Source of the DNA: Dehalococcoidia bacterium
GTDB lineage: Bacteria > Chloroflexota > Dehalococcoidia > Lucifugimonadales > UBA2962
Assembly: GCA_965219325.1 (NCBI GenBank)
Contig: OZ244723.1
Location: 2,090,158 to 2,154,157 of the forward strand
DNA length: 64,000 nucleotides
Direction: 5' to 3'
Within the stretch, counting starts at the first letter, position 1; every line of letters begins with the position of its first letter. The notes below the pieces were generated by a model. That model was not told the DNA's origin. It ran no database searches and saw only the letters and a program-made list of their open reading frames with translations. This document shows, piece after piece, positions 1-64,000 of this stretch. The position numbers were made by a program, and so were the translations under genes.

Positions 1-8
1 TCGACGAT

Positions 9-620
9 TTGGTCCAGATATTGCAGGGCGGGGGAGTGGTCGCATTGCCGACCGACACCTTCTACTGTCTGGCGGCGTGCGCAATCAACGTCGAAGCGTC
101 CCAACGCGTGTTTGAGATCAAGCGCCGGCAAGCAACGAGCGCGGCCCCGCTGCTGACAGCGGAGGCGTCAGACGTGATGAAGTACGCAGTAGATCTGACG
201 GAAGCCCAGCAAATGGCGGTAATCGCCCTTGGGGCCAGATTCTGGCCGGGGGCGCTGTCGCTGGTGCTCAAACGGTCGCCGGCCATTCCATCCCTCCTTT
301 CTGGAGGCGGAGACACGATAGCCCTACGGGTACCGAACGCGCTGACGGTCAGGGAGGTGGTTCGGCGTCTTGGGGCACCCGTCACGGGCACCAGTGCAAA
401 CCTGTCCGGCAGTCCTGCCGCCACGACGGCGGCGGCGGTACGGGAGGCTCTAGGGGCGGCGGTCGACGCGGTGGTAGACGGGGGCATGACACCCGGCGGT
501 CCGCCGTCCACGGTCCTTGACCTTACGGCGCCGACGCCGCGTATACTTCGAGCCGGAGCCATCGCCAAAGCAGATCTCGACGAGACCCTGAGCGAGGTGG
601 GGTCGCCCCCATCGCATTAG
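9..620 (+). CDS. tsaC: L-threonylcarbamoyladenylate synthase (Sua5/TsaC), probably 5'-truncated by the window edge
   Basis: VALPTDTFY, FWPGALSLV, IALRVP and TGTSANLSG motifs of the YrdC/Sua5 family. Confidence 0.92.
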   Translation: MVQILQGGGVVALPTDTFYCLAACAINVEASQRVFEIKRRQATSAAPLLTAEASDVMKYAVDLTEAQQMAVIALGARFWPGALSLVLKRSPAIPSLLSGGGDTIALRVPNALTVREVVRRLGAPVTGTSANLSGSPAATTAAAVREALGAAVDAVVDGGMTPGGPPSTVLDLTAPTPRILRAGAIAKADLDETLSEVGSPPSH

Positions 621-690
621 ATTGGTGGGTGGGAAAAGATCCGGCTGGAGCAATCGTCCACTGCCCGTGCCCGCACAGTAGCCCGAACAT

Positions 691-1755
691 TTGGTTTGGA
701 ATAGAGCGATCGGATTGAAAGAAGAGTTGATCAGCGATCTCAACGGCCAGGTAGACGTCCAACTCACAGCTGTCCTGGCCTCGAGAGACATGGACCTTTA
801 CAGGATGATGTCCTACCACCTCGGCTGGGGAACAAGACCCGGTGAGGAGGGGACGGACCCGGTGGCAAGGACCACGCTCAGGCGACATGGCGTCGGCTGT
901 CTGGTGGCGGCCCTGGCGACCTCCGGCACCTACAACGAGACAGTCTTGCCAGCCGCTGCCGCTTTGGAGATGGTCGCTTCCTTCGTCGAGATTCACGACG
1001 ACATACAAGGCGGGCATCCAACCCGGAACGGTAGGGACGCTGTGTGGTGGGTATGGGGTCCAGCCCAGGCCATCAACGCAGGGGACGGCTTGCATGCCCT
1101 TGCCCGCCTGACGATGCTGGATCTCCAGAGGCACGGAATCTCGGCCGACTCTACGTTTCGGGCAATGCAGATTCTGGACCAGGCCTCGCTTGCGATGTGT
1201 GAGGGGCGCTTCAAGGATATGGAGGCTCAAGAGCGCATCGACTTGTCTGTCGACAAATACCTCGAGATGGCACGTGCAAAGAGCGGATCGCTGATGTCCG
1301 GAGCGCTCCAGTTAGGGGCATTTATCGGCTCGGGTGGAGACGAGAAGTTCGCAGAGGCTTTTGGCGCGGCCGGGAGAGAGTTGGGGGTCGCCATGCAGGC
1401 GGCCGAAGACGTGCTGGAACTGTTCGCAAAAAACGGTGCCAGCGACGGGCCGGGACCGCCTTCCGAAGTTGTACAAAACAAGAAAAAGCTACTCCCGGTC
1501 GTGCACGCATTGGAGAAGGCCGGCCCATCGGAGCGACGGCGCCTCGGTGATGTCTACTTCAAGAGAGTACTTCAGCCGCCTGACGTAGCCGAGGTGAGAA
1601 GATTGGTCGAGGAGTTGGGCGGTCGGGAGCTGGCGGAGGAAACGGTGCGCGAGCATCACCAAGCGGCCATGAGGTCACTGGACGGCGTCGAACTTGCCAC
1701 CGGCGGGCTGGCCGCCGTGGAGGCGTACGCCAACACCCTAATCGATGCTCGCTAA
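691..1755 (+). CDS. Polyprenyl synthetase family protein (GGPP synthase-like) with degenerate Asp-rich motifs
   Basis: MMSYHLGW, AAALEMV...HDDIQ, WGPAQAINAGD, GRFKD, KSGSL, KKKLLPVV. Confidence 0.85.
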   Translation: MVWNRAIGLKEELISDLNGQVDVQLTAVLASRDMDLYRMMSYHLGWGTRPGEEGTDPVARTTLRRHGVGCLVAALATSGTYNETVLPAAAALEMVASFVEIHDDIQGGHPTRNGRDAVWWVWGPAQAINAGDGLHALARLTMLDLQRHGISADSTFRAMQILDQASLAMCEGRFKDMEAQERIDLSVDKYLEMARAKSGSLMSGALQLGAFIGSGGDEKFAEAFGAAGRELGVAMQAAEDVLELFAKNGASDGPGPPSEVVQNKKKLLPVVHALEKAGPSERRRLGDVYFKRVLQPPDVAEVRRLVEELGGRELAEETVREHHQAAMRSLDGVELATGGLAAVEAYANTLIDAR

Positions 1756-2959
1756 TCGGGAAGTGGCCAAACGCTCGATCAGAAACTATGCGATAGACGG
1801 CAAGACCGTCCTATTGCGCGTTGACTACAACCTGCCGATGAGGCCCGGCACCACCGAGATCCTCGACGACCGCCGCATCCTGGCCACCGTCCCAACGCTG
1901 GCCCATCTCCTCGAAAGATCCTGCCGGGTTCTAATTGTCACGCATCTCGGCCGGCCAGACGGGCTATGGGTCGAAAAACTGGCCTTGGCGCCTGTATCCG
2001 ATCGGCTGGCCGGGTTACTGGGGGTGCCCGTACTGCAACTTCCTAGCTACCGGGGCCCGGAGGTCGAGGCGGCAATCGAAGTGATGCCACACGGATCTAT
2101 CGCGATGCTTGAGAACATCCGCTTCGACCCTGGCGAGGAGGCGAACGATGTGCGATTAGCCGAAGACTTAGCCGGACTTGCGGAGGTCTTTGTGAACGAC
2201 GCATTCGGCGCGGCGCACCGGGCGCATGCATCCACCGAGGGAGTAGCGCGTCTCCTGCCGGCCGTGGCGGGACTCCTGATGGAGAAGGAACTCTCCGCTC
2301 TCGGCGGAGCGTTGCAGACGCCGGAACGGCCCTTTACGGCTGTGGTGGGGGGAGCGAAGGTGTCGGACAAGATAGCTGTGCTAGACCGCCTCTCCTCACT
2401 GGTCGACACGCTCATCATCGGAGGAGGCATGGCCGCCACGTTTCTGGCGGCGCAGGGACACTCCGTGGGCTCCTCGGTCGTGGAAGAGGAGCGCATGGCA
2501 TACGCTACAGACCTGATGTCGGACACCCAGTGCAGCTCCGCACGAGTGCTCACGCCGACCGACGTGGTAGTGGCGGACAGGTTTACAGAGAAGGCCAAGG
2601 TCAAAACGGTAGTCGTGGAAGACATTCCCGACGGTTGGCTAGTGCTCGACATAGGACCCGAAACGGCAGAGGCCTACTCGCGGGCAATCGCCGAGTCCAG
2701 AACGGTGCTCTGGAACGGCCCAATGGGTGTGTTCGAATGGGAGGCCTTCTCGGACGGAACCAGGAGGGTCGCAGAATCCGTCGCAGAGTTGCATGGCACG
2801 GCTACCACCGTAACCGGAGGCGGGTCGACGTCCGAGGCTGTGGCGCGGCTGGGCCTGACGTCTAGGATAAGCCACGACTCCACAGGCGGCGGTGCGACTC
2901 TTGCATTCATCGAGGGTAAAGAGCTGCCCGGGGTGGCCGCCCTCCTAGACGAGCGATGA
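1745..2959 (+). CDS. pgk: Phosphoglycerate kinase
   Basis: LRVDYN, THLGRP, LENIRF, NDAFGAAHRAHAS, GGAKVSDK, WNGPMGVFE, STGGGA. Confidence 0.97.
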   Translation: MLANREVAKRSIRNYAIDGKTVLLRVDYNLPMRPGTTEILDDRRILATVPTLAHLLERSCRVLIVTHLGRPDGLWVEKLALAPVSDRLAGLLGVPVLQLPSYRGPEVEAAIEVMPHGSIAMLENIRFDPGEEANDVRLAEDLAGLAEVFVNDAFGAAHRAHASTEGVARLLPAVAGLLMEKELSALGGALQTPERPFTAVVGGAKVSDKIAVLDRLSSLVDTLIIGGGMAATFLAAQGHSVGSSVVEEERMAYATDLMSDTQCSSARVLTPTDVVVADRFTEKAKVKTVVVEDIPDGWLVLDIGPETAEAYSRAIAESRTVLWNGPMGVFEWEAFSDGTRRVAESVAELHGTATTVTGGGSTSEAVARLGLTSRISHDSTGGGATLAFIEGKELPGVAALLDER

Positions 2960-2963
2960 AGGC

Positions 2964-4172
2964 ATGACGGCTCACATCGACATCCGAACGATAGCCAGAG
3001 CCGGAGACTCGCGGATAATTCTTCTAGTAGTCGACGGCTTGGGAGGATATCCCCACCCTGACACTGGCCGCTCCGAACTGGAGGCCGCTAGGCTGCCCAA
3101 CCTTGATGCGCTGGCGAGAGAAAGCGCGTGCGGCCAGACGGTACCGGTCGCCCCGGGAATAACCCCAGGATCCGGGCCGGGACACCTGGCGCTGTTCGGA
3201 TACGACCCGGCGAGGCACCACGTAGGCCGCGGGGTGATGGAGGCTCTTGGAGTGGGCCTTGACCTAGCCGACGAGGACGCGGCGGCTAGAGGCAATTTCT
3301 GCATTGTTGACAACATGGGTCAACTGGTGGACAGGCGTGCCGGACGCATCTCCTCGGAACGGGGCGCCGAACTGACGGACCTGCTAAATCGAATCGAGCA
3401 ACCGCACGGGAAAATCTCGGTTCACGGGGTACGCGGACACCGCTTCGTGGCCGTGTTCCGTGGAGCAGGGTCGAATCTGGAGGCCTCGGATACAGATCCC
3501 GGTATAGAGGGATGCCCGCCTCTCAAATCGGAGCCATTAACAGAGGACTCCGGAGAGCTTGCGGCTGCGGTGAACGGCTTTGCGGCCCGGGCTAGGCACG
3601 CGCTGAAAGACGGCGAGGCGCAGGCGGTCGTACTGCGCGGAATATCCAGCCCGACGCCTCTGCCGTCGTTCGCCGATCTATACATGTTGCACCCTGCGGC
3701 AATCGCCGCCTACCCGATGTACCGTGGCCTCGCCAGGCTAATCGGCATGGAGGTGCTCGATACGGGAGACGATTTTGGACAAGAAATCGCGTCGCTCTGC
3801 GAGGCTTTCGCGACCGGTAACCACGATTTCTTCTTCCTGCACTACAAGCCGGCGGACGCTGCCGGCGAGGACGGGGACTTTGGTGCGAAGGTTGAGGCCC
3901 TAGAGGCCCTGGACTCCAAAATCCCAGCCATCCTGCAACTCGAAGCGGACGTCCTGATAGTTGCAGGAGACCACTCAACCCCGGCTGTGGTCGGAGGCCA
4001 CAGTTGGCATCCGGTGCCGATCGCCGTCAGTTCTAGGCTTACAAGGGGAGACGGTGTGCCGGCGTTCACCGAGCGTGCAGTTAGAGATGGCTCGCTAGGC
4101 ACAATAACGGCGACGTCGGTCATGACCCTGGCATTGGCCCACGGAGGCCGTCTCAACAAATACGGGCCGTAG
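2964..4172 (+). CDS. apgM: 2,3-bisphosphoglycerate-independent phosphoglycerate mutase (archaeal type)
   Basis: VVDGLGG, PGSGPGHLALFGYDP, YPMYRGLA, FLHYK.AD.AGEDG, GDHSTP, HSWHPVP. Confidence 0.93.
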   Translation: MTAHIDIRTIARAGDSRIILLVVDGLGGYPHPDTGRSELEAARLPNLDALARESACGQTVPVAPGITPGSGPGHLALFGYDPARHHVGRGVMEALGVGLDLADEDAAARGNFCIVDNMGQLVDRRAGRISSERGAELTDLLNRIEQPHGKISVHGVRGHRFVAVFRGAGSNLEASDTDPGIEGCPPLKSEPLTEDSGELAAAVNGFAARARHALKDGEAQAVVLRGISSPTPLPSFADLYMLHPAAIAAYPMYRGLARLIGMEVLDTGDDFGQEIASLCEAFATGNHDFFFLHYKPADAAGEDGDFGAKVEALEALDSKIPAILQLEADVLIVAGDHSTPAVVGGHSWHPVPIAVSSRLTRGDGVPAFTERAVRDGSLGTITATSVMTLALAHGGRLNKYGP

Positions 4173-4186
4173 AAGGGAAGCCCTCC

Positions 4187-4939
4187 ATGCCCGAGCGTGT
4201 CATCGCCGGTAACTGGAAGATGAATGTGACGGTATGCGAGACGGTTCCGCTCCTGGAACGGCTCATGTCGGGGCTACCGATCGCCGGCGTGACCAGCGTA
4301 GTGTGCCCCTCTTTCGTTTCGCTACACGCGGCCAAGCAGACTCTTGCTGACAGCGGTATAGGGCTGGGGGCGCAGGATATGCGTCCGGAGCCAAAGGGTC
4401 CGTTAACGGGTGAGGTCTCCGCCGCGATGGTAGCGGAGCTCTGCACCTACGTGATAATAGGACACTCGGAACGCCGGCACGTGTTCGGAGAGACTAGCAA
4501 GCTGGTCAACTCAAAGACGCTCTCAGCCCTGTCGGTCGGCCTCAGGCCGATCGTTTGCGTCGGAGAAACTCTGCACGAACGTGAGTCGGGTAGAGCTCGG
4601 GAGGTCGTGGTCGATCAGCTCAAGGCCTCCCTAGAGGGCGTGGACAGGGCTTCACAGGTGTTGGTCGCCTACGAGCCCGTCTGGGCTATCGGCACTGGCA
4701 GGGCGGCCTCAGCGCGCGACGCCCAGCAGATGGCGGCGGTCACTCGGCACGAACTGAGCACACTCTTCGGCCCGAAAGCCGCCTCCGATGTCCCGGTCCT
4801 GTACGGTGGCAGCGTAAACTCGGAGAACGTGGCCGATTTCCTTGCGATGCCGGACATTGATGGGGCGCTAGTAGGCGGCGCCAGCCTGGACGCCGAAGGC
4901 TTCATAAGGCTGACCGAAAACGCAGCGCCGCACCGATAA
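4187..4939 (+). CDS. tpiA: Triosephosphate isomerase
   Basis: AGNWKMN, GHSERR, AYEPVWAIGTG, LYGGSV, GALVGGASL. Confidence 0.97.
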   Translation: MPERVIAGNWKMNVTVCETVPLLERLMSGLPIAGVTSVVCPSFVSLHAAKQTLADSGIGLGAQDMRPEPKGPLTGEVSAAMVAELCTYVIIGHSERRHVFGETSKLVNSKTLSALSVGLRPIVCVGETLHERESGRAREVVVDQLKASLEGVDRASQVLVAYEPVWAIGTGRAASARDAQQMAAVTRHELSTLFGPKAASDVPVLYGGSVNSENVADFLAMPDIDGALVGGASLDAEGFIRLTENAAPHR

Positions 4940-4958
4940 ACTAGCTCCGGACAACAAG

Positions 4959-5930
4959 TTGCGCCCACCAGGACACAGCCGCAATCCGACAAATCGTCTG
5001 TTGATGGTTGCAGGGCCAACCGCCGTGGGTAAGTCCGCCTTCGGATTAAGGATTGCACGGCAGCTCAACGGCGAGATCGTCAGCGCAGACAGCCGGCAGG
5101 CCTACCGCGGGCTGGACATCGGTACCGCCAAGGCGACCATGGACGAGCGGGAGTCCGTGCCGCACCATCTGGTCGACATTCTCGAACCGGATCAGGAGTA
5201 CGGGCTGGTACCCTTCCTGGACCTCGCAAGAAAAGCCATCGACGAGATAACTGCGCGGGATCGCTTGCCGGTCGTGGTGGGAGGATCGAGCCAGTATGTA
5301 TTCGCGTTGATGGAGGGCTGGAAACCATACAGAGTGCCTCCCAATTCAAGGCTGCGTGCAGCGCTGCAGCGACGCGCCGACAGAGATGGGAGTCAGAGGT
5401 TACACGCGGATCTGGCAGCGATCGATCCCGAGGCGGCCGCACAGATCGACCCCAGTAATGCGCGCAGGGTCATCAGGGCCCTGGAGGTCAGGGCACAGGC
5501 AATTAAGGGGACTTCGCCGCCACCACGGCAGGGCCCGAACGATGGGAATGGCCTTGACCGGTTACACGAAACGACCGCCATCGGTCTAACACTGCCACGT
5601 GACGAGCTTTACCGCCGCATCGACGCACGCGTGGACCGGATGATGGCCCAGGGCTGGCTGAACGAGGTGGAGGCGCTACTGCAGCGTGGCTACGGTCCGG
5701 AACTTTCCTCCATGTCGAGCATCGGCTACTCGGAACTTGCCGAGCACATTGACGGCAAGACTGACCTGGCCAGCGCCGTTCAGCGCATAAAGCACCGTAG
5801 CCACCGGCTGGCTCGGAGCCAGTACGTGTGGCTTAGGCGCGCTGCGTGGGTGGAGTGGTTCGAGTCTGATGACGAGGGTGTGAGGCGCGCATTGGACAGG
5901 GTAGGGGAGCAGATAGCACCGCGTTGCTAG
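4959..5930 (+). CDS. miaA: tRNA dimethylallyltransferase
   Basis: GPTAVGKS, SADSRQ.YRGLDIGTAK, PHHLVD, VGGS, RRVIRALEV, SIGYSE. Confidence 0.95.
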   Translation: MRPPGHSRNPTNRLLMVAGPTAVGKSAFGLRIARQLNGEIVSADSRQAYRGLDIGTAKATMDERESVPHHLVDILEPDQEYGLVPFLDLARKAIDEITARDRLPVVVGGSSQYVFALMEGWKPYRVPPNSRLRAALQRRADRDGSQRLHADLAAIDPEAAAQIDPSNARRVIRALEVRAQAIKGTSPPPRQGPNDGNGLDRLHETTAIGLTLPRDELYRRIDARVDRMMAQGWLNEVEALLQRGYGPELSSMSSIGYSELAEHIDGKTDLASAVQRIKHRSHRLARSQYVWLRRAAWVEWFESDDEGVRRALDRVGEQIAPRC

Positions 5931-5939
5931 AATGTCCCC

Positions 5940-6806
5940 ATGAACCTCAACACCAGCGAAGAGGCGCTTGCCTTCTCGAAGATGCACGGCGCCGGGAACG
6001 ATTATGTCTTCGTGGACGGTCGGGACCTAACCCTTGATTGGACGAAGCTGGCGGTCGCCGTGAGCGACCGCCACTTCGGGATAGGCTCTGACGGCCTGAT
6101 CCTGGCACTCGAGTCGGACCGAGCGGACCTTCGGATGCAGATGTTCAACGCCGACGGATCGGCGGGCCGTATGTGCGGCAATGGCATCCGGTGTCTGGTC
6201 GCGTTCGCAGTCGACATCGGGCTGATTGCGGCCGGACGAAGTCCGGTTGCGGTGGAAACGGCCGCCGGAGTACTGGAGGTGGCACCCACTTGGCGTGGTG
6301 GCCGGATCGTCAGGGCACGAGTCGACATGGGTGAGCCGGCGTTCAGGGCCGCCGAGGTGCCGTTTGATGTGCCGGGAGAGAAAACGCTGGAGGACTATCC
6401 CTTTGCGGTCGACGGCTTCAGCCTCGCTATCAATGGGGTCTCGATGGGGAACCCTCACGCAGTGGCCATACTGGACGAGCCGGTCGGGGACGTTGCACTG
6501 GAGCTTCTTGGGCCGTTGGTTGAGCACGATGCGAGGTTTCCCGACCGGGTGAACTTGGAGATCGTTAACGTACTGTCCCGTAGTCTGCTCAAGGTCCGCG
6601 TCTGGGAGCGGGGCTCAGGAAAGACGATGGCATGCGGGACAGGTGCATGCGCCGCGGCAGTAGTGGCCCGACGCAAAGGGCTCATAGACGACGAAGTCAC
6701 GGTCACACTTCCCGGCGGAAACCTGAGGATAGAGTGGGCTGGGACCGGGTCTGTAAAAATGGACGGACCGGTCCACAAGGTCTTCGAGGGCAGTTGGCCA
6801 CTGTGA
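5940..6806 (+). CDS. dapF: Diaminopimelate epimerase
   Basis: KMHGAGNDY, RHFGIGSDG, MCGNGIRC, MGNPH, ERGSGKTMACGTGACA. Confidence 0.96.
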   Translation: MNLNTSEEALAFSKMHGAGNDYVFVDGRDLTLDWTKLAVAVSDRHFGIGSDGLILALESDRADLRMQMFNADGSAGRMCGNGIRCLVAFAVDIGLIAAGRSPVAVETAAGVLEVAPTWRGGRIVRARVDMGEPAFRAAEVPFDVPGEKTLEDYPFAVDGFSLAINGVSMGNPHAVAILDEPVGDVALELLGPLVEHDARFPDRVNLEIVNVLSRSLLKVRVWERGSGKTMACGTGACAAAVVARRKGLIDDEVTVTLPGGNLRIEWAGTGSVKMDGPVHKVFEGSWPL

Positions 6807-6880
6807 GCCGTTTCTGCCTTGTCCAAGCCATCCTTAGATATCCCGACTGAAGCTAAACTAAACGTAAAGAGCAGGTTGTA

Positions 6881-8050
6881 ATGAAGTTCGCCAGCCGCAT
6901 TGACAGGGTGCCCCCTTACCTCTTCGTGGAGATCAGCAGGCGCATTGCCGAGAAGCGTTCGGAGGGAGCCGACGTGATAAGTTTTGGCATAGGAGACCCT
7001 GATCTGCCCACTCCAGGTGGAGTTGTGGAGGCACTTCGGGAGGCATCCCTAGAGCCGGACAACCACCGCTATCCCGAAACGGATGGGCTTCCGGTTCTAC
7101 GTAAGTCGATAGCCGATTGGTACGAGTCCCGCTTCGGAGTTTCACTAGACGCCGACAGGGAGGTCTTGCCCCTCATCGGGGCAAAAGAAGGTATCGGACA
7201 CGCCGCCCTGTGCTTTGTAGACCCCGGTGACATCGTCCTAGTACCCGATCCTGGCTACCCCGTCTATTCGGTTGGCACCTGGTTCGCAGGCGGAGAATGC
7301 CATTTCATGCCGCTAAGCGAGGAGAACGGCTGGCTGCCCGACCTGTCCACGATCTCGGATGACACCGCAAGAAGGGCTAGGGCGATGTGGCTGAATTATC
7401 CGAACAACCCCACGGGTGGGGTGGCGACGGAGGACTTCTTCGCCCTGGCCGTGGAGTTCGCCCGTGCGCATGACATCGCGCTCCTGCATGACGCCGCCTA
7501 CACCGAGTGCTGGTTCGAGGGCTACAGGCCCCCGAGCCTGCTCCAAACACCCGGGGCCATGGACGTTGGAATGGAGTTTCACTCGTTGTCCAAGAGCTAC
7601 AACATGACCGGCTGGCGCGTTGGCATGGCGGCGGGAAACGCCGATTTGATCGAGGCCCTTATGATCATCAAATCCAACCTCGACTCAGGTATACCGCAGG
7701 CGGTGCAGCACATGGCGATAGAAGCGATCAAGACCAGCGATGCGGAACTGATGGCTCGCAATGCGGTCTACCAGCGGCGCCGAGACAGGGTGATAGACAC
7801 ACTTCAGGGGATCGGGTTGAGCGTGGAGGCGCCTAGGGCGGGACTGTACGTGTGGGCCCGGGTTCCCAAAGGGTTCACTTCTGCAGAATTTACGGCCCTG
7901 CTGCTTGACGAGGTGGACTTGGTGGTGACCCCTGGGAACGGCTATGGGCCCAGTGGGGAGGGCTACGTCAGATTCTCGCTGACGATTCGCGAGGACGACA
8001 TGGAGCGGGGCCTGCAGCGCATGGCGACGCTGGAAATCCCTCCAAAGTGA
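6881..8050 (+). CDS. dapL: LL-diaminopimelate aminotransferase
   Basis: [39 protein letters not shown]; adjacent to dapF. Confidence 0.88.
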
Positions 8051-9210
8051 GTCCGAAAAAGCTCGTATACACTCATCCGCGCTCAGAGCGCGTCTACCTG
8101 GTTGGGGTCTCCGTTCGCGGCTCCAGAGAACCGCTGTCTCTGGATGACTCCATGGCGGAACTGGCGGAGCTCACACGGAGTGCGGGTGGACGGGTAGTCG
8201 GATCCATGACACAGCGCGTGCCCAAGCCGACCCAGCACTATCTGGGTCATGGCAAGTTGGACATGCTGCGTGAGGTTGTTAGGGAACAGGACGTAGATTC
8301 GATCGTTTGCGACGATGAGCTGACGCCGACCCAACAGCGCAACCTAGAGCGGGCTCTGGGCGAGGTCAAGGTCATCGACCGCACCGCACTCATACTGGAC
8401 GTGTTTGCAGCTCGCGCTCAGACGAGAGAGGGACGGCTGCAGGTGGAATTGGCCCAACACGAGTACTTGCTTCCCAGGCTGGCCGGCCAATGGACGCATC
8501 TGGAGCGTCTGGGCGGTGGAATAGGCACTCGTGGCCCGGGGGAAACGCAGATCGAAACGGACCGCAGGCTCATCAGGGGACGCATTCAGAAGCTCAGGAG
8601 AGAGCTCGATTCCGTCAGCACTCATCGAAGCCTGTACAGGTCCCGGCGCCAGCAACGCGGCATGGACATCGTGGGGATGGTGGGTTACACGAACGCCGGC
8701 AAGAGTACGCTCTTGAACGCTCTCACCGGTGCGGGGGTGCCGGCCGAAGACAAGCTGTTTATGACCCTTGACCCGGTCACGCGCCAACTCAGGTTGCGAG
8801 ACGGGCATATGGCGTTGCTCACCGACACCGTAGGTTTCATACAAAAGCTGCCGCCCTCGCTAGTGGCCGCCTTCAGGTCTACACTCGAGGAGATAGGAGA
8901 ATCTTCACTGGTACTCCACGTCGTCGACGTAACGCATCCGAATGCAGCGCAGCACGTCGACGTTGTCAACTCCGTGCTAGACGGCCTCGGCGCCGGCGAC
9001 AAGCCGCGCGTTCTGGTGCTGAACAAGGTCGACCTGATCGGTCCCGTCGAGGATTTCTCCCACCTATCCGCACTGGCCCCAGCGCGCGTCCCCGCCGATT
9101 CCAACACCCCAGTCGTGCTCGTCTCGGCACTTCAACGTATCGGGCTAGACGATTTGCTGTCCACCATAGGGGAGAGCCTCTCGGATCGAAAACCGGCCGC
9201 CGTAGGCTGA
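8047..9210 (+). CDS. hflX: GTPase HflX
   Basis: [52 protein letters not shown]. Confidence 0.96.
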
Positions 9211-9269
9211 TTGCCACTCCGCTACATCGCCACATCAAAGCGGGTCTTCGGCCAAGCTGGCCACACGGC

Positions 9270-9297
9270 ACTTCGCACTATATATGTTATGTAAAGT
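9270..9297 (+). other. dif: dif-like XerC/XerD recombination site
   Basis: ACTTCGCACTA-TATATG-TTATGTAAAGT (11-6-11); 22/28 identical to B. subtilis dif as I recall it; AT-rich island in an intergenic gap between convergent genes. Confidence 0.85.
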
Positions 9298-9307
9298 ACA
9301 GTTGGGT

Positions 9308-10381
9308 TCAGGTGGTGACGCGTATGACGCCAGCTTCGTTCAGAGCCTTGAGTAGGTTTAGGCTCCAAGATGCATTGCCTTCGCCTCCTGGCCGCAGTGC
9401 AACCGACGGGACCGACAGATCAAGTGCCTTGCGTCCACCGCAGACCACTACCAGCAACCTTGGTCCAAACAGCGCGGCGGCCGCACCAGCCATAAAGCCG
9501 ATGGCCGCTTGGCCTTCGAGGCCACCAATGTCCTCAGTTAGAGAACCCGCGACCAACACTGCGGCCGTGCATTTGGCTAGGGCCTTCGACACTTCGCCAG
9601 ACAGGAGAGATCCTGAACGCCGCCCTACGTCTATCGCGACGTTCTCTATCCCAAAGTCAGAGAGCAGCGCCTGAACCTGGCCGGCCAACTCATCGCATCC
9701 GAAATGGCCAACAAAGACCCTCGCGACGGCTGATTCTTTTGCAGGCTCGCTCGTCGGCAACTCATGGCCGTTCGGACTATCCGCAGAGTTGGCATCTGAG
9801 CTGAAGCTGCGCTCTTCTGCCACTGGCGAGCCTGAGAATTCCCCCCGCATCCCTTTCACCCCGACCCATAGTGAGCCACCGACCTCTCGCAACAGCCCCA
9901 CGTATTTCCCGTTTTCTACGATTACGTCCAAACACTCTTCGACCAGGTCTGGGTCGATGTTGTGGTCGCGCTCTAGAATGTTCTTTGCGTATGCTCGCTC
10001 AGGGAGCCTCCTGCCCTCAAGGCTTTCGTAAAAGTCCCTGAACACCTGTGGGCGCAGCACGCACTCTACAAGAGACAAGCGGCGTTCCTCCTCGCTCTTC
10101 GGCGCCACTATAGCCCGACCCCCTTCGGTGAGGGTTATCCTCGCGTCGTTGTATCCACCCAGGGTCAGACCGTATCGCACCGAAGAGTTAAGCCGCATGG
10201 TGAAACTGCTGCTTGACGGAGTGGTATTTAGCTCTCCCGCGAGAACAATACGGTCGAACGGAAGACCGGAATTGGCCTCCTGAATGGCTTGGGCAACTGC
10301 CAGAGCGTCTCTAAGCGGATGTACTGGGTAACTGCGTACTTTCCTGGTCCGCTTCTGCTTGCCTTTGAATTCACTGTCCAT
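9308..10381 (-). CDS. N-terminal winged-helix-like domain plus C-terminal TIR-like (nucleotide-binding) domain, degenerate
   Basis: C-terminal RVFVGH...KCTAAVLV...GFMAGAAAALFGPRLLVV follows the TIR-like pattern VFIGHG...NVVxELGAA; N-terminal SSSFTMRLNSSVRYGL. Confidence 0.6.
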   Translation of the reverse strand: MDSEFKGKQKRTRKVRSYPVHPLRDALAVAQAIQEANSGLPFDRIVLAGELNTTPSSSSFTMRLNSSVRYGLTLGGYNDARITLTEGGRAIVAPKSEEERRLSLVECVLRPQVFRDFYESLEGRRLPERAYAKNILERDHNIDPDLVEECLDVIVENGKYVGLLREVGGSLWVGVKGMRGEFSGSPVAEERSFSSDANSADSPNGHELPTSEPAKESAVARVFVGHFGCDELAGQVQALLSDFGIENVAIDVGRRSGSLLSGEVSKALAKCTAAVLVAGSLTEDIGGLEGQAAIGFMAGAAAALFGPRLLVVVCGGRKALDLSVPSVALRPGGEGNASWSLNLLKALNEAGVIRVTT

Positions 10382-10732
10382 ATCTAAACCGGCCCTTCAG
10401 AAATCAACTCCAACCGCTCTATTCATTCGAAAACTCAGTGACATTTTTCAATCATCACCGAAAGGGTGGTTGGGGAAATGCAAGCTCGGCCCTCAATTAT
10501 ATCAGGTCAATTGTTCTAAAAATGCTCAGAAGGCCCTGAAAGGAGCTTGTGAAACTATTTCCCGAGTTTGAAAATGCATACCGAAGGTGCAAGATGCAAC
10601 AGATCAGCGTCGAGAACTGCACTCCTAGAGTTTCTTCTTTTCAAGAGGCCTCCGAAAAGTGGATTCTTTTCGGCCCTGTTTTCCTCGGTCAGGTTCGAAT
10701 GACGAGCTAGACTGGGAGGTTGGCTGAGTTCG

Positions 10733-12127
10733 GTGGCCTTCGAGCCGTGCGTGCTAAGATTTTTACGTCCCCATATCGCAACTAAGCCCGGTAAGGTGGC
10801 CGCCGTTATGTCCCACTCAAGGCTTGCTCGAATGACCCCCCTACCCTACATACACCTGCTGGCGGTCCTGCTTGGTGCCCTGCTGATGAGCGCGGTCGCG
10901 TGCGGCGACGCCACCGGACCAGATGGAACCACCATCACCGTCGATGACGACAACAATCGCGTCACCGATCTAGACGACACCGCTTTCCCAGAGGTGATTC
11001 CGCCATCAGAGCCCTTGGTCGCTCCGTCCGAGGTTGCCGAGGAACTGCGAATCATTTGGGAGACCTGGGCCATCCTGACCAGGGATCACGTCGACCGAGC
11101 GAAGCTGGACCCCAGCATGATTTCGGAGGGCGCCATCCGGGGGATGCTGGTTGCCCTCGGAGATCCGCACACCAACTACGTTTCACCAGAGACTTTCGCG
11201 GTCGACTCAAACGATACATTCCAGGGCGAGTTCGAGGGCATAGGTGCCCACGTATCTACCAATCGCCACGGCGTGTTGGTGATCGTCGCCCCCATTGCCG
11301 GCGGCCCAGCCGAGGCCGCTGGAATTCGGCCCGGCGACCAGATACTGGCTGTCAACGGAGAATCCATAGAGGGGCTGAGCCTTCTTGAAGCGGTTGCCAT
11401 TATCAGGGGGCCCAGGGGTACCGTGGTCACCCTGCTCGTCAAACATTTGGGGGCATTGGATCCCGTGGAAATAGAGATCGTCAGAGGAGTCATACCTCTG
11501 ACAAGCGTCCTGGTACGCAGCCAGCCCGAGGACAGATTCCTCCACGTTCGCCTAACGAACTTCTACCCGGAGACGGCAAACGAGCTCAGCGAAGCGATAA
11601 GGGGGGCCTTGGCCGATGGTGCCGAGGGCTTGGTGCTCGACGTTAGGGATAATCCTGGAGGCCTGCTCAGTTCCGTTATTCAGATAGCAGAGCTGTTCCT
11701 TGAGGAAGGGCTCGTTCTATATCAGATTGACGGAGCTGGAGAACGCACCAATTGGAGCGTGAGGTCACCGGGCGAGTTTACGGAACTTCCGATGGTAATT
11801 CTGGCCAACGGGTTTAGCGCCAGCGCCAGCGAGGTATTGGTCGGTGCCCTTCAAGATCACGACCGGGCACCGGTAATTGGTGAGCCCACATTTGGCAAAG
11901 CCAGCGTGAACATCCTCCGGCCACTGAGCAACGGAGGTGGCATATTCATCACTACCTCCCGCTGGTACACGCCCTTGGGTCGAGAAATCCAAGACGAAGG
12001 GGTCATGCCCGACATCGAGGTGACAGCCGCCGATCCGAGGGACAGAGACGTCGTTCAGCTGGAGCGAGCACTCGATGAGCTTGAGCGGCTCGTTTCGTCC
12101 GAGCCTGCCGCTTCAGCCGGCATTTGA
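10733..12127 (+). CDS. ctpA: Carboxyl-terminal processing protease (S41, PDZ), probable lipoprotein; true start likely 10808 or 10832
   Basis: AVAC lipobox, FEGIGA, PAEAAGIRPGD, LDVRDNPGGLL, SASASEVLVGALQD, TFGK, TTSRWYTP. Confidence 0.93.
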   Translation: MAFEPCVLRFLRPHIATKPGKVAAVMSHSRLARMTPLPYIHLLAVLLGALLMSAVACGDATGPDGTTITVDDDNNRVTDLDDTAFPEVIPPSEPLVAPSEVAEELRIIWETWAILTRDHVDRAKLDPSMISEGAIRGMLVALGDPHTNYVSPETFAVDSNDTFQGEFEGIGAHVSTNRHGVLVIVAPIAGGPAEAAGIRPGDQILAVNGESIEGLSLLEAVAIIRGPRGTVVTLLVKHLGALDPVEIEIVRGVIPLTSVLVRSQPEDRFLHVRLTNFYPETANELSEAIRGALADGAEGLVLDVRDNPGGLLSSVIQIAELFLEEGLVLYQIDGAGERTNWSVRSPGEFTELPMVILANGFSASASEVLVGALQDHDRAPVIGEPTFGKASVNILRPLSNGGGIFITTSRWYTPLGREIQDEGVMPDIEVTAADPRDRDVVQLERALDELERLVSSEPAASAGI

Positions 12128-12145
12128 TTGCTGTCAGGGGGCACA

Positions 12146-12619
12146 ATGTCCGCCCACAACCCGCAGGCCAACAGTAGGACTATCGCGCTGAACCGACGGG
12201 CCAGGCACAACTATGAGATCCTGAGCATCTATGAAGCTGGGCTCGTCCTCACCGGCACCGAAATAAAATCGCTGCGGGCAGGCAACGCTAACCTGTCCGA
12301 CGCCTACGCTCAACCACAGGACGGCGAACTCTGGCTACGCAACCTGCACATAGCCACCTACGCTTCGGCTGACCACCACAACCACGACCCTACCCGTCCT
12401 CGGAAATTGCTGCTTCATCGCAGCGAGATTAGGGAGCTATCGCAGCAGGTGTCTGCCAGAGGTCTGACCCTCGTGCCGCTGCGTCTCCATTTGACCCGTG
12501 GACTAGCTAAGGTCGAGCTCGGTCTAGCCCGTGGGAAGCGCCGACACGATAAGCGAAGGGCAATAATCGACCGCGAACGGAAGAGAGAAGCCGAGCGGGC
12601 GATTAAAAGGAGTTTGTAA
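12146..12619 (+). CDS. smpB: SsrA-binding protein
   Basis: NRRARHNY, EAGLVLTGTEIKSLR, RKLLLH, GLARGKRRHDKR. Confidence 0.97.
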   Translation: MSAHNPQANSRTIALNRRARHNYEILSIYEAGLVLTGTEIKSLRAGNANLSDAYAQPQDGELWLRNLHIATYASADHHNHDPTRPRKLLLHRSEIRELSQQVSARGLTLVPLRLHLTRGLAKVELGLARGKRRHDKRRAIIDRERKREAERAIKRSL

Positions 12620-12622
12620 ATT

Positions 12623-12668
12623 GTGACGAGGTCGGGGTTCCCAGGATCGGAACCTCCGACCTCGTCAC
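12623..12668. terminator. Long hairpin between convergent smpB and a small HTH gene (probable bidirectional terminator)
   Basis: GTGACGAGGTCGG-GGTTCC...GGAACC-T-CCGACCTCGTCAC. Confidence 0.65.
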
Positions 12669-12683
12669 TTCGCAGTTGGTTCG

Positions 12684-12908
12684 CTAGCTGACCCGCTTGA
12701 CTTCGATCGACTCTCCCGGCGCCAGAGCTACTCTCCGAACGCTGATCCCCAATTTCAAGAGCCAATAGCCCAGCGTGGCCTTGCTGACGCCGAGTTGTTC
12801 AGCCGTGGCCGAGAGGCCCCGCTCAGTTACCAACTCAGGCAGCATCTTCTCCAGCGGGCGCTGGAAACGCTCCTCCACCGCAACCATCTTCTTGGTCTTC
12901 TTATTCAT
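12684..12908 (-). CDS. Small helix-turn-helix protein (74 aa)
   Basis: LSATAEQLGVSKATLGYWL HTH-like; GGAGG RBS before ATG at 12908. Confidence 0.75.
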   Translation of the reverse strand: MNKKTKKMVAVEERFQRPLEKMLPELVTERGLSATAEQLGVSKATLGYWLLKLGISVRRVALAPGESIEVKRVS

Positions 12909-13112
12909 GCTTGACCCCTCCTCGTTGGTGTCTAGCAATCAGACTAGCGATGATCTCATACTGAGTCAATCGGTTTTATCAATTCTTTTCTGGGATTCTG
13001 TAAACCTATTCTAAAGCGTTTTCAACGCCGCCTGAATATGGGGAGGGTGCATCAGCCAAGCTGCGCCGTGACCCAGCGCGGTCCCGATAAGAGTGGTCGT
13101 TCGTTATGGATC

Positions 13113-13145
13113 TTTATTGACACGCGAAACTAGCGTGTCAATAAA
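13113..13145. promoter_or_regulatory. Perfect 13-7-13 inverted repeat containing TTGACA on both strands
   Basis: TTTATTGACACGC-GAAACTA-GCGTGTCAATAAA in a divergent intergenic region. Confidence 0.6.
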
Positions 13146-13279
13146 AGTATCATCGCCGGTTCGGCTCGGTTGCACTGCCCATTCTCTCGCGCATTCTCGC
13201 TTTGTCGACCAGTCAATAGACGTCCGCAGAATTGCGTCGCCTACCCAATGGGCCCGCACACTTTTGCAATAATGGACCC

Positions 13280-13774
13280 ATGCCGGTACTGGAGCGTATT
13301 CGCCGTAACCATGCTCTTGAACACGCGACCCTGGCGGTGCTCGCCAGCAGTGGAGTTAAGGGACTGCTTGCAGGCTATTCAACTAGTGGCGGATTTTGGT
13401 TGCTGGCCCCTGCCTCCGCCTCGACTGTCGAAGCCGCAGCCAATACAGCACTTGAGCGTCTCTCTTTGGGAGAGAGCCAGCTGGCCATCTCGGCTAGCTG
13501 TGGTACCAACCTCGCAGTCGCCTCCCTCCTTGCCAGCGCTGTGATCCGTTTGGCCAAGGCTAGACGTGGTGGTGGACGAACTGGTTGGCCACTCAAGGCA
13601 GTCCTGGTAGTTGGAGCTTTGGCATTGGCCAGGCCACTAGGTACCGCCATCCAACGCAAGCTCACGACCCTTTCTATTGTGGAAGGTATGAGGGTGTCCA
13701 GAGTCAGGACCCTCCAAATCGGCCAGTTCCACTTGCACCGCATCTTCACCGAGCAGCGCCTCGACCCACGTTGA
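13280..13774 (+). CDS. DUF6391-like membrane protein
   Basis: RIRRNHALEHAT and CGTNL motifs followed by hydrophobic helices, recalled from Chloroflexota proteins. Confidence 0.7.
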   Translation: MPVLERIRRNHALEHATLAVLASSGVKGLLAGYSTSGGFWLLAPASASTVEAAANTALERLSLGESQLAISASCGTNLAVASLLASAVIRLAKARRGGGRTGWPLKAVLVVGALALARPLGTAIQRKLTTLSIVEGMRVSRVRTLQIGQFHLHRIFTEQRLDPR

Positions 13775-13908
13775 GTTGAGGAGGAATGGCGCTCCTGGGC
13801 GTGGATTGATGAAGGGCGCGCACCAGTTGGCATGGCTCGCCTGCTGACTGAGCCATCGGAAGCTACTGCCTTTCGCCCAGCGGATTGCTAGACTGAATCA
13901 ATCCATGT

Positions 13909-13985
13909 GCCCCTGTAGCTCAGATGGATAGAGCGGCTGCCTTCTAAGCAGCGGGTCGCGGGTTCGAGTCCTGCCAGGGGTGCCA
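13909..13985 (+). tRNA. tRNA-Arg(TCT)
   Basis: Full cloverleaf: GCCCCTG/CAGGGGT acceptor, GCTGC-CTTCTAA-GCAGC anticodon arm, GGTTCGAGTCC T-arm, encoded CCA. Confidence 0.97.
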
Positions 13986-14030
13986 CTATAGACTGGTAGA
14001 TGACCTCCCTGCCCAGTCAGAAATACCTTC

Positions 14031-14049
14031 TAGTCAACGAATAGTCAAC
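14031..14049 (+). repeat. TAGTCAAC direct repeat pair (11-bp period), possible integrase arm-type sites
   Basis: TAGTCAAC-GAA-TAGTCAAC about 45 bp downstream of the tRNA. Confidence 0.4.
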
Positions 14050-14075
14050 AGAGAGCGGATCATAGGAGGCAATGG

Positions 14076-14363
14076 GTGCCACGCGTAAAAGTCTTTAGGA
14101 TCAAAGGATTCAACGTGGCTAGGGATTCCACGAAGAGGTTTGAGGTCGTCTTCCAAATTGGGCACGAAGACCGCGAGATCCGTGTCTTGGGGACTTGCAT
14201 TTACCCCGTCGGACAGTTTGACCACTCGCCGCCTTCAAACCACGATGCGGCTGAGCGAATCTGGGGGATGTTAGTAGCAGACCTTAAGGATCTTGCGCCA
14301 CAGCTTGCAGAGGTTGAAGTCGATTGGAAACCATCGCAGTCTCCAGTCGACCACTACGGCTAG
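14076..14363 (+). CDS. Hypothetical protein (island)
   Basis: GGAGG RBS upstream, protein-like composition; no family recognised. Confidence 0.5.
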   Translation: MPRVKVFRIKGFNVARDSTKRFEVVFQIGHEDREIRVLGTCIYPVGQFDHSPPSNHDAAERIWGMLVADLKDLAPQLAEVEVDWKPSQSPVDHYG

Positions 14364-14438
14364 GATAGCTACCGGCCCACAGGTGATTCGAAAATCGAAC
14401 CCCCAGCCCTGCTTTAGAACCCAGGTTCAGGTTCGGCC

Positions 14439-14657
14439 TCACCCCGGCATTGCGACTCCGGCCCGTTCCCATGCCTCGCGTTCGTGGTCGAGCACCTCGA
14501 TAGTCGTCATTTGGGGATTGCTTCTGGCCACGGCCTCGGTAGACTCAATGACCGTGGGCGGCCTAGGGGGTGTGGCCGACCGACCGCAAATGAGGCACGA
14601 CGGCGGTTCGTGGGCGGTCCAGACGTCGCAGCCGCACCGCTGACAGCTACGCGGCAT
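14439..14657 (-). CDS. Small putative zinc-finger protein
   Basis: CQRC...CLIC (CxxC-x13-CxxC). Confidence 0.4.
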   Translation of the reverse strand: MPRSCQRCGCDVWTAHEPPSCLICGRSATPPRPPTVIESTEAVARSNPQMTTIEVLDHEREAWERAGVAMPG

Positions 14658-14749
14658 CAGCCACCACACCGGGCCTCGTCACGGCCTCAGGCCTTCCTTG
14701 ACACGGCTCAAATCGAAGTCCTAAATTTGAACGAGCCGAAAGGCTGAGG

Positions 14750-14778
14750 AGGACGGTCACGTGGCCGTCCCTTTTTTT
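14750..14778 (+). terminator. Intrinsic terminator-like hairpin
   Basis: GGACGGTCAC/GTGGCCGTCC stem followed by T7. Confidence 0.6.
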
Positions 14779-14799
14779 GCCATTTAGCAGGAGGCATGA

Positions 14800-15123
14800 T
14801 TGATGCGACCTGAATTGCGTAAGGAAGTCCTCCGCATCGCGAAAGCGTTGGGCAAGGGTGAATGGCAGGCGGCACATCTCCGACCTGGCAGGTCAATGCT
14901 GGAAATCGAGGCAATTGAACACTTGAAATCGAGTGGCTTGATAACGGCTGAAGGCAAGCGTCCCCCTTTCTTGACCGACAAGGGCGACGAGTTCTTGCAG
15001 GAATCCAACGCCTCATGGTTGTACCGGTTCATTAAGAATTGGTCTGCTTGGATCATCCCAATCGTGGCTGCTGTTATCTCTGGTGCAACGGGGGCGGCAA
15101 TTACCTTCTTCTTGACTTGTTAG
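14800..15123 (+). CDS. Hypothetical protein with C-terminal transmembrane helix
   Basis: AGGAGG RBS; C-terminal WIIPIVAAVISGATGAAITFFL. Confidence 0.55.
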   Translation: MMRPELRKEVLRIAKALGKGEWQAAHLRPGRSMLEIEAIEHLKSSGLITAEGKRPPFLTDKGDEFLQESNASWLYRFIKNWSAWIIPIVAAVISGATGAAITFFLTC

Positions 15124-15139
15124 GCTAGCCGCTGGCGGC

Positions 15140-15790
15140 TTAGCCATCACTCGCCATTAGGCCTGACGTTGCCAGCGCCTGATCGACCTGCACGCCAGCC
15201 GCCACAAGGTTCTTGAAGGCGGTTGCTCGACCGACCAGATCGTGAGCGTACAAGCCCGAGAACCCGAGTTCGACATCCGCTTCGAGCTTGACCATCAACT
15301 CGTGCTGTAGCAGCGCGGCCAGCGGCTGGACCGTCATCGTGAGATAGCGCCGGAAGGCCTCGCGCTGGGCGGTCCCGTCGGAATCGTCGAAGAGCGCCGG
15401 CGGTGTTCCGCAGGCGGCCAGCACGGCGTTAAATGAGTCCGTTCGTATCGTACGCATCGCCACCGGTGGATTCGGACCGAGCCGGGAGGCAATCCAAACC
15501 CGTTGTGGTGCCGAGGCTCGACCTTCGCCCCATCCGGCGTTGGCTGTCTCGATCAGCAGGGCCTTGCCACGGGCGGCCGCTATGTCTTTCTTGAGGTCTT
15601 TGAGCGGGTCGTCCTCGTCAGCCGTCACCACCATCTTGGGGAACGGCCAGCAGGTTCGCCAGCGGTCCTTTAGCCTCATCGGCTAGTGACCGCTCGACCT
15701 CGGATTGGAGCCGCGCCGTCGTGTGGGCCCAGCTCAACGGCCCGGTGCCGACGTAGCGTTGGCCAGGCGTCGATCCCCACCGCACGAATA
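15140..15790 (-). pseudogene. Phage portal-like gene remnant, frameshifted near 15620 and 5'-truncated by the MITE
   Basis: Upstream frame YVGTGPLSWAH...GPLANLLAVPQDGGDG joins DEDDPLKDLKKDI...VLAACGTPPALF...TVQPLAALLQHELMVKL, resembling portal GxSP and C-terminal motifs. Confidence 0.5.
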
Positions 15791-15791
15791 C

Positions 15792-15860
15792 TGACCTGCC
15801 CCCCTTTGCCGGTCCAGCTCACTAACAATACGGCTGGACCAGAATTTTGGGGGCAGGTCA
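15792..15860. mobile_element. 69-bp IS3-derived miniature element (MITE)
   Basis: TGACCTGCCCCC...GGGGGCAGGTCA terminal IRs; left half resembles the left end and right half the right end of the IS3 at 20636-21926. Confidence 0.75.
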
Positions 15861-17473
15861 TGTTGTTGTTCAGGGAAAATGTCCGTAGCTAACTGTTCAG
15901 CGAAATTGTCATTCCATGCAAGGAGTGACATTGAGCCAGCAGGCACAGACGAGACTGAAGGTACTGAACAGCGTGCTGGTCGGCCAATTGCCGGTTGGCC
16001 AGGCGGCCGAGGTACTGGGGATCAGCGAACGCCACGTCAGGCGCATCCTGGCGGCCTACCGGGAGGAAGGAGCCGCCGCGCTGGTCCACGGGAATCGAGG
16101 CCGTAGACCTGCCAACGCCACAACCGAGGCGGCGATTGCCGAGGTGATGGAGTTGGCGGCGAGTCGCTATTCGGGTACGAACCACACGCACCTTTCCGAG
16201 TTGCTCATGGAGCGTGAGGGTATATTCCTGAGCCGCTCGACGGTGAGGCGGATCGCCCTGAGCGCCGGAATTGAGAGCCCCCGCCGCCGCCGTCCACCCA
16301 AACACCGCGTAAGGCGTCAGCGTATGCCCCAGGAAGGGATGCTGGTGCAGGTAGACGGCAGCCACCATCGGTGGCTGGAGGATCGTGGCCCCCGCTTTGC
16401 GCTGCTATTGGCCGTTGACGATGCGACCGGCACGGTGCCCTATGCATTGTTCAGGCCGGAAGAGGACGCGATGGGATACCTGCTGTTGATCGAGGGGATG
16501 ATCGAGCGCCGAGGGGTACCCCTTGCGCTCTACAGCGATCGTCACGCTGTCTTCAAAAACCCTGCACCGCCTCGGCAGAAGCTGCCCGGACCGACGCAGT
16601 TCGCCCGGGCCATGCAGCGGTTGGGCATAAGACAGATCTTCGCCCGGTCGCCACAGGCCAAGGGGCGTGTCGAGCGTGTGGCCGGGACATTCCAGGACAG
16701 ACTGGTCACCGAGCTGCGACTGGCGAAGGTCGAGACCATGGAACATGCCAACGAGGTCCTGCACCGATACCTGCCGAGGTTCGACGAGCAGTTCGGTGTC
16801 CCGGCGGCGCAGTCGGAGGTGGCCTACCGCAAACCTCCGTCAGCGGCCGCTGTCGAGCAGGCTCTGTGTTTCAGGTTCCACCGCAAGGTGGCAAGGGACA
16901 ACACGGTCAGGCACCGATGGCGCACCCTGCAGCTGCTGCCCGGCATGGAGCGGACCAGCTACGCCGGAGTTCAGGTGGAAGTCCTTGAGCGTCCCGATGG
17001 TCGACTGCTGGTTGAATACCAGGGGCACCTGATCGAGGCACAGGAGGCGCCTCCACGTCCGGAGTTTCTACGTGTCCTGGGGAATCGCACCACCCCCGAC
17101 GGCCGTGTCAACGGCTCCAGCCATGGTCACCAGGAACTGGCATGCCTGGAGAAGACCGATGTAGACAGTGAACAGGCAGCCAGCCCGCGGAGAAAACGCA
17201 AGCGTGCAGCTCCAGGATCGAGGAAGCCAACCCCGCGCCAGAAGGCTCTGTGGGAGGCGGTTCAGGAGGCCAGGGCACGCGGCCTGTCGCTGCGTGCGAT
17301 CGCCAGGGAGCTGGGGATCCACAGGGAAACCGCCCGCAGGTACGCACTGACCGAGAGCCCGCCCATGTACACACGGGTCAAGCCCGCCACAGCCCTATCC
17401 GATACCATCAACAACCACGGCGATGGACAATTTCGCTGAACAGTTGACCGGACATTTTCCCTGAACAACGACA
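15861..17473 (+). mobile_element. IS1202-family (ISNCY) insertion sequence
   Basis: TGT...ACA ends; IRs TGT(T/C)GTTGTTCAGGGAAAATGTCC with a second subterminal copy TGTTCAGCGAAATTGTC; AGGTCA at 15855-15860 and 17475-17480. Confidence 0.88.
15916..17439 (+). CDS. ISNCY/IS1202-family DDE transposase with C-terminal HTH
   Basis: LVHGNRGR, QVDGSHHRW, AVDDATG, LYSDRH, ARSPQAKGRVER, FQDRL; C-terminal GLSLRAIARELGIHRETARRY. Confidence 0.93.
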   Translation: MQGVTLSQQAQTRLKVLNSVLVGQLPVGQAAEVLGISERHVRRILAAYREEGAAALVHGNRGRRPANATTEAAIAEVMELAASRYSGTNHTHLSELLMEREGIFLSRSTVRRIALSAGIESPRRRRPPKHRVRRQRMPQEGMLVQVDGSHHRWLEDRGPRFALLLAVDDATGTVPYALFRPEEDAMGYLLLIEGMIERRGVPLALYSDRHAVFKNPAPPRQKLPGPTQFARAMQRLGIRQIFARSPQAKGRVERVAGTFQDRLVTELRLAKVETMEHANEVLHRYLPRFDEQFGVPAAQSEVAYRKPPSAAAVEQALCFRFHRKVARDNTVRHRWRTLQLLPGMERTSYAGVQVEVLERPDGRLLVEYQGHLIEAQEAPPRPEFLRVLGNRTTPDGRVNGSSHGHQELACLEKTDVDSEQAASPRRKRKRAAPGSRKPTPRQKALWEAVQEARARGLSLRAIARELGIHRETARRYALTESPPMYTRVKPATALSDTINNHGDGQFR

Positions 17474-17810
17474 TAGGTCAATTCACTGTTCGCTCCCCCA
17501 CATGGCGGGCGTTCATGCACTCCTAAGGCCCCGGCACAAGACTCCAGTGCGAACGGCCCGCCGTCTGCGAGCTTGGTTTAGGGTTCCCCACGTGTCCCTG
17601 TGACTCGACCAATAGCACAGGATAACTTTACGGGCTCGGTATTCCACCACGAGTCCCACGGGCCTAACCCTCTCAAGCATGCCACGGTGAGACACCAGCC
17701 TCCTCCAACCAGATGTTGCGCAGATTTCCTCGGTCAACATCGCAGCTGTTCCGCTTGATGTCCTGACCGCATCTGCCGCAGTGATAGGCTGATTCCCGAT
17801 CAATCTGGAC

Positions 17811-20171
17811 ATGCGCAAGTACCTCTTCCACTACGCACAGACACATTCTCCATTCACAATGTGCGGCATCCGGAGAACGCATCCGGGCCGCCTGAAGTGG
17901 CGCGGGCGGGACATTTCGCCGGATATCCTCGAACTCGGAACTTTACCTCCACCTAACGGCGAACTCTGTCCCGACTGTGCCTTCGACTACGCCCGTAGTC
18001 GGCACCAACCGCGCCGACCTCCGGTCAGACCTTCCAACAAGCCAGGCTCGGCCAAGTCAGGCTCAGGTAAGACGATTGCAGCAATGCTCGCCCTAGTGGC
18101 ATTGATCATAGCTGTGGTCTCGGTCTTCGCCGTGTATAACAACCGGAAAGGGATGGATGGCCAACGGGAAAACGCGGTTGTCCTGGCAGCAACGTCAACG
18201 TCCATACCCCGTGCGACGATTGTCCCACCGACAACCGCTTCCCCGGCCGACAGTTCAGAATCAGTCCCATCTTCGCCCGACTCGGCCACACCACCGCCGA
18301 CACCCTCACCTCTTTCGAATGCGACGCCGACTCCAACACCCACACCGACCCAGCCTGCAGACCTCAGGCACCTGGAAGAAAAGCTCTACATGCTCGAACT
18401 AGTCAACGCCGCCCGTGTACGAGCGGGCGTTGAACCGGTGGCGCTGGGCGATAACGCCGCCGCCCAACTACATGCAGAGGCAGCCTTGGCAAACTGTTTT
18501 TCCTCTCACTGGGGCATCGACGGCCTCAAGCCCTACATGCGCTACAGCCTTGCTGGCGGGTACCAGTCCAACGCAGAGAACATCTCCGGCCTCGGCTATT
18601 GCATTAAGTCCTCCGATGGCTACCGTAGCAACGGCACAATAGAGTGGGAAATTCGCGAGGCCATGAATGGCCTCATGGACAGTCCCGGCCACCGCGACAA
18701 CATCCTGGATAGGTGGCACAGGAAGATCAACATCGGCCTTGCCTGGGACAGCTACAACTTCTCGCTGGTCCAGCATTTCGAAGGAGACTACGTCGAATAC
18801 GACCGCCTGCCGGAGATCCAAGACGGTGTGCTGCGCCTGTCAGGAACAGCCAAGAACGGAGTGACCTTCGAGAGCGATGCGGATTTGGGAGTGCAGATCT
18901 ACTTTGATCCGCCCCCGCATGCCCTCACTCGGGGGCAGGTCTCAAGGACCTACTGCTATGACCAGGGAAGGCTCATCGGGGCCCTGAGACCGCCCCTGTC
19001 CGGCGATTGGTACTACGACGACCACAGCCTCGACCACTCCCACCAGCCATGTCCCGACCCCTATGACGTTTCCCCAGAGGCCTCTGCCCCTCTATCTCAC
19101 GACGAAGCGCTCAAGTATTGGGAGGAGGCATATGAGGCCAGTCTGACAACTCCAATCGAGCAACTGAGGGTGCCATGGATTACGGCCTCGGAAATGAGAG
19201 TCAGGGATCAGTCCTTCTCAGTGACAGCCGATCTGGCTAGCCTGCTCACCGATCACGGCGATGGGGTCTACACGGTCAGCATATGGGGCAGCATGGATGG
19301 AGAGGACGTCGTCATCTCCCAATACTCGATATTCCATAAAAATGTCGCGCCTGACAGTTACAGCAGCACCGACCAGGCTGGCTTTGCCGTTGTCAGCGCC
19401 GGCTGGAGTCACACCTGCGGGGTGAAGGCGAACGGATCAGTCGAATGCTGGGGAAGAAATCTTGGAGGTGAGTCGACACCGCCGGACGGTTCATTCATCT
19501 CAGTAAGCGCCGGGGCGACGCACAGTTGCGGGCTAAAGACGGACGGCTCCGTCGAATGCTGGGGGTGGGACCAACTTGGCCAGTCCACTCCTCCCAATGA
19601 CTCATTCATCTCAGTAAGCGCCGGCTTCGAGCACAACTGTGGAGTGAAGGACGATGGCGCGGTGGCATGCTGGGGAAGTGACAACGAAGGCCAGTCCACG
19701 CCGCCGGACGGTTCGTTCATCTCCGTCAGCGCCGGAGGCAATCACACCTGCGGAGTACAGACGAACGGCTCAATCGCATGCTGGGGGAGAGACGCCGATG
19801 GTGAGTCCACGCCGCCAAGCGGCACATTCGTCTCAGTCAGCGCTGGTTCGAGTCACACTTGCGGCGTAAAGACAGACGGCTCCGTCGAATGCACTAAGGA
19901 TGGGCAACGCAAGTCCAGCCCGCCCGGTGGCCCTTTTGCCTCTGTCAGCGCCGGAGTGAATCACACATGTGGCGTCAAAGAGGGTGGCACGGTGGCATGC
20001 TGGGGAAGTCACGCCCATGGTGAGTCGACACCGCCGGACGGTTCATTCATCTCAGTAAGCGCTGGCCAGGGTTTTAGCTGCGGGATAAAGACGGACGAGT
20101 CCGTCGAATGCTGGGGAAGCGACTACCATGGCCAGTCCACCCCCCCCAAGAGGGCAACGTCCAATCCATGA
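17811..20171 (+). CDS. Membrane-anchored protein: TM helix, Pro/Thr linker, CAP/SCP domain, seven RCC1-like repeats
   Basis: LELVNAAR...SHWG...ENI...MDSPGHRDNIL (CAP); VSAGxxHTCGxKxDGSVxCWG repeats. Confidence 0.85.
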   Translation: MRKYLFHYAQTHSPFTMCGIRRTHPGRLKWRGRDISPDILELGTLPPPNGELCPDCAFDYARSRHQPRRPPVRPSNKPGSAKSGSGKTIAAMLALVALIIAVVSVFAVYNNRKGMDGQRENAVVLAATSTSIPRATIVPPTTASPADSSESVPSSPDSATPPPTPSPLSNATPTPTPTPTQPADLRHLEEKLYMLELVNAARVRAGVEPVALGDNAAAQLHAEAALANCFSSHWGIDGLKPYMRYSLAGGYQSNAENISGLGYCIKSSDGYRSNGTIEWEIREAMNGLMDSPGHRDNILDRWHRKINIGLAWDSYNFSLVQHFEGDYVEYDRLPEIQDGVLRLSGTAKNGVTFESDADLGVQIYFDPPPHALTRGQVSRTYCYDQGRLIGALRPPLSGDWYYDDHSLDHSHQPCPDPYDVSPEASAPLSHDEALKYWEEAYEASLTTPIEQLRVPWITASEMRVRDQSFSVTADLASLLTDHGDGVYTVSIWGSMDGEDVVISQYSIFHKNVAPDSYSSTDQAGFAVVSAGWSHTCGVKANGSVECWGRNLGGESTPPDGSFISVSAGATHSCGLKTDGSVECWGWDQLGQSTPPNDSFISVSAGFEHNCGVKDDGAVACWGSDNEGQSTPPDGSFISVSAGGNHTCGVQTNGSIACWGRDADGESTPPSGTFVSVSAGSSHTCGVKTDGSVECTKDGQRKSSPPGGPFASVSAGVNHTCGVKEGGTVACWGSHAHGESTPPDGSFISVSAGQGFSCGIKTDESVECWGSDYHGQSTPPKRATSNP
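19392..20150 (+). repeat. Seven tandem RCC1-like units of about 111 bp
   Basis: Unit starts at 19392, 19503, 19614, 19725, 19836, 19944, 20055. Confidence 0.9.
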
Positions 20172-20268
20172 GCGTTCCCCGCTGGCAGAGAGTGTCACAG
20201 TTGCATTGCAAGGATGAAATGCCCGGCCCCTCAGAAATTTCGCCCCTCAGGGAAGAAGTTTGCGGGAT

Positions 20269-20635
20269 TCAAACGAAGACGTATAGGGGTTCGGAGGACT
20301 CAGCGCCTTTCCAAGCCCGTCCTAGGGGCCCTACTCTCGTGAGTCTTGCTAGGTGCGAAACCCTAAGGGGAACATCAACCCCTGCTCTGCCGATCTCCCT
20401 TTGTGCCAAGCGGAGGAATTGGCCCGCCGCAAGCTCCTCATCGAATACGACGAAGACCGAAGGCACGGCGCCATGATCGTCCATTGGCCGCTTCGACGAG
20501 TAGTACCGAAGGTACGGCGCAAGCCTCCTCGCCATTGTCACTGGCCTCACCGCCCGGCGCTCCCATTCCAGGAAGAACGGAAACGTCTCCCCTCCCCTCC
20601 GCAGGATGCCGAACGCGTCCGGATGTACGGAATGC
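20269..20635 (-). pseudogene. C-terminal remnant of a replication-relaxation family gene, cut by IS3
   Basis: Frame open up to the IS end: HPDAFGILRRGGETFPFFLEWERRAVRPVTMARRLAPYLRYY; no N-terminal part beyond the IS. Confidence 0.6.
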
Positions 20636-20731
20636 TGACCTGCCCCCCAATGCCGGTTGATCTGCTCCCCGAATTCTGACCCAGTCAGAATGTTAGTTTT
20701 GCGGGAAGTGAAAGGACAGGAGGATTGGTCG

Positions 20732-20998
20732 ATGAAGAGGTCCCGGTATACGCCAGAGCAGATAGCCTTCGCGCTGCGGCAGGCCGAGAACGGCCTGCCG
20801 GTAGTGGAGGTCTGTAGAAAGATGGGGATCGCCGAGCAGACCTTCTACCGGTGGAAGAAGAGGTACGTCGGCATGGGAGTGGCTGAGGTGAGGCGTCTTA
20901 AGGTCCTGGAGGAGGAGAACCGCAAGCTCAAGCAGCTGGTGGCTGACCTGAGCCTGGACAAGCACATGCTCCAGGACGTGCTGAGAAAAAAGCCCTAG
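20732..20998 (+). CDS. IS3 transposase OrfA
   Basis: MKRSRYTPEQI...GIAEQTFYRWKK...LEEENRKLKQLVADLSLDK. Confidence 0.92.
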   Translation: MKRSRYTPEQIAFALRQAENGLPVVEVCRKMGIAEQTFYRWKKRYVGMGVAEVRRLKVLEEENRKLKQLVADLSLDKHMLQDVLRKKP

Positions 20999-21009
20999 AG
21001 CCTGCTCAG

Positions 21010-21828
21010 ATGAGAGACCACGCCGAGTATCTACAGGTGGCCTACGGTTCGAGCGAGCGCCGCGCGTGCCAGGTGCTGACGCTTGGACGCTCGACCTGCA
21101 GGTACGAGAGCGTGGCCGCTGAGCAGGCTGCCCTGAGGATGAGGATCAGGGATCTTGCGGCATCGCGGGTTAGCTATGGATACAGGCGCATCCACGTGCT
21201 GCTGAGGAGGGAAGGATGGAAGGTGAATCACAAGAAGGTCTACAGGCTCTACCGCATGGAGGGGCTGCGGATACGGCCGAAGCGGCCCAGGCGACACGTA
21301 TCCGGCCAGAGGAGGGAGAGCAGGGTCGTGGCGTCGAGATCCGACGAGCGGTGGGCCATGGATTTCATGAGCGACGAGCTGTTCGACGGCAGGCGGATCC
21401 GGATCTTGACGATAGTGGATCACTTCAGCCGAGAGAGTCTGGCTATCGTGGTGGACGGAAGCCTCGGAGGACGTCGAGTGGTGGAGACTTTGGCCATGCT
21501 GGCGCTGGAAGGAAGGAAGCCTCGGACCATAGCCATGGACAACGGCCCCGAATTCACCTCCAAAGCACTGGACCAGTGGGCATACCTGAACGGTGTGGAG
21601 TTGGACTTCAGCCGGCCGGGCAAGCCCACTGACAACGCGATCGTAGAGGCCTTCAACGGCAGGCTCCGTGCCGAATGTCTGAACGAGAACTGGTTCCTGT
21701 CGTTGGACGACGCCAAGGAGAAGATAGAAGATTGGCGCAGGTACTACAACGGTGAGCGTCCCCACGGCGCCCTGGGAAACCTCACCCCGGAGACATTCGC
21801 CTCGAAGACACCGGCGGTTGTTGGATAA
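21010..21828 (+). CDS. IS3 transposase OrfB (integrase core)
   Basis: YGYRRI, WAMDFMSD, DNGPEFTS, SRPGKPTDNAIVEAFNGRLRAECLN, YNGERPH. Confidence 0.95.
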   Translation: MRDHAEYLQVAYGSSERRACQVLTLGRSTCRYESVAAEQAALRMRIRDLAASRVSYGYRRIHVLLRREGWKVNHKKVYRLYRMEGLRIRPKRPRRHVSGQRRESRVVASRSDERWAMDFMSDELFDGRRIRILTIVDHFSRESLAIVVDGSLGGRRVVETLAMLALEGRKPRTIAMDNGPEFTSKALDQWAYLNGVELDFSRPGKPTDNAIVEAFNGRLRAECLNENWFLSLDDAKEKIEDWRRYYNGERPHGALGNLTPETFASKTPAVVG

Positions 21829-21940
21829 GTCGCAAAACTAACATTCCACCTGGTACAGAAAATGGGGCAAGCTCACGGTCCAGCTTAGTAACATTCCAGC
21901 CGGGTCAGATTTTGGGGCGCAGGTCAGGTTTCCTTACAGG

Positions 21941-21980
21941 TCGATTACCAGTTCGAAAGTTCGCAATACGGTCTCGCCGA
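21941..21980 (+). repeat. 40-bp direct repeat, copy 1
   Basis: TCGATTACCAGTTCGAAAGTTCGCAATACGGTCTCGCCGA, identical to 26588-26627; next bases AGGTAC vs GGGTAC. Confidence 0.95.
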
Positions 21981-22205
21981 AGGTACGCTGCTTCCCGCTC
22001 GCTCGGCAAGGGCGGTGGGCCCAGCGTTCGTCGCGCCCGACGGCTGTCGCCCTTGGCCGTATCGGCGCCGAATCGTGGTCGGTGCGCATTCGCGCGGGGC
22101 CGTGTGGCGCGAGGGCACGGGCTGAGGCTCCACGTTCGCGGATACGGTCCTGGCAAGCCCCCCCTTGAGTGCGACCCCGGTCCGTTCGTTAAGATAGCGG
22201 GGTAC

Positions 22206-22268
22206 GCCCCCGTAGCTCAGCGGATAGAGCACCGGTTTCCTAAACCGGGTGTCGCGCCGGGGGCGCCA
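22206..22268 (+). pseudogene. tRNA-Arg(CCT) lacking the inner T-arm (63 nt, about 13 nt missing)
   Basis: Intact acceptor GCCCCCG/CGGGGGC, D-arm, CCGGT-TTCCTAA-ACCGG anticodon arm and CCA; GTGTC-GC|GC where the T-stem/loop should be. Confidence 0.85.
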
Positions 22269-22443
22269 CCTCACCTCGCGCCACGGACAGTGCGCTGCCC
22301 GCCTCCGCCCGCAGGGTCTATGGCCTCATCCTTTCAGCTGCGCTCCCGCCCCGCCTGCGGCACCTGAATCCGCGCCACCGGCTGCCCGGGCGCCCGCCGG
22401 TCCCCTGGAGAATGTCCCGGGCCGCGGGATTTCCGCCCTGCCC

Positions 22444-22680
22444 TCAGTCCGGCCTCGCCCCGTTGCCTCCTGGCCTCGCCTTCCAGGAGATCTCGATGGT
22501 GACCTTGCCTCCTCTGGAGGGCTCCTTGCCCTTGACGTCGAGCTCTACTGACCTGGTCGGCCTGGTGGAAAAACCCTTGCCGAACCTGATGCTCCCGGTT
22601 GCTAGGCCCAGCGCTATGGCGCTGATGCTCTCGGCGGACCTCTCGGGACTCAGTGTCCTCTTGAGCTTGGCCGTCGCCAT
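22444..22680 (-). CDS. Amphi-Trp domain protein
   Basis: 78 aa; ...ALGLATGSIRF...VELDVKGK...KVTIEISW matches the amphi-Trp pattern. Confidence 0.65.
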   Translation of the reverse strand: MATAKLKRTLSPERSAESISAIALGLATGSIRFGKGFSTRPTRSVELDVKGKEPSRGGKVTIEISWKARPGGNGARPD

Positions 22681-22689
22681 AGATGCGGC

Positions 22690-23462
22690 CTAGGCCAGGG
22701 CCGGAACACCGACGAGTGCCCCGCGCTCTCCCTCGGCGGCCGGGGCGGGGCGGCTGCGGTCGGCCGCCATGCGCTGCTTGACGATCGATTTGTGGGCCTT
22801 GCTGATCCGCACCAGGGAGTCGATCCGGGGGGCCGTCTCCGTCAGGGTCGTGCGCTCCGCAAGACACCGCTTGAGCCCCTGCTACGTCAGCTCATCCAGC
22901 GCGAGAACGGTGCTCTGCACCCCTGTCTGGGGCCAGACATGCGCGTCCGAACCGCCCACAACGGGCAGGTCGAACTCCGCCGCAAGTCGCCGTATCTTCG
23001 GCTCGACCCGGGAGAGCGCCACATCCTTGCCGTTTACCTCGAGGGCGTCAAAGCGCCCCAGGTGCCTGCGGCCCACCTCGACGGTGCTCTTGCCCTGCTG
23101 GGTTGGGTGGGCGGCGATGATCACCAGGCCGGCCGCCCTGGGCGGAAGGATCGATCGAACAGGCCCATCTGCTCGATGTCGCCGATCAGCACGATGTCCA
23201 CCCTCTCTGCAACGGTCAGCTCCGCGCCGGTAAGGACGTTAAAGCCCTCCCCCACGGAAAAGTGGCCGCCGCGGTAGGTGTACCTGCAGAGTAGCTCGCC
23301 GAGTATTGCACAGTAGTCTCCCGTGTGAAGGTGCTCGGTAAGTGCAAAGCCCGAAAGGCCCATCCTCCTCGCCCGTTCCACGATGGACTCGAAATGCTGG
23401 AGGCTGAACTCTTCGGCCTTGCAAACCTTGGCGTGTACGTGAAGGTCCGCCCTGATCGTCAT
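22690..23462 (-). pseudogene. PHP-family phosphoesterase with a frameshift/deletion at about 23139 and an in-frame TAG at 22882-22884
   Basis: DLHVH, ALTEH, LTGAEL in the first frame; LVIIAAHP, DALEVNGKD, GGSDAH in the second; after the TAG the frame continues QGLKRCLAERT...RISKAHKSIVK to TAG at 22690. Confidence 0.8.
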
Positions 23463-23520
23463 CGAGTCGCGTCTTCTCCTTGGCTCAGTCGGCCTATCCC
23501 CTCACGTTAGCAGCGGCAGA

Positions 23521-23546
23521 TTAACAATGCATGACAGAATTGTTAA
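23521..23546. promoter_or_regulatory. TTAACAAT-N10-ATTGTTAA palindrome with a CTGTCAT Pho-box-like core on the minus strand
   Basis: AT-rich island upstream of the PHP/amphi-Trp genes. Confidence 0.4.
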
Positions 23547-23805
23547 ACGAAGTCTAATTGGAAATGGTTTAGCCGGCTTCCAAGAAATCGGCTGACCGCG
23601 GTTCAATGGCCGTTCCCATGTTGCCACGGACGTGTTGGGCATTGTCACCTCCCTTTGGCCGGGGTGCGGCGGGCGCCCGGGTGCGGGGGGCAGGTCGGGA
23701 GGGGGCTGTCAGGGGCGCGGTATCAGGCTCGAGGCGGCCAACCAGGCCGCCCCTAAAGGATCGGTTAACGGCAGCCGGCTCCCGGCGGACGCTCCGCTCG
23801 TCGGG

Positions 23806-24990
23806 TCAGGGGACGAACAGTTCGCTCTCGGCCAGCGCCTCTTCCTCGCTGTTGCCGCCAGCTATGAGCACCCTCCCGTCGGATAGCACCGCGGCGGCGT
23901 GGCGGTACCTGGCCTGTACCATGTCAGGCGCCGCTGTCCAGGACATCGTGGCCGGATCGAAGATCTCGGCCGAGTTCTTAACGCCCAAGCCGCCGGTGAC
24001 CAGCACCCGCCCGTCTGACAGCAGGATGGCAACGTGCTCTGCGCGTGGCTGCCGGGTCTCGCCGGCCCGGGTCCACGAGGAAGTCGCCGGATCGAAGATC
24101 TCGGCCAACGTCTTTTTGCCCGTGCCGCCGACCACCAGGACACGGCCGTCCTTGAGCACGGTCGCCGTGTGGAGCACCCTGCCCTCGGCCATGTTACCCG
24201 CCTCGGCCCAGCTGTCGCTCGACGGATCGTACACCTCCGCAGAGTCCGTATACGGTCCGTCCAGCTTCCCGCCCCCCGTGACGAGGGCCCTCCCGTCCAG
24301 CAGGGTTGTGGCCGTGTGCAGAGTGCGCTCGGTGCTCATCGGGGCCGCCGGCGTCCATTGGCCGGTCGCCGGGTCGTAAATCTCTACCGAGTCGAGCCTC
24401 TTCAGCCGCTTGGTATCGACGCCCCCCGTAAGGACGACGCGCCCGTCGGGCAGGGCGGTCCATGCCGCCTCCGCCCGCCCGGTGTTGATCGAGCCGGTTG
24501 AGTTCCAGGTACCCGAGTCAGGGTCCCAGATCTCGGACGTGCGTATGGCCTCGAATCCGGTCAGTTCCGTGCCGCCCGCAGCCAGCACTGAACCGCCAGG
24601 CAGGACGGCCAGCAGGTGCTTTCGGCGGCCCTCGGCCAAGTCCCCGGTGGAGGTCCACTCGCCCGTCGCCGGGTCGTATATCTCCGCGGAGGTGTGTACG
24701 AGCCCTCGGTGGCTGCCCTTTCCCCAGCCTCCGGCGGTCAGCACCCTGCCGTCGGGAAGTGTGACCATGGCGTGGTACTGGCGGTCGTTGCCCATGGCAT
24801 CGGTTCCGACGAACTCCCCCTCCCCTCCGCTCGGTGCGGGCGTGTCTTCGGCCGGCGGTGCCGCGGCGGGCTCGGTGCCAGGCCCTGCCGAGCAGGCGGC
24901 GAGCGGGATCATACCCGCTGCAAGGACCAGGAAAAGAACCAGTGCGGTCCGCCACCCGGGAGTGCGGTTCTGCGGAGCAAGCGGTCTCAC
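23806..24990 (-). CDS. Kelch-repeat beta-propeller lipoprotein
   Basis: LAAC lipobox; six R.xH.A..L.DGRVLV.GG...AEIYDPATG.W repeats. Confidence 0.88.
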   Translation of the reverse strand: MRPLAPQNRTPGWRTALVLFLVLAAGMIPLAACSAGPGTEPAAAPPAEDTPAPSGGEGEFVGTDAMGNDRQYHAMVTLPDGRVLTAGGWGKGSHRGLVHTSAEIYDPATGEWTSTGDLAEGRRKHLLAVLPGGSVLAAGGTELTGFEAIRTSEIWDPDSGTWNSTGSINTGRAEAAWTALPDGRVVLTGGVDTKRLKRLDSVEIYDPATGQWTPAAPMSTERTLHTATTLLDGRALVTGGGKLDGPYTDSAEVYDPSSDSWAEAGNMAEGRVLHTATVLKDGRVLVVGGTGKKTLAEIFDPATSSWTRAGETRQPRAEHVAILLSDGRVLVTGGLGVKNSAEIFDPATMSWTAAPDMVQARYRHAAAVLSDGRVLIAGGNSEEEALAESELFVP

Positions 24991-25068
24991 GACGGGGATA
25001 GTCTACGCGAGTGCCGAGCCGCGCCCGGGGATCGGCCGTTCGCTGCCCGGCGTTCGCGGGAAGGACCG

Positions 25069-26007
25069 ATGTCCGAGTACGTGGCCTATCTGAACGGGGA
25101 ATGGGTCGACTCCGACGAGCTCAGGATCGACCGCAGGGACCGCGGTTTTCGCACTGGCGACGTCGTGTTCGACACGGCGGGCACGTTCGACGGGGTCATA
25201 TTCGACACGCGCCTGCACGCAGAGAGGCTGATCCGGTCCCTAAAGTACGCCCGCATCGACTCTGGGCTGACCACCGACGAGTGGGAGGCGGTCATGCAGG
25301 AGGCGGTAGACAGGAACCAGCACCTCTTGCCCTCGGCCGGGGACTTTTACATCTACCCGTTTATCACCAGGGGCATGGGCCATCCGGCACCGGCGTCGGG
25401 CCCTCCCACCGTCGCCTGCGAGGCCTATCCCTTGTACTTTGGACGGTGGGCCGAGTGGTTCGACCAAGGCGTGAAGGGTGCCATACCCAAGGCGCGCAGC
25501 CTGTCGAGTGATCAGATCGACGCCAAGATCAAGCACCAGAGCCGGATGAACATGAACCTGGCCGAGATGGAGGCCTGGGATATCGACGAGGGCGCCTACC
25601 CGGTCATGCTCGACCTCGCCGGCAATCTCACCGAGGGCACGATCAACTCGGTGTTCCTGGTCTCTGGCGGGGTCCTGAAGTGCCCGACCGACACCGTCAT
25701 ACTCCAGAGCCTGTCGCGCTGGACGGTCCGGGACCTTGCGGGACAGCTGGAAATACCGGTGGTCGAGGAGGACCTTCAGCCCTACGACCTGTACACGTCT
25801 GACGAGGCCTTCCTGGCCTTTACCGGCCCATGTGTGCTGCCCTTGACCACCGTGGACCGCCGCGAGATCGGAGACAGCAGGCCCGGCCCCATCACAAGGC
25901 AGCTGCTCGCCGCATGGTCCGAGCGCGCCGGCGTGGATATCGTGGGCCAGGCCCAGAGACACGGCCAGCTGGCCAGTGCCGGGCATCCCGATGCCCCGCA
26001 GGCCTAG
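25069..26007 (+). CDS. PLP-dependent aminotransferase class IV (IlvE/PabC/DAT-like)
   Basis: YLNGEWV, DRGF..GDVVFDT, H..RL..S, AKIK (PLP Lys), LTEG...VFLV, DEAFL, PGPIT; the 463-aa ORF in the track is over-extended upstream. Confidence 0.88.
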   Translation: MSEYVAYLNGEWVDSDELRIDRRDRGFRTGDVVFDTAGTFDGVIFDTRLHAERLIRSLKYARIDSGLTTDEWEAVMQEAVDRNQHLLPSAGDFYIYPFITRGMGHPAPASGPPTVACEAYPLYFGRWAEWFDQGVKGAIPKARSLSSDQIDAKIKHQSRMNMNLAEMEAWDIDEGAYPVMLDLAGNLTEGTINSVFLVSGGVLKCPTDTVILQSLSRWTVRDLAGQLEIPVVEEDLQPYDLYTSDEAFLAFTGPCVLPLTTVDRREIGDSRPGPITRQLLAAWSERAGVDIVGQAQRHGQLASAGHPDAPQA

Positions 26008-26245
26008 ATTATTCGCTCCCCCGCCCGTGCGCATGCCGCGGCCAGGGGAGCAAGATCGGGCCCGGGCCAATTGCAGGTGAACTCGGGGAACTGAGAGGGT
26101 GGGGCGCCCCAACTGGCACTATGGTGATCACCCGCCAGCGTGCACCTGCGTGGCTTGCACGCAAGCCACCGCCAGGCGGGGGTAGTGGCGCTGTTGCGGC
26201 GGCTGCTCGCCCAACTCCGTATTCGCTAGGCGGCAGGAGTCGCCC

Positions 26246-26446
26246 CTAGTACTTGGAGGACTCTACCTCCGGCAACTTGCCGGTCACCAGGAAGATGGCG
26301 CGCTCCGCGACGTTGGTGGCCCTGTCGGCGATCCTCTCCAGGTCGTGGGAGACCCACAGCAGGTAAGTGGCGCGTTTGACAGTGCCAGGATCCTCGATCA
26401 TGAACATCAACAGCTCGCGGTAGACTTGCTCGTAGATCCGGTCCAC
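26246..26446 (-). pseudogene. phoU: C-terminal fragment of PhoU
   Basis: VDRIYEQVYRELL.FMIEDP...ATYLLWVSHDLERIADRATNVAERAIFLVTG; upstream sequence unrelated. Confidence 0.85.
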
Positions 26447-26587
26447 CAAAGGGGATTCGAACCGAATTTCAAAGCTGGTGCCTGTGATCGCGGGCACCAA
26501 GACAAGCCTGCTTGGGCGACGCAAGCGGAGTCGGGTCGTTTGACCGCGATTAACGCAACTTGTACTGTCGACTAGATCCCGACCATC

Positions 26588-26627
26588 TCGATTACCAGTT
26601 CGAAAGTTCGCAATACGGTCTCGCCGA
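26588..26627 (+). repeat. 40-bp direct repeat, copy 2
   Basis: Identical to 21941-21980. Confidence 0.95.
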
Positions 26628-26683
26628 GGGTACCAGCGTGTACCGTATGAAGAAACCGGTGCTGTCGAGGGATTCAGGCGCGC

Positions 26684-27463
26684 ATGGAAGGGAAAGCATT
26701 GTCAGGATGGTTCGCAGGAAAAGTCGCACTTGTAACTGGCGGCGCATCCGGCATCGGTAGGGCGACGGCCCTGGCCTTCGCTCGTGAAGGGGCCAAGACG
26801 GTCATCTCAGACCTCGATGCCGACGGTGGCCACGAGACTGTCCATATGATCAAGGACTCCGGAGGAGAAGCTACATTCGTCACAGTGGACGTAACGATGT
26901 CAGACCAGGTCGAGGCCCTAGTCAACCGGGCGGTCCGTACCTATGGACAACTCGATTGCGCGTTCAATAATGCAGGTCTTGAGCGGGAACTCTCCAACCC
27001 CGACGTGCGATTCGACGAGGAGACGTTCCAATCTGTGATCGACGCTAACCTCAAGGGTGTCTGGCTCTGCATGAAGCACGAGATCGCACAGATGCTGGAA
27101 CAGGGCTCCGGCACGATCGTCAACACCTCGTCGGTCGCGGGCCTGGTTGGTATACCCAACCAACCGATCTACGTTGCCAGCAAGCACGCGGTATCCGGAC
27201 TGACCAAGTCGGCCGCCGTCGAGTACGCCGGCAGGGGTATCCGCATCAACGCTGTATGTCCGGGTCTCGTCGACACGCCGCTGTTGGAACGTATCTATGC
27301 GAGCAACCCAGGGCTGAAATCGGAAGCCGACAGCTGGCAACCGATTGGGCGCACTGCCCAGCCCGAGGAGATCGCTGAGGCCGTCATCTGGCTCTGCTCG
27401 GATATGGCCTCGTTCGTGGTCGGTCATATGATGACGATCGATGGGGGACTGGTCGTTCGGTAG
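26684..27463 (+). CDS. Short-chain dehydrogenase/reductase
   Basis: TGGASGIG, NNAG, YVASKH, INAVCPG, DGG. Confidence 0.93.
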   Translation: MEGKALSGWFAGKVALVTGGASGIGRATALAFAREGAKTVISDLDADGGHETVHMIKDSGGEATFVTVDVTMSDQVEALVNRAVRTYGQLDCAFNNAGLERELSNPDVRFDEETFQSVIDANLKGVWLCMKHEIAQMLEQGSGTIVNTSSVAGLVGIPNQPIYVASKHAVSGLTKSAAVEYAGRGIRINAVCPGLVDTPLLERIYASNPGLKSEADSWQPIGRTAQPEEIAEAVIWLCSDMASFVVGHMMTIDGGLVVR

Positions 27464-28437
27464 GGCCCATGCCTTGGGGCGCGCCAGACCGCCTGGGCTG
27501 GCCAGCAAACGCCTAACGATGCTCCGCCGTCCGCGGACGGCTGGACAGGAGTCCAGTCGGCCCAGCAGATGCCAATGACGCAGACGGTGAATCACATGTC
27601 GACTATTGTGCCGAATGTTCACGGTACATGAGGCTCAGTCGCCTGCGAATGTCGGTAAAGACCTCTCCTGTCTAACGCGACAGGATCGTGTCGCTCTGAT
27701 CTGCACCGCTCGACTGTACCGCGAACTCCGCGTCGAACTAGAAGTCCAAATGCGGGACCGACATTGGTGGGCGTGCGCTGGTCGGACATCGATGCCGAGC
27801 TCTTCGTGGCGGGAGTCGGAGTTATTGGGAGTTAAGGACCCGGGGATGTCCATTTGTAGGCGCGGATTTCGAGTCGTGGATGTTCAACCACGCGCTAGAT
27901 CCGAACATGTACGGGACACGTTTCGAGATTAAGGCGAGTCAACGGGCGCCAAGTGCTGTCCGCGATCAAGAGAAGAGTGGGGCAGGATGGGGCATCCGAC
28001 GGCAGTGCGGAACTCCTCACCGCAAATGAGAAAACCAGTTGACCTCGCTCGGTTGCCTATGTCGAAGCGAAAGACTTTGAGACGATCAAAAAGGAGTTTC
28101 AGAATTCAATCAATTTGGCTGTTCGGTAGACCAGTATAGGTTCAGATTGTTCCGGACATTACAGCCCTCGCCGAACCATCAATTGTGCCTGCGCTACCCA
28201 ACATGCTAAAGGTTGTAGCGGACGACGCCGCAGGTTCCAAAGGTCATAGCGACACCCCAGTTCAAAGGTTCTGCCCAAAGTCAGGTTAGGGGGGCCACAC
28301 TGATTTCTTGCGGGGGCGTAGACGGCGGCTTCGCAGAGTTCTGTCCCCCGCTCTGCTAGACTGTTGCGCTCAAATCGACGTGCCCTAGCATGCTGGGGCC
28401 TGCTATGTGAATATCAGTTGTCACGGGAGACTGTGCC

Positions 28438-29175
28438 ATAGTTGTACCTGATCAAGCCGCCAAGCTCGCAGCCCTGCCCGAGAACTGGTCACGGGCCCTT
28501 GCAATTGCCGCCCACCCCGACGATCTGGAATACGGCGCCGCCAGTGCCATCGCACGCTGGACCTCGCAGGGAAAGAAGGTCGGCTACCTGATGATAACCA
28601 AGGGGGAGGCAGGCATAGATTCCATACATCCCGAAGAGACCGCAAGGCTCCGGATGCGCGAGGAGATTAGCAGTGCACGTGTTGTTGGCGTTGAGTCTGT
28701 GGAGTTTCTCGATTACAGGGACGGAGTCGTAGAGTACGGCCTACCTCTTCGGCGCGACATCGCCCGCGCCATTCGAAGGTTCCGGCCCGAGGTCCTGATC
28801 AGCGGCAACCATGAACTCACCTGGGCTGGGGACAAACTCAACATGGCCGACCACCGAGCTGTTGGGATCGCAGTGCTTGACGCCGCCAGGGACGCCGACA
28901 ACCGCTGGATATTCCCCGAACTCCTTGACGAAGGCTATGAGCCATGGCACGGCATCAAATGCGTCTTCATAGCATCGGCCCCGAAGGTGACCCACTACGT
29001 AGACGTAACCGAGTTCATAGATAAGGGCGTCCAATCCCTCAGAGAGCACCGTGTCTACATCGACAACCTGCCCCAATCCTTTGACCCCGCTGAATTCCTA
29101 ACCTGGGGTGCTGCCGCCATCGGTGATTTGGCCGGATGCGACTACGCTGTCGGCTTCGGCATTATCGAGTTGTAG
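28438..29175 (+). CDS. PIG-L/LmbE family deacetylase; start uncertain, homology extends well upstream of 28591
   Basis: In-frame upstream ALAIAAHPDDLEYGAA, then TKGEAG, EFLDYRDG, MADHRAVG. Confidence 0.85.
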   Translation: MVVPDQAAKLAALPENWSRALAIAAHPDDLEYGAASAIARWTSQGKKVGYLMITKGEAGIDSIHPEETARLRMREEISSARVVGVESVEFLDYRDGVVEYGLPLRRDIARAIRRFRPEVLISGNHELTWAGDKLNMADHRAVGIAVLDAARDADNRWIFPELLDEGYEPWHGIKCVFIASAPKVTHYVDVTEFIDKGVQSLREHRVYIDNLPQSFDPAEFLTWGAAAIGDLAGCDYAVGFGIIEL

Positions 29176-29316
29176 CCCCACCGGTCGTGGTAGCAGCTGG
29201 GAGCTATCCCTCAGACCCCCGAGACCAACTGCTCCTTCCCGTGATGATCCCGCGATCGTAGAGCTTGCTGACCTGAGCAGCAGCGGGCATCCGATCACCG
29301 GCAAAGGCCGCCCAGT

Positions 29317-31173
29317 CTAGGCCGTGGAGTCTGCTGGCAGCGTCATTGTGAACTCTGTGTACTCGCCGTGGACCGTGTCGACGACGAGGTCCCCTCCGAG
29401 CCGCCGCAATACATCAGCGGCAATGGGAAGTCCCAGGCCGGCTCCGACTACACCTTCACGGGTCGAAAAGAAGGGGTTAAATATCTGCCCCACAACTTCA
29501 TCGGGGATCCCCGGCCCATTGTCACGGACACGCACCTCCACCAAACCATCCGACAAGCGGCTGGTCACAGACAGCTCAGGTTGATGGTCACCGTTTTGCG
29601 CATCCTTTTTTTGCCTTAGCGCATAGCAGGCGTTTGAAACAAGGCCTACGACAGCCTCGCTAAAGTCATTGGCTACAAGGGACACATCGCCCACGGAGCG
29701 GTCAAAGTCAAAGTCGGGCTCCACGCTAAAGTCCCTCCACTCCGCGTGAAAAGCCTCGCAAGCCAACCGGACGGCGGATCGCAACGTCCCGTTCAAGTCG
29801 GTGAGTTCCGGGTCCCCTCCGACTACTCCCAGACCCCGCATTCGCTCGACAATTGCCAGAGCGCGGCCACCGTTGGACTGCACGCGCTCCAGGCTGGTGG
29901 CCAACTCCTCGCTGATGTCATCAAGGAGGCTGGCATCATCTTCTGTCATTCGATTACGGTAGCTTGTCAGCATTCCCATCAGTTCGCGCTGAAGTTCTAA
30001 GGATCCCTCGGTAAAGTTCTTAACGAAGTTCAACGGATTACTGATCTCGTGAGCCACGCCGGATACCAGCTCCCCCAAGGCGGCCAGCTTCTCCTGTGCC
30101 ACCAGCCGGACCTGCATCCGCTGTAACTCCTCGTTCACCTCACGCAACTCTCCATAGAGGCGTTCAACCAGATTCAGCCGCTGCACTTCAAGCGCCTGCT
30201 GGCGCCACACCTCGAGAGCACCGGCCAATTCCCCGATTTCATCCCGGCTTACCTCAGGGATCGGAGTTTCGAGATCGCCGGACGCCATGCCGCGCATACG
30301 CTCCGACAGCCTAGACAGACGACGCACAACACCCTGCCCTACCCAAAGCCAGGCGCTCAGGGTAGCCGCTAGGACGCTTGCAACACTGATTACCGCCAGG
30401 ATGATGCGACCCTCGTCAAAACTGCGGACCGACGACTCAAGCACTACCTGCGACTCTGCCCGGGCGGTCACCAATAGACCAGTGACCGAGTCCTCCAAGG
30501 CCACACTTCGCTCATCGAGAGCAGCAGCAAGTCCATTTGCTTGAGTTCGAAGCGCCAGTTGCTGACCACGGACCGCATACACCTGTTCACCTAGCGGCAG
30601 TATTGCGATCTGGTCCCAGAGGCGATCAAGCTCTGGCTGGTCAGAAGCCAATAGCGCTCGCCTCAACAATGCACGGGACTCACCATCAACCGACAACCCA
30701 TCTATTGCGGCTCCAAGTTCAGTCGCGGCTACACCATTGTCTTGAACCGCAGTTTGGTAAACCGCCAGTTGATCAATGACTCCGACCAGTGCATATGCAC
30801 CTTCATGCACCTCATTCGCTGCCGGTACCAAGGCAGGGACAACGCTGGCAGCGGTCAGGTAATTTTCCAACCGCTCCAGCGAGGCCGTCGCGGTGTCGGT
30901 AGAGACCCCTACCGCGTTTTGGACCATGAGCCTGAGGCCTAACGACAAGAGTCGCTCTGCTTCCCGAGCAGCAGCCCAGGATGCATCCAGAGCTGGCTCC
31001 GCCTCGGTCTGGACACGGTGGTTGAGGTCCCCGCTCCGCTCAAAGTAATACACTGCCACAGCGCTGGAACCTAGGGTCAGCAGCACCGCAAATCCCAGAG
31101 CGAGGTATAGTCGGGCACCTATGCGGCGCCATGGGTCAAGAAGAAAGCCCATACCGTCTCCACTTCTGTTCAA
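29317..31173 (-). CDS. Sensor histidine kinase (TM-periplasmic-TM-HAMP-HisKA-HATPase)
   Basis: DEIGELA (HAMP), GVAHEISNPLNFV, NACYA, DNGPGIP, FNPFFST, GAGLGL. Confidence 0.93.
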   Translation of the reverse strand: MNRSGDGMGFLLDPWRRIGARLYLALGFAVLLTLGSSAVAVYYFERSGDLNHRVQTEAEPALDASWAAAREAERLLSLGLRLMVQNAVGVSTDTATASLERLENYLTAASVVPALVPAANEVHEGAYALVGVIDQLAVYQTAVQDNGVAATELGAAIDGLSVDGESRALLRRALLASDQPELDRLWDQIAILPLGEQVYAVRGQQLALRTQANGLAAALDERSVALEDSVTGLLVTARAESQVVLESSVRSFDEGRIILAVISVASVLAATLSAWLWVGQGVVRRLSRLSERMRGMASGDLETPIPEVSRDEIGELAGALEVWRQQALEVQRLNLVERLYGELREVNEELQRMQVRLVAQEKLAALGELVSGVAHEISNPLNFVKNFTEGSLELQRELMGMLTSYRNRMTEDDASLLDDISEELATSLERVQSNGGRALAIVERMRGLGVVGGDPELTDLNGTLRSAVRLACEAFHAEWRDFSVEPDFDFDRSVGDVSLVANDFSEAVVGLVSNACYALRQKKDAQNGDHQPELSVTSRLSDGLVEVRVRDNGPGIPDEVVGQIFNPFFSTREGVVGAGLGLPIAADVLRRLGGDLVVDTVHGEYTEFTMTLPADSTA

Positions 31174-32391
31174 TTGTCACAGAGTAACGCTCTACATCTG
31201 CGCGAAGCACGTCGGTTCGGGGGGACGAGCGCCCGGCGCACCAATCAGTCGCAGCATTGCCGGTCACTGCCTCCATCTCGCCCAGAAAGGCAAGAGAATC
31301 GCTGGTGCCGTGCATATTCCGGAGCACCATACCAAAACGGAGGGTCAGCATCATCCACTGTGTCGTCTACACCAGTGGAATGGAAACCGCAGCGACGCAA
31401 TCTTCGGCAGCAGCCCAAATCACCTAAACTTCTACAACAGGTGTGATATCGCTTGGAATTTAGTGCCGCGCGTCAATAGATTGCTCTAGAGCCTTCTCGC
31501 CCTCGACTTCCGATCATTGTTCCCTTCAATCATACGGAGGAATAACAGAGATAGATGCAAGCGCATAAGATGATTAAATATTCCTCTCCAAAGTGCATGA
31601 ATCGAACTCCAAACACTCCAAGTCTGTCCGCCTAGGCTTCGATAACGACCGCTGTAGAGATGGTGCCCAAACTTCGAATAGCATCTCTCACTGGTCAATG
31701 TTTCATAAACGCGCTTATCTTAGGCTATATACGTCATCCGAGACGGGAAACACTCGACAAACACTGGCAAGGGACCGAAGGCGGTCGGTTGAAAGTGACA
31801 TGCGGCGACTGGTGGTCTAGCCACGACGTACAGTAGGGCTATTGTCTGCGCCTCCGATGGGAAGAGCGCTTGGCACTAAGAGTGCGCCTTCGCTTGCGTC
31901 ATGGACTCAAAAACTTTGATTTGGATACCCAACACGGTAGCCGAAGTGCCGGCTGCATGCCGGCGCAGCGAGGCTCCAAATGAGAAGGGCGAATCGGCTC
32001 GGCGCCGTGATTTCGGCGAATACGTTTTCTTTCGCCGAGTGTGGAGATGAAGCGGGGTTGGCTTGGTTAACGGCGAAGTTGTAGGCTGAATGGATCTCGC
32101 CAAGTCCGCCATGCGGGACCAACCGGCCCGAAGGCGCGACTGTGGAGACTTGCCGGACATTTCACCACACGCCAGAAGTTTTCGGCCAAGCGACCGATGC
32201 ACCGTCCCCTACGTGGACGGACTCAAGGCTCGGCTTGGAAGATGAGAAGAAGGCCCAAGTTGAGCGGCAGAGCCCAAGACGAGTAACTCACATGCCAAGG
32301 ACGCCCTAGCCATTCCAAGTGATTCGGAACAGAGTAGACGCAAAGTCTCAGCCTTAGGAGTTAAGCGCAAACGCGCCCAGGAGAACAGTCA

Positions 32392-33870
32392 ATGACGGAA
32401 ATAAAGCAAGTTTACGCTCCGGAGTTCCCCAGAAGATTGGAATGGCTCAATTCCGAGCATCCAGTCACGATTGAGAGCTTGAGGGGAAAGTTGATAATTC
32501 TTGACTTTTGGACGTATTGCTGAATCAACTGCATGCACGCAATTCCGCAGTTGGCGGAACTGGAGGCAAAGTATCGAGACGTGGTGGTCGTAGTCGGTGT
32601 GCACTCTGCCAAATTCACGCAGGAAAAGTCGTTAGACAATGTGCGCCAGGCAGTGCTGCGGTACGACATCGAGCACCCAGTGGCCAACGACTCTGGCTTT
32701 GAGGTGTGGCGCCGGTGGGGCGTGCGCGCCTGGCCGACCTTCATGTTTATAGGGCCGGAAGGCACCGTCCTCGGCAAGCACGAAGGCGAGTTCGACAAAG
32801 ATGCTTTGGACAGGGCAATTGCAGGCTTGATAGCCGATTTCGACGCAAAGGGGTTGATCGACCGCACCCCAATTCATTTCAAGTTGGAGCGCGACAAGAT
32901 GTCGGATGGGCCGCTCTCTTTCCCGGGCAAGGTTATGGCCGACAAAGGGTCAGACACGCTCGTGGTAGCTGACTCCAATCACAACCGCCTCGTCGTAGCC
33001 GGGCTTGATGGACGAGTCCGTGCAATCGTTGGGTCTGGCGCACCCGGACTTACAGACGGGGATTTCGTTTCGGCGCGATTCCGCGACCCACAGGGCCTAG
33101 CCCTTGCCGGGGACCAGATCTACGTTGCTGACACGAAGAACCACGCAATCCGCCGGGTTAATCTCTCTGAGGGTAATGTCATCACGCTTGCGGGCACTGG
33201 ACAACCGGCTCCCAGGTTCAGTACAGGCGGTCCAGCCAAGTCGACCCCAATTAAATCGCCGTGGGATGTCGCTCTCTGCGAAACCAACCTCTACATTGCG
33301 ATGGCCGGTTTCCACCAAATATGGCGGCTCGACCTAGTGTCGGGATTCATTGCGCCGCATGCCGGCTCCGGTCGGGAGAATATCGTGGACGGTCCCCTGC
33401 TCTCGGCCCAGTTGGCCCAGCCGAGCGGCATCGTGAGCGAAGGGTCTAAGCTCTATTTTGCCGACAGCGAGACCAGCGCCATCCGAACAGCCGACATGGA
33501 CGCCGCAGGCGTCGTGTCAACAATCGTCGGCGAGGACCTGTTCTCGTTCGGTGACCTAGACGGCCCCGGTAAGAGCGCAAGGCTGCAACACCCTATAGGC
33601 GTGGACCTTGCAGGGGGATTCTTGTACCTGACGGACACTTACAATAACAGGATCAAGAGGATTGAACTGGTTACCGGCGAAGTGACTACCCTCTTCGGGA
33701 CGGGGCAGCCAGGCCTGGAGGAGGGATACGGCAAAGGGGCAAGTTTCCACGAGCCAGGAGGCCTTTCTGTAGCCGGAGACCTGATCTTCGTCGCCGACAC
33801 CAACAACCACACCATACGCGTGGCAGACATCGTTACCGGTTCTGTTTCCACGCTTGCGGTCATTCCCTAG
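32392..33870 (+). CDS. Thioredoxin-like plus NHL-repeat protein (NHLRC2/SOQ1-like), probable selenoprotein with TGA at 32521-32523
   Basis: GGAG RBS and ATG at 32392 give an open frame to LDFWTYC-TGA-INCMH, in frame with the 445-aa ORF; [15 protein letters not shown]; NHL repeats ([23 protein letters not shown]). Confidence 0.88.
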
Positions 33871-33880
33871 GCTGGTCCTA

Positions 33881-35926
33881 TTGCCTAATCGACTCGCTGC
33901 CGAGAGCAGCCCCTACCTTCTTCAACACAAAGATAACCCGGTGGACTGGTTCCCCTGGGGTAGAGAAGCGCTTGAAGAAGCTAGGAGACAGGATAAGCCG
34001 ATCCTGCTGAGTATCGGATACTCTGCCTGCCACTGGTGTCACGTCATGGAGCGCGAATCGTTTGAAGACGACTACATCGCGGCTCAAATGAATCGCAACT
34101 TCATCTCCGTCAAGGTAGACCGGGAGGAACGTCCCGACATCGATTCCATATACATGACGGCTGTGCAAGCTCTGGCCGGGCACGGGGGGTGGCCTCTGAC
34201 CGTCTTTTTGATGCCGGACGGCAAGCCCTTTTATGGAGGTACCTACTTCCCTCCGTCGGACCGCGGCGGAATGCCCGGGTTTCCCAGGATTCTCGATGCC
34301 GTCTCCCATGCCTATCAGCACAAGAAGAGCGACCTCGAGCTATCCTCTGAGCAGCTCGTGGCCCGGATCCGTCAGACAACGCTTGCCGGCAGGTCTCGCG
34401 AACTACTTGCCGACGCCAACCTGTCTTCGGCCTACGTAAATCTTTCAGCGCAAGCCGACCGGGAAATGGGTGGCCTGAGTGGCGCACCCAAATTCCCGCA
34501 GCCGATGATCTACGAGTTCCTGCTCCGTTACTACCTGCGAACCGGAGACAGTGAGGCACTGGAAATAGTGACCAGGACACTGGACGCAATGGCGCAGGGA
34601 GGGATTTACGATCAGGTTGGCGGCGGCTTCCACCGTTACTCTACGGACGCGCGATGGCTGGTTCCTCACTTCGAGAAAATGCTCTACGACAACGCCCTGC
34701 TAGTTCGGCTGTACCTTCACGCCTTTCAGATAACCGGAACCCCTGCATACCGTCGTGTAGTCGATGAGACTCTTCGCTATGTCCTCAGCGAAATGATGAC
34801 TCCTGATGGCGCCTTCTATTCCGCGCAAGACGCAGACAGTGAAGGAGTGGAAGGCAAGTTCTTCGTGTGGAGACCCGAGGAGCTGTGCGAAGTCTTGGGC
34901 ACAGCCGCAGGTCAGCGCATGGCCGCATATTTCGATGTGTCGGATGCGGGCAATTTCGAGGGCTCATCGGTCCTCAATTTCACCGAAGAGCTTCGCGCGT
35001 CCCTAAAGCGGGATGAAGCTCAGGTCCTGCAGTTCATCGCCGACGCCAAAGCGAAGCTTTACGAGGCCCGCTCGCGCCGAGTGCCGCCCAGTACCGATGA
35101 CAAGATCCTGACCGCCTGGAACGGGTTGATGATCGCGGCCTTGGCGGAGGCGTCGGTGGTGCTAGAGAACCAAGAGTACGCGGATGCGGCCGCCAAGTGT
35201 GCGGATTTCCTCTTGACATCGCTTCGGCGCGATGGGCGACTCTTGCGAACTTACAAGTACGGAGTGGCCAAACTCAACGGCTACTTGGAGGACTACGCCT
35301 TTGCCATAGACGGTCTCCTAACGCTGCATGAGGCCACCCTCAAGGCGCGTTGGCTCTCCGAAGCGATCTGTTTGGGGCAATCGATGGTCGAACTGTTCTG
35401 GGACCGTGGCACTGGCCAGTTCTATGACACGGGCTCGGATCACGAAGACCTCATCGTCCGGCCCCGCGATGTCTCGGACAATGCAATTCCGTCGGGCAGT
35501 TCGGCGGCCTGCTCTGTGCTGCTAAAGCTCGCCATATACACCGGCGAGTCGGGCATGAGAGACATGGCTGTGGGGGGCATCCGCTCGGCCCGGGAGTTGA
35601 TGTTGCAGGTGCCAGCTGGAGCCGGTCACTGGCTTGGCGGATTGGACTTTTACCTGAGTGCTCCAAGGGAGGTCGCCATCGCTGGAGACCCAGGGGACGA
35701 CGCCACCCGTGCACTGCTTGCCGAGACCTACAGACACCATTTGCCCAATAAAGTGGTCATGGGAGTGACCGGCAAGGGTGCGATCACCAACTTGCCTCTT
35801 GCAAGGGGGCGGGGACAATTGGGAGGCGTAGCCACTGCGTACGTGTGCGAGAACTACGCCTGCCAGTTGCCCACATCCGACCCAAGAGTGCTGGCACAGC
35901 AGTTGGCCGATGGCCGAGCGCCTTAG
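33881..35926 (+). CDS. Thioredoxin-domain protein YyaL/SSP411 (DUF255 plus alpha-alpha barrel)
   Basis: [59 protein letters not shown]. Confidence 0.93.
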
Positions 35927-36113
35927 TTGATGACGTCCCTGGGCTGGCATATGCCTAGGCTGAACCGGCTCACAGCTAAGCCATCGGCTCGACACGCAAC
36001 CACCATCACCACATGGCGGCGGAGCTGTGACAAGACGACCAATCCTCACGCTGGCGATTGCGACGTCTTGGAGGCTGCAAATATCATGATCGTGGCTGCT
36101 CGCTGAACTGCCA

Positions 36114-37568
36114 ATGCCGAAAACCATGAGCGACAAATTGCTGATAGACGAACTCAGGCGAATCGTCGGCGACTCCTACGTCGTAGACGACCTAGCTGGC
36201 CTCATCGCCTTTGAGTACGACGGCTCCGTTGACCGGGCGCTACCTTCGGCAGTGACACTGCCAGCCTGCACAGCCGAAGTGTCTCAGGTTATGAAGGCCG
36301 CGAGAGACCACGGAGTGACGATAGTCGCCCGGGGCGCCGGCACCGGACTTAGCGGCGGTTCGGTACCCGAACAAAGAAGCCTGGTGATTTCTCTAACCAG
36401 AATGAACCGGATCGTGGAGATTGACCCAACCAACCGGCTGGCCGTCGTCGAGCCTGGTGTCGTCAACTTGGACCTTACGGTGGCCGCCACCGAGCACGAC
36501 CTCTACTATGCGCCGGATCCTTCGAGTCAACAGGCCTGTACGATCGGTGGCAACGTAGCGGAGAACTCGGGCGGCCCCCATTGCCTTGCTTACGGGGTGA
36601 CCACTAACCACGTGCTAGGTCTGGAGGCTGTGCTGGCGGACGGGACGGTGGTCCAGCTAGGCGGTCGGTCGTCCGAGACGCCCGGCTACGACCTTCGAGG
36701 TATCTTGATCGGATCGGAAGGCACGCTGGCCGTGGTTACTAAGGTCATTGTCAGGTTGCTGAGGCGCCCCGAGTCGGTCAAGACGATGTTGGCCGTCTAC
36801 AGGGAACTAGACGATGCAAGCTCCGCGGTGTCAGACGTTATCCGGTCGGGCATAGTGCCGGCGGCCATGGAGATGATGGACGACTTAGCCATTGCGGCGG
36901 TCGAGCCGGCAGTCAATGCCGGATACCCTCCCGGTGCGGGCGCGGTGCTGCTGGTCGAAGTGGATGGTTTGGCCGAGTCTGTGGAAGAGGAGTCCGAGTT
37001 GGTCGAGTCGGTCATGGCGCGCCATTCGCCGATGGAGATCCGAACCGCCAAGGACGCCGGAGAGCGCCAACGGCTGTGGGCGGGTCGCAAGGGGGCGTTG
37101 GGGGCGTTAGGCAGACTTGCCCCCAACTACTACCTGATAGACGGGACGATACCTCGCACGCGGCTGGTGGAGGTGATGGCACGAATTAAGGAGATCTCGG
37201 CGGAATCCGGATTCCCAATTGCCAATGTACTGCATGCGGGCGACGGCAATCTGCATCCGTCGATCCTCTTTGACGAGCGCAAGCCCGGTGAGACGAAACG
37301 GGTACTTGAGATAGGCGGACAGATATTGAAACTGTGCGTCGATGAGGGAGGCGTTCTGTCTGGAGAGCACGGTATAGGTATCGAGAAAAGGGAGTACATG
37401 CCATACATGTTCAGCGAGGAGGACATGCGGGCGATGGCAAAGCTAAAACCCTCCTTCGACACCCGGAACGCTCTTAATCCGGGCAAGATCTTCCCGCAGG
37501 GATCGGCGGCAAATCAGTTGACTCAGGTCGGGCCTGTTGCCCGGGCAGGCGCCGGAGCCTACATATGA
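36114..37568 (+). CDS. glcD: Glycolate oxidase-like FAD-linked subunit
   Basis: RGAGTGLSGG, YAPDPSSQ.ACTIGGNVAENSGGPH, GSEGTL, HAGDGNLHP, GEHGIG. Confidence 0.88.
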   Translation: MPKTMSDKLLIDELRRIVGDSYVVDDLAGLIAFEYDGSVDRALPSAVTLPACTAEVSQVMKAARDHGVTIVARGAGTGLSGGSVPEQRSLVISLTRMNRIVEIDPTNRLAVVEPGVVNLDLTVAATEHDLYYAPDPSSQQACTIGGNVAENSGGPHCLAYGVTTNHVLGLEAVLADGTVVQLGGRSSETPGYDLRGILIGSEGTLAVVTKVIVRLLRRPESVKTMLAVYRELDDASSAVSDVIRSGIVPAAMEMMDDLAIAAVEPAVNAGYPPGAGAVLLVEVDGLAESVEEESELVESVMARHSPMEIRTAKDAGERQRLWAGRKGALGALGRLAPNYYLIDGTIPRTRLVEVMARIKEISAESGFPIANVLHAGDGNLHPSILFDERKPGETKRVLEIGGQILKLCVDEGGVLSGEHGIGIEKREYMPYMFSEEDMRAMAKLKPSFDTRNALNPGKIFPQGSAANQLTQVGPVARAGAGAYI

Positions 37569-38926
37569 CGGACGTGGCTGATTCGGAATCGAACTCCGGA
37601 GGCGGGGCAAGACCGCAAACGGTCTTGCAGGGACTTGCCGGTGGGTCGGTCACCGAGCCCTTGTCTGACCACGAAATTGACGGATTGACACCGGAAGCGG
37701 TGTTTGCCCCCGATACCCTCGAAGCCCTATGCGCAGCACTGGCGACCTGCAACGGCGAGCGCTTGGCCGTCTCGCCCGTCGGGGGTCTTACGCGGACCAA
37801 AATCGGCAAGATTCCGGCCCGATACGACGTCGCCATCAATACGAGCCGCCTCAGGGACCTAGTCTCTCACAACCACGCCGACCTCACGGCCACAGTAGAG
37901 GCCGGGATTACCGTTTGGTCGCTGCAAGAGTCTCTTGCCGAGCACGGCCAGTTCGTAGCTATCGACCCTCCCCTGCCCGATCAGGCAACCGTAGGCGGGA
38001 CATTGGCTCTGGGAACCTCCGGGCCACTGAGGTGGCAAGGTTGGGGGCTCCGTGACATCGTGATCGGCATGAAAGTGGCCTCAGCAAGTGGCGAACTGAC
38101 CAAGAGCGGAGGCCAGGTCGTAAAGAACGTAAGCGGCTATGACATGTCCCGACTCCACATCGGCGGGCTTGGTACGCTTGGGCTCATCGCCGAGGCGTCG
38201 TTCAAACTCACTCCCCTGCCGGCCGGTCAGGCCACTATCCTTGCCTCCTTCCGAAGACCGGCCGATGCCTTCAAGGCCGGGATGTCGGTGTTCCACGGCC
38301 GGAGTTCGCCCCTAGCCACAACGTTGCTGAGCCCAGTCGCAGCGCAAAGGCTCGACCTGATCCGAAAGGGGAGCCATCACCTGGCGGTAAGGTTGCACGG
38401 GCGGCCTCGCACGCTAGAGCGCATGATCGACGAGGCCGCTGCAGTCTGTAGTCGCAACGAGACTCTGGAAATGGATCGCCTAGAAGGCGCCGAGCACGAG
38501 CGAATATGGCGCGCGGTAGCAGATTTCGGATGGGACGAATCGACAAGGCCAGCCGCTTCCGTCAGAATCTCCCTTCCCCCGGCCACCGTCGGCGAAGTGC
38601 TGGCAACTCTTGAGAGCGCTGCAGCAGCACGCGGCCTAATGCCCGCCATAGTGGCACACGTTCCCTCCGGCATCGTGCTGGTACACCTTTACTCCCCTGG
38701 TATGCCAATCGATCTAGGTGCCTTGGCACAAGTTATCGCCGATGCTCGCAAGCTCACCAGGCAGCGCCGGGGTACCGCTGTGCTAGAACAGGCCCCTCTC
38801 AAGGCCAAACGAAGCATCGATGTTTGGGACGGAGGAGGCGAGGCGATGGCGATCATGAGACGGCTCAAGGATCAATACGACCCCGATCACACCCTTAACC
38901 CCGGGCGGTTTGTCGGTGGGATCTGA
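37565..38926 (+). CDS. glcE: Glycolate oxidase-like FAD-binding subunit
   Basis: SGGQVVKNVSGYDMSRL.IGGLGTLGLI; C-terminal LKDQYDP..LNPGR. Confidence 0.85.
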   Translation: MTDVADSESNSGGGARPQTVLQGLAGGSVTEPLSDHEIDGLTPEAVFAPDTLEALCAALATCNGERLAVSPVGGLTRTKIGKIPARYDVAINTSRLRDLVSHNHADLTATVEAGITVWSLQESLAEHGQFVAIDPPLPDQATVGGTLALGTSGPLRWQGWGLRDIVIGMKVASASGELTKSGGQVVKNVSGYDMSRLHIGGLGTLGLIAEASFKLTPLPAGQATILASFRRPADAFKAGMSVFHGRSSPLATTLLSPVAAQRLDLIRKGSHHLAVRLHGRPRTLERMIDEAAAVCSRNETLEMDRLEGAEHERIWRAVADFGWDESTRPAASVRISLPPATVGEVLATLESAAAARGLMPAIVAHVPSGIVLVHLYSPGMPIDLGALAQVIADARKLTRQRRGTAVLEQAPLKAKRSIDVWDGGGEAMAIMRRLKDQYDPDHTLNPGRFVGGI

Positions 38927-40418
38927 TGAGCAAGCATCGGCGGGGCCCGTGACCGAGGACATTTCTTTCCCCCCTCACTCCCTGAATCGGGTTACGCCCG
39001 CGCCCGGTTTCGACACGCACGACGCGCCCGCAGAGGAGGATCTTTACAAGTGCGTCCACTGCGGCTTTTGCCTTCAGGTCTGCCCCACCTACCTACAAAC
39101 CGGCCTCGAGACCGAATCTCCCAGGGGCCGAATAGCGTTGATGAAGGCGGTCAACGAAGGACGGTTGGGGATCGGAGAAGACGTCTACAGGCACTGGGAC
39201 ATGTGTATTCAGTGCCGAGCCTGCGAAGACGTCTGCCCATCGGGAGTGCCCTACGGACGGCTCATCGAAAAGACCATGGTGCAGGTGGAGAGGCGGAGAA
39301 GGGTCTCCCTTATGGGCCGCTTCATATCTTGGCTGGTGATCGGAAGAATCCTCCCCGACCAGAACGCTCTGACCGGCGTGGTGGGTACTCTCAGGTTGTA
39401 CCAGCGATCTGGGATACAGCGAGCCCTTCGGCTGTCAGGGCTTCTAAAGCTGATCCCAGGGAAGATCGCCGATCTAGAGCGTTCGCTGCCCAATACACCG
39501 GATGCCTTCTTCGCCGCCGAAGGCCAGACATACCAGGCTCAAGGCCAGCCCCGCGCTTCGGTGGCACTGCTTTCGGGATGCGTGATGCCACTTGTCCATG
39601 GGCCACAGATACGGTCAGTTGTAAGGGTTCTGAACCGAAACGGGGTGGAGGCGTTCGTACCAAAGTCACAGGTGTGCTGCGGGGCAATTCACACGCACGT
39701 CGGCGACATTGAACGAGCGCGCGACCTAGCACGCCGCAATGTGGACGCCTTCCTAGCGCTACCCGTCGACGCCGTCGTCACCGCTTCGGCAGGTTGCGGA
39801 ACCAGGATGAAGGAATACGGTGAACTCCTCTGTGATGATCAGCTGTACGCTCAGAGGGCGAGGGATCTTTCCGAGAAGGTACTTGATATTCACGAGTTTC
39901 TGAGCGACCTGCCAATCGAGCCTCCAAAGGGCACTCTCGACTACAAAGTTACCTATCAGGATGCCTGCCATCTTTCCCACACCCAGGGAGTGCGAGAACA
40001 GCCTCGTGCCCTTATCGAATCTATCCCGGGAATTCGCTTGGTAGAGATGCCTGACTCGACTCTCTGTTGCGGAGCGGGCGGGACATACACAATCACCCAG
40101 AGGGACATGTCCCTTAGGCTCCTGGACGACAAGATGGCATCAATTGAAGGTACCGGCGCCACCGTCGTAGCTACGGGCAACCCAGGCTGCATGATGCAGC
40201 TACAGTACGGGACCGACCGTGGCAACGCCCGGATCGAGGTTAAGTACGTAACCGATCTACTCGATGAGGCGTACCTTGCAGAGAGGACAACTGGCGTTAA
40301 GGTACGACCCACCAGGCAGTCACACGATGGCGATTCGGGCTGGGAGGAAGAGAGACATGAACTTAGGTCTAAGTGGAAGAGCCGCCCTGGTGACCGGCGG
40401 CAGCGACGGGATAGGTAA
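38910..40418 (+). CDS. glcF: Glycolate oxidase-like Fe-S subunit
   Basis: CVHCGFCLQVCPT, ESPRGRI, CIQCRACEDVCPSGV, CCGA, YQDACHL, NPGC. Confidence 0.88.
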   Translation: MSVGSDEQASAGPVTEDISFPPHSLNRVTPAPGFDTHDAPAEEDLYKCVHCGFCLQVCPTYLQTGLETESPRGRIALMKAVNEGRLGIGEDVYRHWDMCIQCRACEDVCPSGVPYGRLIEKTMVQVERRRRVSLMGRFISWLVIGRILPDQNALTGVVGTLRLYQRSGIQRALRLSGLLKLIPGKIADLERSLPNTPDAFFAAEGQTYQAQGQPRASVALLSGCVMPLVHGPQIRSVVRVLNRNGVEAFVPKSQVCCGAIHTHVGDIERARDLARRNVDAFLALPVDAVVTASAGCGTRMKEYGELLCDDQLYAQRARDLSEKVLDIHEFLSDLPIEPPKGTLDYKVTYQDACHLSHTQGVREQPRALIESIPGIRLVEMPDSTLCCGAGGTYTITQRDMSLRLLDDKMASIEGTGATVVATGNPGCMMQLQYGTDRGNARIEVKYVTDLLDEAYLAERTTGVKVRPTRQSHDGDSGWEEERHELRSKWKSRPGDRRQRRDR

Positions 40419-41139
40419 GGCTACAGCTCATCGACTAGCGGCCGAGGGGACATCAGTTGGCATCACTGCCCGTCGAACCGATCATCTGCGGGCAGCAGCC
40501 CGTGAGATAGCGGAATCGACCGGCAGGCAGGTGCTCGCGCTGCCGGGAGACGTGACCGAGCCCGATCAGATCCAGTCGGCCGTCGACGAAGCAGCGGCGG
40601 TCTTCGGCCGTCTGGACATACTCGTCAGCAATGCAGGAAGGTCCGCGGCTGGCCATGTCGACGCTGTCAGAGACGGTGAATGGAGGGAGGACCTCGACCT
40701 AAAGCTGATGGGCGCAGTCCTAGGTGCGCGAGCAGCTGCAACTCACATGCGCCGACAGGGCGGCGGGCGGATAATCAACATCACCACGCCGGCCGGCAAG
40801 GCACCCAGGGGCGGAAGCGTCCCGACCTCCGTGAGTCGCGCCGCCGGCATCGCACTGACCAAGGCTATGTCCCTCGACTACGCCGCCGACCGGATCACCG
40901 TAAACACGGTCTGCATCGGGCTGATCAAGAGCGCTCAGCATGAGCGCTCTTGGCAGGACTCCGGCAGGCAACTGACCCTAGACGAGTGGTACGAAAGGCT
41001 GGGTTCTGGCGTGCCGCTTGGCAGGGTCGGCGAAGCAGCCGAGGCGGCCGATCTGATAGCGTTCTTGGCATCTGAACGAGCAGCCTACATAACCGGCACG
41101 GCCGTGAACATCGACGGAGGAATGTCACCGGTCGTATAG
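40357..41139 (+). CDS. Short-chain dehydrogenase/reductase
   Basis: MNLGLSGRAALVTGGSDGIG, LVSNAG, SRAAG, YITGT...DGG. Confidence 0.9.
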   Translation: MNLGLSGRAALVTGGSDGIGKATAHRLAAEGTSVGITARRTDHLRAAAREIAESTGRQVLALPGDVTEPDQIQSAVDEAAAVFGRLDILVSNAGRSAAGHVDAVRDGEWREDLDLKLMGAVLGARAAATHMRRQGGGRIINITTPAGKAPRGGSVPTSVSRAAGIALTKAMSLDYAADRITVNTVCIGLIKSAQHERSWQDSGRQLTLDEWYERLGSGVPLGRVGEAAEAADLIAFLASERAAYITGTAVNIDGGMSPVV

Positions 41140-41235
41140 ATGCACCTCCCCATCGCCAAAAGCCCGTTCTCACCGAGCCGTCCGGTGGAGGGATTACAAT
41201 CGCACCGGCGCTCTTGGGCAAGATTCTGCGGTGCT

Positions 41236-42318
41236 TTAGGGTCGGACTCGGACCGCCCTTTGCATCAACAGGTGATCGCATAGCACGAGCGCTACCATCG
41301 CCTCGACCATCGGAACCGCCCTGGGAAGCACGCAAGGGTCGTGGCGACCCCGGCCGGAAATGGTAACCGGGTTGCCATGCTCATCAACGGTGTCCTGCTC
41401 TACGGCTATGGTGGCTGTAGGCTTGAAGGCCGCACGTACTACGATGTTTTCTCCGGTGGAGATGCCGCCCTGAACCCCTCCTGACCGGTTGGTTCGTGTG
41501 CGTATCCGGCCTCCCTCGCTGTAGAAGGGGTCATTGTGCGTAGATCCTGTCATCTCGGCCCCGGCAAACCCCGAGCCTATCTCGAATCCCTTGCATGCCG
41601 GCAATGACAGAAGGCCCCTTGCAAGGTCGGCTTCTAGCTTGTCGAAGACGGGCTCCCCTAGCCCGGGTGGGACGCCACGTGCCACGGCCTCGACAACGCC
41701 CCCCAAAGAGTCCCCTTCCTTGCGCGCCTGTCTTATACGTTCAATGATCTTCTCGACCATGTCCGGGTCGGGCACTCGCGCCACGTTGGCCTCCACCGCT
41801 CGACGCTCAACGGTGTCGGGATCTACATCCACCTCCATGGTCCAGACCTTCTTGACGTAGCCAATCACCTCCACACCCACTTCGGCCAGTATCTTTGACG
41901 CGACAGCCCCTGCAGCGACACGACCGACCGTCTCCCGGGCGCTCGCTCGCCCACCGCCCTGCCAGTTTCGGATGCCGTACTTGGCGTGATAGGTATAGTC
42001 CGCGTGCGATGGCCGGAAGACGGACCTAATGTGCTCGTAGTCCCTAGCCCTCGCGTCTTTGTTTCGCACCATGATCAGTATCGGAGTGCCCAGGGTACGG
42101 CCCTCAAACAGACCGGACAGTATCTCGGCGCGGTCATCTTCTCGACGTTGGGTGGTTATTTCGCTCTGCCCCGGGCGTCGGCGGTCCAGCTCCGCCTGAA
42201 CATCTGAGACATGCAGTTCCAGGTTGGGTGGACAGCCATCGACAACCACGCCTACGGCACCGCCGTGTGACTCTCCCCACGTAGTTGTGCGAAAGATGTT
42301 CCCGAAAGTGCTGCCCAC
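41236..42318 (-). CDS. aroC: Chorismate synthase
   Basis: GESHG, RRRPGQ, RPSHAD, RASARET, GDSLGG, GGISTG, KPTATI, GRHDPC. Confidence 0.97.
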
Positions 42319-42338
42319 CGCGCTATGGTACCATCAGA

Positions 42339-42471
42339 GCACCGCGGCCCCTTGGCAGTGCGGTGCAGAGTTAGCGGAGCGGGTCCGGGCCGAACACCCG
42401 CGAGGGCCTACCTGTCTGGGCCAAGCCCAGGCGGGGTGAGCGCACCTCGTGGCCCGGACCCCAATTTTTTT
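42339..42471 (+). ncRNA. Candidate structured non-coding RNA ending in a T7 run
   Basis: 5' hairpin GCACCGC/GCGGTGC; 11-bp stem GGGTCCGGGCC/GGCCCGGACCC enclosing two hairpins; TGGTACCAT extended -10-like element upstream. Confidence 0.4.
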
Positions 42472-42763
42472 GGTGGCGGATATCGGGGCGGACAGACTCT
42501 GCTTTTCTCTCGTAAACACCATCTCAAAGCCGGGCTCTTGAGCGGCCAGGATCGTTCGAAAAACGGCCTGTCCAAGGTTTCGAGAGCCCAATTGTTCTGA
42601 GCGTAGAAGCTGAAAGGTGCCGAAAGGGGAGCCAAATCTCTCCTTGCTCGATTTTGTCGCCCGAGCCTAGACTGGCATGAATGGACTCGGACTTACCGGC
42701 CTCCCCTGCCTCCCTCGCTGACAACCCTCCCCACATAGTTAGCCCCCCGCATCGAACTTCTCG

Positions 42764-44029
42764 TTGAAGGCAGGCCAAGCCTCGCCTCCGGCGCCAGCGA
42801 GGACACGTCGCCGACGCCCACCGGCGTGGTGGAGACATACCTTCTCCTCCCTGTCACAGAGGAACTTTCGCTATATGTGGCTCGGGATGCTCGCTTTCAT
42901 GAGCAGCGTGCAGATGTCCTTTGTTGCGATGGGCTACCTTGCGTATGACCTGACGGACTCGGCGTCGATGCTCGGCTTCGTGCACGGAGCCCAAGCTGTT
43001 CCGATGCTAGTCCTGTCACCTTTCGGAGGGTTCGTCGCCGATAGATTCGATAGAAAGCGGGCCATGCAGATCGGTCAAGTTACTGCCGGTGCAATTGCGC
43101 TGCTGGTGGGGCTGGCGATCTGGGGCGGATATATTCACTGGTCCCACCTTATCCTGATGGGTTTTACCTACGGCACGGTCTTCGCATTCACCATGCCAGC
43201 AAGGCAGGCATCCGTACCGGATCTGGTCGACCGGCGTCAGCTAAGCAACGCGGTGGCGCTGAATGGTGCCCTGCTAAGCGCAACATTCTTGATAGCCCCG
43301 GGCATCGGCGGCGCGCTCTACGCACTCAGCGGCCCTGAGGTAGTCTTCTTCGTCATAGCGGGCTTGGCCTGCATCTCCGTGTTTCTCACCGGTGCACTTC
43401 CCACACTGAAGCCAGCCCAGCACAAGGCTCGGTCGGTCATCCAAGAGATATGGGAAGGCCTACAGTATGTCGGCCGCTCGCCGCTAATCCGCCTGTTGCT
43501 ACTCCTGACCCTGGTGACCGCCTCGCTGGCTATCCCATTCCGCTTCGTTTTGCCGGTGTTTGTCGTAGATGTTTATGAGCGAGGGCCCGAGGCTCTGGGT
43601 CTCTTGGTAAGCGTTATGGGCGCCGGATCACTGGTGGGGGCGCTCGGGTTGGCAGCGGTGCGCGGACTGAGGCGGGGTATGGCCCTAATCCTAGCGAGCG
43701 TGGCTTCAGGGGCCGCGCTGCTGGCTGTAGCCGCGGTACCCATTTATGCCGTCGCCGCAGTGTTAATGGCCATCCTGGGGGTGGCGGACTCGGGGCGCCG
43801 CACGTTGACCCACTCGCTGATGATGGAGCATGGCGATCCCGAGTTCCGGGGCAGGACGATGAGTCTCTATCTCATGAGCTTCGGGGTGGTACCCCTGGTA
43901 GTCGTGCCGGTGGGAGTGGCAATTGAGCAGTTTGACGGTCGGGTGGTGATCGGTGCCATGGCGGTCCTACTATTGGCGGCGTCTGCTGCCATGCTGCTTA
44001 CCCAAAAGGACTTGCGAGGGCTGAGGTGA
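42764..44029 (+). CDS. MFS transporter
   Basis: About 12 hydrophobic segments, GGFVADRFDRKR motif A, FRGR..SLY. Confidence 0.92.
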   Translation: MKAGQASPPAPARTRRRRPPAWWRHTFSSLSQRNFRYMWLGMLAFMSSVQMSFVAMGYLAYDLTDSASMLGFVHGAQAVPMLVLSPFGGFVADRFDRKRAMQIGQVTAGAIALLVGLAIWGGYIHWSHLILMGFTYGTVFAFTMPARQASVPDLVDRRQLSNAVALNGALLSATFLIAPGIGGALYALSGPEVVFFVIAGLACISVFLTGALPTLKPAQHKARSVIQEIWEGLQYVGRSPLIRLLLLLTLVTASLAIPFRFVLPVFVVDVYERGPEALGLLVSVMGAGSLVGALGLAAVRGLRRGMALILASVASGAALLAVAAVPIYAVAAVLMAILGVADSGRRTLTHSLMMEHGDPEFRGRTMSLYLMSFGVVPLVVVPVGVAIEQFDGRVVIGAMAVLLLAASAAMLLTQKDLRGLR

Positions 44030-44033
44030 GACC

Positions 44034-45005
44034 TTGAGAAAGGCAATGCGGATCGGACTGGTGGGGTTCGGCTACTGGGCCCGCGTCTCTTACCTTCCGC
44101 TGATAGAGGAGATGACAGACGCAAGGGTCGTAAGCGTCGCCGCACGAACAGAGAAGTCCCGGATGGCCGCTCGAGAGGAACTGGGTGAGGGATTGAGGCC
44201 TTTTGCAAGCTACTCAGACCTGATCAAGACCGGCGATGCGGAAGCAGTATTGATAGCGCTGACGCCTGAACTCAACGCCTCGGCCGCGGCCGAGGCACTA
44301 GAGGCCGGCCTACACACCTTTGTAGAACCTCCGTTTGCAAGCCCCGAGGACACCGAGAGGATGCTGACTCTCGCAGAGTCTGGATCCGCGATCTTGCATG
44401 TAGATGTGGAGCCTAGGTACCTGCCTGCTGTTCAGGTTCTGCGCAGGCTGTTTGGTGACGAGGGAGAGCTCGGCGTCCTGCACTCATGCCACCTAGAGCA
44501 TGAAATGGTCCTGGCCAGCGAATACCGTCGGTCGAGCATGATATTCGGCCTCGGACCATGGTATGTCGACCTTCTGGACAGCCTTATCGAGAGTCCGGCT
44601 AAACGGATAGACATGATGCCTGCCAAAGTCCGAGGAGATGGCCTAGTCTTGACTGGCCGAGCCGAAATCGGGTATGAATCCGGTGCCAGATCGTCTTGGG
44701 CCTTCAGCTTTGAAGGGCCTCGCGTTCTTCGCCTCAAGGTTACGCTGAAAGGGGAGGCAGGAGAGGCTACAGCCGATCTGACTTCGGGAGAATACCTGTG
44801 GCGGCGCAAAGGCGGCGACTGGAAATCGGGGATTGCCGACTGTACTAGACCCGAGGCGGGCTTTGTAGGCATGCGGGAAAGCCTACGCGCATTCATCTCT
44901 GCGGCGCGTGGCCAGGGCAGGACGATGTCGGGCCCCGATGTAATCCGTCGCACTCAGCCGGTGCTAGTTGAACTGCGAAAGCAGGAGTCTGAAATCTGCA
45001 GGTAG
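44034..45005 (+). CDS. Gfo/Idh/MocA family oxidoreductase (divergent)
   Basis: IGLVGFGYWA, DAEAVLIALTP, ALEAGLHTFVEPP. Confidence 0.8.
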   Translation: MRKAMRIGLVGFGYWARVSYLPLIEEMTDARVVSVAARTEKSRMAAREELGEGLRPFASYSDLIKTGDAEAVLIALTPELNASAAAEALEAGLHTFVEPPFASPEDTERMLTLAESGSAILHVDVEPRYLPAVQVLRRLFGDEGELGVLHSCHLEHEMVLASEYRRSSMIFGLGPWYVDLLDSLIESPAKRIDMMPAKVRGDGLVLTGRAEIGYESGARSSWAFSFEGPRVLRLKVTLKGEAGEATADLTSGEYLWRRKGGDWKSGIADCTRPEAGFVGMRESLRAFISAARGQGRTMSGPDVIRRTQPVLVELRKQESEICR

Positions 45006-45387
45006 CAGGCTCGACTAGCCAGATCGATAACCTAACACGCCAATGAGAGTAACCCTCGGAGGACGAGCGGATAGCAGCCCGCCGCATAACTCTGCAAATG
45101 GCAGGACTTCTGGACTTTGGGCCGACTTCTCGCTGACACCGACATCGCCGAGCATTTCGTAATTGTGCCGACCCAAGACTGGCTCCCGAACAGGGCCGGA
45201 AAACTCGCCTCTCCGCTAAAGATTGGGGCGTCTTATCTCTGGCCCTCCGAGGAGAAATGGGAGTATCTCACCTCCCAAAACACCGAGCGCTCCCTGTGGC
45301 GCGAGGAGGCCGCCTAGCTATGCAAATTCTGAATGCTAAAAAGTCCAATTTGTCGCTGGAGCATATTACGTCGGCGATCCAGGTTAC

Positions 45388-45744
45388 GTGATGGATGAGG
45401 GCAGCTATTATGAGCTCCACAAAATAACCGACATTTACGACTTTCGGGTATCACGTGATCGCCGGGCCGTCTCGTTTCCGACGCTACGCGGAGACGGCAT
45501 GTTCTATGATTACTCCGGCAACCGTTACCCTGTCGATACCGGTAATCTCGGCGTAGTGCCACTCGATGCGATGGTCGTTAACGACTCCATAGCCAATATG
45601 GTTGATAGGGTCTTCTCAACCTTTGGGTTACCATATCTAACGTTCGGCCGGATTTTCAGGTTCGACGCCCCGTTCATTTGCGAACTAGACGACCAATTGC
45701 TTTACTTGCGGATCGGCAAGATAGAGATCGACCTGAGGAGCTAG
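45388..45744 (+). CDS. Hypothetical protein
   Basis: 118-aa ORF of lower GC; no family recognised. Confidence 0.4.
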   Translation: MMDEGSYYELHKITDIYDFRVSRDRRAVSFPTLRGDGMFYDYSGNRYPVDTGNLGVVPLDAMVVNDSIANMVDRVFSTFGLPYLTFGRIFRFDAPFICELDDQLLYLRIGKIEIDLRS

Positions 45745-45807
45745 CCGACATTTCTCTGCCGCCCTCCGGGAGGCATTCGAACTAGAAAGAGCGCTTCTCC
45801 GGACCGG

Positions 45808-46065
45808 CTAGCCGTCCTCTTTACGATCCCGCGGCTCGCGAAAGTTCCTCGACGAGCTAGAGACGGACGGCTCGATCACCATCGAGCGTTTCACCGTGAA
45901 TCGGCCCACGACCTCAAGGTCGACCGTGTTGGCGGGACGGTCGACACCGAGCAAAAGACCCTCCCAGACGATGGCGCCGAATGGGCTGTAAGCACAGAGA
46001 ATCATGTACAGCGCTTTCCTATCGTCCGTGTTCCCTTCTACTCGCGTGTCCCAATAGAGTGACAT
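45808..46065 (-). CDS. Hypothetical protein
   Basis: 85-aa ORF with plausible AAGAG RBS; no family recognised. Confidence 0.3.
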   Translation of the reverse strand: MSLYWDTRVEGNTDDRKALYMILCAYSPFGAIVWEGLLLGVDRPANTVDLEVVGRFTVKRSMVIEPSVSSSSRNFREPRDRKEDG

Positions 46066-46796
46066 GGACGTTCTCTTAGGCCCTTTATGGACACCAAACG
46101 GACAACCAAGCTCGATGCCAAGCTCGTCTCAATACCCTTTACGTTCTCCAGCCTCAAATGATTAGAGAAATGCTGTCAGATGAGGTCTTCAAGCTCGTTT
46201 CTCACGCCTGCCTTAGAGGCATCTTCGCACACGCTTGTATAGCCGTTCTTTCGTTCTTGTTTCTCAGTGGGTCCAACACCAAAGATCAACAGACTAGGCT
46301 TACCCAGCCGTCAAGACAAAACTCCGTAAGACGGCCCCAGCTTTCGGCCCCGATAGCACGGCCGTACAATCTCGCAATTTAACAACCTGACGTCGAAAAC
46401 GAGTCCGGGACGTACCCTGTCCCGACTCTCGACTTCAGAAAACTCCAACAGGCTAGCTATTCCAATCCCGGTTTTGGCACCACACTCCCTGCCAACACTC
46501 GGGCGGATATCGTTGAGCCGAGACGGACAGGCGCCGATCAACTCCGGCCTGTTGATCCTTCTGATCATCGCGGGTGACCACGAGGCGGCCTTTTGGGCAA
46601 GCGGGATAGTTGAGTACGAATTCCGAGCTGCGGACAGTTCGTCATTGACAGGGTCGCCGTCGCCGAGCGATCAACGTGGGCGAAAGGTCGAGAACGGCTG
46701 TACACAGGGCCAGAGAGGTGATAGGGTCTAGCCGTGCCGCGTTTCGAAATCCAAGATTTACGGCACGCGACTTGACATAGAGGGGCCAATTCCGAC

Positions 46797-48431
46797 GTGC
46801 GACCAATAGCGGAGATCGCCAAGAGATTGGGGCTCGATCCCAAGCTGCTAATCCCCTACGGACACTACAAGGCCAAGATCCCTCTGGACGCGTTGGGCCG
46901 AGAAGGCGGTCGCGGCAAATTGATCGTGATCACTGGCATGACTCCAACGCCCGCTGGGGAGGGCAAGACGACCACCGCTGTGGGGCTTGCCCAGGGTATG
47001 GGGCAACTCGGGGTCAACGTAGTTACCACCCTGCGTGAACCGTCCCTTGGCCCAATCTTCGGCATCAAGGGCGGCGGCACAGGCGGCGGCAAATCTCGTA
47101 TCGAGCCCGAGGATGAAGTGAACGTCCACTTTACCGGTGACGCTCATGCTGTCGGCTCAGCCCACAACCTGCTGGCCGCACTTACGGACAACGCCGTACA
47201 GCGAGGGCTGGTGGCCAGCATGACCCCCGCAGGGATAACCCTTCGGCGTGTGTCGGACATGGAGGAACGATCGCTGCGACAGATTGCCACAGGACTTGGT
47301 GGCGTAAACAACGCCCCGGTTCGGGAGACAGGCTTCGACATTGTCACCGCTTCCGAGGTTATGGCGATACTCGCATTGAGCACGGACCTCGAGGACCTCA
47401 GGGCAAGGCTCAGCCGGATGGTGGTCGGTTTCGCCGACGACGGCCGAGGGGTAACGGCGGCCGACGTTGGCGCGGTTGGCTCGATGATGTCGCTGCTTCG
47501 CCACGCCCTTCTACCCAATCTCGTCCAGACCACCGAAGGTCAACCAGTCATCGTCCATACGGGTCCGTTTGGCAATATCGCCCATGGGTGCAGCTCGGTG
47601 GTCGGGGATCGTCTCGCGCTCTCGTATGCGGACTACGTGCTCACTGAAGCCGGCTTTGGCGCGGACCTAGGATTCGAGAAGTTTATGCACATTAAGGCAC
47701 GCACCTCAGGCCTGCATCCACAGGGTGCGGTGATCGTGGCCACAATAAAGGCGCTTAAGTACCACGGCGGTGTGAAAGTCAGGGATCTAGATCCTCCCAA
47801 TCTCTCGGCAGTTGAGGCGGGCCTGGACAACTTGACGCACCTCATCGGGGTTATCCGTTCTTTCGGACTGCCCGTGGTTGTCGCTTTGAACCGCTTTCCC
47901 ACAGATACACCCGATGAGCTTCGCATCGCCGCGCAGGGTAGCGAGGACGCCGGTGCAGCCGCGACTGTCGAGAGCAGTCCTTTCACCGATGGGGGCTCGG
48001 GGTGCAGAGACTTGGCGGAGGCGCTGATCGCAGCGACCGACGACTCCGCACGTACGGGAGACCCGGTGATCGACTACGCTTACGACCTGTCGGACTCTCT
48101 GGAGGACAAGGTCCTCGCATTGGCCCGCAGGGTCTACAATGCGGCCGATGCAACCTGGAGTCTGGCCGCGCGAAGGCAACTGCGCCGCTTCCGCGAGCTG
48201 GGATGGGAAGACTTGCCCGTGTGCATGGCCAAGACGCACCTGTCGATCAGCCACAGGGCTGGGCTCAAGGGCCGTCCCTCTGGCTACACTTTTGAGGTCA
48301 GCGACGTACGGGCGTCCGTGGGCGCAGGGTTCATATACCCGATCGCGGGGAACATAGTCACGATGCCTGGATTGCCAACTAGACCGCGCTCCCTCGACGT
48401 CGACGAAGATGGGGCCATCATAGGTCTTTAG
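46797..48431 (+). CDS. fhs: Formate-tetrahydrofolate ligase
   Basis: TPTPAGEGKTT, LREPSLGP.FGIKGG, HFTGD, HTGPFGNIAHG, TEAGFGADLG.EKF, CMAKT, TMPGLP. Confidence 0.96.
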   Translation: MRPIAEIAKRLGLDPKLLIPYGHYKAKIPLDALGREGGRGKLIVITGMTPTPAGEGKTTTAVGLAQGMGQLGVNVVTTLREPSLGPIFGIKGGGTGGGKSRIEPEDEVNVHFTGDAHAVGSAHNLLAALTDNAVQRGLVASMTPAGITLRRVSDMEERSLRQIATGLGGVNNAPVRETGFDIVTASEVMAILALSTDLEDLRARLSRMVVGFADDGRGVTAADVGAVGSMMSLLRHALLPNLVQTTEGQPVIVHTGPFGNIAHGCSSVVGDRLALSYADYVLTEAGFGADLGFEKFMHIKARTSGLHPQGAVIVATIKALKYHGGVKVRDLDPPNLSAVEAGLDNLTHLIGVIRSFGLPVVVALNRFPTDTPDELRIAAQGSEDAGAAATVESSPFTDGGSGCRDLAEALIAATDDSARTGDPVIDYAYDLSDSLEDKVLALARRVYNAADATWSLAARRQLRRFRELGWEDLPVCMAKTHLSISHRAGLKGRPSGYTFEVSDVRASVGAGFIYPIAGNIVTMPGLPTRPRSLDVDEDGAIIGL

Positions 48432-48557
48432 TATCCAGTTGGCCTATGCCTACCGATTTGACGGACGGTTGGCGCCCGCGCAAGGGACGAGGCAAATGTA
48501 GCCCTTTCCCGTGAGGGGATGCCGAGAGAAGTAAGCTGCGACTGTTTGACAATCCCC

Positions 48558-49793
48558 ATGCCCGAACTGTTCAACCTTCTGCCCCCGGATGAGGCGATCG
48601 CTGTCCTACTAGAGCGCATCGGTGACGTACGGATGAGCTCAGAGACGGTCCACGTCTCTAGCGCACTGGACCGGGTTACCACGAGGCATTGCGTATCCCC
48701 TGCCGGGTTGCCCGCATTTGCGCGGTCCGCAATGGACGGATACTCGGTCCGCGCTGCCGACACCTTCGGGGCAAGCGACGGCATGCCCGCCTACCTGGAA
48801 GTTGTCGGCGAGGTTCCCATGGGGAGGGCGCCGCAGGTTACGTTGGGTCCGGGACATGCCGCAGTAACATACACCGGCGGAATGCTGGCAGAGGGAGCCG
48901 ACGCGGTCGTAATGGTCGAGCACACCCACTCTGTAGGTGAGGCCACCATAGAGATCGTTCGCTCAGTCGCTCCTGGACAGAACGTCGTCCAGTCCGACGA
49001 GGACGTTCGGGCCGGTCAGGACGTGGTGCCAGCAGGCCATACTCTCCGACCCCAAGATCTAGGTGCTCTGCTTGCGGTCGGAGTGACCATCGTCGCGGTT
49101 GCCCGCCGGCCGAGGGTTGCAATAGTATCCACTGGCGACGAGCTCGTTGATCCGGGCGAACAGCCCGGTCCCGGGCAGGTGCGGGACATTAACACGCACA
49201 CGGTGGCGGCCCTGGTGGAACGCGCCGGCGGCGCGCCGGTGCGTCTGGGGATCTTCCCCGACGACATCAAAGCTCAGAAGGTGGCCGCACGCGAGGCGAT
49301 GGACCGCGGAGATATCGTGGTATTTTCGGCGGGAAGCTCTGTCGGCAGCCGTGACATGACCGCCAGGGTGCTCGCCGACCTTGGAGGGCCGGGTGTGCTG
49401 GTCCATGGCATATCGATTAAGCCCGGCAAGCCGACGATAGCCGGCCTGGCGGGCAACACGCCCGTCTTCGGCCTGCCCGGCAACCCAGTGTCGGCGATGG
49501 TTGTCTTCAACCTGGTCGTCCGCCCGGTCATCCGCTCTCTCATGGGCGCAAGAGAACCCGCGGCTAGTCGGGTTGTCCCGGCAACGCTGGCCTCGGACGT
49601 TCCGTCCGCACCCGGCCGTCAGGATTTTTTCCCAGTACGGTTCGAGACGGGTCCCGGCGGTCTGGTAGCCGAGCCAATCTTCGGCAAATCAAATCTGATA
49701 TTCACCCTTGTACGTGCCGATGGATTGGCATCGGTAGCGCTTGACTCCGGCGGTCTGTACGCGGGTGACACAGTGCACGTCACTACATTTTGA
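48558..49793 (+). CDS. moeA: Molybdopterin molybdenum/tungsten transferase
   Basis: SAMDGY, TGG...ADAVVMVE, STGDEL, PGKPT, LPGNPVS. Confidence 0.93.
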   Translation: MPELFNLLPPDEAIAVLLERIGDVRMSSETVHVSSALDRVTTRHCVSPAGLPAFARSAMDGYSVRAADTFGASDGMPAYLEVVGEVPMGRAPQVTLGPGHAAVTYTGGMLAEGADAVVMVEHTHSVGEATIEIVRSVAPGQNVVQSDEDVRAGQDVVPAGHTLRPQDLGALLAVGVTIVAVARRPRVAIVSTGDELVDPGEQPGPGQVRDINTHTVAALVERAGGAPVRLGIFPDDIKAQKVAAREAMDRGDIVVFSAGSSVGSRDMTARVLADLGGPGVLVHGISIKPGKPTIAGLAGNTPVFGLPGNPVSAMVVFNLVVRPVIRSLMGAREPAASRVVPATLASDVPSAPGRQDFFPVRFETGPGGLVAEPIFGKSNLIFTLVRADGLASVALDSGGLYAGDTVHVTTF

Positions 49794-49794
49794 G

Positions 49795-51774
49795 ATGGAG
49801 CACGGCAGAAAGGTTGGCCGCCGCTATTACCTGCAAGATGTGCCTCTGGATGAGGCACTGCAGCGCTTCGACGAAGCGATCCACAGGTCCGGCGGCCACC
49901 CGACCACAGGGCCGGAGACCATGTCCTTGGAAGAGGCGGCAGGCCGAATTACGTCAGAACCCATATGGGCCCTGAAGTCTTCTCCCCACTACGATGCCGC
50001 TGCGATGGATGGGGTCGCCGTGCGGTCGGCCGAAACGGTCGGGGCAACAGAGACAGCGCCGCTGCGATTGAGGATCGGCGAACAGGCCGTCTGGCTGGAT
50101 ACTGGGGATCCCATGCCTGACGGCTTTGACGCCGTTGTGATGATCGAACACGTCCAGGACCTTGACGGAATGCACATCGAGATTCGGGAGCCGGTGGCGC
50201 CGTACCAGCACGTCCGACCAATTGGCGAGGACATAGCAGCGACCGAATTGGTGCTACCGGGAGGTCACCGAATAAGGCCGCAGGATCTAGGGGCCTGTGC
50301 GTCCGCTGGAGTGGTGACGGTCAAGGTGCGCAAGAGGCCATCAGTAGCGATCATCCCCACGGGCTCCGAACTGGTAGAGCCCGGCGTCGACGCCGAGCCC
50401 GGGCAGGTGGTGGAGTTCAACTCGATCATGCTGGCTGCTCAAGTGCGTGAATGGGGTGGAAAACCGATCCGCATGGATCCAGTCGAAGACCAGCCCAAGC
50501 TGATCGAAGAATCGATCCTAAAGGCTGCCAGCGGGAACGATATTGTTGTCATCAACGCGGGCTCTTCGGCCGGCTCTGAGGACTACACAGCCCCCGCCGT
50601 CCAAGCTCTAGGTGACCTGGCGGTTCATGGAGTCGCAGTACGCCCCGGGCACCCAGTCGTGCTCGGGATCGTGGAGGGACGACCGGTACTGGGTATTCCC
50701 GGTTATCCGGTCTCTGCACTAGTCACATCCGAACTCTTCCTGAAGAGGACCATAGAGGGATGCCTTGGCATCTCAACAAGAGCTTCTCGTTCCCATGACC
50801 TGACCGCCCTGACCCGGGGCCCGACGGCGGAGGCCGTGGTTACCAGGAAGATCTACTCCCCTGCAGGGGAGGACGAGTTCCTGAGGGTCCGCTTGGGGAG
50901 AGTTGACGGCAGTTTGGTCGCCACACCCATACGGCGGGGAGCGGGGGTAATAATGTCGCTCGTCGAGGCCGATGGAATCGCCCTGATTCCACGTTTTTCC
51001 GAGGGGTTAGAGGCCGGTTCAAGAGTCAGGGTCGAGCTGCTTCGGTCCCTGAATGAGATTGAAGACACGATCGTGGTTACCGGAAGCCACGACCTGACTC
51101 TGGACGTATTGGCGAACCTGCTGGGAGAAACTGGCGACTCACGCCTCGCATCGGCCAATGTTGGCTCTCTCGGTGGTCTAGTGGCCCTAGAGCGTGGCGA
51201 GGCTCATATGGTCGGCACACACTTACTCGACCCCGACACGGGGGAATACAACCTCAGTTATATTCGACGCCATGTGTCAAGGGACGTGACGGTTGTCACC
51301 CTGGTGCATAGGATCCAAGGTCTGATCGTTGCCCGGGGCAACCCACTTGGATTAGCCTCTCTGACTGACATAGCAAGTGGGCGGGCAACGTTCGTAAACC
51401 GACAGAGGGGCTCTGGAACCCGCGTTCTACTAGACCATCAACTCCGGGCGGCGCGCCTCGCTCCTCAAGCTATCGAAGGATACGCGCGTGAGGAATACAC
51501 TCACCTATCGGTCGCGGCCGCAGTAGCTAGCGGGCGGGCGGACGTTGGGCTTGGCATTCAGTCTGCCGCCCGTGCTTTCGACCTCGACTTCGTTCCCCTG
51601 GTAAGGGAACGTTACGATCTCGTGACGCCATCGGAGTTGCTCGACGCAGGGCCGGTAAGAACTGCTCTGGCAGCTATCCGGTCGCGCACGTTCAAGGAAC
51701 GTGTGGACGGGCTCGGCGGCTACGATACCCGGGAAACCGGGGGGGTAGTCGCCCAACTGACGGCAAGAAATTGA
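49795..51774 (+). CDS. moeA: MoeA fused to a periplasmic-binding-protein-like (PBP) domain
   Basis: AAMDG, PTGSEL, RPGHP, PGYPVS; C-terminal GSHD, VGSLGGL, FVNRQRGSGTR, ERYDL. Confidence 0.92.
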   Translation: MEHGRKVGRRYYLQDVPLDEALQRFDEAIHRSGGHPTTGPETMSLEEAAGRITSEPIWALKSSPHYDAAAMDGVAVRSAETVGATETAPLRLRIGEQAVWLDTGDPMPDGFDAVVMIEHVQDLDGMHIEIREPVAPYQHVRPIGEDIAATELVLPGGHRIRPQDLGACASAGVVTVKVRKRPSVAIIPTGSELVEPGVDAEPGQVVEFNSIMLAAQVREWGGKPIRMDPVEDQPKLIEESILKAASGNDIVVINAGSSAGSEDYTAPAVQALGDLAVHGVAVRPGHPVVLGIVEGRPVLGIPGYPVSALVTSELFLKRTIEGCLGISTRASRSHDLTALTRGPTAEAVVTRKIYSPAGEDEFLRVRLGRVDGSLVATPIRRGAGVIMSLVEADGIALIPRFSEGLEAGSRVRVELLRSLNEIEDTIVVTGSHDLTLDVLANLLGETGDSRLASANVGSLGGLVALERGEAHMVGTHLLDPDTGEYNLSYIRRHVSRDVTVVTLVHRIQGLIVARGNPLGLASLTDIASGRATFVNRQRGSGTRVLLDHQLRAARLAPQAIEGYAREEYTHLSVAAAVASGRADVGLGIQSAARAFDLDFVPLVRERYDLVTPSELLDAGPVRTALAAIRSRTFKERVDGLGGYDTRETGGVVAQLTARN

Positions 51775-51985
51775 CAGGCGTCCACTGCCAATCCCACCAA
51801 GTGGACATGCCTGAGTGACCTTGCGCTGGTGGGGTGATCACTGCTTTTCTCCGGATTCTTAACATCCAGGGTAGAACCGGTAGCCACCCTATCTTCATCC
51901 TCCCACAGGCGAGCCACCGGGCGATCTGTCCTTCTCACTATGGCCGGACGATGCCCGTCTCGGAGCCTCGTGGTAATCTTGGTCA

Positions 51986-52654
51986 ATGGTACCGGAGGGC
52001 GGTGGCACCGTAGCGAACTGCTCCACTGACCTCCGGTCGATCACCGCCGTCGTACTTGCTGGCGGGCGCAGCCGACGCCTGGGACGAAACAAGGCCCTCG
52101 AGCTCATTGGGGGAGTGCCGCTAATAGCCCGCGTCACCTCCGCCATTCGGCCGATATCCTCGGAGACTCTAATAGTCGTCGCGGAGGAGGAACAGGCTCA
52201 GGTCCTTCCGCTTCCGACCTATGTGCAAGTCGTCCGTGACCTGTACCCCAACGCGGGATCGCTCGGGGGAATCCTTACGGGGCTGACCGCCGCGACGGGT
52301 GTGTGGGCCCTCGTCGTTGCGTGCGACATGCCCTTCCTGAGCCAGGCCTTACTCGCCGAGATGGCATCTGCGAGGGATGGTTGCGACGCCGTCGTCCCTC
52401 TCTTGGACGGGAGACCCGAACCTACCCACGCGCTCTACTCCAAGGATTGCGTAGAACCTATCAGGAAGAATCTAGAGGCTGGAGAGCTAAAGATCTCGGC
52501 GTTCTTCGAAATGGTCAGGGTAAAGTACCTCCCACAGCCAACGGTTGAGGCACTCGATCCAGGGCTGTGGAGCTTCTTTAACGTCAACACTCCGTCAGAC
52601 CTTGAGATCGCGATGGCACGCGCGGCAGAGATGGCGAGCGATCCCGTAGGATAG
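51986..52654 (+). CDS. mobA: Molybdenum cofactor guanylyltransferase
   Basis: VLAGGRSRRLGRNKA, GSLGGI, ACDMPF, EPTHALY, NVNTP. Confidence 0.92.
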   Translation: MVPEGGGTVANCSTDLRSITAVVLAGGRSRRLGRNKALELIGGVPLIARVTSAIRPISSETLIVVAEEEQAQVLPLPTYVQVVRDLYPNAGSLGGILTGLTAATGVWALVVACDMPFLSQALLAEMASARDGCDAVVPLLDGRPEPTHALYSKDCVEPIRKNLEAGELKISAFFEMVRVKYLPQPTVEALDPGLWSFFNVNTPSDLEIAMARAAEMASDPVG

Positions 52655-52680
52655 AGCTATACAAAACACAAAATAGCGAT
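52654..52680. promoter_or_regulatory. ModE/TunR-like operator upstream of moaD-aor
   Basis: GCTAT-N12-ATAGCGAT, same spacing as the ModE consensus ATCGCTATATA-N6-TATATAGCGAT as I recall it; inner bases diverge. Confidence 0.35.
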
Positions 52681-52746
52681 ACTACCCTGTTGCAAATTCT
52701 TGGTCGCCGATAGCGTGAACAGTGCACGGTAAACCGGCACCACTGA

Positions 52747-53091
52747 ATGGCCAGCGTGAGCGCGGCACGGAGAAAGACTTCAGGGACGATTAAGGGACAA
52801 GTGGGCGATCCTGAGAGAAGGGTAACGGTCGAGCTGTTCGGTAACGCCAGACTGCTGGCCGGTCAAAGCAGTTTGGACTTGAGCGTGCCCGCCAAAGCTT
52901 CAGCCGTCGAGGTTGCCGAGCGGTTGGCCAAAGTCGAACCGGCACTCGTGGGCGAGGTGATAGACCCAGATAGAGGACTGCTTTCAAGCTACGTACTGAA
53001 CCTGAACGGCACCTACTTCATGTCCTCCGAGAGCAGGCGGATAAGATCTGGAGACCGCATTCTCCTGTTTTCCAGCCAGGCAGGCGGCTAG
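52747..53091 (+). CDS. moaD: MoaD/ThiS family sulfur carrier
   Basis: VELFGNAR; C-terminal AGG. Confidence 0.85.
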   Translation: MASVSAARRKTSGTIKGQVGDPERRVTVELFGNARLLAGQSSLDLSVPAKASAVEVAERLAKVEPALVGEVIDPDRGLLSSYVLNLNGTYFMSSESRRIRSGDRILLFSSQAGG

Positions 53092-53125
53092 GGTTGGCAT
53101 CGCCCTGCCAACGGCACGACGCAGC

Positions 53126-55009
53126 ATGAATCACCTAGGTTTAGAGGGAACCGGTCTGATCCAAAGCGAAGCGGTTTATGGCTACCACGGCCGTTCCCTC
53201 CTAGTTGACCTAGATACTGGAGAGGCGACGTACGAGCCCATTCCCGATGAGATCTTGCGGGCTTTCATCGGCGGGACGGGACTAGGTGCGTGGCTACTGT
53301 ATCGGCACTGCCCCGAGAAGGCAGAACCCCTGGGGCCCCTAAACCCCCTGATCTTCGTGACCAGCCCCCTGGTGGGCAGCCGACTGACGACCTCCAGCAA
53401 GTTCGCGGTCCTGGCAAAGTCGCCGCTCACAGGCCTCATAGGCGACTCGCTGTCGTCGAGCTTCATGGCCCCCGAGCTCAAGCGGTGCGCCTTTGACGCC
53501 TTGGTCATAAGGGGTGCCCGCGAGCGCCCTACCCTTCTGAGGATAGAGGACGGACAAGTAGACCTCCTTGACGCCTACGACCTTGTCGGAAAGACAACGA
53601 CGGATACAGAAAGACTGGTGAAGGAGCGCCTTGGACGGGGCTTCCGCGTGGCCTGCATAGGGCCTGCCGGCGAGTCGCTGGTCAGGTTCGCCAGTATAAG
53701 TAGCGAAGGAGGCAGGCAAGCGGGCCGGACCGGCGTCGGTGCTGTCATGGGGTCCAAAGGCCTCAAAGCCATTGCGGTAAAGGGATCGGCGAAAGTTGGG
53801 GTTGCCCATCCGGTCGCCCTAGCAAGCATCGGGATTGAATTAAGTCGCCGAAGCCTAGGACAAGCCACGGAAAAGTATAGAACCCTAGGCACCATGGCGA
53901 ATGTCGAGGTCTTCAGCCGTCTGGGCGTCCTGCCCACCCGAAACTTCCAGGCCTCAACCTTTGAGGGTGCAGCCAAGATCGGAGGGGAGCGATTCAAGAC
54001 CGATCATCTGGTTCGAACCGCCCACTGCGCCAACTGCACCATAGGCTGTGAACATGTGATGACCACGAGGGACCATGGAGCCAAGGTCGAGGGCCGGATG
54101 GAATACGAGTCAGCATTCGCTCTGGGCTCCTTGCTGGGCATCTCCGACCCCAATGCAGTGCTGCGAGCGTCCGTCCTGTGCGACGAACTGGGTATGGACA
54201 CCATAAGTGCCGGTGCGACCATAGCCTGGGCCGCCGAAAGCGCATCAAGAGGCCTGTTGGACTGTAAAGGAGCCAAAGACGGATCCGCACTGCTGTTCGG
54301 GGACGTAGAGGCACTGCCGAAGGTCCTGGAGGACATTGCGCATCGGCGGGGTCTAGGCGATCTGCTGGCGGATGGCAGTCGCAGGGCGGCGAGGCTACTG
54401 GGTAAAGGCTCAGATGCGTGGGCCATGCACGTAAAGGGGCTTGAGATGCCCGGCTACGAGCCCCGGTCTCTCAAGACTATGGCGCTGGCTCTCGCGGTCA
54501 GCACCAGGGGAGCTTGCCACAACCGATCCTCGGCGTACGAGGCTGACTTCTCGTCCCGTGTGGACCGTCTGAGCGCGGACTCTCAGATGGGCCAGATCGT
54601 CGTCGAAGGGGAAGACTGCTCGGCGGTGATGGATTCACTTGTTTGGTGCAAATTCCTGCGCCGCGTCTTCACAGACTTCTACGTTGAGTCGGCAGAGGTG
54701 ATGTCATGTGTAACGGGATGGGACGTTACTCCAGAAGAGCTTCGTGTCGCAGGCGAGCGCATCAACAACCTGAAGAAGCTGTTCAACCTCCGAGAGGGTT
54801 GGTCCCGGGCCGACGATTCCTTACCTCCAAGAATCCTCAATGAGGAACTCAGCGACGGACCGGTCAAGGGTGTCAGGCTCTCGAAGCGAGATCTTGACCG
54901 GATGATTGCTTCCTACTACCAGTCCCGGGGCTGGGAGCATGACGGCACCATTCCCGAATCCAAACTGGCCGACTTGGGCCTGCTTGAACTGGGGCGACCG
55001 GTCGCCTAG
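53126..55009 (+). CDS. aor: Aldehyde:ferredoxin oxidoreductase family (tungstopterin) enzyme
   Basis: FIGGTGLG, AKSPLTG, GRTGVGAVMGSKGLKA, C.NCTIGC, EYE, CDELGMDTIS, RGACH, GERINNL..LFN. Confidence 0.92.
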   Translation: MNHLGLEGTGLIQSEAVYGYHGRSLLVDLDTGEATYEPIPDEILRAFIGGTGLGAWLLYRHCPEKAEPLGPLNPLIFVTSPLVGSRLTTSSKFAVLAKSPLTGLIGDSLSSSFMAPELKRCAFDALVIRGARERPTLLRIEDGQVDLLDAYDLVGKTTTDTERLVKERLGRGFRVACIGPAGESLVRFASISSEGGRQAGRTGVGAVMGSKGLKAIAVKGSAKVGVAHPVALASIGIELSRRSLGQATEKYRTLGTMANVEVFSRLGVLPTRNFQASTFEGAAKIGGERFKTDHLVRTAHCANCTIGCEHVMTTRDHGAKVEGRMEYESAFALGSLLGISDPNAVLRASVLCDELGMDTISAGATIAWAAESASRGLLDCKGAKDGSALLFGDVEALPKVLEDIAHRRGLGDLLADGSRRAARLLGKGSDAWAMHVKGLEMPGYEPRSLKTMALALAVSTRGACHNRSSAYEADFSSRVDRLSADSQMGQIVVEGEDCSAVMDSLVWCKFLRRVFTDFYVESAEVMSCVTGWDVTPEELRVAGERINNLKKLFNLREGWSRADDSLPPRILNEELSDGPVKGVRLSKRDLDRMIASYYQSRGWEHDGTIPESKLADLGLLELGRPVA

Positions 55010-55024
55010 GGATAGATAATCGGG

Positions 55025-55528
55025 GTGGCACGAGACAGGCAAAGGGACCGAGACCGCAAGGGTCTGCGCTCCGACCTGCGCGATCTATTCCCTCGAGAAC
55101 GCGGGCTGCTACTTCCTGCATTGCATTACCTTCAGCATCGTTTCGGCCACTTACCCGATTGGGCGATGGAAGTCGTGTCATGGCATCTTGGGATACCGGC
55201 CAGCGAGGTATACGGTGCAGCTTCTAGCTACTCGGAGTTGCGCATCGACAAACCCGGCACGCACATCGTCCGGGTCTGCACTGGGCTCAGCTGCCGGATC
55301 TCAGGGGCGGGCGCGGTCCTGAAGGCCGTTAAGGGCCGCTTGGGCGTCGAGCCAGGCGAAACCGCGCGGGTCGGCTCGGGAAAGACAGTGACCATTGAGA
55401 CCACGGCCTGCGGATTCTTGTGCGGTGTGGCGCCGGCCTTGCAGATGGATGGGCGATGGCTCGGTCAGGCGACCCCAGAGCGGGCTATCAAAGTCGTGGA
55501 TAGCCTGAGCGAGAAGGTGACGGAGTGA
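55025..55528 (+). CDS. nuoE: NuoE/HydC-like [2Fe-2S] subunit
   Basis: EVYGAASSY, CTGLSC, CGFLCGVAP. Confidence 0.88.
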   Translation: MARDRQRDRDRKGLRSDLRDLFPRERGLLLPALHYLQHRFGHLPDWAMEVVSWHLGIPASEVYGAASSYSELRIDKPGTHIVRVCTGLSCRISGAGAVLKAVKGRLGVEPGETARVGSGKTVTIETTACGFLCGVAPALQMDGRWLGQATPERAIKVVDSLSEKVTE

Positions 55529-57120
55529 CTGTCCGAACCGCGTTCGGGCGCCTACGCGAAGGGGCGAACAAGCGACTGGCGACTGAGGGCGGAAAGATCC
55601 GCGTCGCGGTGCGGGCGGGCCACTGCTCGATTGCACTGGGGGCGGAGGATGTTCTCAGGGCCTTCAAGGAGGACCTGCTCGACAACGCCAGACTCGTTGC
55701 TACCGGATGCGATGGTGCCTGCTACGCCGGCCCCCAGGTCGTCATCACCGCACCCGATGGGGAGTCCGTATTGCTGCCTAGGGTCGACGTGGATACGGCG
55801 ATACGCATATCCACGATCCTCGAGGGAGGCGGGACGCCCCTGCGCTATACAGATGACATCTCAGCTTTCATCGACGGCCAGGTACGCGTGGTCCTCAAGG
55901 GCTGCGGGGACATTGATGCCGAGGGCATTGACGAGTACCTACAGTGTGGCGGCTACCGTGGTCTGGCTGCTGCATTGTCAGATTCGCCGGAGGCGACGAT
56001 TGCGAGCGTCAAGGAGTCTGGCCTCCGGGGCCGCGGTGGCGCGTATTACCCGGCCGCTCTCAAGTGGGAGGCCGCGAGGGCGGTAGTAGGGGGATCTCGT
56101 TATCTGGTCGTCAACTCCGAAGAGGGTGAACCAGGGTTGTTCAAGGACCGACACCTCATGGAAGGGGTGCCCCACCGGATCGTGGAGGGGGCACTGATCG
56201 CGGCCTACGCAACCCAGGCCAGCGTCATATACGTGTACATCAACGCGGAGGCCGACCTTTCAGCCCGTCGGATCGAAATGGCGCTCTCAGACGCCGAGGC
56301 ACTTGGCCTGATAGGAGACGATGTCCTTGGCTCGGGCTGGTCCGTACGGGCAGAGATACGGCGTGGGGCCGGAGGCTACGTGTGCGGTGAAGAGACGACG
56401 CTTCTGAACACCATGGACGGCCGACGTCGCGAGCCCAGGCTGCGTCCTCCCTTCCCCACCGAGGCGGGCCTGCGCGGACGACCTACCGTGATCAACAACG
56501 CAGAGACCCTTTCGAACCTACCATTCATCCTGACCGAAGGGCCAGCTGCATTCAGCGCGCTTGGCGCTAAGAATGCCAGCGGAACCAAGGTGCTTAGCCT
56601 GTCTGGCGCGGTAGCGCGTCCCGGGCTGGTTGAGACGCCTTTCGGGACTCCTCTCTCCTCCGTAGTCGAGCGCATGGGAGGAGGCATGCGAGACGGCAGT
56701 GTGCTGACCGCACTTGGCGTCGGGGGGCCGTCAAGTGGGCTGCTGCCGCCCGTTTCGCTTGATATCGAGGTAATGCCAGGTATGCTGCACGAGTCAGGGG
56801 TTATTCTCGGTGCCGGCGGGCTTGTCGCGTTCGACGAATCCGTAGGAATTCTGGACGCGATGCGAGCGCTCGCCGCGTACAATGCGGACGAGTCTTGCGG
56901 CAAATGCACCCCTTGCCGCGAGGGTACGCCCCGAATTGTCGAGGTGATCGACCGGCTGGCGCGTCGCGGTGCCTCCAAGGCAGACGTAGAGGAGTTGACT
57001 TATCTGGCCGAGGTGGTCGGCTCTGCCTCCCTATGTGGCTTAGGCCAAGCCGCAGGCGGCCCCATAACCAGCACGCTTCACTTTTTTGGGAGGGAGCTAG
57101 GCATCCCCCCAGAGAATTGA
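55525..57120 (+). CDS. nuoF: NuoF/HydB-like FMN/NADH-binding subunit with N-terminal thioredoxin-like domain
   Basis: SGLRGRGGA, NSEEGEPG.FKDR, YVCGEET, NNAETL, ESCGKCTPCREG, CGLG. Confidence 0.92.
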   Translation: MTVRTAFGRLREGANKRLATEGGKIRVAVRAGHCSIALGAEDVLRAFKEDLLDNARLVATGCDGACYAGPQVVITAPDGESVLLPRVDVDTAIRISTILEGGGTPLRYTDDISAFIDGQVRVVLKGCGDIDAEGIDEYLQCGGYRGLAAALSDSPEATIASVKESGLRGRGGAYYPAALKWEAARAVVGGSRYLVVNSEEGEPGLFKDRHLMEGVPHRIVEGALIAAYATQASVIYVYINAEADLSARRIEMALSDAEALGLIGDDVLGSGWSVRAEIRRGAGGYVCGEETTLLNTMDGRRREPRLRPPFPTEAGLRGRPTVINNAETLSNLPFILTEGPAAFSALGAKNASGTKVLSLSGAVARPGLVETPFGTPLSSVVERMGGGMRDGSVLTALGVGGPSSGLLPPVSLDIEVMPGMLHESGVILGAGGLVAFDESVGILDAMRALAAYNADESCGKCTPCREGTPRIVEVIDRLARRGASKADVEELTYLAEVVGSASLCGLGQAAGGPITSTLHFFGRELGIPPEN

Positions 57121-57189
57121 TGTTCGTGTTATAGGATTTGTGAGACGGCCTGTTGGAGCTCCCGGGCCTATGCGACTCGTGCATGGACT

Positions 57190-57417
57190 GTGAACATGAA
57201 CATCGGTAGCAACAGCCGGCTGTACGCAGGAGTGGCCATCGGCATTGCCGCTGGCGTGGCGATTGGTGCTTTCCTCGACTCGGTGGCCATTGGGGTAGCC
57301 ACAGGCGTAGGAATCGGAGCCGCATTGGGCGTCGCTTGGTCACAGCCGACCAAACAGAGGCGTCGCGTCGGCAAAGGCACCGGACAGCGCAGCGAAGATA
57401 GGCGATCCAGCGAGTAA
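57190..57417 (+). CDS. Small glycine-zipper membrane protein
   Basis: Regular GxxxG repeats GVAIGIAAGVAIG...GVATGVGIGAALG. Confidence 0.6.
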   Translation: MNMNIGSNSRLYAGVAIGIAAGVAIGAFLDSVAIGVATGVGIGAALGVAWSQPTKQRRRVGKGTGQRSEDRRSSE

Positions 57418-57432
57418 CCAGAACGCGCAGTA

Positions 57433-60180
57433 ATGGGCATAGAAATAACGATCGACGGGCGGGAGGTTATCGTGGGCCACGGGGCCTCGGTGCTAGATGC
57501 CGTCAATCTCTCCGGCACCTACCTATCCCAGTTGTGCAAGGACCCTGACATGAAGCCAATCGGGGCCTGCCGAACCTGCTTGGTGCAGGTGGATGGTATT
57601 CGCGGGTATCCGGCCTCGTGTTCCCTTCCTGCGGCCAACGGAATGAGGATTCGAACGAATACTCCGGACCTGCGTCGCATCCGGTCAGGCGTAATAGAGT
57701 TGACTATGGCCATGTTCCCGGAGTCGGCCCCGGTCTGCGTCCCGCAGTCGCCCTCGGAGAACGGCTCGGCAGATATGGTCGGCCACCGCGAACTGACCAT
57801 CGCCGCCGAGCACCATGGCATTGCTTCCTCGCGATGGTCGGGCCGTCCAAGGAATCCAACGGACACATCTAACCCGGTTTTCGACATAGCCATGCAGGAC
57901 TGCATCCTTTGCGGACGGTGCACCCGTGCCTGCCAGGACGGCCACCAGTTCATAGGCGCCATCGATTTCCTTGGAACTGGTGCCGCATCCAGCCGAATCG
58001 GCACGTTCATGGACCGCGACCTAGTGGACTCGGTATGCACAACTTGCGGCCAGTGCCTTTCGGTCTGCCCTACCGGAGCCATCCGCGCCAAACAGACGGT
58101 CTCCAATGTCACTAGGACCATCGGCACCACCTGCCCCTACTGCGGGGTCGGCTGCGGCATCAAAGCCAGGGTCAACGGCGACGGCAATATAGTCGAGATG
58201 TTGGATGACCCGGACAACCAGTCGAGCCTGGGTATGCTCTGTGTCAAGGGCCGATTCGGATACACGTTCGTGCACGACAAGAGTCGCCTAACAACACCGC
58301 TCGTCCGGAAAGATGGCGTGCTTCGACCGGTGAGCTGGGACGAGGCACTCGACACGATCTCCGACAGGCTATCTCGGTACAGCGGCGAGGAGTTCGGCAC
58401 CCTTTGCTCTGCCAAGGCCACTAACGAGGACGGCTACGTCCAGCAAAAGTTCGCCCGGCTCGTGATGAAGTCCAATAACATCGATCACTGCACCCGCCTT
58501 TGTCATGCGCCCTCAGTGTCGGCGATGCAGACCGCGCTCGGCAGTGGGGCCACATCCAATTCATACGTCGACTACGAGGAGGCTGGCTGCCTGATGATCG
58601 CCGGCTCAGACGCCGACTCCAACCATCCGGTTGCCGCAGCTCGCATGCGGCGGGCTGTCGTTGAACGCGGTGCGAAGTTGATCGTAATCAATCCCAGACG
58701 CATTGGAATGTGCGATCAGGCCGACCTGTGGCTCAGGCCGAGACCGGGTACGGATGTGGCGCTGTTCAACGCCATGGCCAGCGTGATATTGGATGAGGGC
58801 TTGGCCAATGAAGAATTCATCCGTGCCAGGACTCAGGGCTTTGAGGAGTGGCGCGCCGTGATCGAGCGCTACGACGCATCGTTTGCCGAGAGCATCACCG
58901 GGGTGCCGGCCGAGGATATAGCCCAAGCTGCGCGCACCTACGCTTCTCCGCCATTCTCTGGTTCCTGCCTCATATGGGGTATGGGCATCACCCAACACAC
59001 GAACGGCACCCCCAATGTTCACACCCTACTCAACCTCGCCCTGGTAACAGGGCAGCTGGGTAAACCGGGTTCAGGCGTCTCACCACTGAGAGGCCAAAAC
59101 AACGTACAGGGCTGCGGAGACTCGGGCTGCCTCCCCAATTCATTCCCCGGTTACCACAATGTAGAGTCGGACCAATATGCCCGCTTCCGTCAAGCGTGGG
59201 GCGGACACCACCTACCGGAAAAGAGCGGTCTCGTGATCACCGAGATGACCAACGAGATGATTACCGGCGCAATAAAGGCCATGTACGTGACTGGGGAGAA
59301 TCCCCTGCTGTCGGAACCCGACCTAACCCATGCCCACAGGGCCTTTGAGAGCCTCGAGTTCTTGGTTGTGCAGGACATTTTCATGCACGAGACCGCCGAG
59401 ATAGCCGACGTTGTGCTACCGGCCACCTCCTTTGCCGAGAAGGACGGAACCTTCACCAATAGCGAGCGCCGGGTACAGCGGGTTCGCAAGGCGGTCGAGC
59501 CGGTTGGCGACAGCAGGCCGGATTGGGAGATCCTATGCGACCTAGCACAGCGCGTAGCCGAGCGACGTGGGCTTGAAATCGGGAACCAGTTCTCTTTCTC
59601 GCATCCGTCGCAGATATGGAATGAGATGGCCTCGCTTGTTCCGATGTTCGGCGGCATCGACTACGACCGCCTGGAGCGCGAGGGCGGGCTGCAGTGGCCC
59701 TGCCCTACCCTAGAGCATCCAGGCACCCGCTATCTTTACGCGGATGAGTTTCCGCACGGGGAGCCAGCGAGGTTCGTCGCCTTCGACCAGGGTCCAGCAG
59801 CGGAGGAAATGCCTTCAAAGCGCTTCCCCCTGATCCTCAATACGGGCCGCATCCTGTACCACTGGCACGGCGGCACCATAACGCGACGAGCCTCCGCTCT
59901 TATGGCCCGAGCACCTGAATTGACCGTTTCAATGAACGAGCGGGACGGCGAACGCTACGGCCTGGAGGAGGGTGACTGGGCACGGTTGAAATCGCGGCGA
60001 GGCTCTTTGGAGGCGCGCGTGATATTTGACGAGAAGATGGAGGAGGGGCAGGTATTCGTGCCCTTCACGAAGCTTAAGGAATCGGCCGCCAACTTCCTCA
60101 CCAACTCCGCTCTGGACCCGGATTCCAAGATACCCGAGTACAAGGTCTGCGCCGTCAGGGTGGAAATTGCGGACGGTTGA
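57433..60180 (+). CDS. fdhF: Formate dehydrogenase alpha subunit (Cys-type) with N-terminal Fe-S domains
   Basis: CILCGRC, CTTCGQC, CPYCGVGC, LCVKGRFG, NIDHCTRLCHAPS, PLRGQNNVQG, FAEKDGTFTNSERRVQR, PEYKVCAV. Confidence 0.95.
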   Translation: MGIEITIDGREVIVGHGASVLDAVNLSGTYLSQLCKDPDMKPIGACRTCLVQVDGIRGYPASCSLPAANGMRIRTNTPDLRRIRSGVIELTMAMFPESAPVCVPQSPSENGSADMVGHRELTIAAEHHGIASSRWSGRPRNPTDTSNPVFDIAMQDCILCGRCTRACQDGHQFIGAIDFLGTGAASSRIGTFMDRDLVDSVCTTCGQCLSVCPTGAIRAKQTVSNVTRTIGTTCPYCGVGCGIKARVNGDGNIVEMLDDPDNQSSLGMLCVKGRFGYTFVHDKSRLTTPLVRKDGVLRPVSWDEALDTISDRLSRYSGEEFGTLCSAKATNEDGYVQQKFARLVMKSNNIDHCTRLCHAPSVSAMQTALGSGATSNSYVDYEEAGCLMIAGSDADSNHPVAAARMRRAVVERGAKLIVINPRRIGMCDQADLWLRPRPGTDVALFNAMASVILDEGLANEEFIRARTQGFEEWRAVIERYDASFAESITGVPAEDIAQAARTYASPPFSGSCLIWGMGITQHTNGTPNVHTLLNLALVTGQLGKPGSGVSPLRGQNNVQGCGDSGCLPNSFPGYHNVESDQYARFRQAWGGHHLPEKSGLVITEMTNEMITGAIKAMYVTGENPLLSEPDLTHAHRAFESLEFLVVQDIFMHETAEIADVVLPATSFAEKDGTFTNSERRVQRVRKAVEPVGDSRPDWEILCDLAQRVAERRGLEIGNQFSFSHPSQIWNEMASLVPMFGGIDYDRLEREGGLQWPCPTLEHPGTRYLYADEFPHGEPARFVAFDQGPAAEEMPSKRFPLILNTGRILYHWHGGTITRRASALMARAPELTVSMNERDGERYGLEEGDWARLKSRRGSLEARVIFDEKMEEGQVFVPFTKLKESAANFLTNSALDPDSKIPEYKVCAVRVEIADG

Positions 60181-60186
60181 CAGGAT

Positions 60187-61002
60187 ATGACCCAGCGAAT
60201 TACGGAAATTTCGAGGCCGAAAGCAGAGAGCTTTATGGCCGGCCGCAAGATATACCTGGTGCCGACGTTGCTGGCGGGCCCTGGCATTCCGGACGAACTC
60301 TCGGAGATGCTCAATCGCTACTGGGACGAGGTGCGTGAACAGGTGGAGAGCCTTGAACGAACCCTCAGTAAGGTAAAGCACGTCTACCACGAGTCCGTAT
60401 TCAAACCGGGTGAGGAAGGGTTGCGCACAGTGGAAGGCGTCAACCCCCACGGACACGCCTTTGTAAATGTGCTGTGTCGGTCTACCGCAACGCTGGAGCC
60501 GACCGACGAACAAAAGGCCCTTGTCGAGGCGTCCGACTGGAGGCTGTGCCTGTCGATTGGACTGGCCAGCGAGAAGGTCACCAGGATAGCTAGAGACTCA
60601 CTTGACGACGCCATGAGGGCACGGTACTCGCACATAGCCACCGCAATTGACAAGACCTTGGGGGATGATGAGGCGGGCCTGTGTATCCTCAGCGAAGACC
60701 ACCGGGTGCAATTCCCCGGGGATATACAGGTTTTTTTCATATCGCCGCCCTCGCTGGATGAGATTAAGCGGTGGGCGGAAGAGCAGATGCGGCGGCTGAC
60801 GTCAGAAGGGAGCGGAGGCGGAGATTCCATATTTGAGTCAAGCGAGGAGATGGACACAGACGACGTCGGCGAATCGGGCACCGGACCAACAGAGCAAGGG
60901 GACGCAGCAGCTGACGACACGGCTGCGGAAGCCGCAATAGACCCCGAGCCCGAGGCCGGAAAGGACACACAGGCTGGAAGGTATCCGGAGTACCCCCACT
61001 GA
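60187..61002 (+). CDS. Hypothetical protein with acidic C-terminal tail
   Basis: 6 bp after fdhF, long protein-like ORF; no family recognised with confidence. Confidence 0.75.
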   Translation: MTQRITEISRPKAESFMAGRKIYLVPTLLAGPGIPDELSEMLNRYWDEVREQVESLERTLSKVKHVYHESVFKPGEEGLRTVEGVNPHGHAFVNVLCRSTATLEPTDEQKALVEASDWRLCLSIGLASEKVTRIARDSLDDAMRARYSHIATAIDKTLGDDEAGLCILSEDHRVQFPGDIQVFFISPPSLDEIKRWAEEQMRRLTSEGSGGGDSIFESSEEMDTDDVGESGTGPTEQGDAAADDTAAEAAIDPEPEAGKDTQAGRYPEYPH

Positions 61003-61198
61003 GTGGGAGCCTGTCAACGCCCACGACAAACGCCGCGATCAGGAATGCCGGCTTGGGTGATTGATCGCGCGGTCTCAGTCCCTTAGGTGTTCCATTTCGG
61101 ACGATCGCGGACGAGCACAACGGGTAGTGCCTCGCGATCAGTTCCGAGTCGATGTTAGCAGAGGAAATGTCCGGGGACCGCGCCTCCAGTACTACTGA

Positions 61199-61330
61199 CC
61201 GGAGTTCATGGCAAAGGCCACCAGCAGGAGGCCGTCCGATGCCTGGACAAAGACTCCATACAACAAGCCCGGCTCCCCTTGTGAGGACGGCTACTTGGCT
61301 AGCTTTGATCGAAACTTAAGGAACGAATGT
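61199..61330 (+). pseudogene. Degenerate IS3-type transposase fragment
   Basis: PEFMAKA...TPYNKPGSPCEDGYLASFDRNLRNEC resembles PEFIAKA...YIEPGSPWENGY.ESFNGKLRDEC. Confidence 0.7.
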
Positions 61331-61581
61331 AGGAAAGTAAGACCTTCCAATTGCTGGTGTGGGTGAAGGTATTGACGTCCCAATTCAGTCAGACGTCTAA
61401 ACGTGACCGGCTCCACAACTCGCTGGGCTACACGCCACCACCGCCGTAAACCATCCCGCCTACAGGATCCCTTATAGCGCTCGTCCAACCAACGTAACAA
61501 ATCGCATGGGGTTACAGGTGTAGGTCAGTTTTCGCAACGGCGGCATCAGGTGAATCTGAATTTGTCTTCCCGCCCGTCAAT

Positions 61582-62352
61582 TCATCGAACTTCATCTCCG
61601 CCATCTATAACGTATGCGGAGCCGGTTACGAAAGCGGCATCATCAGAGGCGAGATAGAGTATGAGCTTGGCGACATCCTCGGGCTGGCCGGCCCGGCCAA
61701 GGGGAATTCTAGATACGTACTCATCGAATATGCCAGCTGCGCCCTCTACGGCCTGAGAGCCAGGGGTGTCGATGAGGCCCGGAACTACGCAGTTGGAACG
61801 GATTCCGTAGGGAGCATATTGGTTGCTGGCGGTCTTTGTCAGCTGGACTACGCCAGCCTTGCTCACAGAATAGGGGACTGAAAACGTCGAGCCTCGCAGC
61901 GCATTTATGGAGGCCACGTTCACTATAGCTCCTTCCCCCACTTCGAGCATGCGGGGAATTGCGTACTTACAGCATAGGAAAATACCCTTGACGTTGATAT
62001 CCATCACGACGTCCCACTCCTCCTCCGTCACGTCGACCAAAGGAGGAGTCTGCACCTGCCGGCCGGCGACGTTGATTAGCAGGTCCACCTTGCCGTAGCG
62101 ATCCACCGTGTGCTGAACCATGCCCTGGACCTGAGAGGGCCGGGAGACATCGGTTTGGACGAAAAGGGCATCTCCACCGGACTCGTCGATGAGCGCGACA
62201 GTCTCTTCGCCTCCTCGCACGTTGACATCGGCGACAATGACCTTCGCGCCTTCCCCGGCAAAAAAGAGGGCGGTGCACCGCCCGATGCCGGAGCTGCCTC
62301 CGGTGATGATGCTTACTTTACCGTCCAGCTTCCCAGGCATGGTTTTCTCCAA
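61582..62352 (-). CDS. Short-chain dehydrogenase/reductase
   Basis: TGGSSGIG, INVAG, YSVSK, DGG. Confidence 0.92.
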   Translation of the reverse strand: MEKTMPGKLDGKVSIITGGSSGIGRCTALFFAGEGAKVIVADVNVRGGEETVALIDESGGDALFVQTDVSRPSQVQGMVQHTVDRYGKVDLLINVAGRQVQTPPLVDVTEEEWDVVMDINVKGIFLCCKYAIPRMLEVGEGAIVNVASINALRGSTFSVPYSVSKAGVVQLTKTASNQYAPYGIRSNCVVPGLIDTPGSQAVEGAAGIFDEYVSRIPLGRAGQPEDVAKLILYLASDDAAFVTGSAYVIDGGDEVR

Positions 62353-62923
62353 AGTGTGTTTGAAACTCGCAATCTGGACTTTCCACTAGTTGAAATCCGG
62401 GTGGGATAAGAACGGCCTCTCGCTCCCTCGAGGTACTCCCGCAGCGGCCAAGGTTCCTCCCCATTGCTCCTACCGGTCTCAGCGAAATGGGGCCGTCGCA
62501 AGTTCAACTCGAATCCGTAGTTCTGACATTGACCACACAACAGGGAAATGGAGAACGCTCACATAATCACGTCCATCAAGGTGCCCCTGCCATGAGTATC
62601 GCCACTTTGCTTGCCGATTGGCTTCGCGCCGTTGAACGGATGTGTTCAGTGGAGGCTATCCCAGTGAAGCCCGACGCTGCGTCTTGCCCTACGTTCTGGC
62701 AAGGAGGTGAAATCAGCCCTGACCTCTAACGATGCTCTTTACCGCTTACTCAAGTTCGGGCCATCGTTCCTGTTCAATGACTACGGCCTATCGGAAGTAG
62801 AACTCACTGTTCTCGGCAGATGCGAGTCGTTCAAGTTGGCCACGAGGGACACTTATCTTGGGTCGGCGGACATAGACTGATGGCTGCGCCGCTCGCTCCG
62901 GCGATCCCGTGCAGCTTCGTGGC

Positions 62924-63970
62924 CTAGGTCGTGTGAACTTGGACCTTTATGGCACCGCTGCTCTTGTCGAAGGCCGTGTCGAATCCGGCCTGTATATTCT
63001 CAAGCGTAACCTTGTGGGTCACCAATGGTCGCAGATCCACCCTGCCCGATCCCATCATCTCTATCGCGATGTCGAACTCATTGCGCCCACGACTGGTAGC
63101 GTAGACGGCCGACCAGATGATCGATATCTCATTGATGAGCGCCTGCAACCAGTCGATTCTTACCGGGCCGTAGAAGTTTCCGGTCGTGACGACCCTGCCT
63201 TGCATGCGGGTGACATCAACGGCCTGGTTCAGGGACGCGTCGGTGCGCCCACCGACGGTCTCAACTGTCATGTCGGCCCCAAGCCCGCCGCTGATTTCAC
63301 TCAGCGCTTCCTTAAGCTCGCCGCCATCTGAGCCAACGACGGTATCGGCTCCCATGCGCCTGGCCATCTCCGCCTGCTGAGGGTAACGGGCGGTTGCGAC
63401 TATGGTGCCGGCGCCCATGGCGCGTGCGGCCGCGGTCGTGCAAAGCCCTATGGTGCCGGAGCCCAGCACGGCCACCGTCTCGCCGCCGTTCAACTCCCCA
63501 CGCCGCATGGCGTGCAGTCCGACGGCGAACGGTTCAACCATCGCGCCCTCCTCCCAGGTCATGCTCTCGGCCAATTGGTAGAGACCGGCAGCCTTGCGCG
63601 AGACGAATTCAGCGTATCCGCCGCCCGTGTCGGGCGATAGGTACTCGCAAAGAAAGTACTGGCCCTCCCTGCAGTAAAAGCATGTATGACAAGCGCGCCC
63701 AACACCAATTCCCTCGACGGCCACCCGCTCTCCGACACGCGCCGGATCAACCCTCTCTCCCACCTCGATGATCTCGCCGGCGATCTCGTGCCCGGCAGGT
63801 TGCGTCTCCCGGTCGGTCTTGGCCGCATAGAGGAGAAGGTCCGAACCGCAGATGCCCTCGGCCCTTACGCGCACGAGAGCCTCGTCAGGTCCCACCGGGG
63901 GCCGGTCGACCTCGGTCAATTCCATCGCGCCTGTTCCATTCCATAGCGCCGCCTTCATCTTCGCCGCCAT
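62924..63970 (-). CDS. Zn-dependent alcohol dehydrogenase (MDR; sorbitol/threonine dehydrogenase-like)
   Basis: GICGSD, GHE, CHTCFYCREGQYFLC, VEPFAVG, GSGTIG. Confidence 0.92.
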   Translation of the reverse strand: MAAKMKAALWNGTGAMELTEVDRPPVGPDEALVRVRAEGICGSDLLLYAAKTDRETQPAGHEIAGEIIEVGERVDPARVGERVAVEGIGVGRACHTCFYCREGQYFLCEYLSPDTGGGYAEFVSRKAAGLYQLAESMTWEEGAMVEPFAVGLHAMRRGELNGGETVAVLGSGTIGLCTTAAARAMGAGTIVATARYPQQAEMARRMGADTVVGSDGGELKEALSEISGGLGADMTVETVGGRTDASLNQAVDVTRMQGRVVTTGNFYGPVRIDWLQALINEISIIWSAVYATSRGRNEFDIAIEMMGSGRVDLRPLVTHKVTLENIQAGFDTAFDKSSGAIKVQVHTT

Positions 63971-64000
63971 CTGGCCAATCTCCCTAAACTTGTACTCTCC

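Follow-up and report, generated by a model that had tools for sequence, protein, structure and literature searches.

The closest described systems are the CIMEs of Streptococcus thermophilus, which are related to ICESt1 and belong to a setting in which islands accrete in tandem at the 3' ends of tRNA genes (PMC5704250). The ssrA islands of Dehalococcoides are also arranged in tandem, and some, without integration genes, have been proposed to be cis-mobilizable; ssrA-GI integrates at ssrA, is bordered by a 20-bp ssrA direct repeat and has a DsiB/DsiA serine-recombinase module (PMC3146451). The locus described here lies in a 64-kb stretch of Dehalococcoidia DNA (the window). Its order is tRNA-Arg(TCT), a degraded island (island A), element B and then chromosome, and A and B each end in a copy of the same 46-bp sequence (the 46-mer). 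Element B is a discrete 4.65-kb islet without a recombinase gene (21985-26630), probably integrated site-specifically at the 3' end of a tRNA acceptor by a recombinase acting in trans. It is best read as an integrative islet that resembles a CIME, is non-autonomous and forms part of a tandem array at a tRNA gene.

Like the CIMEs, B retains att-type ends while having no integration or transfer genes, sits in tandem with a decayed island at a tRNA 3' end and has direct repeats at its boundaries. By analogy, it would be expected to be mobilised, as CIMEs are, by a recombinase in trans or in cis. It differs from them in that its cargo is captured foreign chromosome rather than an ICE or IME reduced by loss of its modules, with only about 190 bp that are non-chromosomal; its repeat does not duplicate the 3' end of the tRNA; its array has no functional integrase-bearing partner, as island A has no integrase; and it has spread at more than 98% identity over hosts that differ by 12-15%. 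The array comes from the same bacterial class as the Dehalococcoides islands and, like them, lies in tandem after a small RNA gene, with direct-repeat borders and strain-specific cargo (PMC3146451). Unlike those islands, it targets tRNA-Arg(TCT) rather than ssrA, its repeat of 46-48 bp is unrelated to the 3' end of the target where theirs is a 20-bp target copy, and none of the loci examined has a DsiB/CcrB-like serine recombinase module. Integration in the 3' part of a tRNA gene is shared with tRNA-targeting tyrosine-integrase islands, from which B differs in having no terminal integrase gene and a distal repeat that does not copy the tRNA 3' end.

Table 1. Features of the tRNA-Arg(TCT) array and of element B (positions in the window; L002 is the contig with the native locus of the cargo)
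Feature	Positions	Strand	Remarks
tRNA-Arg(TCT), start of the island array	13909-13985	+	ARAGORN
Island A, degraded 8-kb island	13982-21984	+	Between the tRNA and B; ends in 46-mer copy 1
Direct-repeat motif TCAGAAAT..TAGTCAAC..TAGTCAACA	14016-14050	+	Near the tRNA-proximal end of island A
IS3-family insertion sequence in island A	20658-21875	+	Pfam HTH_Tnp_1, rve/rve_3
46-mer copy 1	21941-21986	+	Right terminus of island A
Element B, 4,646 bp, read as a non-autonomous mobile unit	21985-26630	+	Same ends across contigs
Left 188 bp of B	21985-22172	+	Not homologous to the L002 native locus
Defective tRNA-Arg(CCT)	22206-22265	+	Rfam 42.7 bits
78-aa conserved ORF	22444-22680	-	Orthologue L002 7543-7779
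PHP-family phosphoesterase pseudogene	22882-23462	-	ORFs 23121-23462 (113 aa) and 22882-23124 (80 aa)
Kelch-repeat protein, lipoprotein-like N-terminus (LAAC)	23806-24990	-	Pfam Kelch_6 2e-45; internal repeats
Class IV aminotransferase (branched-chain/D-amino-acid type)	25066-26007	+	Pfam
PhoU C-terminal fragment	26246-26447	-	Pfam; ORF 26246-26524, native-locus homology ends at 26447
Non-chromosomal 140 bp, phoU' to 46-mer	26448-26587	+	No L002 homology; only in B copies
46-mer copy 2	26588-26633	+	Right terminus of element B
Right flank beginning ACCA	26632-26683	+	Array/SDR junction, then SDR upstream region
SDR-family oxidoreductase	26684-27463	+	First gene right of the array; Pfam

The earlier note had described a GC-rich cassette running from one copy of an exact 40-bp direct repeat to the other. 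The repeat is as described: the first 40 nt are identical in the two copies and the extended match is 45/46, with a single mismatch (A at 21981, G at 26628). Exactly two copies are present in the window when up to three mismatches are allowed, against an expectation of 0 from shuffles (n=100). The block is indeed richer in GC, at 66.6% between the repeats and 60.0% in the remaining window (0.63-0.72 and 0.57-0.61 in 500-bp windows within the block and in its flanks), so that the visual estimates of 68-70% and 61-63% were slightly high. The discrete element also stood, with different limits. The left 46-mer belongs to island A as its right terminus, and B contains only the right one; B seems to be bounded by a direct repeat because A and B each terminate in the same 46-mer.

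The limits of B were defined from 12 or more independent contigs from various samples. Homology to the window begins at 21982-21985 and ends at 26630 despite three types of left neighbour: tRNA-Arg(TCT), joined at position 72/73 (L008, L018, L019, L020 and L021), a tRNA-like T-loop/acceptor remnant (L010, L011, L013 and L015) and the 46-mer (the window and L001). The right neighbours are of two different kinds. In the first group, homology to the window runs up to 13981, where the acceptor 3' strand of the tRNA ends ...CCAGGGGT, and then jumps to 21982; island A is missing from the L008, L018, L019 and L021 lineages. The L008 and L010 junctions share the same register, 20 nt past the start of GTTCGAGTCC.

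Copies of B are 97.7-99.9% identical in every pair, pseudogenes included, compared with 85-91% for the host flanks and 85-88% for the left flanks between lineages. The copies in L008, L018, L019 and L021 are at 98.2-98.8%, those in L010 and L011, with the same ends, at 99.1-99.6%, and those in L013 and L015, with the same left end, at 99.4-99.7%. Identity so far above that of the host flanks supports the proposal of a foreign, horizontally mobile block. A second, unrelated locus, next to tRNA-Thr and imuB-dnaE2, also contains B, with its ends unchanged, and the truly independent insertion loci documented are only these two. No true empty-site allele was found, and this includes an unoccupied tRNA-Arg(TCT)/SDR site.

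B could instead be old, vertically inherited chromosome, or an assembly chimera created through the shared 46-mer. Several related lineages do have it in the same place, between tRNA-Arg(TCT) and the SDR gene, and short shared k-mers can produce false joins in graph-based assemblers. Inheritance with the chromosome fits neither pseudogenes and intergenic DNA that are 98-99.9% identical beside housekeeping flanks at 85-91%, nor the presence of B at the tRNA-Thr locus. The same structure recurs in assemblies of many samples, on contigs of up to 174 kb, and the contig name styles (ctg..x_l, ptg..l, NODE_, k113_, scaffold_) differ, presumably reflecting different assemblers for both long and short reads. 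L008-type copies hold one 46-mer, which makes a repeat-mediated misjoin impossible there. The independent assemblies rule out a chimera, and both explanations are effectively refuted.

The earlier note had taken the integration site for a gene 3' end. Its minus-strand reading, GETVLRTFELVI, is correct. However, hand translation of copy 2 places a stop codon 17 codons upstream of this sequence, and what lies upstream of it varies between all contexts, so the 46-mer site is not a gene 3' end; the site is instead a tandem island array at tRNA-Arg(TCT). The 46-mer had no match in an Rfam search and does not reproduce the 3' end of the tRNA. It aligned poorly with the 3' half of tRNA-Arg(TCT), with about 10 of the last 17 nt alike in a hand alignment, and a T-arm could not be fitted to it by hand. 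Taken by itself, the 46-mer shows no significant structure (z = +0.63). This value, the lack of an integrase and a multi-gene cargo of 4.6 kb, which is atypical, led us to reject B as an integron cassette. In L010 a palindrome (-21.5 kcal/mol, z = -4.6) spans the 46-mer and its flank, with the junction at its centre, as would be expected of a site for a recombinase dimer. The suggestion that the repeats are att-type sequences is supported.

The crossover could be narrowed to at most 3 nt (G-N-A), covering the last acceptor base pair and the discriminator. Between island A and B it falls at 21983-21985 (...GCCGAAGG-T/ACGC..., the slash marking the join) and at the right end of B at 26630-26632 (...GCCGAGGG-T-ACCA...). 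The attP-like junction is ...GCCGAGGG-T-ACGCTGC... and attB in the L008 lineage is ...CCAGGGG-C-ACCAGC...; the deduced cores have low identity (about GCC..GGG.AC) and the central base is different in each event. We read the ACCA at 26632 as the probable displaced discriminator and CCA of the target tRNA, and CAGGGG-C-ACCA paired with GCCCCTG would restore a perfect acceptor stem. The left end of B starts ACGCTGCTTCC, a sequence similar to ACCAGCTTCC and ACCAACTTCC, the trailers that follow other 46-mers on their right. Similarly, the end-to-end junction of B, GGGTAC-GCT-GCTTCC, resembles the canonical 46-mer/trailer junctions GGGTACCA-GCTTCC. The 46-mer would be a recombinase-binding arm beside the crossover.

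The cassette had been described as lacking a recombinase gene, and our searches agree. Pfam searches of all ORFs found no recombinase in B or island A, and tblastn with a P4-type integrase matched neither. No integrase belonging to B was found in the 10-kb flanks of any copy examined, no Resolvase or Recombinase domain in any annotated locus, and no recombinase linked to the 46-mer. The sole integrase seen, in L011, belongs to a separate tRNA-Thr island and is specific for the tRNA-Thr anticodon loop. In island A, Pfam identified a sub-threshold portal fragment (15140-15679), an HTH transposase-like protein (15916-17439) and a CAP+RCC1 protein (17811-20171). The direct-repeat motif of island A aligns locally with a region 12-40 nt upstream of the start of the L011 P4-type integrase (score 31, 0/500 shuffles) and may represent arm-type sites for an integrase.

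The negative search for a recombinase would also fit a spread of B by RecA-type homologous recombination only, with no dedicated recombinase: in the window through a Campbell-type single crossover of a circle via the 46-bp identity, and in related hosts through flanking homology. Forty-six bp suffice for inefficient RecA recombination, and the geometry is the same as in the site-specific model. The region is visibly a recombination mosaic, as the SDR segment is 99.2-99.9% identical in lineages whose left flanks are 85-86% identical, so that homologous recombination through the flanks, and not independent integration, may account for some of the copies of B at the same site. However, the left junctions of the L008 and L010 types have no 46-mer and few bases identical to the end of B, yet they coincide to the nucleotide, with the same spacing from a tRNA T-loop. 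The limit of identity with L007 coincides exactly with the end of the 46-mer and does not fall at some variable point in the flank: the match is 107/107 up to 26630 against L007 and L008, then 75% over the next 53 bp against L007. The A/G mismatch between the two copies fits a crossover on its right-hand side, at the core common to the other junctions, if the island A allele was originally A. We consider homologous recombination alone to be improbable and continue to favour site-specific integration.

A non-autonomous transposon (DDE, HUH or Tn7-like) whose transposase lies elsewhere in the genome is a very improbable explanation of B. For some Tn7-like elements the target is the 3' side of a tRNA gene. 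An IS3 element and a solo IS-end-like sequence lie less than 100 bp from the left repeat, and such adjoining insertion sequences might act as helpers. Against this, no B junction has terminal inverted repeats or a target-site duplication, the reconstructed end-to-end junction has no notable single-strand structure (z = +0.65), and L008 and L010 show no IS beside B. The IS3 element (OrfA 20657-20998, OrfB 21010-21828) has inverted repeats (20667-20703 / 21831-21867), TG...CA ends and a 3-4-bp target duplication (CGGT). It is missing from L001, a 99.9%-identical contig in which B is unchanged, and is thus a recent insertion unconnected with B. An insertion sequence or composite transposon was rejected for B itself, which has neither the inverted repeats nor the duplication that this neighbour has.

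The gene order of the cargo matches that of the native locus in L002, with 74-84% nucleotide identity confined to 22173-26447. Judged from sequence comparison, the cargo is a contiguous segment of the chromosome of a related Dehalococcoidia, from tRNA-Arg(CCT) to the middle of phoU, and the proposal that it came from another taxon is supported by this synteny. The tRNA-Arg(CCT) is defective, as the earlier note had noticed. ARAGORN made no call, and 13 nt of the T-arm are absent, one CGTTCGAGTCGCG unit having been lost between GTCGCG direct repeats; the intact homologue is at L002 7329-7404. This deletion is present in 11/11 B copies examined, and the split of the PHP gene, which in L002 is one intact 274-aa gene, in every copy examined. 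By this evidence the cargo had decayed before B spread.

Only the Kelch gene is intact in most copies (6/7 full-length comparisons), with 18/1165 synonymous and 20/3250 nonsynonymous changes when pooled. The aminotransferase, whose closest homologues are from Dehalococcoidia/SAR202, is intact only in the window and L001; the remaining copies have it frameshifted or deleted. In L002, PhoU is intact (221 aa), and pstB, pstA, pstC, phoR and phoB come after it. Pfam bore out the earlier assignments of the broken PHP (as two split ORFs), the Kelch-repeat protein, the aminotransferase and the phoU tail. It did not confirm that of amphi-Trp, as the 78-aa ORF had no match at E<=0.01 and its L002 orthologue scored only 14.2 bits for Amphi-Trp (E 0.046), below the cut-off of 27.

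Specialised transduction by lambda yields gal and bio elements as products of aberrant excision. B would be similar in joining a contiguous block of donor chromosome, next to an att site, to a short terminal piece of the island, and in retaining a recombination site through which it can insert elsewhere. It differs in that only about 190 bp of its parent element are left, phage genes are absent and no packaging signal was identified. We take the 140 bp between phoU' and the 46-mer to be what is left of B's parent island. The donor would be a higher-GC Dehalococcoidia with a 46-mer-family island next to tRNA-Arg. The middle of phoU would have been joined illegitimately to a point 140 bp inwards from the right end of this island, giving a circle that carried the island's attR (46-mer and tRNA trailer) and 4.3 kb of neighbouring chromosome. 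The circle would then recombine in new hosts with tRNA-Arg-type sites or with the 46-mer site of another island. The recombinase type, the circular intermediate and the origin by aberrant excision we infer; the searches found no circular junction of B, no parent island and no donor genome. The origin keeps this status because the 140 bp match no 46-mer-adjacent DNA in island A or in the defence island that shares the terminus.

Defence islands that are mobile and encode CRISPR-Cas and restriction-modification systems are well known. The repeat is not specific to the cassette: the same 46-mer, followed by CA, also ends a Type ISP / CRISPR-Cas I-C / TA block at 10 loci with at least 5 different right flanks, and these loci diverge exactly after ...GGGTACCA. 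This sister element, in other genomes (L028-L037) and known here from its 46-mer end, has a complete CRISPR-Cas I-C system, a Type ISP restriction enzyme and two toxin-antitoxin pairs. In meeting at least five different neighbours it resembles the mobile defence islands.

Many of the source samples are, from their study codes and MAG names, presumably sponge microbiomes. Eukaryote-like repeat proteins are encoded by both parts of the array, a Kelch lipoprotein in B and a CAP/RCC1-repeat protein in island A. Proteins of this sort have been proposed to act in contact between symbiont and host, and we offer such a link here as a hypothesis.

Our picture of B is of a clean, sequence-resolved islet without a recombinase that sweeps through hosts differing by 12-15% in their housekeeping DNA. 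As its cargo is mostly dead genes, its spread seems to be tied to keeping the att arm and not to useful cargo. The 48-bp sequence provides a marker for this island family in uncultured Dehalococcoidia, and can be used to hunt for the recombinase and to map gene flow. It is possible, though we think it rather unlikely, that the 46-48-bp terminus marks a previously undescribed family of site-specific islands in the sampled Dehalococcoidia, with a recombinase that is not among the usual neighbours of tRNA islands and is either encoded remote from the att end or of a new type. If so, this family would move both large defence islands and tiny recombinase-less hitchhikers like B across species boundaries, and would recognise a tRNA-Arg-type acceptor end via a long arm sequence unrelated to the tRNA.

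The block lies between two copies of a 46-mer that agree at 45 of 46 positions, the first 40 of them exactly. A search allowing as many as 3 mismatches gave no further copy in the window, and chance would give none. The direct repeat described in the earlier note is therefore as claimed. The DNA between the copies is GC-richer, as had been estimated by eye (66.6% against 60.0% for the remaining window), and none of its encoded products is a recombinase. The list of contents held for the defective tRNA-Arg(CCT), the PHP gene in two pieces, the Kelch-repeat protein, the class IV aminotransferase and the C-terminal fragment of PhoU, but not for amphi-Trp, as the Pfam check gave no confirmation of that identity for the 78-aa ORF.

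We traced copies of the block through its 113-aa PHP fragment, one of 13 near-identical variants that cluster together and are spread over many contigs, and mapped their contexts to the window. Exact-match lookup of the Kelch protein gave nothing, the 394-aa form not being on record and the 368-aa form being absent from the collection. The mapped contexts define one discrete unit, element B, with the second repeat copy at its right end. The first copy is outside it, so the left limit proposed earlier, at repeat copy 1, has to be moved.

Features of the locus and copies of element B (window positions unless another contig is named; rc, reverse complement)
Feature	Position	Remark or identity to window B	Left neighbour	Right neighbour
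tRNA-Arg(TCT)	13909-13985	intact; array starts here
Island A	13982-21984	8 kb
Inverted segment	15861-17474 (L001 399-2012)	1.6 kb
HTH transposase-like gene	15916-17439	507 aa
CAP + seven RCC1 repeats	17811-20171	island A
IS3-family element	20658-21875	TG...CA ends, CGGT target duplication
Solo IS-end-like sequence	21880-21925	resembles IS3 right inverted repeat
46-mer, copy 1	21941-21986	right end of island A
Element B, window	21985-26630	reference	island A ending in 46-mer	SDR gene
Element B, L001		99.9%	island A ending in 46-mer	SDR gene
Element B, L008, L009, L018-L021		98.2-98.8%	tRNA-Arg(TCT) 3' end (L009 begins inside B)	SDR gene
Element B, L010, L011		99.1-99.6%	tRNA-like remnant downstream of tRNA-Thr(CGT)	HNH / SRAP / dnaE2 / imuB region
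Element B, L013, L015 (left end only)		99.4-99.7%	tRNA-like remnant as in L010/L011	contigs stop inside B
Homology to L002	22173-26447	74-84% (nucleotide, B against L002)
tRNA-Arg(CCT)	22206-22265	13 nt of T-arm missing; Rfam 42.7 bits; no ARAGORN call
Kelch gene	23806-24990	element B
Deletions/replacements in B, L008, L018, L019, L021	right of about 25311-25324 (window equivalents 25311-26688)	each host clade its own
46-mer, copy 2	26588-26633	right end of B
SDR segment	26700-27600
Segment in window and L001	27666-28346	681 bp, 55.5% GC
tRNA-Thr(CGT), L010	L010rc 8315-8389	intact
P4-type tyrosine integrase, L011	L011 12172-13347	Arm-DNA-bind_3 + Phage_integrase
Palindrome, L010	L010rc 13476-13546	about 70 nt
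Defence block, example	L028 1-10700
Cobalamin riboswitch	L032 8931-9113	Rfam 109.7 bits	46-mer of defence island	btuC/cobO/btuF

At the left junctions element B opens with ACGCTGC. In L008 this follows tRNA-Arg(TCT) (...GTTCGAGTCCTGCCAGGGGT / ACGCTGC, equivalent to window 13981 joined to 21985), in L010, L011, L013 and L015 a tRNA-like remnant of T-loop and acceptor, in the same register (...GTTCGAGTCCCCGTGAGTGG / ACGCTGC), and in the window the 46-mer (...CGCCGAAGGT / ACGCTGC). On the right, GCCGAGGG is followed by TACCAGCG in the window, CACCAGCTTCC in L008 and GAGCTGG in L010. These junctions narrow the exchange down to G-N-A, at the final acceptor pair and the discriminator. Read together, CAGGGG-C-ACCA makes a perfect acceptor stem for tRNA-Arg(TCT), so that the ACCA following B looks like the displaced end of that tRNA. 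The window and L007 are identical at 107/107 positions through the 46-mer and 75% identical over the next 53 bp. In L010 the core of the 46-mer recurs in the adjoining flank in inverted orientation, at roughly 75% identity, and repeat and flank together make a near-perfect palindrome with the junction at its centre (DNA fold -21.5 kcal/mol, z = -4.6). The 46-mer alone gives no significant fold, and we rejected it as a structured element. Copies in L008, L018, L019 and L021 each have their own damage near the right end; in L019 and L021 the 46-mer is wholly lost, and these copies are probably immobilised.

In the window, tRNA-Arg(TCT) is followed by island A, which is missing from L008-type genomes. 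Besides IS3, island A has an HTH transposase-like gene, a gene for a CAP/RCC1-repeat protein and a phage-portal fragment that scores below threshold; no integrase was found in it. Its right end is the first copy of the 46-mer. As islands A and B each end in this sequence, the '40-bp direct repeat bounding the cassette' is a right terminus that two neighbouring islands have in common, and the observed window junctions arise with either order of arrival. The idea that the repeat marks integration at the 3' end of a protein gene fails, since the array instead begins at a tRNA gene and the 46-mer is part of no gene. Beyond the right end of B, the window showed no further att-like or tRNA-half remnants. 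Both islands encode eukaryote-like repeat proteins of secreted or lipoprotein type, CAP/RCC1 in A and Kelch in B.

L001, an independent contig 99.9% identical to the window, has the whole arrangement without IS3, which must thus be a separate, recent insertion. We rejected both IS3 and the nearby solo IS end as the mobiliser of B. IS3 inserted beside this solo sequence, which resembles its own right inverted repeat (CTTAGTAACATTCCAGCCGGGTCAGATTTTGGGG). The window and L001 also differ by an inverted segment that carries an HTH transposase-like gene, has flanking imperfect inverted repeats of ~45-50 bp, and represents an invertible element or, alternatively, an IS that flipped without moving. 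Further right, L008-type contigs have ~15 nt in place of a 681-bp segment present in the window and L001.

The repeat is not particular to this cassette. Its 24-nt core matched two GTDB genomes: L007, an L008-type copy of B, and L006 (the contig of L032, 68% GC), which has the 46-mer alone in common. The core gave 0 matches in JGI metagenomes and 0 in IMG/VR, and the tRNA-Arg(TCT) 3' 28-mer gave 0 in JGI metagenomes. Following the antitoxin gene adjoining the 46-mer led to a conserved defence block consisting, in order, of a Type ISP restriction enzyme, a PIN TA pair, CRISPR-Cas I-C (cas3 through cas2), a DUF433/DUF5615 TA pair, 49 bp, and the 46-mer plus CA. The block stops exactly at ...GCCGAGGGTACCA in 10 loci, with at least five unrelated flanks beyond. 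The 46-mer, or 48-mer with CA (TCGAYTACCAGTTCGAAAGTTCGCAATACRGTCTCGCCGARGG), is therefore the conserved right terminus of an island family. We considered whether it could be a displaced tRNA 3' half or the end of another RNA gene, but hand fitting gave no T-arm, alignment to tRNA-Arg(TCT) was poor and Rfam gave no match. The defence block occurs in Dehalococcoidia contigs of 66-72% GC (L028-L037; L032 is VXPF01000125.1) with a complete type I-C operon; TRF, a tool ill-suited to CRISPR arrays, found no tandem array in L028. In L032 a cobalamin riboswitch lies directly right of the island's 46-mer, upstream of a btuC/cobO/btuF cluster.

The left flanks of the window share 87-88% identity with those of other hosts, and those of L021 share 85-86% with the L008 group, whereas B is 97.7-99.9% identical in every pair, unrelated to host distance. 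As neutral DNA far more conserved than its flanks, B cannot have been inherited vertically, and the earlier view of the block as foreign and mobile is borne out. Among L008, L018, L019 and L021 the SDR segment, to the right of the array, shows 99.2-99.9% identity, against just 85-97% for their left flanks, and it is 90% identical to the window. Homologous recombination also shuffles the locus, and the pattern points to recombinational mosaicism or to another mobile segment right of B. SDR orthologues at 82-85% (nucleotide) lie in a different neighbourhood with homology confined to the coding sequence, and a search through them found no empty site. Several source sample codes and MAG names point, we presume, to sponge microbiomes.

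The cargo is a captured piece of chromosome from another taxon, as had been offered as one reading. The gene order of the cargo recurs, apparently in its native state, in L002, a 1.05-Mb contig from a related Dehalococcoidia: tRNA-Arg(CCG), tRNA-Arg(CCT), the 78-aa ORF, intact PHP (274 aa), Kelch, aminotransferase (90% aa identity to that of B), intact PhoU, pstB, pstA, pstC, phoR and phoB. Given this order and the limits of nucleotide homology, B is a contiguous chromosomal fragment cut inside phoU, with 188 bp added on the left and 140 bp and the 46-mer on the right. L005, with an 85% aminotransferase homologue, proved an unrelated, paralogue-rich locus. The tRNA-Arg(CCT) deletion is the loss of one CGTTCGAGTCGCG unit between GTCGCG repeats and is present in 11 of 11 copies examined, as is the split PHP in every copy examined, so this decay is older than the spread. 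Only the window and L001 have an intact aminotransferase; the Kelch gene is intact in 6/7 full-length comparisons, with pooled differences at 18/1165 synonymous and 20/3250 non-synonymous sites (ratio about 0.4, on small numbers and comparisons that are not independent).

Among known kinds of element, B comes nearest to CIMEs that accrete in tandem at tRNA genes (PMC5704250) and to the ssrA islands that lie in tandem in Dehalococcoides (PMC3146451). Its behaviour is that of a CIME, from which it departs in two features: it did not arise by decay of an ICE or IME, and its repeat is not the tRNA end.

The only integrase seen is that of L011, on an island that interrupts the anticodon loop of tRNA-Thr(CGT), a gene that is intact in L010. 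As this integrase belongs to the separate tRNA-Thr island and no homologue of it occurs in the window or elsewhere among the loci, we rejected it as B's recombinase. A TAGTCAAC-repeat stretch just upstream of it recurs at the tRNA-proximal end of island A with a score reached by 0/500 shuffles, a weak hint of a tyrosine integrase with arm-type sites.

The sequences fit site-specific recombination in which a recombinase supplied in trans would act at tRNA-type acceptor ends, the 46-mer serving as the arm beside the crossover. The left end of B (ACGCTGCTTCC) is similar to the trailers that follow other 46-mers on their right (ACCAGCTTCC, ACCAACTTCC), so that B joined end to end would look like an ordinary attR of the island family. 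This suggests that B began as a circle. Such a circle may have formed in a donor when a site 140 bp within an island of this family became illegitimately joined to the middle of phoU; it would be an aberrant-excision product that had retained a usable recombination site.

Follow-up and report, generated by a model that had tools for sequence, protein, structure and literature searches.

A UGA-interrupted gene of the NHLRC2/SOQ1 family in a soil Dehalococcoidia bacterium almost certainly encodes a selenoprotein

A gene from a soil Dehalococcoidia bacterium, annotated as encoding a truncated protein of 445 residues, almost certainly encodes a selenoprotein of 492 residues that belongs to the NHLRC2/SOQ1 family. 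The gene lies in a stretch of 64,000 nucleotides of contig OZ244723.1 (assembly GCA_965219325.1), referred to here as the window, and all positions are counted from its first letter. An in-frame TGA takes the place of the first cysteine of the CxxC motif of this family. Among homologues this codon is paired with cysteine codons, coding constraint is found on both sides of it, and the TGA forms, but not the cysteine forms, share a covarying hairpin immediately downstream. From these sequence comparisons we consider it highly probable that the product is a cytoplasmic NHLRC2/SOQ1 protein in which UGA-44 is decoded as selenocysteine (Sec) by means of a hairpin SECIS element, and which would act as a selenol oxidoreductase.

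Results

The reading frame

The frame that begins at ATG 32392 is open through codon 43 (DFWTYC), meets the TGA, continues with INCMH and is then open to the TAG stop (Table 1). The original prediction had carried this frame across a TGA at codon 44 into INCMH, and all of its coordinates agree with ours. It had also pointed out that the list of open reading frames loses the active site; the listed frame, 32533-33870 (445 residues), does lack the CxxC motif. Gene callers and NCBI likewise annotate 445 residues (MDD9995399.1, 'alkyl hydroperoxide reductase'), as would be appropriate if the TGA were a nonsense mutation that had left a pseudogene, or only a truncated protein translated from ATG 32533 and without the active site. 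Such a protein would, however, be deprived of both redox residues of its thioredoxin fold, and in the window sequence ATG 32533 is not preceded by a Shine-Dalgarno motif. At the position that matches the Shine-Dalgarno motif of ATG 32392, the relative L204 carries AAGGAGAG. The window protein has no signal peptide or targeting signal.

Table 1. Positions of the predicted selenoprotein gene, its elements and the adjacent gene in the window
Feature	Position	Strand	Details
Shine-Dalgarno AGGAG	32379..32383	+	8-nt spacer to ATG 32392-32394; read directly from sequence
Predicted selenoprotein CDS	32392..33870	+	492 codons counting UGA-44; stop TAG 33868-33870
TlpA/DipZ-like thioredoxin domain, residues 9-149	32416..32838	+	Pfam Thioredoxin_8 8.5e-17, AhpC-TSA, Redoxin
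Predicted Sec codon TGA, U44	32521..32523	+	first residue of UxxC in C-U-I-N-C
Extended SECIS stem, lower helix (tentative)	32534..32568	+	predicted fold -13.1 kcal/mol
Putative SECIS hairpin core	32543..32559	+	6-bp stem UUCCGC/GCGGAA, loop AGUUG, -7.7 kcal/mol
NHL-repeat beta-propeller, residues 169-488	32896..33855	+	Pfam NHL 3.9e-27
YyaL/SPATA20-type protein with DsbH-like thioredoxin domain, 681 aa	33881..35926	+	Pfam Thioredox_DsbH, Thioredoxin_7

Family membership

Matches to SOQ1 and NHLRC2 extend from end to end of the window protein and bear out the earlier description of it as an NHLRC2/SOQ1-like thioredoxin-NHL protein. SOQ1 (7DJJ) aligns with residues 9-488 (E = 5.7e-128) and NHLRC2 (6GC1) with residues 8-490 (E = 7.4e-115); in both alignments U44 sits on the second C of CCINC, which is the first Cys of the CxxC motif. 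Separately, DipZ (2HYX) matches residues 9-149 (E = 1e-22), the SOQ1 NHL construct 7DJM residues 169-488 (E = 4e-70) and NHLRC2 6G7W residues 173-490 (E = 3e-64), and the Pfam Redoxin model scores 28 bits. NCBIfam holds no selenoprotein model for the thioredoxin-NHL family, and its best match, ResA, falls far under the cut-off for that model.

The WTYC-U-INC motif is present and the propeller directly follows the thioredoxin domain, as befits a member of the family. There is, however, no C-terminal β-stranded domain past the propeller: the window protein ends at residue 492, whereas 7DJJ extends some 160 residues beyond the aligned region. Sec forms are mostly 490-505 residues long, and many of the Cys homologues, at 620-710 residues, keep the longer C-terminus. 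The window protein is thus of a short, two-domain subtype of the NHLRC2/SOQ1 family.

TGA and cysteine codons among homologues

Of 80 genome loci, 13 have TGA at the codon that aligns with U44, and 62 have TGC or TGT. The TGA loci belong to Dehalococcoidia, Chloroflexi, Chloroflexia and three genomes of Ca. Fervidibacter, one of them the complete PD1 chromosome, while those with TGC or TGT are spread over many phyla. At least 120 JGI metagenome contigs match the DNA pattern for W-T-Y/F-C-TGA-I/V-N-C, and at least 116 of them carry true members of the family. The original prediction had looked to homologues for a pairing of TGA with TGY, a lack of which was to imply a nonsense mutation; the 13 genome loci and the 116 or more contigs are homologues of just this kind. 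TGA has been kept at this codon in over 125 sequences that have diverged to identities of 50-93%, which argues against a nonsense mutation, and it is also carried by the relatives of 75-93% identity. Metagenomes of soil, sediment and marine origin commonly contain the Sec form.

Coding constraint extends to both sides of the TGA. Across 109 unique Sec-form sequences, from which one contig (L122) was left out as it contains stops, the median dN/dS is 0.22 for the 35 codons 5' of the TGA and 0.27 for the 40 codons 3' of it, and those 35 upstream codons have no stop in frame, whereas the two remaining frames contain 142 and 54. By these measures the codons upstream of the TGA evolve under purifying selection, which again speaks against a nonsense mutation. 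Taking this together with the hairpin described below, the covariation of which is limited to the TGA forms, we regard a nonsense mutation as highly improbable.

In a sequence taken from a long-read metagenome assembly an error of sequencing or assembly might be suspected, as might a genome-wide change of code that makes TGA a sense codon. The TGA of the window, with its hairpin, recurs in three other assemblies, however, giving four in total from different samples, short-read Logan contigs among them, and TGA is found also in hundreds of contigs of other projects. A change of code is countered by the window itself, in which TGA is the commonest true stop, terminating 16 of 34 Pfam-supported open reading frames. 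Error and code change alike are extremely improbable. A scan of the window for further in-frame TGA codons in redox-type contexts gave no convincing candidate. The formate dehydrogenase that the window also encodes has Cys (TRLCHAPSV), which counts against the Sec reading in that this genome does not use Sec everywhere that it could.

The hairpin downstream of the TGA

The hairpin comprises TTCCGC (32543-32548), the loop AGTTG (32549-32553) and GCGGAA (32554-32559), and starts 19 nt after the TGA, exactly where it had been predicted. Its loop begins 25 nt past the UGA and has a G at position 2. In all four of its defining points it agrees with the bacterial SECIS (bSECIS) consensus, the model of Zhang and Gladyshev as summarised in PMC13188914, of which E. 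coli fdhF is the prototype. The lower helix of the extended stem is not conserved among homologues, and this longer stem is therefore tentative. Rfam gave no SECIS family, either for the whole window at gathering score or for 32480-32620 by E-value, as expected of a database that has no general bacterial SECIS model.

Considered alone, the hairpin of the window is unremarkable. Its fold z-score is -0.93. When the 57 nt that follow the TGA are shuffled, 8% of the shuffles yield a stem of 6 bp or more with bSECIS geometry, and such a stem also follows 17% of the UGA trinucleotides in the window, which is GC-rich and has 1,726 of them. Since a single hairpin is thus within chance expectation, its significance rests on comparison with homologues. 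The usual hairpin of the Sec forms is NNNCCGC-AGUU-GCGGNNN, with 7 bp and an AGUU tetraloop. At offsets 21-27/32-38 from the UGA, all seven positions are paired in 73 of 116 unique Sec forms and at least six in 87, whereas among 61 Cys forms there is none with six or more. The outer pairs covary, one being C-G in 45, U-A in 26 and U-G in 24 sequences and another U-A in 68, C-G in 16 and G-C in 9, and the paired fraction of 0.85 falls to 0.36-0.67 when the 3' arm is slid. Synonymous choice is also frozen in the Sec forms, with Leu as TTG in 99/116 (7/61 in Cys forms) and Pro as CCG in 99/116 (14/61 in Cys forms); the element constrains four codons, P-Q-L-R as CCG-CAG-UUG-CGG. The window hairpin is a derived variant of the family form, with a 5-nt loop, 6 bp and the 3' arm shifted by one base.

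The central proposal of the original prediction, that a UGA at the first Cys of CxxC encodes Sec, is thereby strengthened on three counts, namely the Sec/Cys pairing, the upstream constraint and the covarying hairpin. A Sec/Cys pair, a conserved coding sequence to either side of the UGA and a bSECIS hairpin are among the features by which a bacterial selenoprotein gene is recognised.

Selenocysteine machinery

The 64-kb window contains no selA, selB, selD or tRNA-Sec, and neither do 10 kb past its 3' end or about 1.4 kb past its 5' end, the last being the reach of the short Logan contigs that extend it. This result would sit comfortably with the nonsense mutation considered above. The sel genes and tRNA-Sec are also absent from the loci of relatives, with one exception (L179). 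When probes for E. coli SelA, SelB and SelD were run by tblastn against the window and 200 loci, they detected only EF-Tu (L070, L202) and a single true SelD (L179). The exception is a marine contig that carries selD (TIGR00476 of NCBIfam, 394 bits) 3.3 kb downstream of its Sec-form homologue, on the same strand, and this selD itself has an in-frame TGA (G-U-A-A-K). With the L179 SelD as query, the best 120 matches were all kin of the marine query, with neither the source contig nor those closely related to it represented.

Could hairpin-aided recoding insert some residue other than Sec? Cysteine might be brought by a tRNA with a UCA anticodon together with a SelB-type factor, a route that Mukai and colleagues reportedly proposed in 2016 for some bacteria, or Trp or Cys might be inserted by near-cognate read-through. 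The evidence here leaves the identity of the amino acid to inference, the machinery of the source genome is not seen in the stretch covered, and the tRNA-Sec structures of Chloroflexi are unusual (PMC5389517). Against this, the hairpin fits a consensus of SelB type, the site corresponds to the position in CxxC at which Sec and Cys classically replace one another, and to deliver Cys through UGA brings no evident benefit when TGY works in sister lineages. The L179 contig, a carrier of the Sec form, moreover encodes a SelD that itself contains Sec, and the sole role known for SelD is the supply of selenophosphate. Dehalococcoidia metagenome-assembled genomes (MAGs) also rank among the most selenoprotein-rich bacteria recorded, with 46-49 selenoprotein genes in BSepDB (PMC13326102), and Chloroflexi were already known to have selenoproteins and tRNA-Sec (PMC1794560, PMC5389517). 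Insertion of another residue is accordingly judged unlikely; we infer that Sec is inserted at UGA-44 and that the source genome carries selABCD.

The neighbouring gene

The YyaL-type gene starts 10 nt past the stop of the selenoprotein gene and is probably co-transcribed with it. Scans for promoters and terminators gave nothing informative. The pairing of the two genes is kept in the clade of the window (L204, L205), and a YyaL-type gene is the neighbour in 14 of 69 loci of the Sec form, compared with none of 58 loci of the Cys form; the idea that the YyaL/DsbH-like gene is a conserved partner therefore holds only in part.

Discussion

We propose that the hairpin at 32543-32559 works as a bacterial SECIS during translation, where it would recruit SelB-GTP-Sec-tRNA(Sec) to a ribosome paused at the UGA, 25 nt 5' of the loop. 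Sec would thus take the place of the N-terminal nucleophilic Cys, converting C-C-I-N-C to C-U-I-N-C, which would make the product a thiol-disulfide oxidoreductase that works through a selenol. In this enzyme Sec44 may attack a disulfide, or another oxidised sulfur species, of the substrate, Cys47 may resolve the resulting selenenylsulfide, and the NHL propeller may provide a surface on which the substrate docks.

What might a Sec form tell us about the family as a whole? NHLRC2 is the FINCA disease protein, and SOQ1 controls the qH form of non-photochemical quenching. Sec normally substitutes only catalytic redox cysteines, and natural exchange of Sec and Cys at the first position of a CxxC motif is commonly taken to mark a catalytic redox residue. 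Since this is the rule, the existence of a Sec form would argue for genuine redox catalysis by the CxxC motif, and points to the first Cys of the family motif as a working redox catalyst. If this is correct, it would be the first strong genetic argument for such catalysis in a family that is of importance both for human disease (NHLRC2) and for plant photoprotection (SOQ1), and F. sacchari PD1 would offer a cultivable bacterial model.

The original prediction had supposed that Sec forms of NHL-thioredoxin proteins were already reported from marine metagenomes, but this could not be confirmed, there being no mention of NHL in either the GOS or the Sargasso paper. The selenoprotein catalogues of 2022 and 2026 have no entry naming an NHL propeller, NHLRC2 or SOQ1, and a search of the literature for links between selenoproteins and NHL-repeat proteins, NHLRC2 or SOQ1, or between Fervidibacter and selenium, found nothing relevant. 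All public gene calls examined for the TGA forms begin past the active site; 26 of the best 120 homologues are truncated and none has a U, so that the catalytic motif is missing from the records of an entire clade. That the Sec form constitutes a widespread, uncatalogued selenoprotein family, which arose in Chloroflexota and passed with its SECIS to Ca. Fervidibacter, is a proposal to which we give about even chances; gene and SECIS do seem to have moved together from one phylum to another. The selenoproteome of Chloroflexota, large as it already is in some Dehalococcoidia, where it is very extensive, thereby gains a further family.

The hairpin has the features of the bSECIS consensus, although its sequence is unrelated to that of fdhF and its loop is AGUUG in place of the AGUU usual in the family. 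Catalogued selenoproteins of redoxin type share with it a UxxC motif in a thioredoxin fold of TlpA/redoxin type, an intra-ORF SECIS after the UGA and widespread Cys homologues. None of these entries (representatives MGB1650493.1 and HEU0032618.1) is named for an NHL propeller or for NHLRC2/SOQ1, and some overlap with the present family is possible, as the Pfam Redoxin match would allow. Among solved structures, the thioredoxin domain has its closest stand-alone relative in the C-terminal domain of Mycobacterium tuberculosis DipZ (2HYX), which differs in being part of a membrane-anchored CcdA fusion, in having Cys and in lacking an NHL propeller. Human NHLRC2 (6GC1/6G7W), a cytosolic protein, has the two-domain core and the CCINC motif in common with the window protein, but has Cys rather than Sec and, in its full-length form, an extra C-terminal domain. 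In Arabidopsis SOQ1 (SUPPRESSOR OF QUENCHING 1; 7DJJ/7DJK), the motif DFWTYC-C/U-INCMH is identical except that Cys stands where the window protein has Sec, and the order of a thioredoxin-like domain and then an NHL propeller is shared; SOQ1 differs, however, in its additional N-terminal HAD and C-terminal domains and in its location in the thylakoid lumen.

Reading frame and homologues

The frame that opens at the ATG runs through DFWTYC to an in-frame TGA and continues from INCMH to a TAG stop, with an inverted repeat just beyond the TGA (Table), so that the DNA reads as the original prediction had described it. The mechanical ORF list contains only 32533-33870 (445 aa), which begins four codons past the TGA and lacks the CxxC. 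The same protein is found on a 108-kb ENA contig, a 3.99-Mb ENA/NCBI contig and a Logan short-read contig, and all three carry both the TGA and the hairpin.

Table. Features of the selenoprotein gene, its surroundings and the marine contig L179
Feature	Position	Strand	Remarks
Start ATG	32392	+	AGGAG upstream at 32379-32383
In-frame TGA	32521-32523	+	codon 44, after DFWTYC, before INCMH
Inverted repeat TTCCGC / AGTTG / GCGGAA	32543-32559	+	
Stop TAG of selenoprotein frame	33868-33870	+	
Histidine kinase	29317-31173	-	flanks selenoprotein gene
YyaL/SPATA20-type protein with DsbH-like thioredoxin domain	33881-35926		starts 10 nt past selenoprotein stop
HTH transposase-like ORF	15916-17439		in insertion
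CAP/RCC1-repeat protein	17811-20171		in insertion
IS3-type integrase-core ORF	21010-21828		in insertion
Kelch-repeat protein	23806-24990	-	in insertion
Formate dehydrogenase alpha subunit	57433-60180	+	Cys form, 915 residues, FdhA-type, TRLCHAPSV
L179 selD	5622-6668	-	in-frame TGA (HCAG-U-AAK); TAGGAGG upstream
L179 Sec-form thioredoxin-NHL gene	9950 to about 11430	-	

A protein search gave thousands of homologues. Among the best 120, 92 have WTYCCINC, another 26, of about 445 residues, start at or just past the Met that follows the UxxC, and none contains a U residue. At 80 genome loci the aligned codon is TGA in 13 (six Dehalococcoidia MAGs, three Chloroflexi/Chloroflexota, one Chloroflexia and three Ca. 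Fervidibacter, the complete PD1 chromosome among them) and TGC or TGT in 62 (Acidobacteriota, Armatimonadota, Planctomycetota and others); the TGA/TGY pairing for which the original prediction had looked to homologues is thus present. A degenerate DNA pattern (W-T-Y/F-C-TGA-I/V-N-C) matched at least 120 contigs in JGI soil, sediment, freshwater and marine metagenomes. The 116 true family members among the matches listed have an open, conserved frame ahead of the TGA. For 109 unique sequences, with contig L122 excluded from the upstream-codon analysis because it has stops, the median dN/dS is 0.22 over the 35 codons before the TGA and 0.27 over the 40 codons after it, and the 35 upstream codons contain no in-frame stop, compared with 142 and 54 stops in the other two frames. 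Two relatives with 75-76% identity, L204 (from a circular 2.65-Mb contig) and L205, also keep the TGA.

Could the TGA have some other explanation? A pseudogene is excluded by the homologues that share the codon and by the constrained upstream codons, free of in-frame stops, and a sequencing error by the recurrence of the same TGA across independent contigs and homologues. A change of genetic code, making TGA a sense codon genome-wide, is excluded because TGA terminates 16 of the 34 Pfam-supported ORFs in the window. We conclude that the UGA-44 feature is real, and its recoding is strongly supported by these sequence comparisons.

On L204 (9860-9991) and L205 (9863-9991), automatic calls make a small gene of its own out of the 42-43-residue N-terminal fragment that ends at the Sec-TGA, directly preceding the truncated main ORF. 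A small ORF ending at the TGA, followed by a truncated main ORF, is a recognisable mark of a selenoprotein that gene calling has overlooked.

The SECIS hairpin

Taken alone, the window hairpin is weak evidence: its fold has a z-score of -0.93, and a stem of 6 bp or more with loose bSECIS geometry arises in 8% of shuffles and is present at 17% of all 1,726 UGA trinucleotides in the window (about 60% G+C). The hairpin conforms to the published bSECIS rules as PMC13188914 quotes them: the stem has 6 bp, the 5-nt loop starts 25 nt after the UGA and has G at position 2 and U next to it, and the MFE is -7.7 kcal/mol (core) or -13.1 kcal/mol (extended).

The family alignment shows that synonymous sites in this segment are frozen in the Sec forms. 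Their P-Q-L-R segment is nearly always CCG-CAG-UUG-CGG, the Leu codon being TTG in 99 of 116 Sec forms (7 of 61 Cys forms) and the Pro codon CCG in 99 of 116 (14 of 61). It folds as NNNCCGC-AGUU-GCGGNNN at offsets 21-38 from the U of UGA; all seven positions pair in 73 of the 116 unique Sec forms and at least six in 87, as against none of the 61 Cys forms. The outer pairs covary, one being C-G in 45, U-A in 26 and U-G in 24 Sec forms and another U-A in 68, C-G in 16 and G-C in 9, as in the compensatory change between UUUCCGC/GCGGAAA in Dehalococcoidia and CUGCCGC/GCGGCAG in Fervidibacter. The paired fraction falls from 0.85 to 0.36-0.67 when the 3' arm is moved 1-3 nt out of register. In the window's clade, which reads P-Q-L-A-E-L-E, the hairpin is derived: its stem has 6 bp, its loop is AGUUG and its 3' arm is displaced by one base.

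In minor lineages of the Sec form the residues after the UxxC are P-E-L-E-A-L-E, P-V-L-A-R-L-E or P-D-L-R-K-L-E (members include L088, L092, L093, L106, L115, L141 and L144-L146, with others; L124, L130, L151, L152 and L201; and L110, L116, L159, L166 and L193). These lineages have other hairpins in the same place, such as CCAGAGC-UGGAC-GCUCUGG in readers of P-E-L-D/E-A-L-E, likewise with G within the first two loop positions, implying that the SECIS has been remodelled several times within the family.

Origin and genomic context

In a rough neighbour-joining tree, built with the SECIS-encoded residues masked and carrying no support values, all Sec forms fall in one Chloroflexota-type clade in which two Cys forms (L070, L074) are nested. 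The Fervidibacter Sec forms (L058, L067, L068) group with Chloroflexota sequences, apart from the other Armatimonadota (L010-L012, L017, L025, L032, L033), which are Cys forms placed elsewhere, and their SECIS core is of Chloroflexota type (CUGCCGC-AGUU-GCGGCAG). This placement and the near-identical core suggest one origin of the Sec form followed by horizontal transfer, in which Fervidibacter may have acquired gene and SECIS together.

Glycolate-oxidase-like genes follow the YyaL-like neighbour, which is retained in the window's clade. Since a YyaL-like gene comes immediately after the thioredoxin-NHL gene at 14 of 69 Sec-form loci and at none of 58 Cys-form loci, any functional link is lineage-specific.

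Relative to the 3.99-Mb contig L002, the window has a 14.3-kb insertion (13987-28287), also present in L001, directly 3' of tRNA-Arg(TCT) (13909-13985). An 11-bp alignment overlap at its flanks (13976-13986 and 28288-28298) suggests a direct repeat, and the insertion resembles an island, variable between strains, at a tRNA gene. Within it, a tRNA-like 60-nt sequence (22206-22265, + strand; Rfam tRNA 42.7 bits, no ARAGORN call) has an apparently intact acceptor stem, D arm and anticodon arm (CCT, Arg) and a CCA end, with the T arm apparently missing.

Selenocysteine machinery

The window has a single tRNA gene (Arg) and no tRNA-Sec in its 64 kb. SelA, SelB and SelD were found neither in the window (Pfam on 30 of the larger ORFs, and precomputed Pfam for the genes at 29-43 kb) nor in the 10 kb past its 3' end or the approximately 1.4 kb gained at its 5' end. 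On the marine contig L179, a selD gene that scores 394 bits on TIGR00476 (cut-off 125) follows a Sec-form thioredoxin-NHL gene on the same strand at a distance of 3.3 kb, and has a TGA of its own at the known Sec position. The best 120 homologues of this SelD all measure 306-328 residues, which, judged by protein length alone, is consistent with a gene-caller cut at the N-terminal TGA. Dehalococcoidia MAGs with 46-49 selenoprotein genes are among the ten richest bacteria in BSepDB (PMC13326102), and Chloroflexi were reported early to have selenoproteins and an unusual 8/4 tRNA-Sec (PMC1794560, PMC5389517). Together with L179 selD and its homologues, these reports give indirect support for Sec machinery.

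The window's formate dehydrogenase cluster (55525-60180, + strand) comprises a NuoF-like subunit followed by the FdhA-type subunit, and adjoins an aldehyde:ferredoxin oxidoreductase (53126-55009), two MoeA genes and a formate-tetrahydrofolate ligase (46797-48431). Should the genome decode Sec, this formate dehydrogenase makes no use of it.

Discussion

Pfam places Thioredoxin_8, AhpC-TSA and Redoxin at residues 21-137, with NHL repeats thereafter. Among solved structures, Arabidopsis SOQ1 (7DJJ) aligns to residues 9-488 (E 5.7e-128) and human NHLRC2 (6GC1) to residues 8-490 (E 7.4e-115); for DipZ (2HYX) the match is confined to the thioredoxin part (E 1e-22). In the SOQ1 alignment the 12-residue segment spanning the UGA falls on DFWTYC-C-INCMH with the UGA on the second C, implying that it replaces the first Cys of the CxxC. 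These alignments, the TGA/TGY homologues and the covarying hairpin uphold the original proposal of UGA-encoded Sec, a 3' SECIS and an NHLRC2/SOQ1-like protein.

Most likely, SelB carrying Sec-tRNA(Sec) would bind the hairpin and decode UGA-44. No signal peptide is found at the N-terminus, and the product would be a two-domain cytoplasmic oxidoreductase. In Sec/Cys pairs, Sec generally replaces a catalytic redox Cys. From this rule and the thioredoxin fold we infer that Sec44 would be the attacking nucleophile, that Cys47 would resolve the selenenylsulfide and that the propeller would bind the substrate.

The 2022 and 2026 selenoprotein catalogues do not name NHL, NHLRC2 or SOQ1, and NHL is absent from the GOS and Sargasso papers. 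A literature search found no bacterial work that pairs selenoprotein or selenocysteine with NHL repeats, NHLRC2 or SOQ1, and NCBIfam lacks a model for a thioredoxin-NHL selenoprotein family. Fragments of the thioredoxin domain from short reads may have received a generic name in earlier records. The present reading corrects the annotation of a whole clade, and the Sec form offers a functional handle on NHLRC2 and SOQ1.

Finally, SOQ1 and NHLRC2 have a C-terminal domain, whereas the window protein stops directly after the propeller. The commonest kind of bacterial selenoprotein has a UxxC thioredoxin fold and an in-ORF SECIS, and the window protein shares both.

Follow-up and report, generated by a model that had tools for sequence, protein, structure and literature searches.

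In a SAR202-like Dehalococcoidia bacterium of marine or sponge origin, the gene for a tungsten-type aldehyde:ferredoxin oxidoreductase (aor) lies within the operon that encodes an NAD-linked formate dehydrogenase (FDH). The linkage of aor to the FDH genes is conserved in Dehalococcoidia and is found again, in other gene orders, in Myxococcota, Planctomycetota and Acidobacteriota. The arrangement is not a matter of chance, since dozens of related loci share it, and a conserved and recurrent linkage therefore points to a functional association. AOR and FDH very likely work together.

Gene content of the cluster

The cluster occupies positions 46797-61002 of the window, the whole stretch of 64,000 nucleotides that was analysed, and its gene identities were assigned by Pfam and NCBIfam profile matches (Table 1). 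From fhs to an ORF of 271 amino acids every gene lies on the + strand; a gap of 15 bp separates aor from nuoE, and nuoE shares 4 bp with nuoF. These assignments bear out the gene content and coordinates of an earlier sequence-only reading, three labels being corrected or added, and confirm the 15-bp spacing that it reported. Its observation that a separate ferredoxin gene is lacking also holds: no ferredoxin, WorS or AorA gene was found within the cluster, nor by Pfam scans of ~40 larger ORFs in the rest of the window. The sole other Fer4 domain in the cluster and the scanned ORFs belongs to a GlcF-like protein (38910-40418). The ORFs scanned in the window also harbour no tupABC or modABC genes, and a Moco or Wco riboswitch is likewise lacking.

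Table 1 Features of the cluster, with positions in the window
Gene	Product	Position	Strand	Profile match or remark
fhs	Formate-tetrahydrofolate ligase	46797..48431	+	PF01268 (FTHFS) 697 bits; NF010030 666 bits (cut-off 652)
moeA1	Molybdopterin metal-insertion protein	48519..49793	+	MoeA_N, MoCF_biosynth, MoeA_C domains
moeA2	MoeA fused to PBP_like (oxyanion-binding) domain	49741..51774	+	NF011068 735 bits (cut-off 534); PF12727 233 bits
mobA	Molybdenum cofactor guanylyltransferase	51986..52654	+	PF12804 126 bits
worX	ThiS/MoaD-like small protein, 114 aa	52747..53091	+	ThiS E 0.0015, SAMP1 E 2.5e-6, both below cut-off
aor	WorL large subunit, tungsten-type aldehyde:ferredoxin oxidoreductase	53126..55009	+	AFOR_N (PF02730) 232 bits; AFOR_C (PF01314) 401 bits
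nuoE	NuoE/FdsG-like [2Fe-2S] subunit	55025..55528	+	PF01257 102 bits
nuoF	NuoF/FdsB-like FMN and NAD(H) subunit, non-Bfu	55525..57120	+	Complex1_51K, SLBB, NADH_4Fe-4S domains
	Glycine-zipper hydrophobic ORF, 73 aa	57196..57417	+	Inside 313-bp nuoF-fdhA gap
fdhA	FdhA/FdsA, FDH alpha: NuoG-like Fe-S N-terminus and bis-MGD catalytic domain	57433..60180	+	TIGR01591 764 bits (cut-off 666)
	ORF of 271 aa, Chloroflexota-only family	60187..61002	+	No Pfam/NCBIfam match

The AFOR_N and AFOR_C scores of the aor product are both far above the cut-offs, placing it in the WOR/AOR family. Among solved structures it scores highest against A. mobile WorL (9mqx_D, 394 bits) and P. furiosus AOR (1aor, 389 bits), and lower against P. 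furiosus FOR (340 bits). By these scores the protein stands nearer to the broad-specificity AORs than to P. furiosus FOR. The [4Fe-4S] ligands C301/C304/C308 (CxxCxxxC) and the distal C508 align with 9mqx_D, as do the catalytic motifs EYE (MEYES) and C464-H465 (CH). The enzyme is predicted to belong to Class I (single-subunit WorL) and to be of the tungsten type, presumably with tungsten as its metal. The 114-aa ORF directly upstream had been labelled moaD; its ThiS and SAMP1 matches are weak, and it fits the ThiS-like WOR neighbour named WorX (PMC13328260). Its C-terminus (...SSQAGG) is of the Gly-Gly type, and in almost every relative, also where an FDH is lacking, worX directly precedes aor.

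NuoE carries Cys85/90/129/133 in a CX4C...CX3C pattern, and its matches to the HoxE, FDH-gamma and NuoE models all fall below the cut-offs. NuoF has an N3-type 4Cys cluster (C458/461/464/504) and matches the solved FDH beta subunits 6vw7_B, 6tg9_B and 7e5z_B. It is 531 amino acids long and, by alignment to Bfu B subunits (ending at ~residue 508 of 584), has no C-terminal 2x[4Fe-4S] (Bfu ferredoxin) domain; its N-terminal domain has no CX4C pair. FdhA had been labelled fdhF and is in fact an FdsA/NuoG-fused alpha subunit rather than an FdhH-type FdhF, with M. extorquens W-FDH (7vw6_A, 670 bits) and R. capsulatus FdsA (6tg9_A, 632 bits) as best solved relatives. Its Cys357-His358 aligns with Sec140-His141 of E. 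coli FdhH, and this pair and the arginine of PLRGQNNVQG align with FdhH and HDCR FdhF. The His-Cys3 cluster is absent from FdhA. The alpha subunit architecture with Cys-His and Arg, the 4Cys cluster of NuoF and the [2Fe-2S] motif of NuoE are all found as in enzymes of the FdsGBA/FoDH1 type. Together, NuoE, NuoF and FdhA would make up a self-sufficient, non-bifurcating, Cys-type FDH of this kind, with NAD+ as the probable acceptor judging by homology. The window ORFs that were scanned include neither fdsC/fdhD (sulfurtransferase) nor fdsD; these genes are accessory and non-defining, and may be located elsewhere in the genome.

Upstream lie the genes for cofactor maturation. The true start of moeA2-PBP is likely the ATG at 49795 (Met19), 1 nt past the moeA1 stop, judging from the NCBIfam match that starts at residue 27. 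MobA equivalog models match the mobA product below their cut-offs. The bis-MGD cofactor of FDH requires MobA, and the AOR-type cofactor does not. The paired moeA genes are only suggestive as a pointer to tungsten over molybdenum.

Two other ORFs complete the list. The 73-aa ORF is kept at the protein level and in the same position in five related loci (L026 92%, L005 86%, L006 77%, L008 56% and L009 52%). The 271-aa ORF begins 7 bp past fdhA and has 65 homologues, none with a name and all those of named source from Chloroflexota. Its AF2 model is confident (pLDDT 83) and gave no PDB fold match; there is no match to FdhD, and the predicted fold is unrelated to it. Distant homologues occur in unrelated neighbourhoods and the ORF is missing from the FDH-aor clusters of other phyla. 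Its membership of the module is doubtful.

Conservation and recurrence of the linkage

One of the conditions set for giving up the sequence-only reading was that the linkage would not be conserved, which is clearly not the case. Among the Dehalococcoidia genome loci with enough flanking sequence, nuoE, nuoF and fdhA follow aor in 28 of 29, and the linkage is kept across this class at AOR identities of 47-91%. A reverse search among metagenome relatives of FdhA (identity at least 60%) found aor upstream in all 17 of 17. In most Dehalococcoidia relatives fhs opens the conserved block, and moeA1 is kept in relatives as well. Outside this class, the order in Kofleriaceae is nuoE-nuoF-fdhA-worX-aor and the aor and FDH genes of Acidobacteriota are arranged divergently. 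A compact operon, nuoEF-mobA~worX-aor-fdhA, was found in Myxococcota, Planctomycetota and related contigs (L040, L060, L146-L150), with aor between the FDH beta and alpha genes. Within this group the flanking genes differ and aor and fdhA overlap or are at most 60 bp apart, with a 4-bp overlap or a gap of up to 60 bp in L060 and L146-L150. No ferredoxin gene is adjacent in five compact operons. The mobA gene is present with every linked aor-FDH cluster and is fused to worX in other phyla (a MobA~WorX fusion in L060). The moeA pair also accompanies the Dehalococcoidia, Kofleriaceae and Acidobacteriota arrangements and was not found in the compact operons.

Several loci depart from these layouts. 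In L024 the order is aor-X-nuoE-nuoF, with no fdhA within 7 kb; minus-strand genes lie between aor and nuoE in L042 and L057; and glycine-cleavage genes are inserted in the cluster of L004 and L010, two loci of one lineage. Furthermore, each module is also found alone. Sister FDHs (55-59% FdhA identity) have nuoF in 19 of 19 cases and aor in none of the 19, and show the same cofactor motifs as the aor-linked FDH. Conversely, an FDH is missing from about ten Thermomicrobiales loci that harbour aor, alone or together with worX. In L095 the order is mobA-nuoE-nuoF-fdhA and worX-aor is missing, a layout which suggests that worX-aor is an insertable cassette.

Comparison with known enzymes

Class I WORs, such as P. 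furiosus AOR, Brevibacillus massiliensis WOR and Cetobacterium somerae CsWOR87 (PMC13328260; PMC9424855), resemble the present enzyme in their lone AFOR_N and AFOR_C large subunit, single [4Fe-4S] motif and catalytic residues, and also in a ThiS-like gene immediately upstream and the lack of WorS. Class I has been defined as WorL without adjacent WorS, WorN or WorABC genes, WorX being optional (PMC13328260). Set against this definition, WorS and WorN are lacking here and WorX is present, while the adjacent NuoE- and NuoF-like genes are those of an FDH that is autonomous elsewhere and might in addition serve the AOR. Unlike in these Class I systems, aor lies inside an NAD-FDH operon, a context kept in Dehalococcoidia and recurrent in other phyla.

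The bifurcating Class IV enzyme WorABCSL of Acetomicrobium mobile (9MQX; PMC12318220) provides the best solved match to the large subunit, and its gene too adjoins NuoE-, NuoF- and NuoG-like genes. However, the present cluster has no WorS polyferredoxin, its NuoF-like subunit has no B3/B4 ferredoxin domain, and its NuoG-like protein is a full FDH instead of a small WorA with Zn finger and adaptor helix. Class IV membership was rejected, as WorS (four [4Fe-4S] clusters) was not found in the cluster or the scanned parts of the window; nor does NuoF have the BfuB C-terminal 2x[4Fe-4S] and additional clusters (B2-B5) of the Bfu family as defined in PMC9304861. Class III AorABC of Aromatoleum aromaticum (8C0Z) is likewise an AOR-family enzyme that ultimately reduces NAD+, with a homologous large subunit (305 bits), but its AorA polyferredoxin and FAD-containing AorC are both absent here. 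Pfam and NCBIfam found none of the Class III defining domains in the cluster, and this assignment was also rejected.

The FDH itself resembles FdsABG(D) of R. capsulatus and Cupriavidus necator and W-FoDH1 of M. extorquens in its NuoE-like [2Fe-2S] subunit, FMN-containing NuoF-like subunit, and NuoG-like N-terminus joined to a bis-MGD domain with Cys-His-Arg; Methylobacterium extorquens FoDH1 also lacks the His-Cys3 cluster. It differs from these soluble NAD-FDHs in the aor-worX cassette inside the operon, in a small membrane-type ORF shared with its closest relatives, and in having no fdsC/fdhD or fdsD among the scanned window ORFs. A precedent for two catalytic modules on one NuoEF-type NAD(P)-binding module is the FDH/[FeFe]-hydrogenase of Clostridium autoethanogenum (PMC9304861). 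That complex, however, is of the Bfu type, bifurcating, and has extra Fe-S connector subunits, whereas the present cluster has a non-Bfu NuoF and no gene for a connector.

How AOR and FDH may cooperate

The reading we favour, and hold with about even confidence, is a conserved, co-oriented and probably co-expressed pterin-enzyme module that oxidises aldehydes and C1 units by means of a Class I tungsten AOR, a non-bifurcating FdsGBA-type NAD-FDH, their cofactor genes and Fhs. We infer its substrates, metal content, electron acceptors and co-transcription from the genes and their context. The two MoeA paralogues, one with an oxyanion-binding PBP domain, MobA and the ThiS-like WorX would mature both pterin cofactors. 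AOR may convert short aldehydes to the acid or to formate, plausibly including formaldehyde from demethylations and oxygenases, and would hand its electrons to ferredoxin, a soluble low-potential carrier whose gene lies elsewhere. FDH would oxidise formate to CO2 and yield NADH, and Fhs would connect formate with the C1 pool of folate. Characterised Class I WORs that have WorX as a neighbour depend on ferredoxin (PMC13328260), and folate-linked C1 oxidation, FDH and ferredoxin-using enzymes have been reported for SAR202 genomes (PMC5395668). The proposed acceptor is unseen, since no ferredoxin gene occurs in the cluster, or the scanned parts of the window, or next to the genes of five compact operons. 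Also against this reading, the location of aor between two subunit genes of a heterodimeric FDH is unusual for an independently working enzyme.

Part of the sequence-only reading, a route from aldehyde or formaldehyde via formate to CO2, remains reasonable as a C1 interpretation. Its further proposal, of a single complex in which one NuoEF diaphorase serves both AOR and FDH, was not supported: neither a WorS/AorA polyferredoxin nor a Bfu-type NuoF is present, and FdhA has no spare entry cluster, just as in FDHs without aor. In its most explicit form, AOR would dock onto NuoE, NuoF and FdhA without WorS, and electrons from aldehyde and formate alike would run through a single Fe-S chain to a single FMN/NAD+ site, so that the assembly would act as a bifunctional NAD-linked aldehyde and formate dehydrogenase. 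We regard this as possible but rather unlikely. It draws support from the position of aor inside FDH operons, which show three or more architectures across four or more phyla, and likewise from the tight or overlapping junctions with nuoE here and with fdhA in the compact operons, the lack of a ferredoxin gene nearby, and the retention of aor with nuoE and nuoF in L024. WorABCSL and AorABC offer a precedent for the wiring of WorL to a NuoEF-type or NAD-reducing module (PMC12318220). However, every characterised multi-subunit WOR wires WorL to its partners via a WorS/AorA-type polyferredoxin (PMC12318220; PMC13328260), and both this protein and the dedicated adaptor helix, universal in these enzymes, are absent here. 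With the His-Cys3 cluster missing, FdhA is left without a free branch cluster; FDHs that lack aor share both this feature and the NuoF architecture, so no adaptation is visible on the FDH side. Other points against a single complex are the sister FDHs without aor, the orthologous Thermomicrobiales AORs without FDH, the opposite-strand genes that split aor from nuoE in two loci, and the lack of AOR fusions to NuoE, NuoF or NuoG among the best 150 family representatives.

AOR and FDH might also be clustered solely as clients of MoeA, MoeA-PBP, MobA and WorX maturation, for instance under common tungstate or molybdate control, and have unrelated roles, which we consider unlikely. The constant company of mobA, the moeA pair in three of the arrangements, the fusion of MobA, which serves FDH, to the AOR neighbour WorX in L060, and the occurrence of either module alone in other lineages are consistent with such an island. 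A crude rate covariation also linked AOR to MoeA2-PBP (partial r 0.74) and MoeA1 (0.56) rather than FdhA (-0.28), but failed its own positive control (NuoF-FdhA 0.21, NuoE-NuoF -0.35). Moreover, the compact operons hold only mobA~worX and both enzymes, with aor still between the FDH genes in the absence of moeA; there is no Moco or Wco riboswitch; and the cluster includes fhs, whose product works without a pterin-metal cofactor.

A reductive direction, in which low-potential electrons from aldehydes drive CO2 reduction to formate by FDH and Fhs captures it in a reductive-glycine-like route, fits the place of fhs at the head of the cluster, the glycine-cleavage genes of L004 and L010 and the more negative potential of the aldehyde/acid than of the CO2/formate couple (established knowledge; PMC9304861), but is very improbable given that this insertion is limited to one lineage, that NAD-linked Cys-type FDHs are typical of formate oxidation, that SAR202 bacteria are described as oxidative heterotrophs oxidising C1 units (PMC5395668), and that direct AOR-FDH wiring, itself unproven, would be demanded as well.

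The NAD-FDH operon context of aor is not part of the published WOR class definitions. If AOR is wired directly into FDH, it would represent a new class of WOR.

The gene cluster and its products

Ten co-oriented genes were found at positions 46797-61002 by ORF listing and profile searches, in the order fhs, moeA, moeA~PBP_like, mobA, a 114-aa ThiS/MoaD-like gene (worX), aor, a nuoE-like gene, a nuoF-like gene, an FDH alpha-subunit gene (fdhA) and a 271-aa ORF. This bears out the gene content and order of the sequence-only reading, apart from some of its labels. The gene labelled moaD scores under the family cut-offs, ends in Gly-Gly and corresponds to the ThiS-like WorX, which often neighbours Class I genes of the tungsten-type oxidoreductase (WOR) family (PMC13328260). 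The supposed fdhF actually encodes an alpha subunit of FdsA type whose Fe-S N-terminus is NuoG-like, and a 73-aa ORF had been overlooked; the latter is conserved at the protein level in the same position (52-92% identity) in the five closest relatives (loci L026, L005, L006, L008 and L009).

The moeA1 and moeA2 genes abut, provided that moeA2 starts at the ATG at 49795. Spacers of 34 bp, 15 bp and 6 bp separate worX from aor, aor from nuoE and fdhA from the 271-aa ORF, respectively; nuoE and nuoF overlap by 4 bp, and larger gaps lie 5' of mobA (211 bp) and 5' of fdhA (312 bp). No Moco/Wco riboswitch or other Rfam RNA was found in 44900-61500 at E up to 0.1. Promoter and terminator scans gave counts not above those of shuffled sequence and do not define transcription units, and the runs holding the window sequence behave like DNA, with flat depth over genes and spacers (Logan contigs only). 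The 1.8 kb upstream of fhs (45006-46796) holds no convincing ORF or Rfam match and shows no similarity at nucleotide or protein level to relatives, not even those with 90% AOR identity; in more distant relatives a HAD hydrolase gene occupies this position.

The aldehyde oxidoreductase (AOR, the WorL large subunit) has the CxxCxxxC motif and distal Cys for a [4Fe-4S] cluster as well as the conserved Glu and His motifs. Against solved structures it scored 394 bits with A. mobile WorL (9mqx_D), 389 bits with P. furiosus AOR, 340 bits with P. furiosus FOR and 305 bits with A. aromaticum AorB. The FDH alpha subunit scores above the TIGR01591 cut-off, and among solved structures it is nearest to M. 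extorquens W-FoDH1 and R. capsulatus FdsA. Its Cys357-His358 takes the position of Sec140-His141 in E. coli FdhH, and the subunit also has the catalytic Arg motif. The His-Cys3 [4Fe-4S] cluster found in R. capsulatus FdsA is, however, missing from this FdhA, as it is from FoDH1. NuoE carries a CX4C...CX3C [2Fe-2S] motif, and NuoF has FMN/NADH domains and four N3-type Cys, with neither a C-terminal 2x[4Fe-4S] ferredoxin domain nor a CX4C pair in the N-terminal domain. Under the criteria set out by Schut et al. 2022 (PMC9304861), NuoF is predicted to be a non-bifurcating, FdsB-like subunit, not a bifurcating (Bfu) core.

The 271-aa protein belongs to a family met only in Chloroflexota (65 homologues, none with a Pfam domain). 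Its confident AlphaFold2 model (mean pLDDT 83, core above 95) has no PDB fold match, and its acidic C-terminal tail is predicted to be disordered. At 41-42% identity, homologues occur in unrelated gene contexts with no FDH next to them, and the ORF does not occur in the aor-FDH clusters of other phyla. A role as FdhD, FdsC or FdsD analogue or as an extra subunit was considered and rejected for want of a family or fold match and given the placement of the distant homologues; the ORF is treated as a syntenic neighbour, not as a demonstrated part of the module.

Features of the window and of relatives' loci (positions of the window, or of the named locus)
Sequence	Position	Strand	Feature
Window	15916-17439	+	Transposase with helix-turn-helix (HTH) domains; mobile element
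Window	17811-20171	+	RCC1 repeats and CAP domain; eukaryote-like repeat protein
Window	21010-21828	+	IS3-type integrase (rve); mobile element
Window	23806-24990	-	Kelch repeats; eukaryote-like repeat protein
Window	32533-33870	+	NHL repeats and thioredoxin-like domain; eukaryote-like repeat protein
Window	36114-40418	+	GlcD-, GlcE- and GlcF-like genes: two FAD-linked oxidases and a Fer4/CCG protein; short-chain dehydrogenase (SDR) gene next
Window	57196-57417	+	73-aa ORF in nuoF-fdhA spacer; Gly/Ala/Ile/Val-rich glycine-zipper, membrane-like peptide with basic tail
Window	60187-61002	+	271-aa ORF, no Pfam domain
Window	61582-62352	-	SDR, just downstream of cluster
Window	62924-63970	-	Zn-dependent alcohol dehydrogenase, just downstream of cluster
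L018, L021	11945-12663		Junction insert
L011, L012, L055	about 14200-15400		Junction insert
L042	11856-12419	-	Junction insert
L057	12468-15473	-	Junction insert
L004, L010	about 6900-9040		gcvT, gcvH and GDC-P fragment
L024 (OY282365.1)	10001-21818		aor, 342-aa ORF, nuoE, nuoF
L040	9021-9887		MobA~WorX fusion
L060	9177-9989		MobA~WorX fusion
L147	3305-5405		Second AOR gene and divergent ThiS-family gene

Conservation of the aor-FDH linkage

The linkage of aor to the FDH genes held when checked from both sides. In the forward test the proteins of the window were compared with 58 genome loci retrieved by AOR; of the 29 Dehalococcoidia loci whose downstream flank reaches 7 kb or more, 28 have aor followed by nuoE, nuoF and fdhA, and AOR identity across the Dehalococcoidia loci is 47% to 91%. 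In the reverse test 80 metagenome loci were retrieved by FdhA. All loci with an FdhA identity of at least 60% and enough upstream flank carry aor (17/17). At 55-59% identity aor is found in none of 19 loci, and nuoF adjoins fdhA in all 19. One locus of this last group, L095, has mobA-nuoE-nuoF-fdhA, the same operon without worX-aor, so that worX-aor looks like a two-gene cassette.

Other phyla show the association in other orders. Kofleriaceae have nuoE-nuoF-fdhA-worX-aor with mobA and both moeA genes divergent, and an Acidobacteriota MAG has a divergent arrangement. A compact operon, nuoEF(fused)-mobA~worX(fused)-aor-fdhA, occurs in one MAG each of Myxococcota and Planctomycetota and in five more contigs found by way of the Myxococcota AOR. 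Here aor lies between the genes of the two FDH subunits and overlaps fdhA or is at most 60 bp from it, and since the flanking genes vary from contig to contig the four genes travel as a unit. One of these operons (L147) is directly preceded by a second AOR gene and a divergent ThiS-family gene. In about ten Thermomicrobiales/Sphaerobacter loci and several Polyangia loci aor is present, often together with worX, but the flank contains no FDH. The recurrence of this order-shuffled aor-FDH neighbourhood across phyla is strong evidence for a functional association of the AOR with FDHs of this type, a genomic prediction that is well supported.

In relatives, insertions of 0.3 to 3.7 kb were found between aor and nuoE, among them a DUF6232 gene, a nucleotidyltransferase toxin-antitoxin pair and, on the minus strand, genes that encode a bPH_2 protein and a membrane protein of 810 aa. 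The nuoF-fdhA junction is equally permissive, with ParE and putative GIY-YIG insertions. Both spacers appear to be insertion hot spots for small selfish or unrelated genes. In L024, a closed Dehalococcoidia chromosome, a 342-aa unknown ORF stands between aor and nuoE, no fdhA lies within 7 kb downstream, and nuoF is followed by a minus-strand 700-aa ORF with no family match.

Electron transfer and cofactor maturation

The best-supported explanation, to which we would give about an even chance, is a putative co-expressed module. It would combine a Class I tungsten-type AOR and WorX with an NAD-linked FDH of FdsGBA/FoDH1-like type that is autonomous and non-bifurcating, together with the cofactor-maturation genes and Fhs. 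The AOR would most likely deliver its electrons to a ferredoxin encoded elsewhere; no ferredoxin, WorS/AorA, tupABC, modABC or fdhD gene was present among the window ORFs scanned.

It had been proposed that AOR and FDH share one NuoEF diaphorase, perhaps in a single complex. This idea found no positive sequence evidence: signs of physical AOR-FDH wiring were looked for and none were found, and linkage as such does not show that NuoEF is shared. In its explicit form WorL would dock directly, with no WorS polyferredoxin, on the non-bifurcating NuoE/NuoF/FdhA (or fused NuoEF/FdhA) core as a third catalytic partner of the FDH, a tentative reading that we consider rather unlikely. Direct wiring agrees with the lack of a ferredoxin gene in any of the clusters, with the position of aor sandwiched within FDH operons and with L024, which has aor, nuoE and nuoF in one neighbourhood but no fdhA within 7 kb. 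However, in characterised multi-subunit WORs a WorS/AorA polyferredoxin and a dedicated adaptor helix link WorL to NAD-reducing or bifurcating modules (PMC12318220, PMC13328260), and neither is encoded here. Aor-linked and aor-free FDHs are moreover alike at the examined positions (His-Cys3, NuoF Cys pattern, no C-terminal ferredoxin domain). A search of the best 150 AOR family representatives for Rosetta-stone fusions with NuoE, NuoF or NuoG gave none; the fusion partners seen there were a ferredoxin domain and hexulose-6-phosphate synthase only. The insertions tolerated between aor and nuoE are a weak argument against docking, because the nuoF-fdhA junction, between subunits that surely assemble, tolerates them as well. 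If true, direct docking would constitute a sixth WOR architecture, one NAD+-reducing machine oxidising aldehydes and formate, with a wide distribution among SAR202-type Dehalococcoidia, Myxococcota and Planctomycetota.

That FdhA has lost the His-Cys3 (A3/N5-like) cluster was rejected as a docking sign, since besides the aor-linked FDHs and M. extorquens FoDH1 all aor-free FDHs but one (L095) lack it. The NuoF N-terminal Cys pattern and C-terminal extension likewise showed no difference between aor-linked and aor-free FDHs. One AOR representative (P0421, 707 aa) has an N-terminal 2x[4Fe-4S] ferredoxin domain, possibly a gene-calling fusion.

That the genes cluster through shared cofactor genes only is unlikely, although shared maturation is one factor. 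The mobA gene accompanies the aor-FDH pair in every arrangement, and both moeA paralogues do so in most, the compact operons excepted. MobA is required for the bis-MGD cofactor of FDH, not for the AOR-type cofactor. In Myxococcota-type operons (L060, L040 and the 242-291-aa 'NTP_transf_3' genes of L146-L150) MobA carries a C-terminal ThiS-like WorX domain ending in Gly-Gly, BLAST-verified for L060 (E 4e-8 against the WorX of the window). This Rosetta-stone fusion hints that WorX acts with MobA in pterin-cofactor maturation, and with MobA needed by FDH yet fused to WorX, a common maturation pathway is taken to hold these genes together in part. In an exploratory analysis of evolutionary-rate covariation AOR tracked MoeA2-PBP rather than FdhA; nothing was drawn from this, as the positive controls (NuoF-FdhA, NuoE-NuoF) failed.

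Substrate, host and significance

Formaldehyde is the sole aldehyde whose oxidation yields the substrate of FDH. Its oxidation via formate to CO2 is a reasonable reading, in which the substrate is inferred from the co-clustering of fhs, a glycine-cleavage insertion in one lineage and the folate-linked C1 oxidation reported for SAR202 genomes (PMC5395668); a reductive C1 route for the same genes is very improbable. The glycine-cleavage genes lie between moeA2-PBP and mobA in L004 and L010 and were rejected as general cluster members, being confined to this one Dehalococcoidia lineage. One representative AOR (P0379, 832 aa), 40% identical to that of the window, carries a fused 3-hexulose-6-phosphate synthase domain that scores 204 bits with TIGR03128 (cut-off 200; possibly a gene-calling fusion). 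This single, distant case is an example of how formaldehyde metabolism can be linked to an AOR-family enzyme. The solved-structure scores place the AOR of the window a little closer to AORs of broad specificity than to FOR. It could just as well receive other aldehydes from the Zn-dependent alcohol dehydrogenase and SDR encoded nearby, and L001 and L002 have one or two Zn-ADH genes in the same place. A glyoxylate/glycolaldehyde link between the AOR and the GlcDEF-like glycolate oxidase, whose genes lie some 6 kb upstream of fhs, is conceivable.

The closest loci come from Dehalococcoidia MAGs, some labelled SAR202, and a sponge metagenome is among the runs with the window sequence. The rest of the window, with housekeeping genes, insertion-sequence (IS) genes and RCC1, Kelch and NHL repeat proteins of a kind typical of sponge-symbiont genomes, fits a sponge-associated Chloroflexota genome. 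GC content reaches 0.67 around 22-26 kb.

All parts of the module are known enzyme kinds, and the fixed embedding of WorL in NAD-FDH operons falls outside the current five-class WOR scheme (PMC13328260). No description of a WorL gene within NAD-FDH operons was found in the searchable literature. The MobA-WorX fusion is a concrete clue to what WorX does in pterin-cofactor maturation, and the compact four-gene operon nuoEF-mobA~worX-aor-fdhA offers a tractable construct for the wiring of WorL to an NAD-reducing module without a polyferredoxin. SAR202-type Dehalococcoidia abound in sponges and the deep ocean, and their oxidation of C1 and recalcitrant carbon is of biogeochemical interest. The aor-FDH module points to tungsten-/pterin-dependent aldehyde oxidation tied to formate oxidation in these bacteria.
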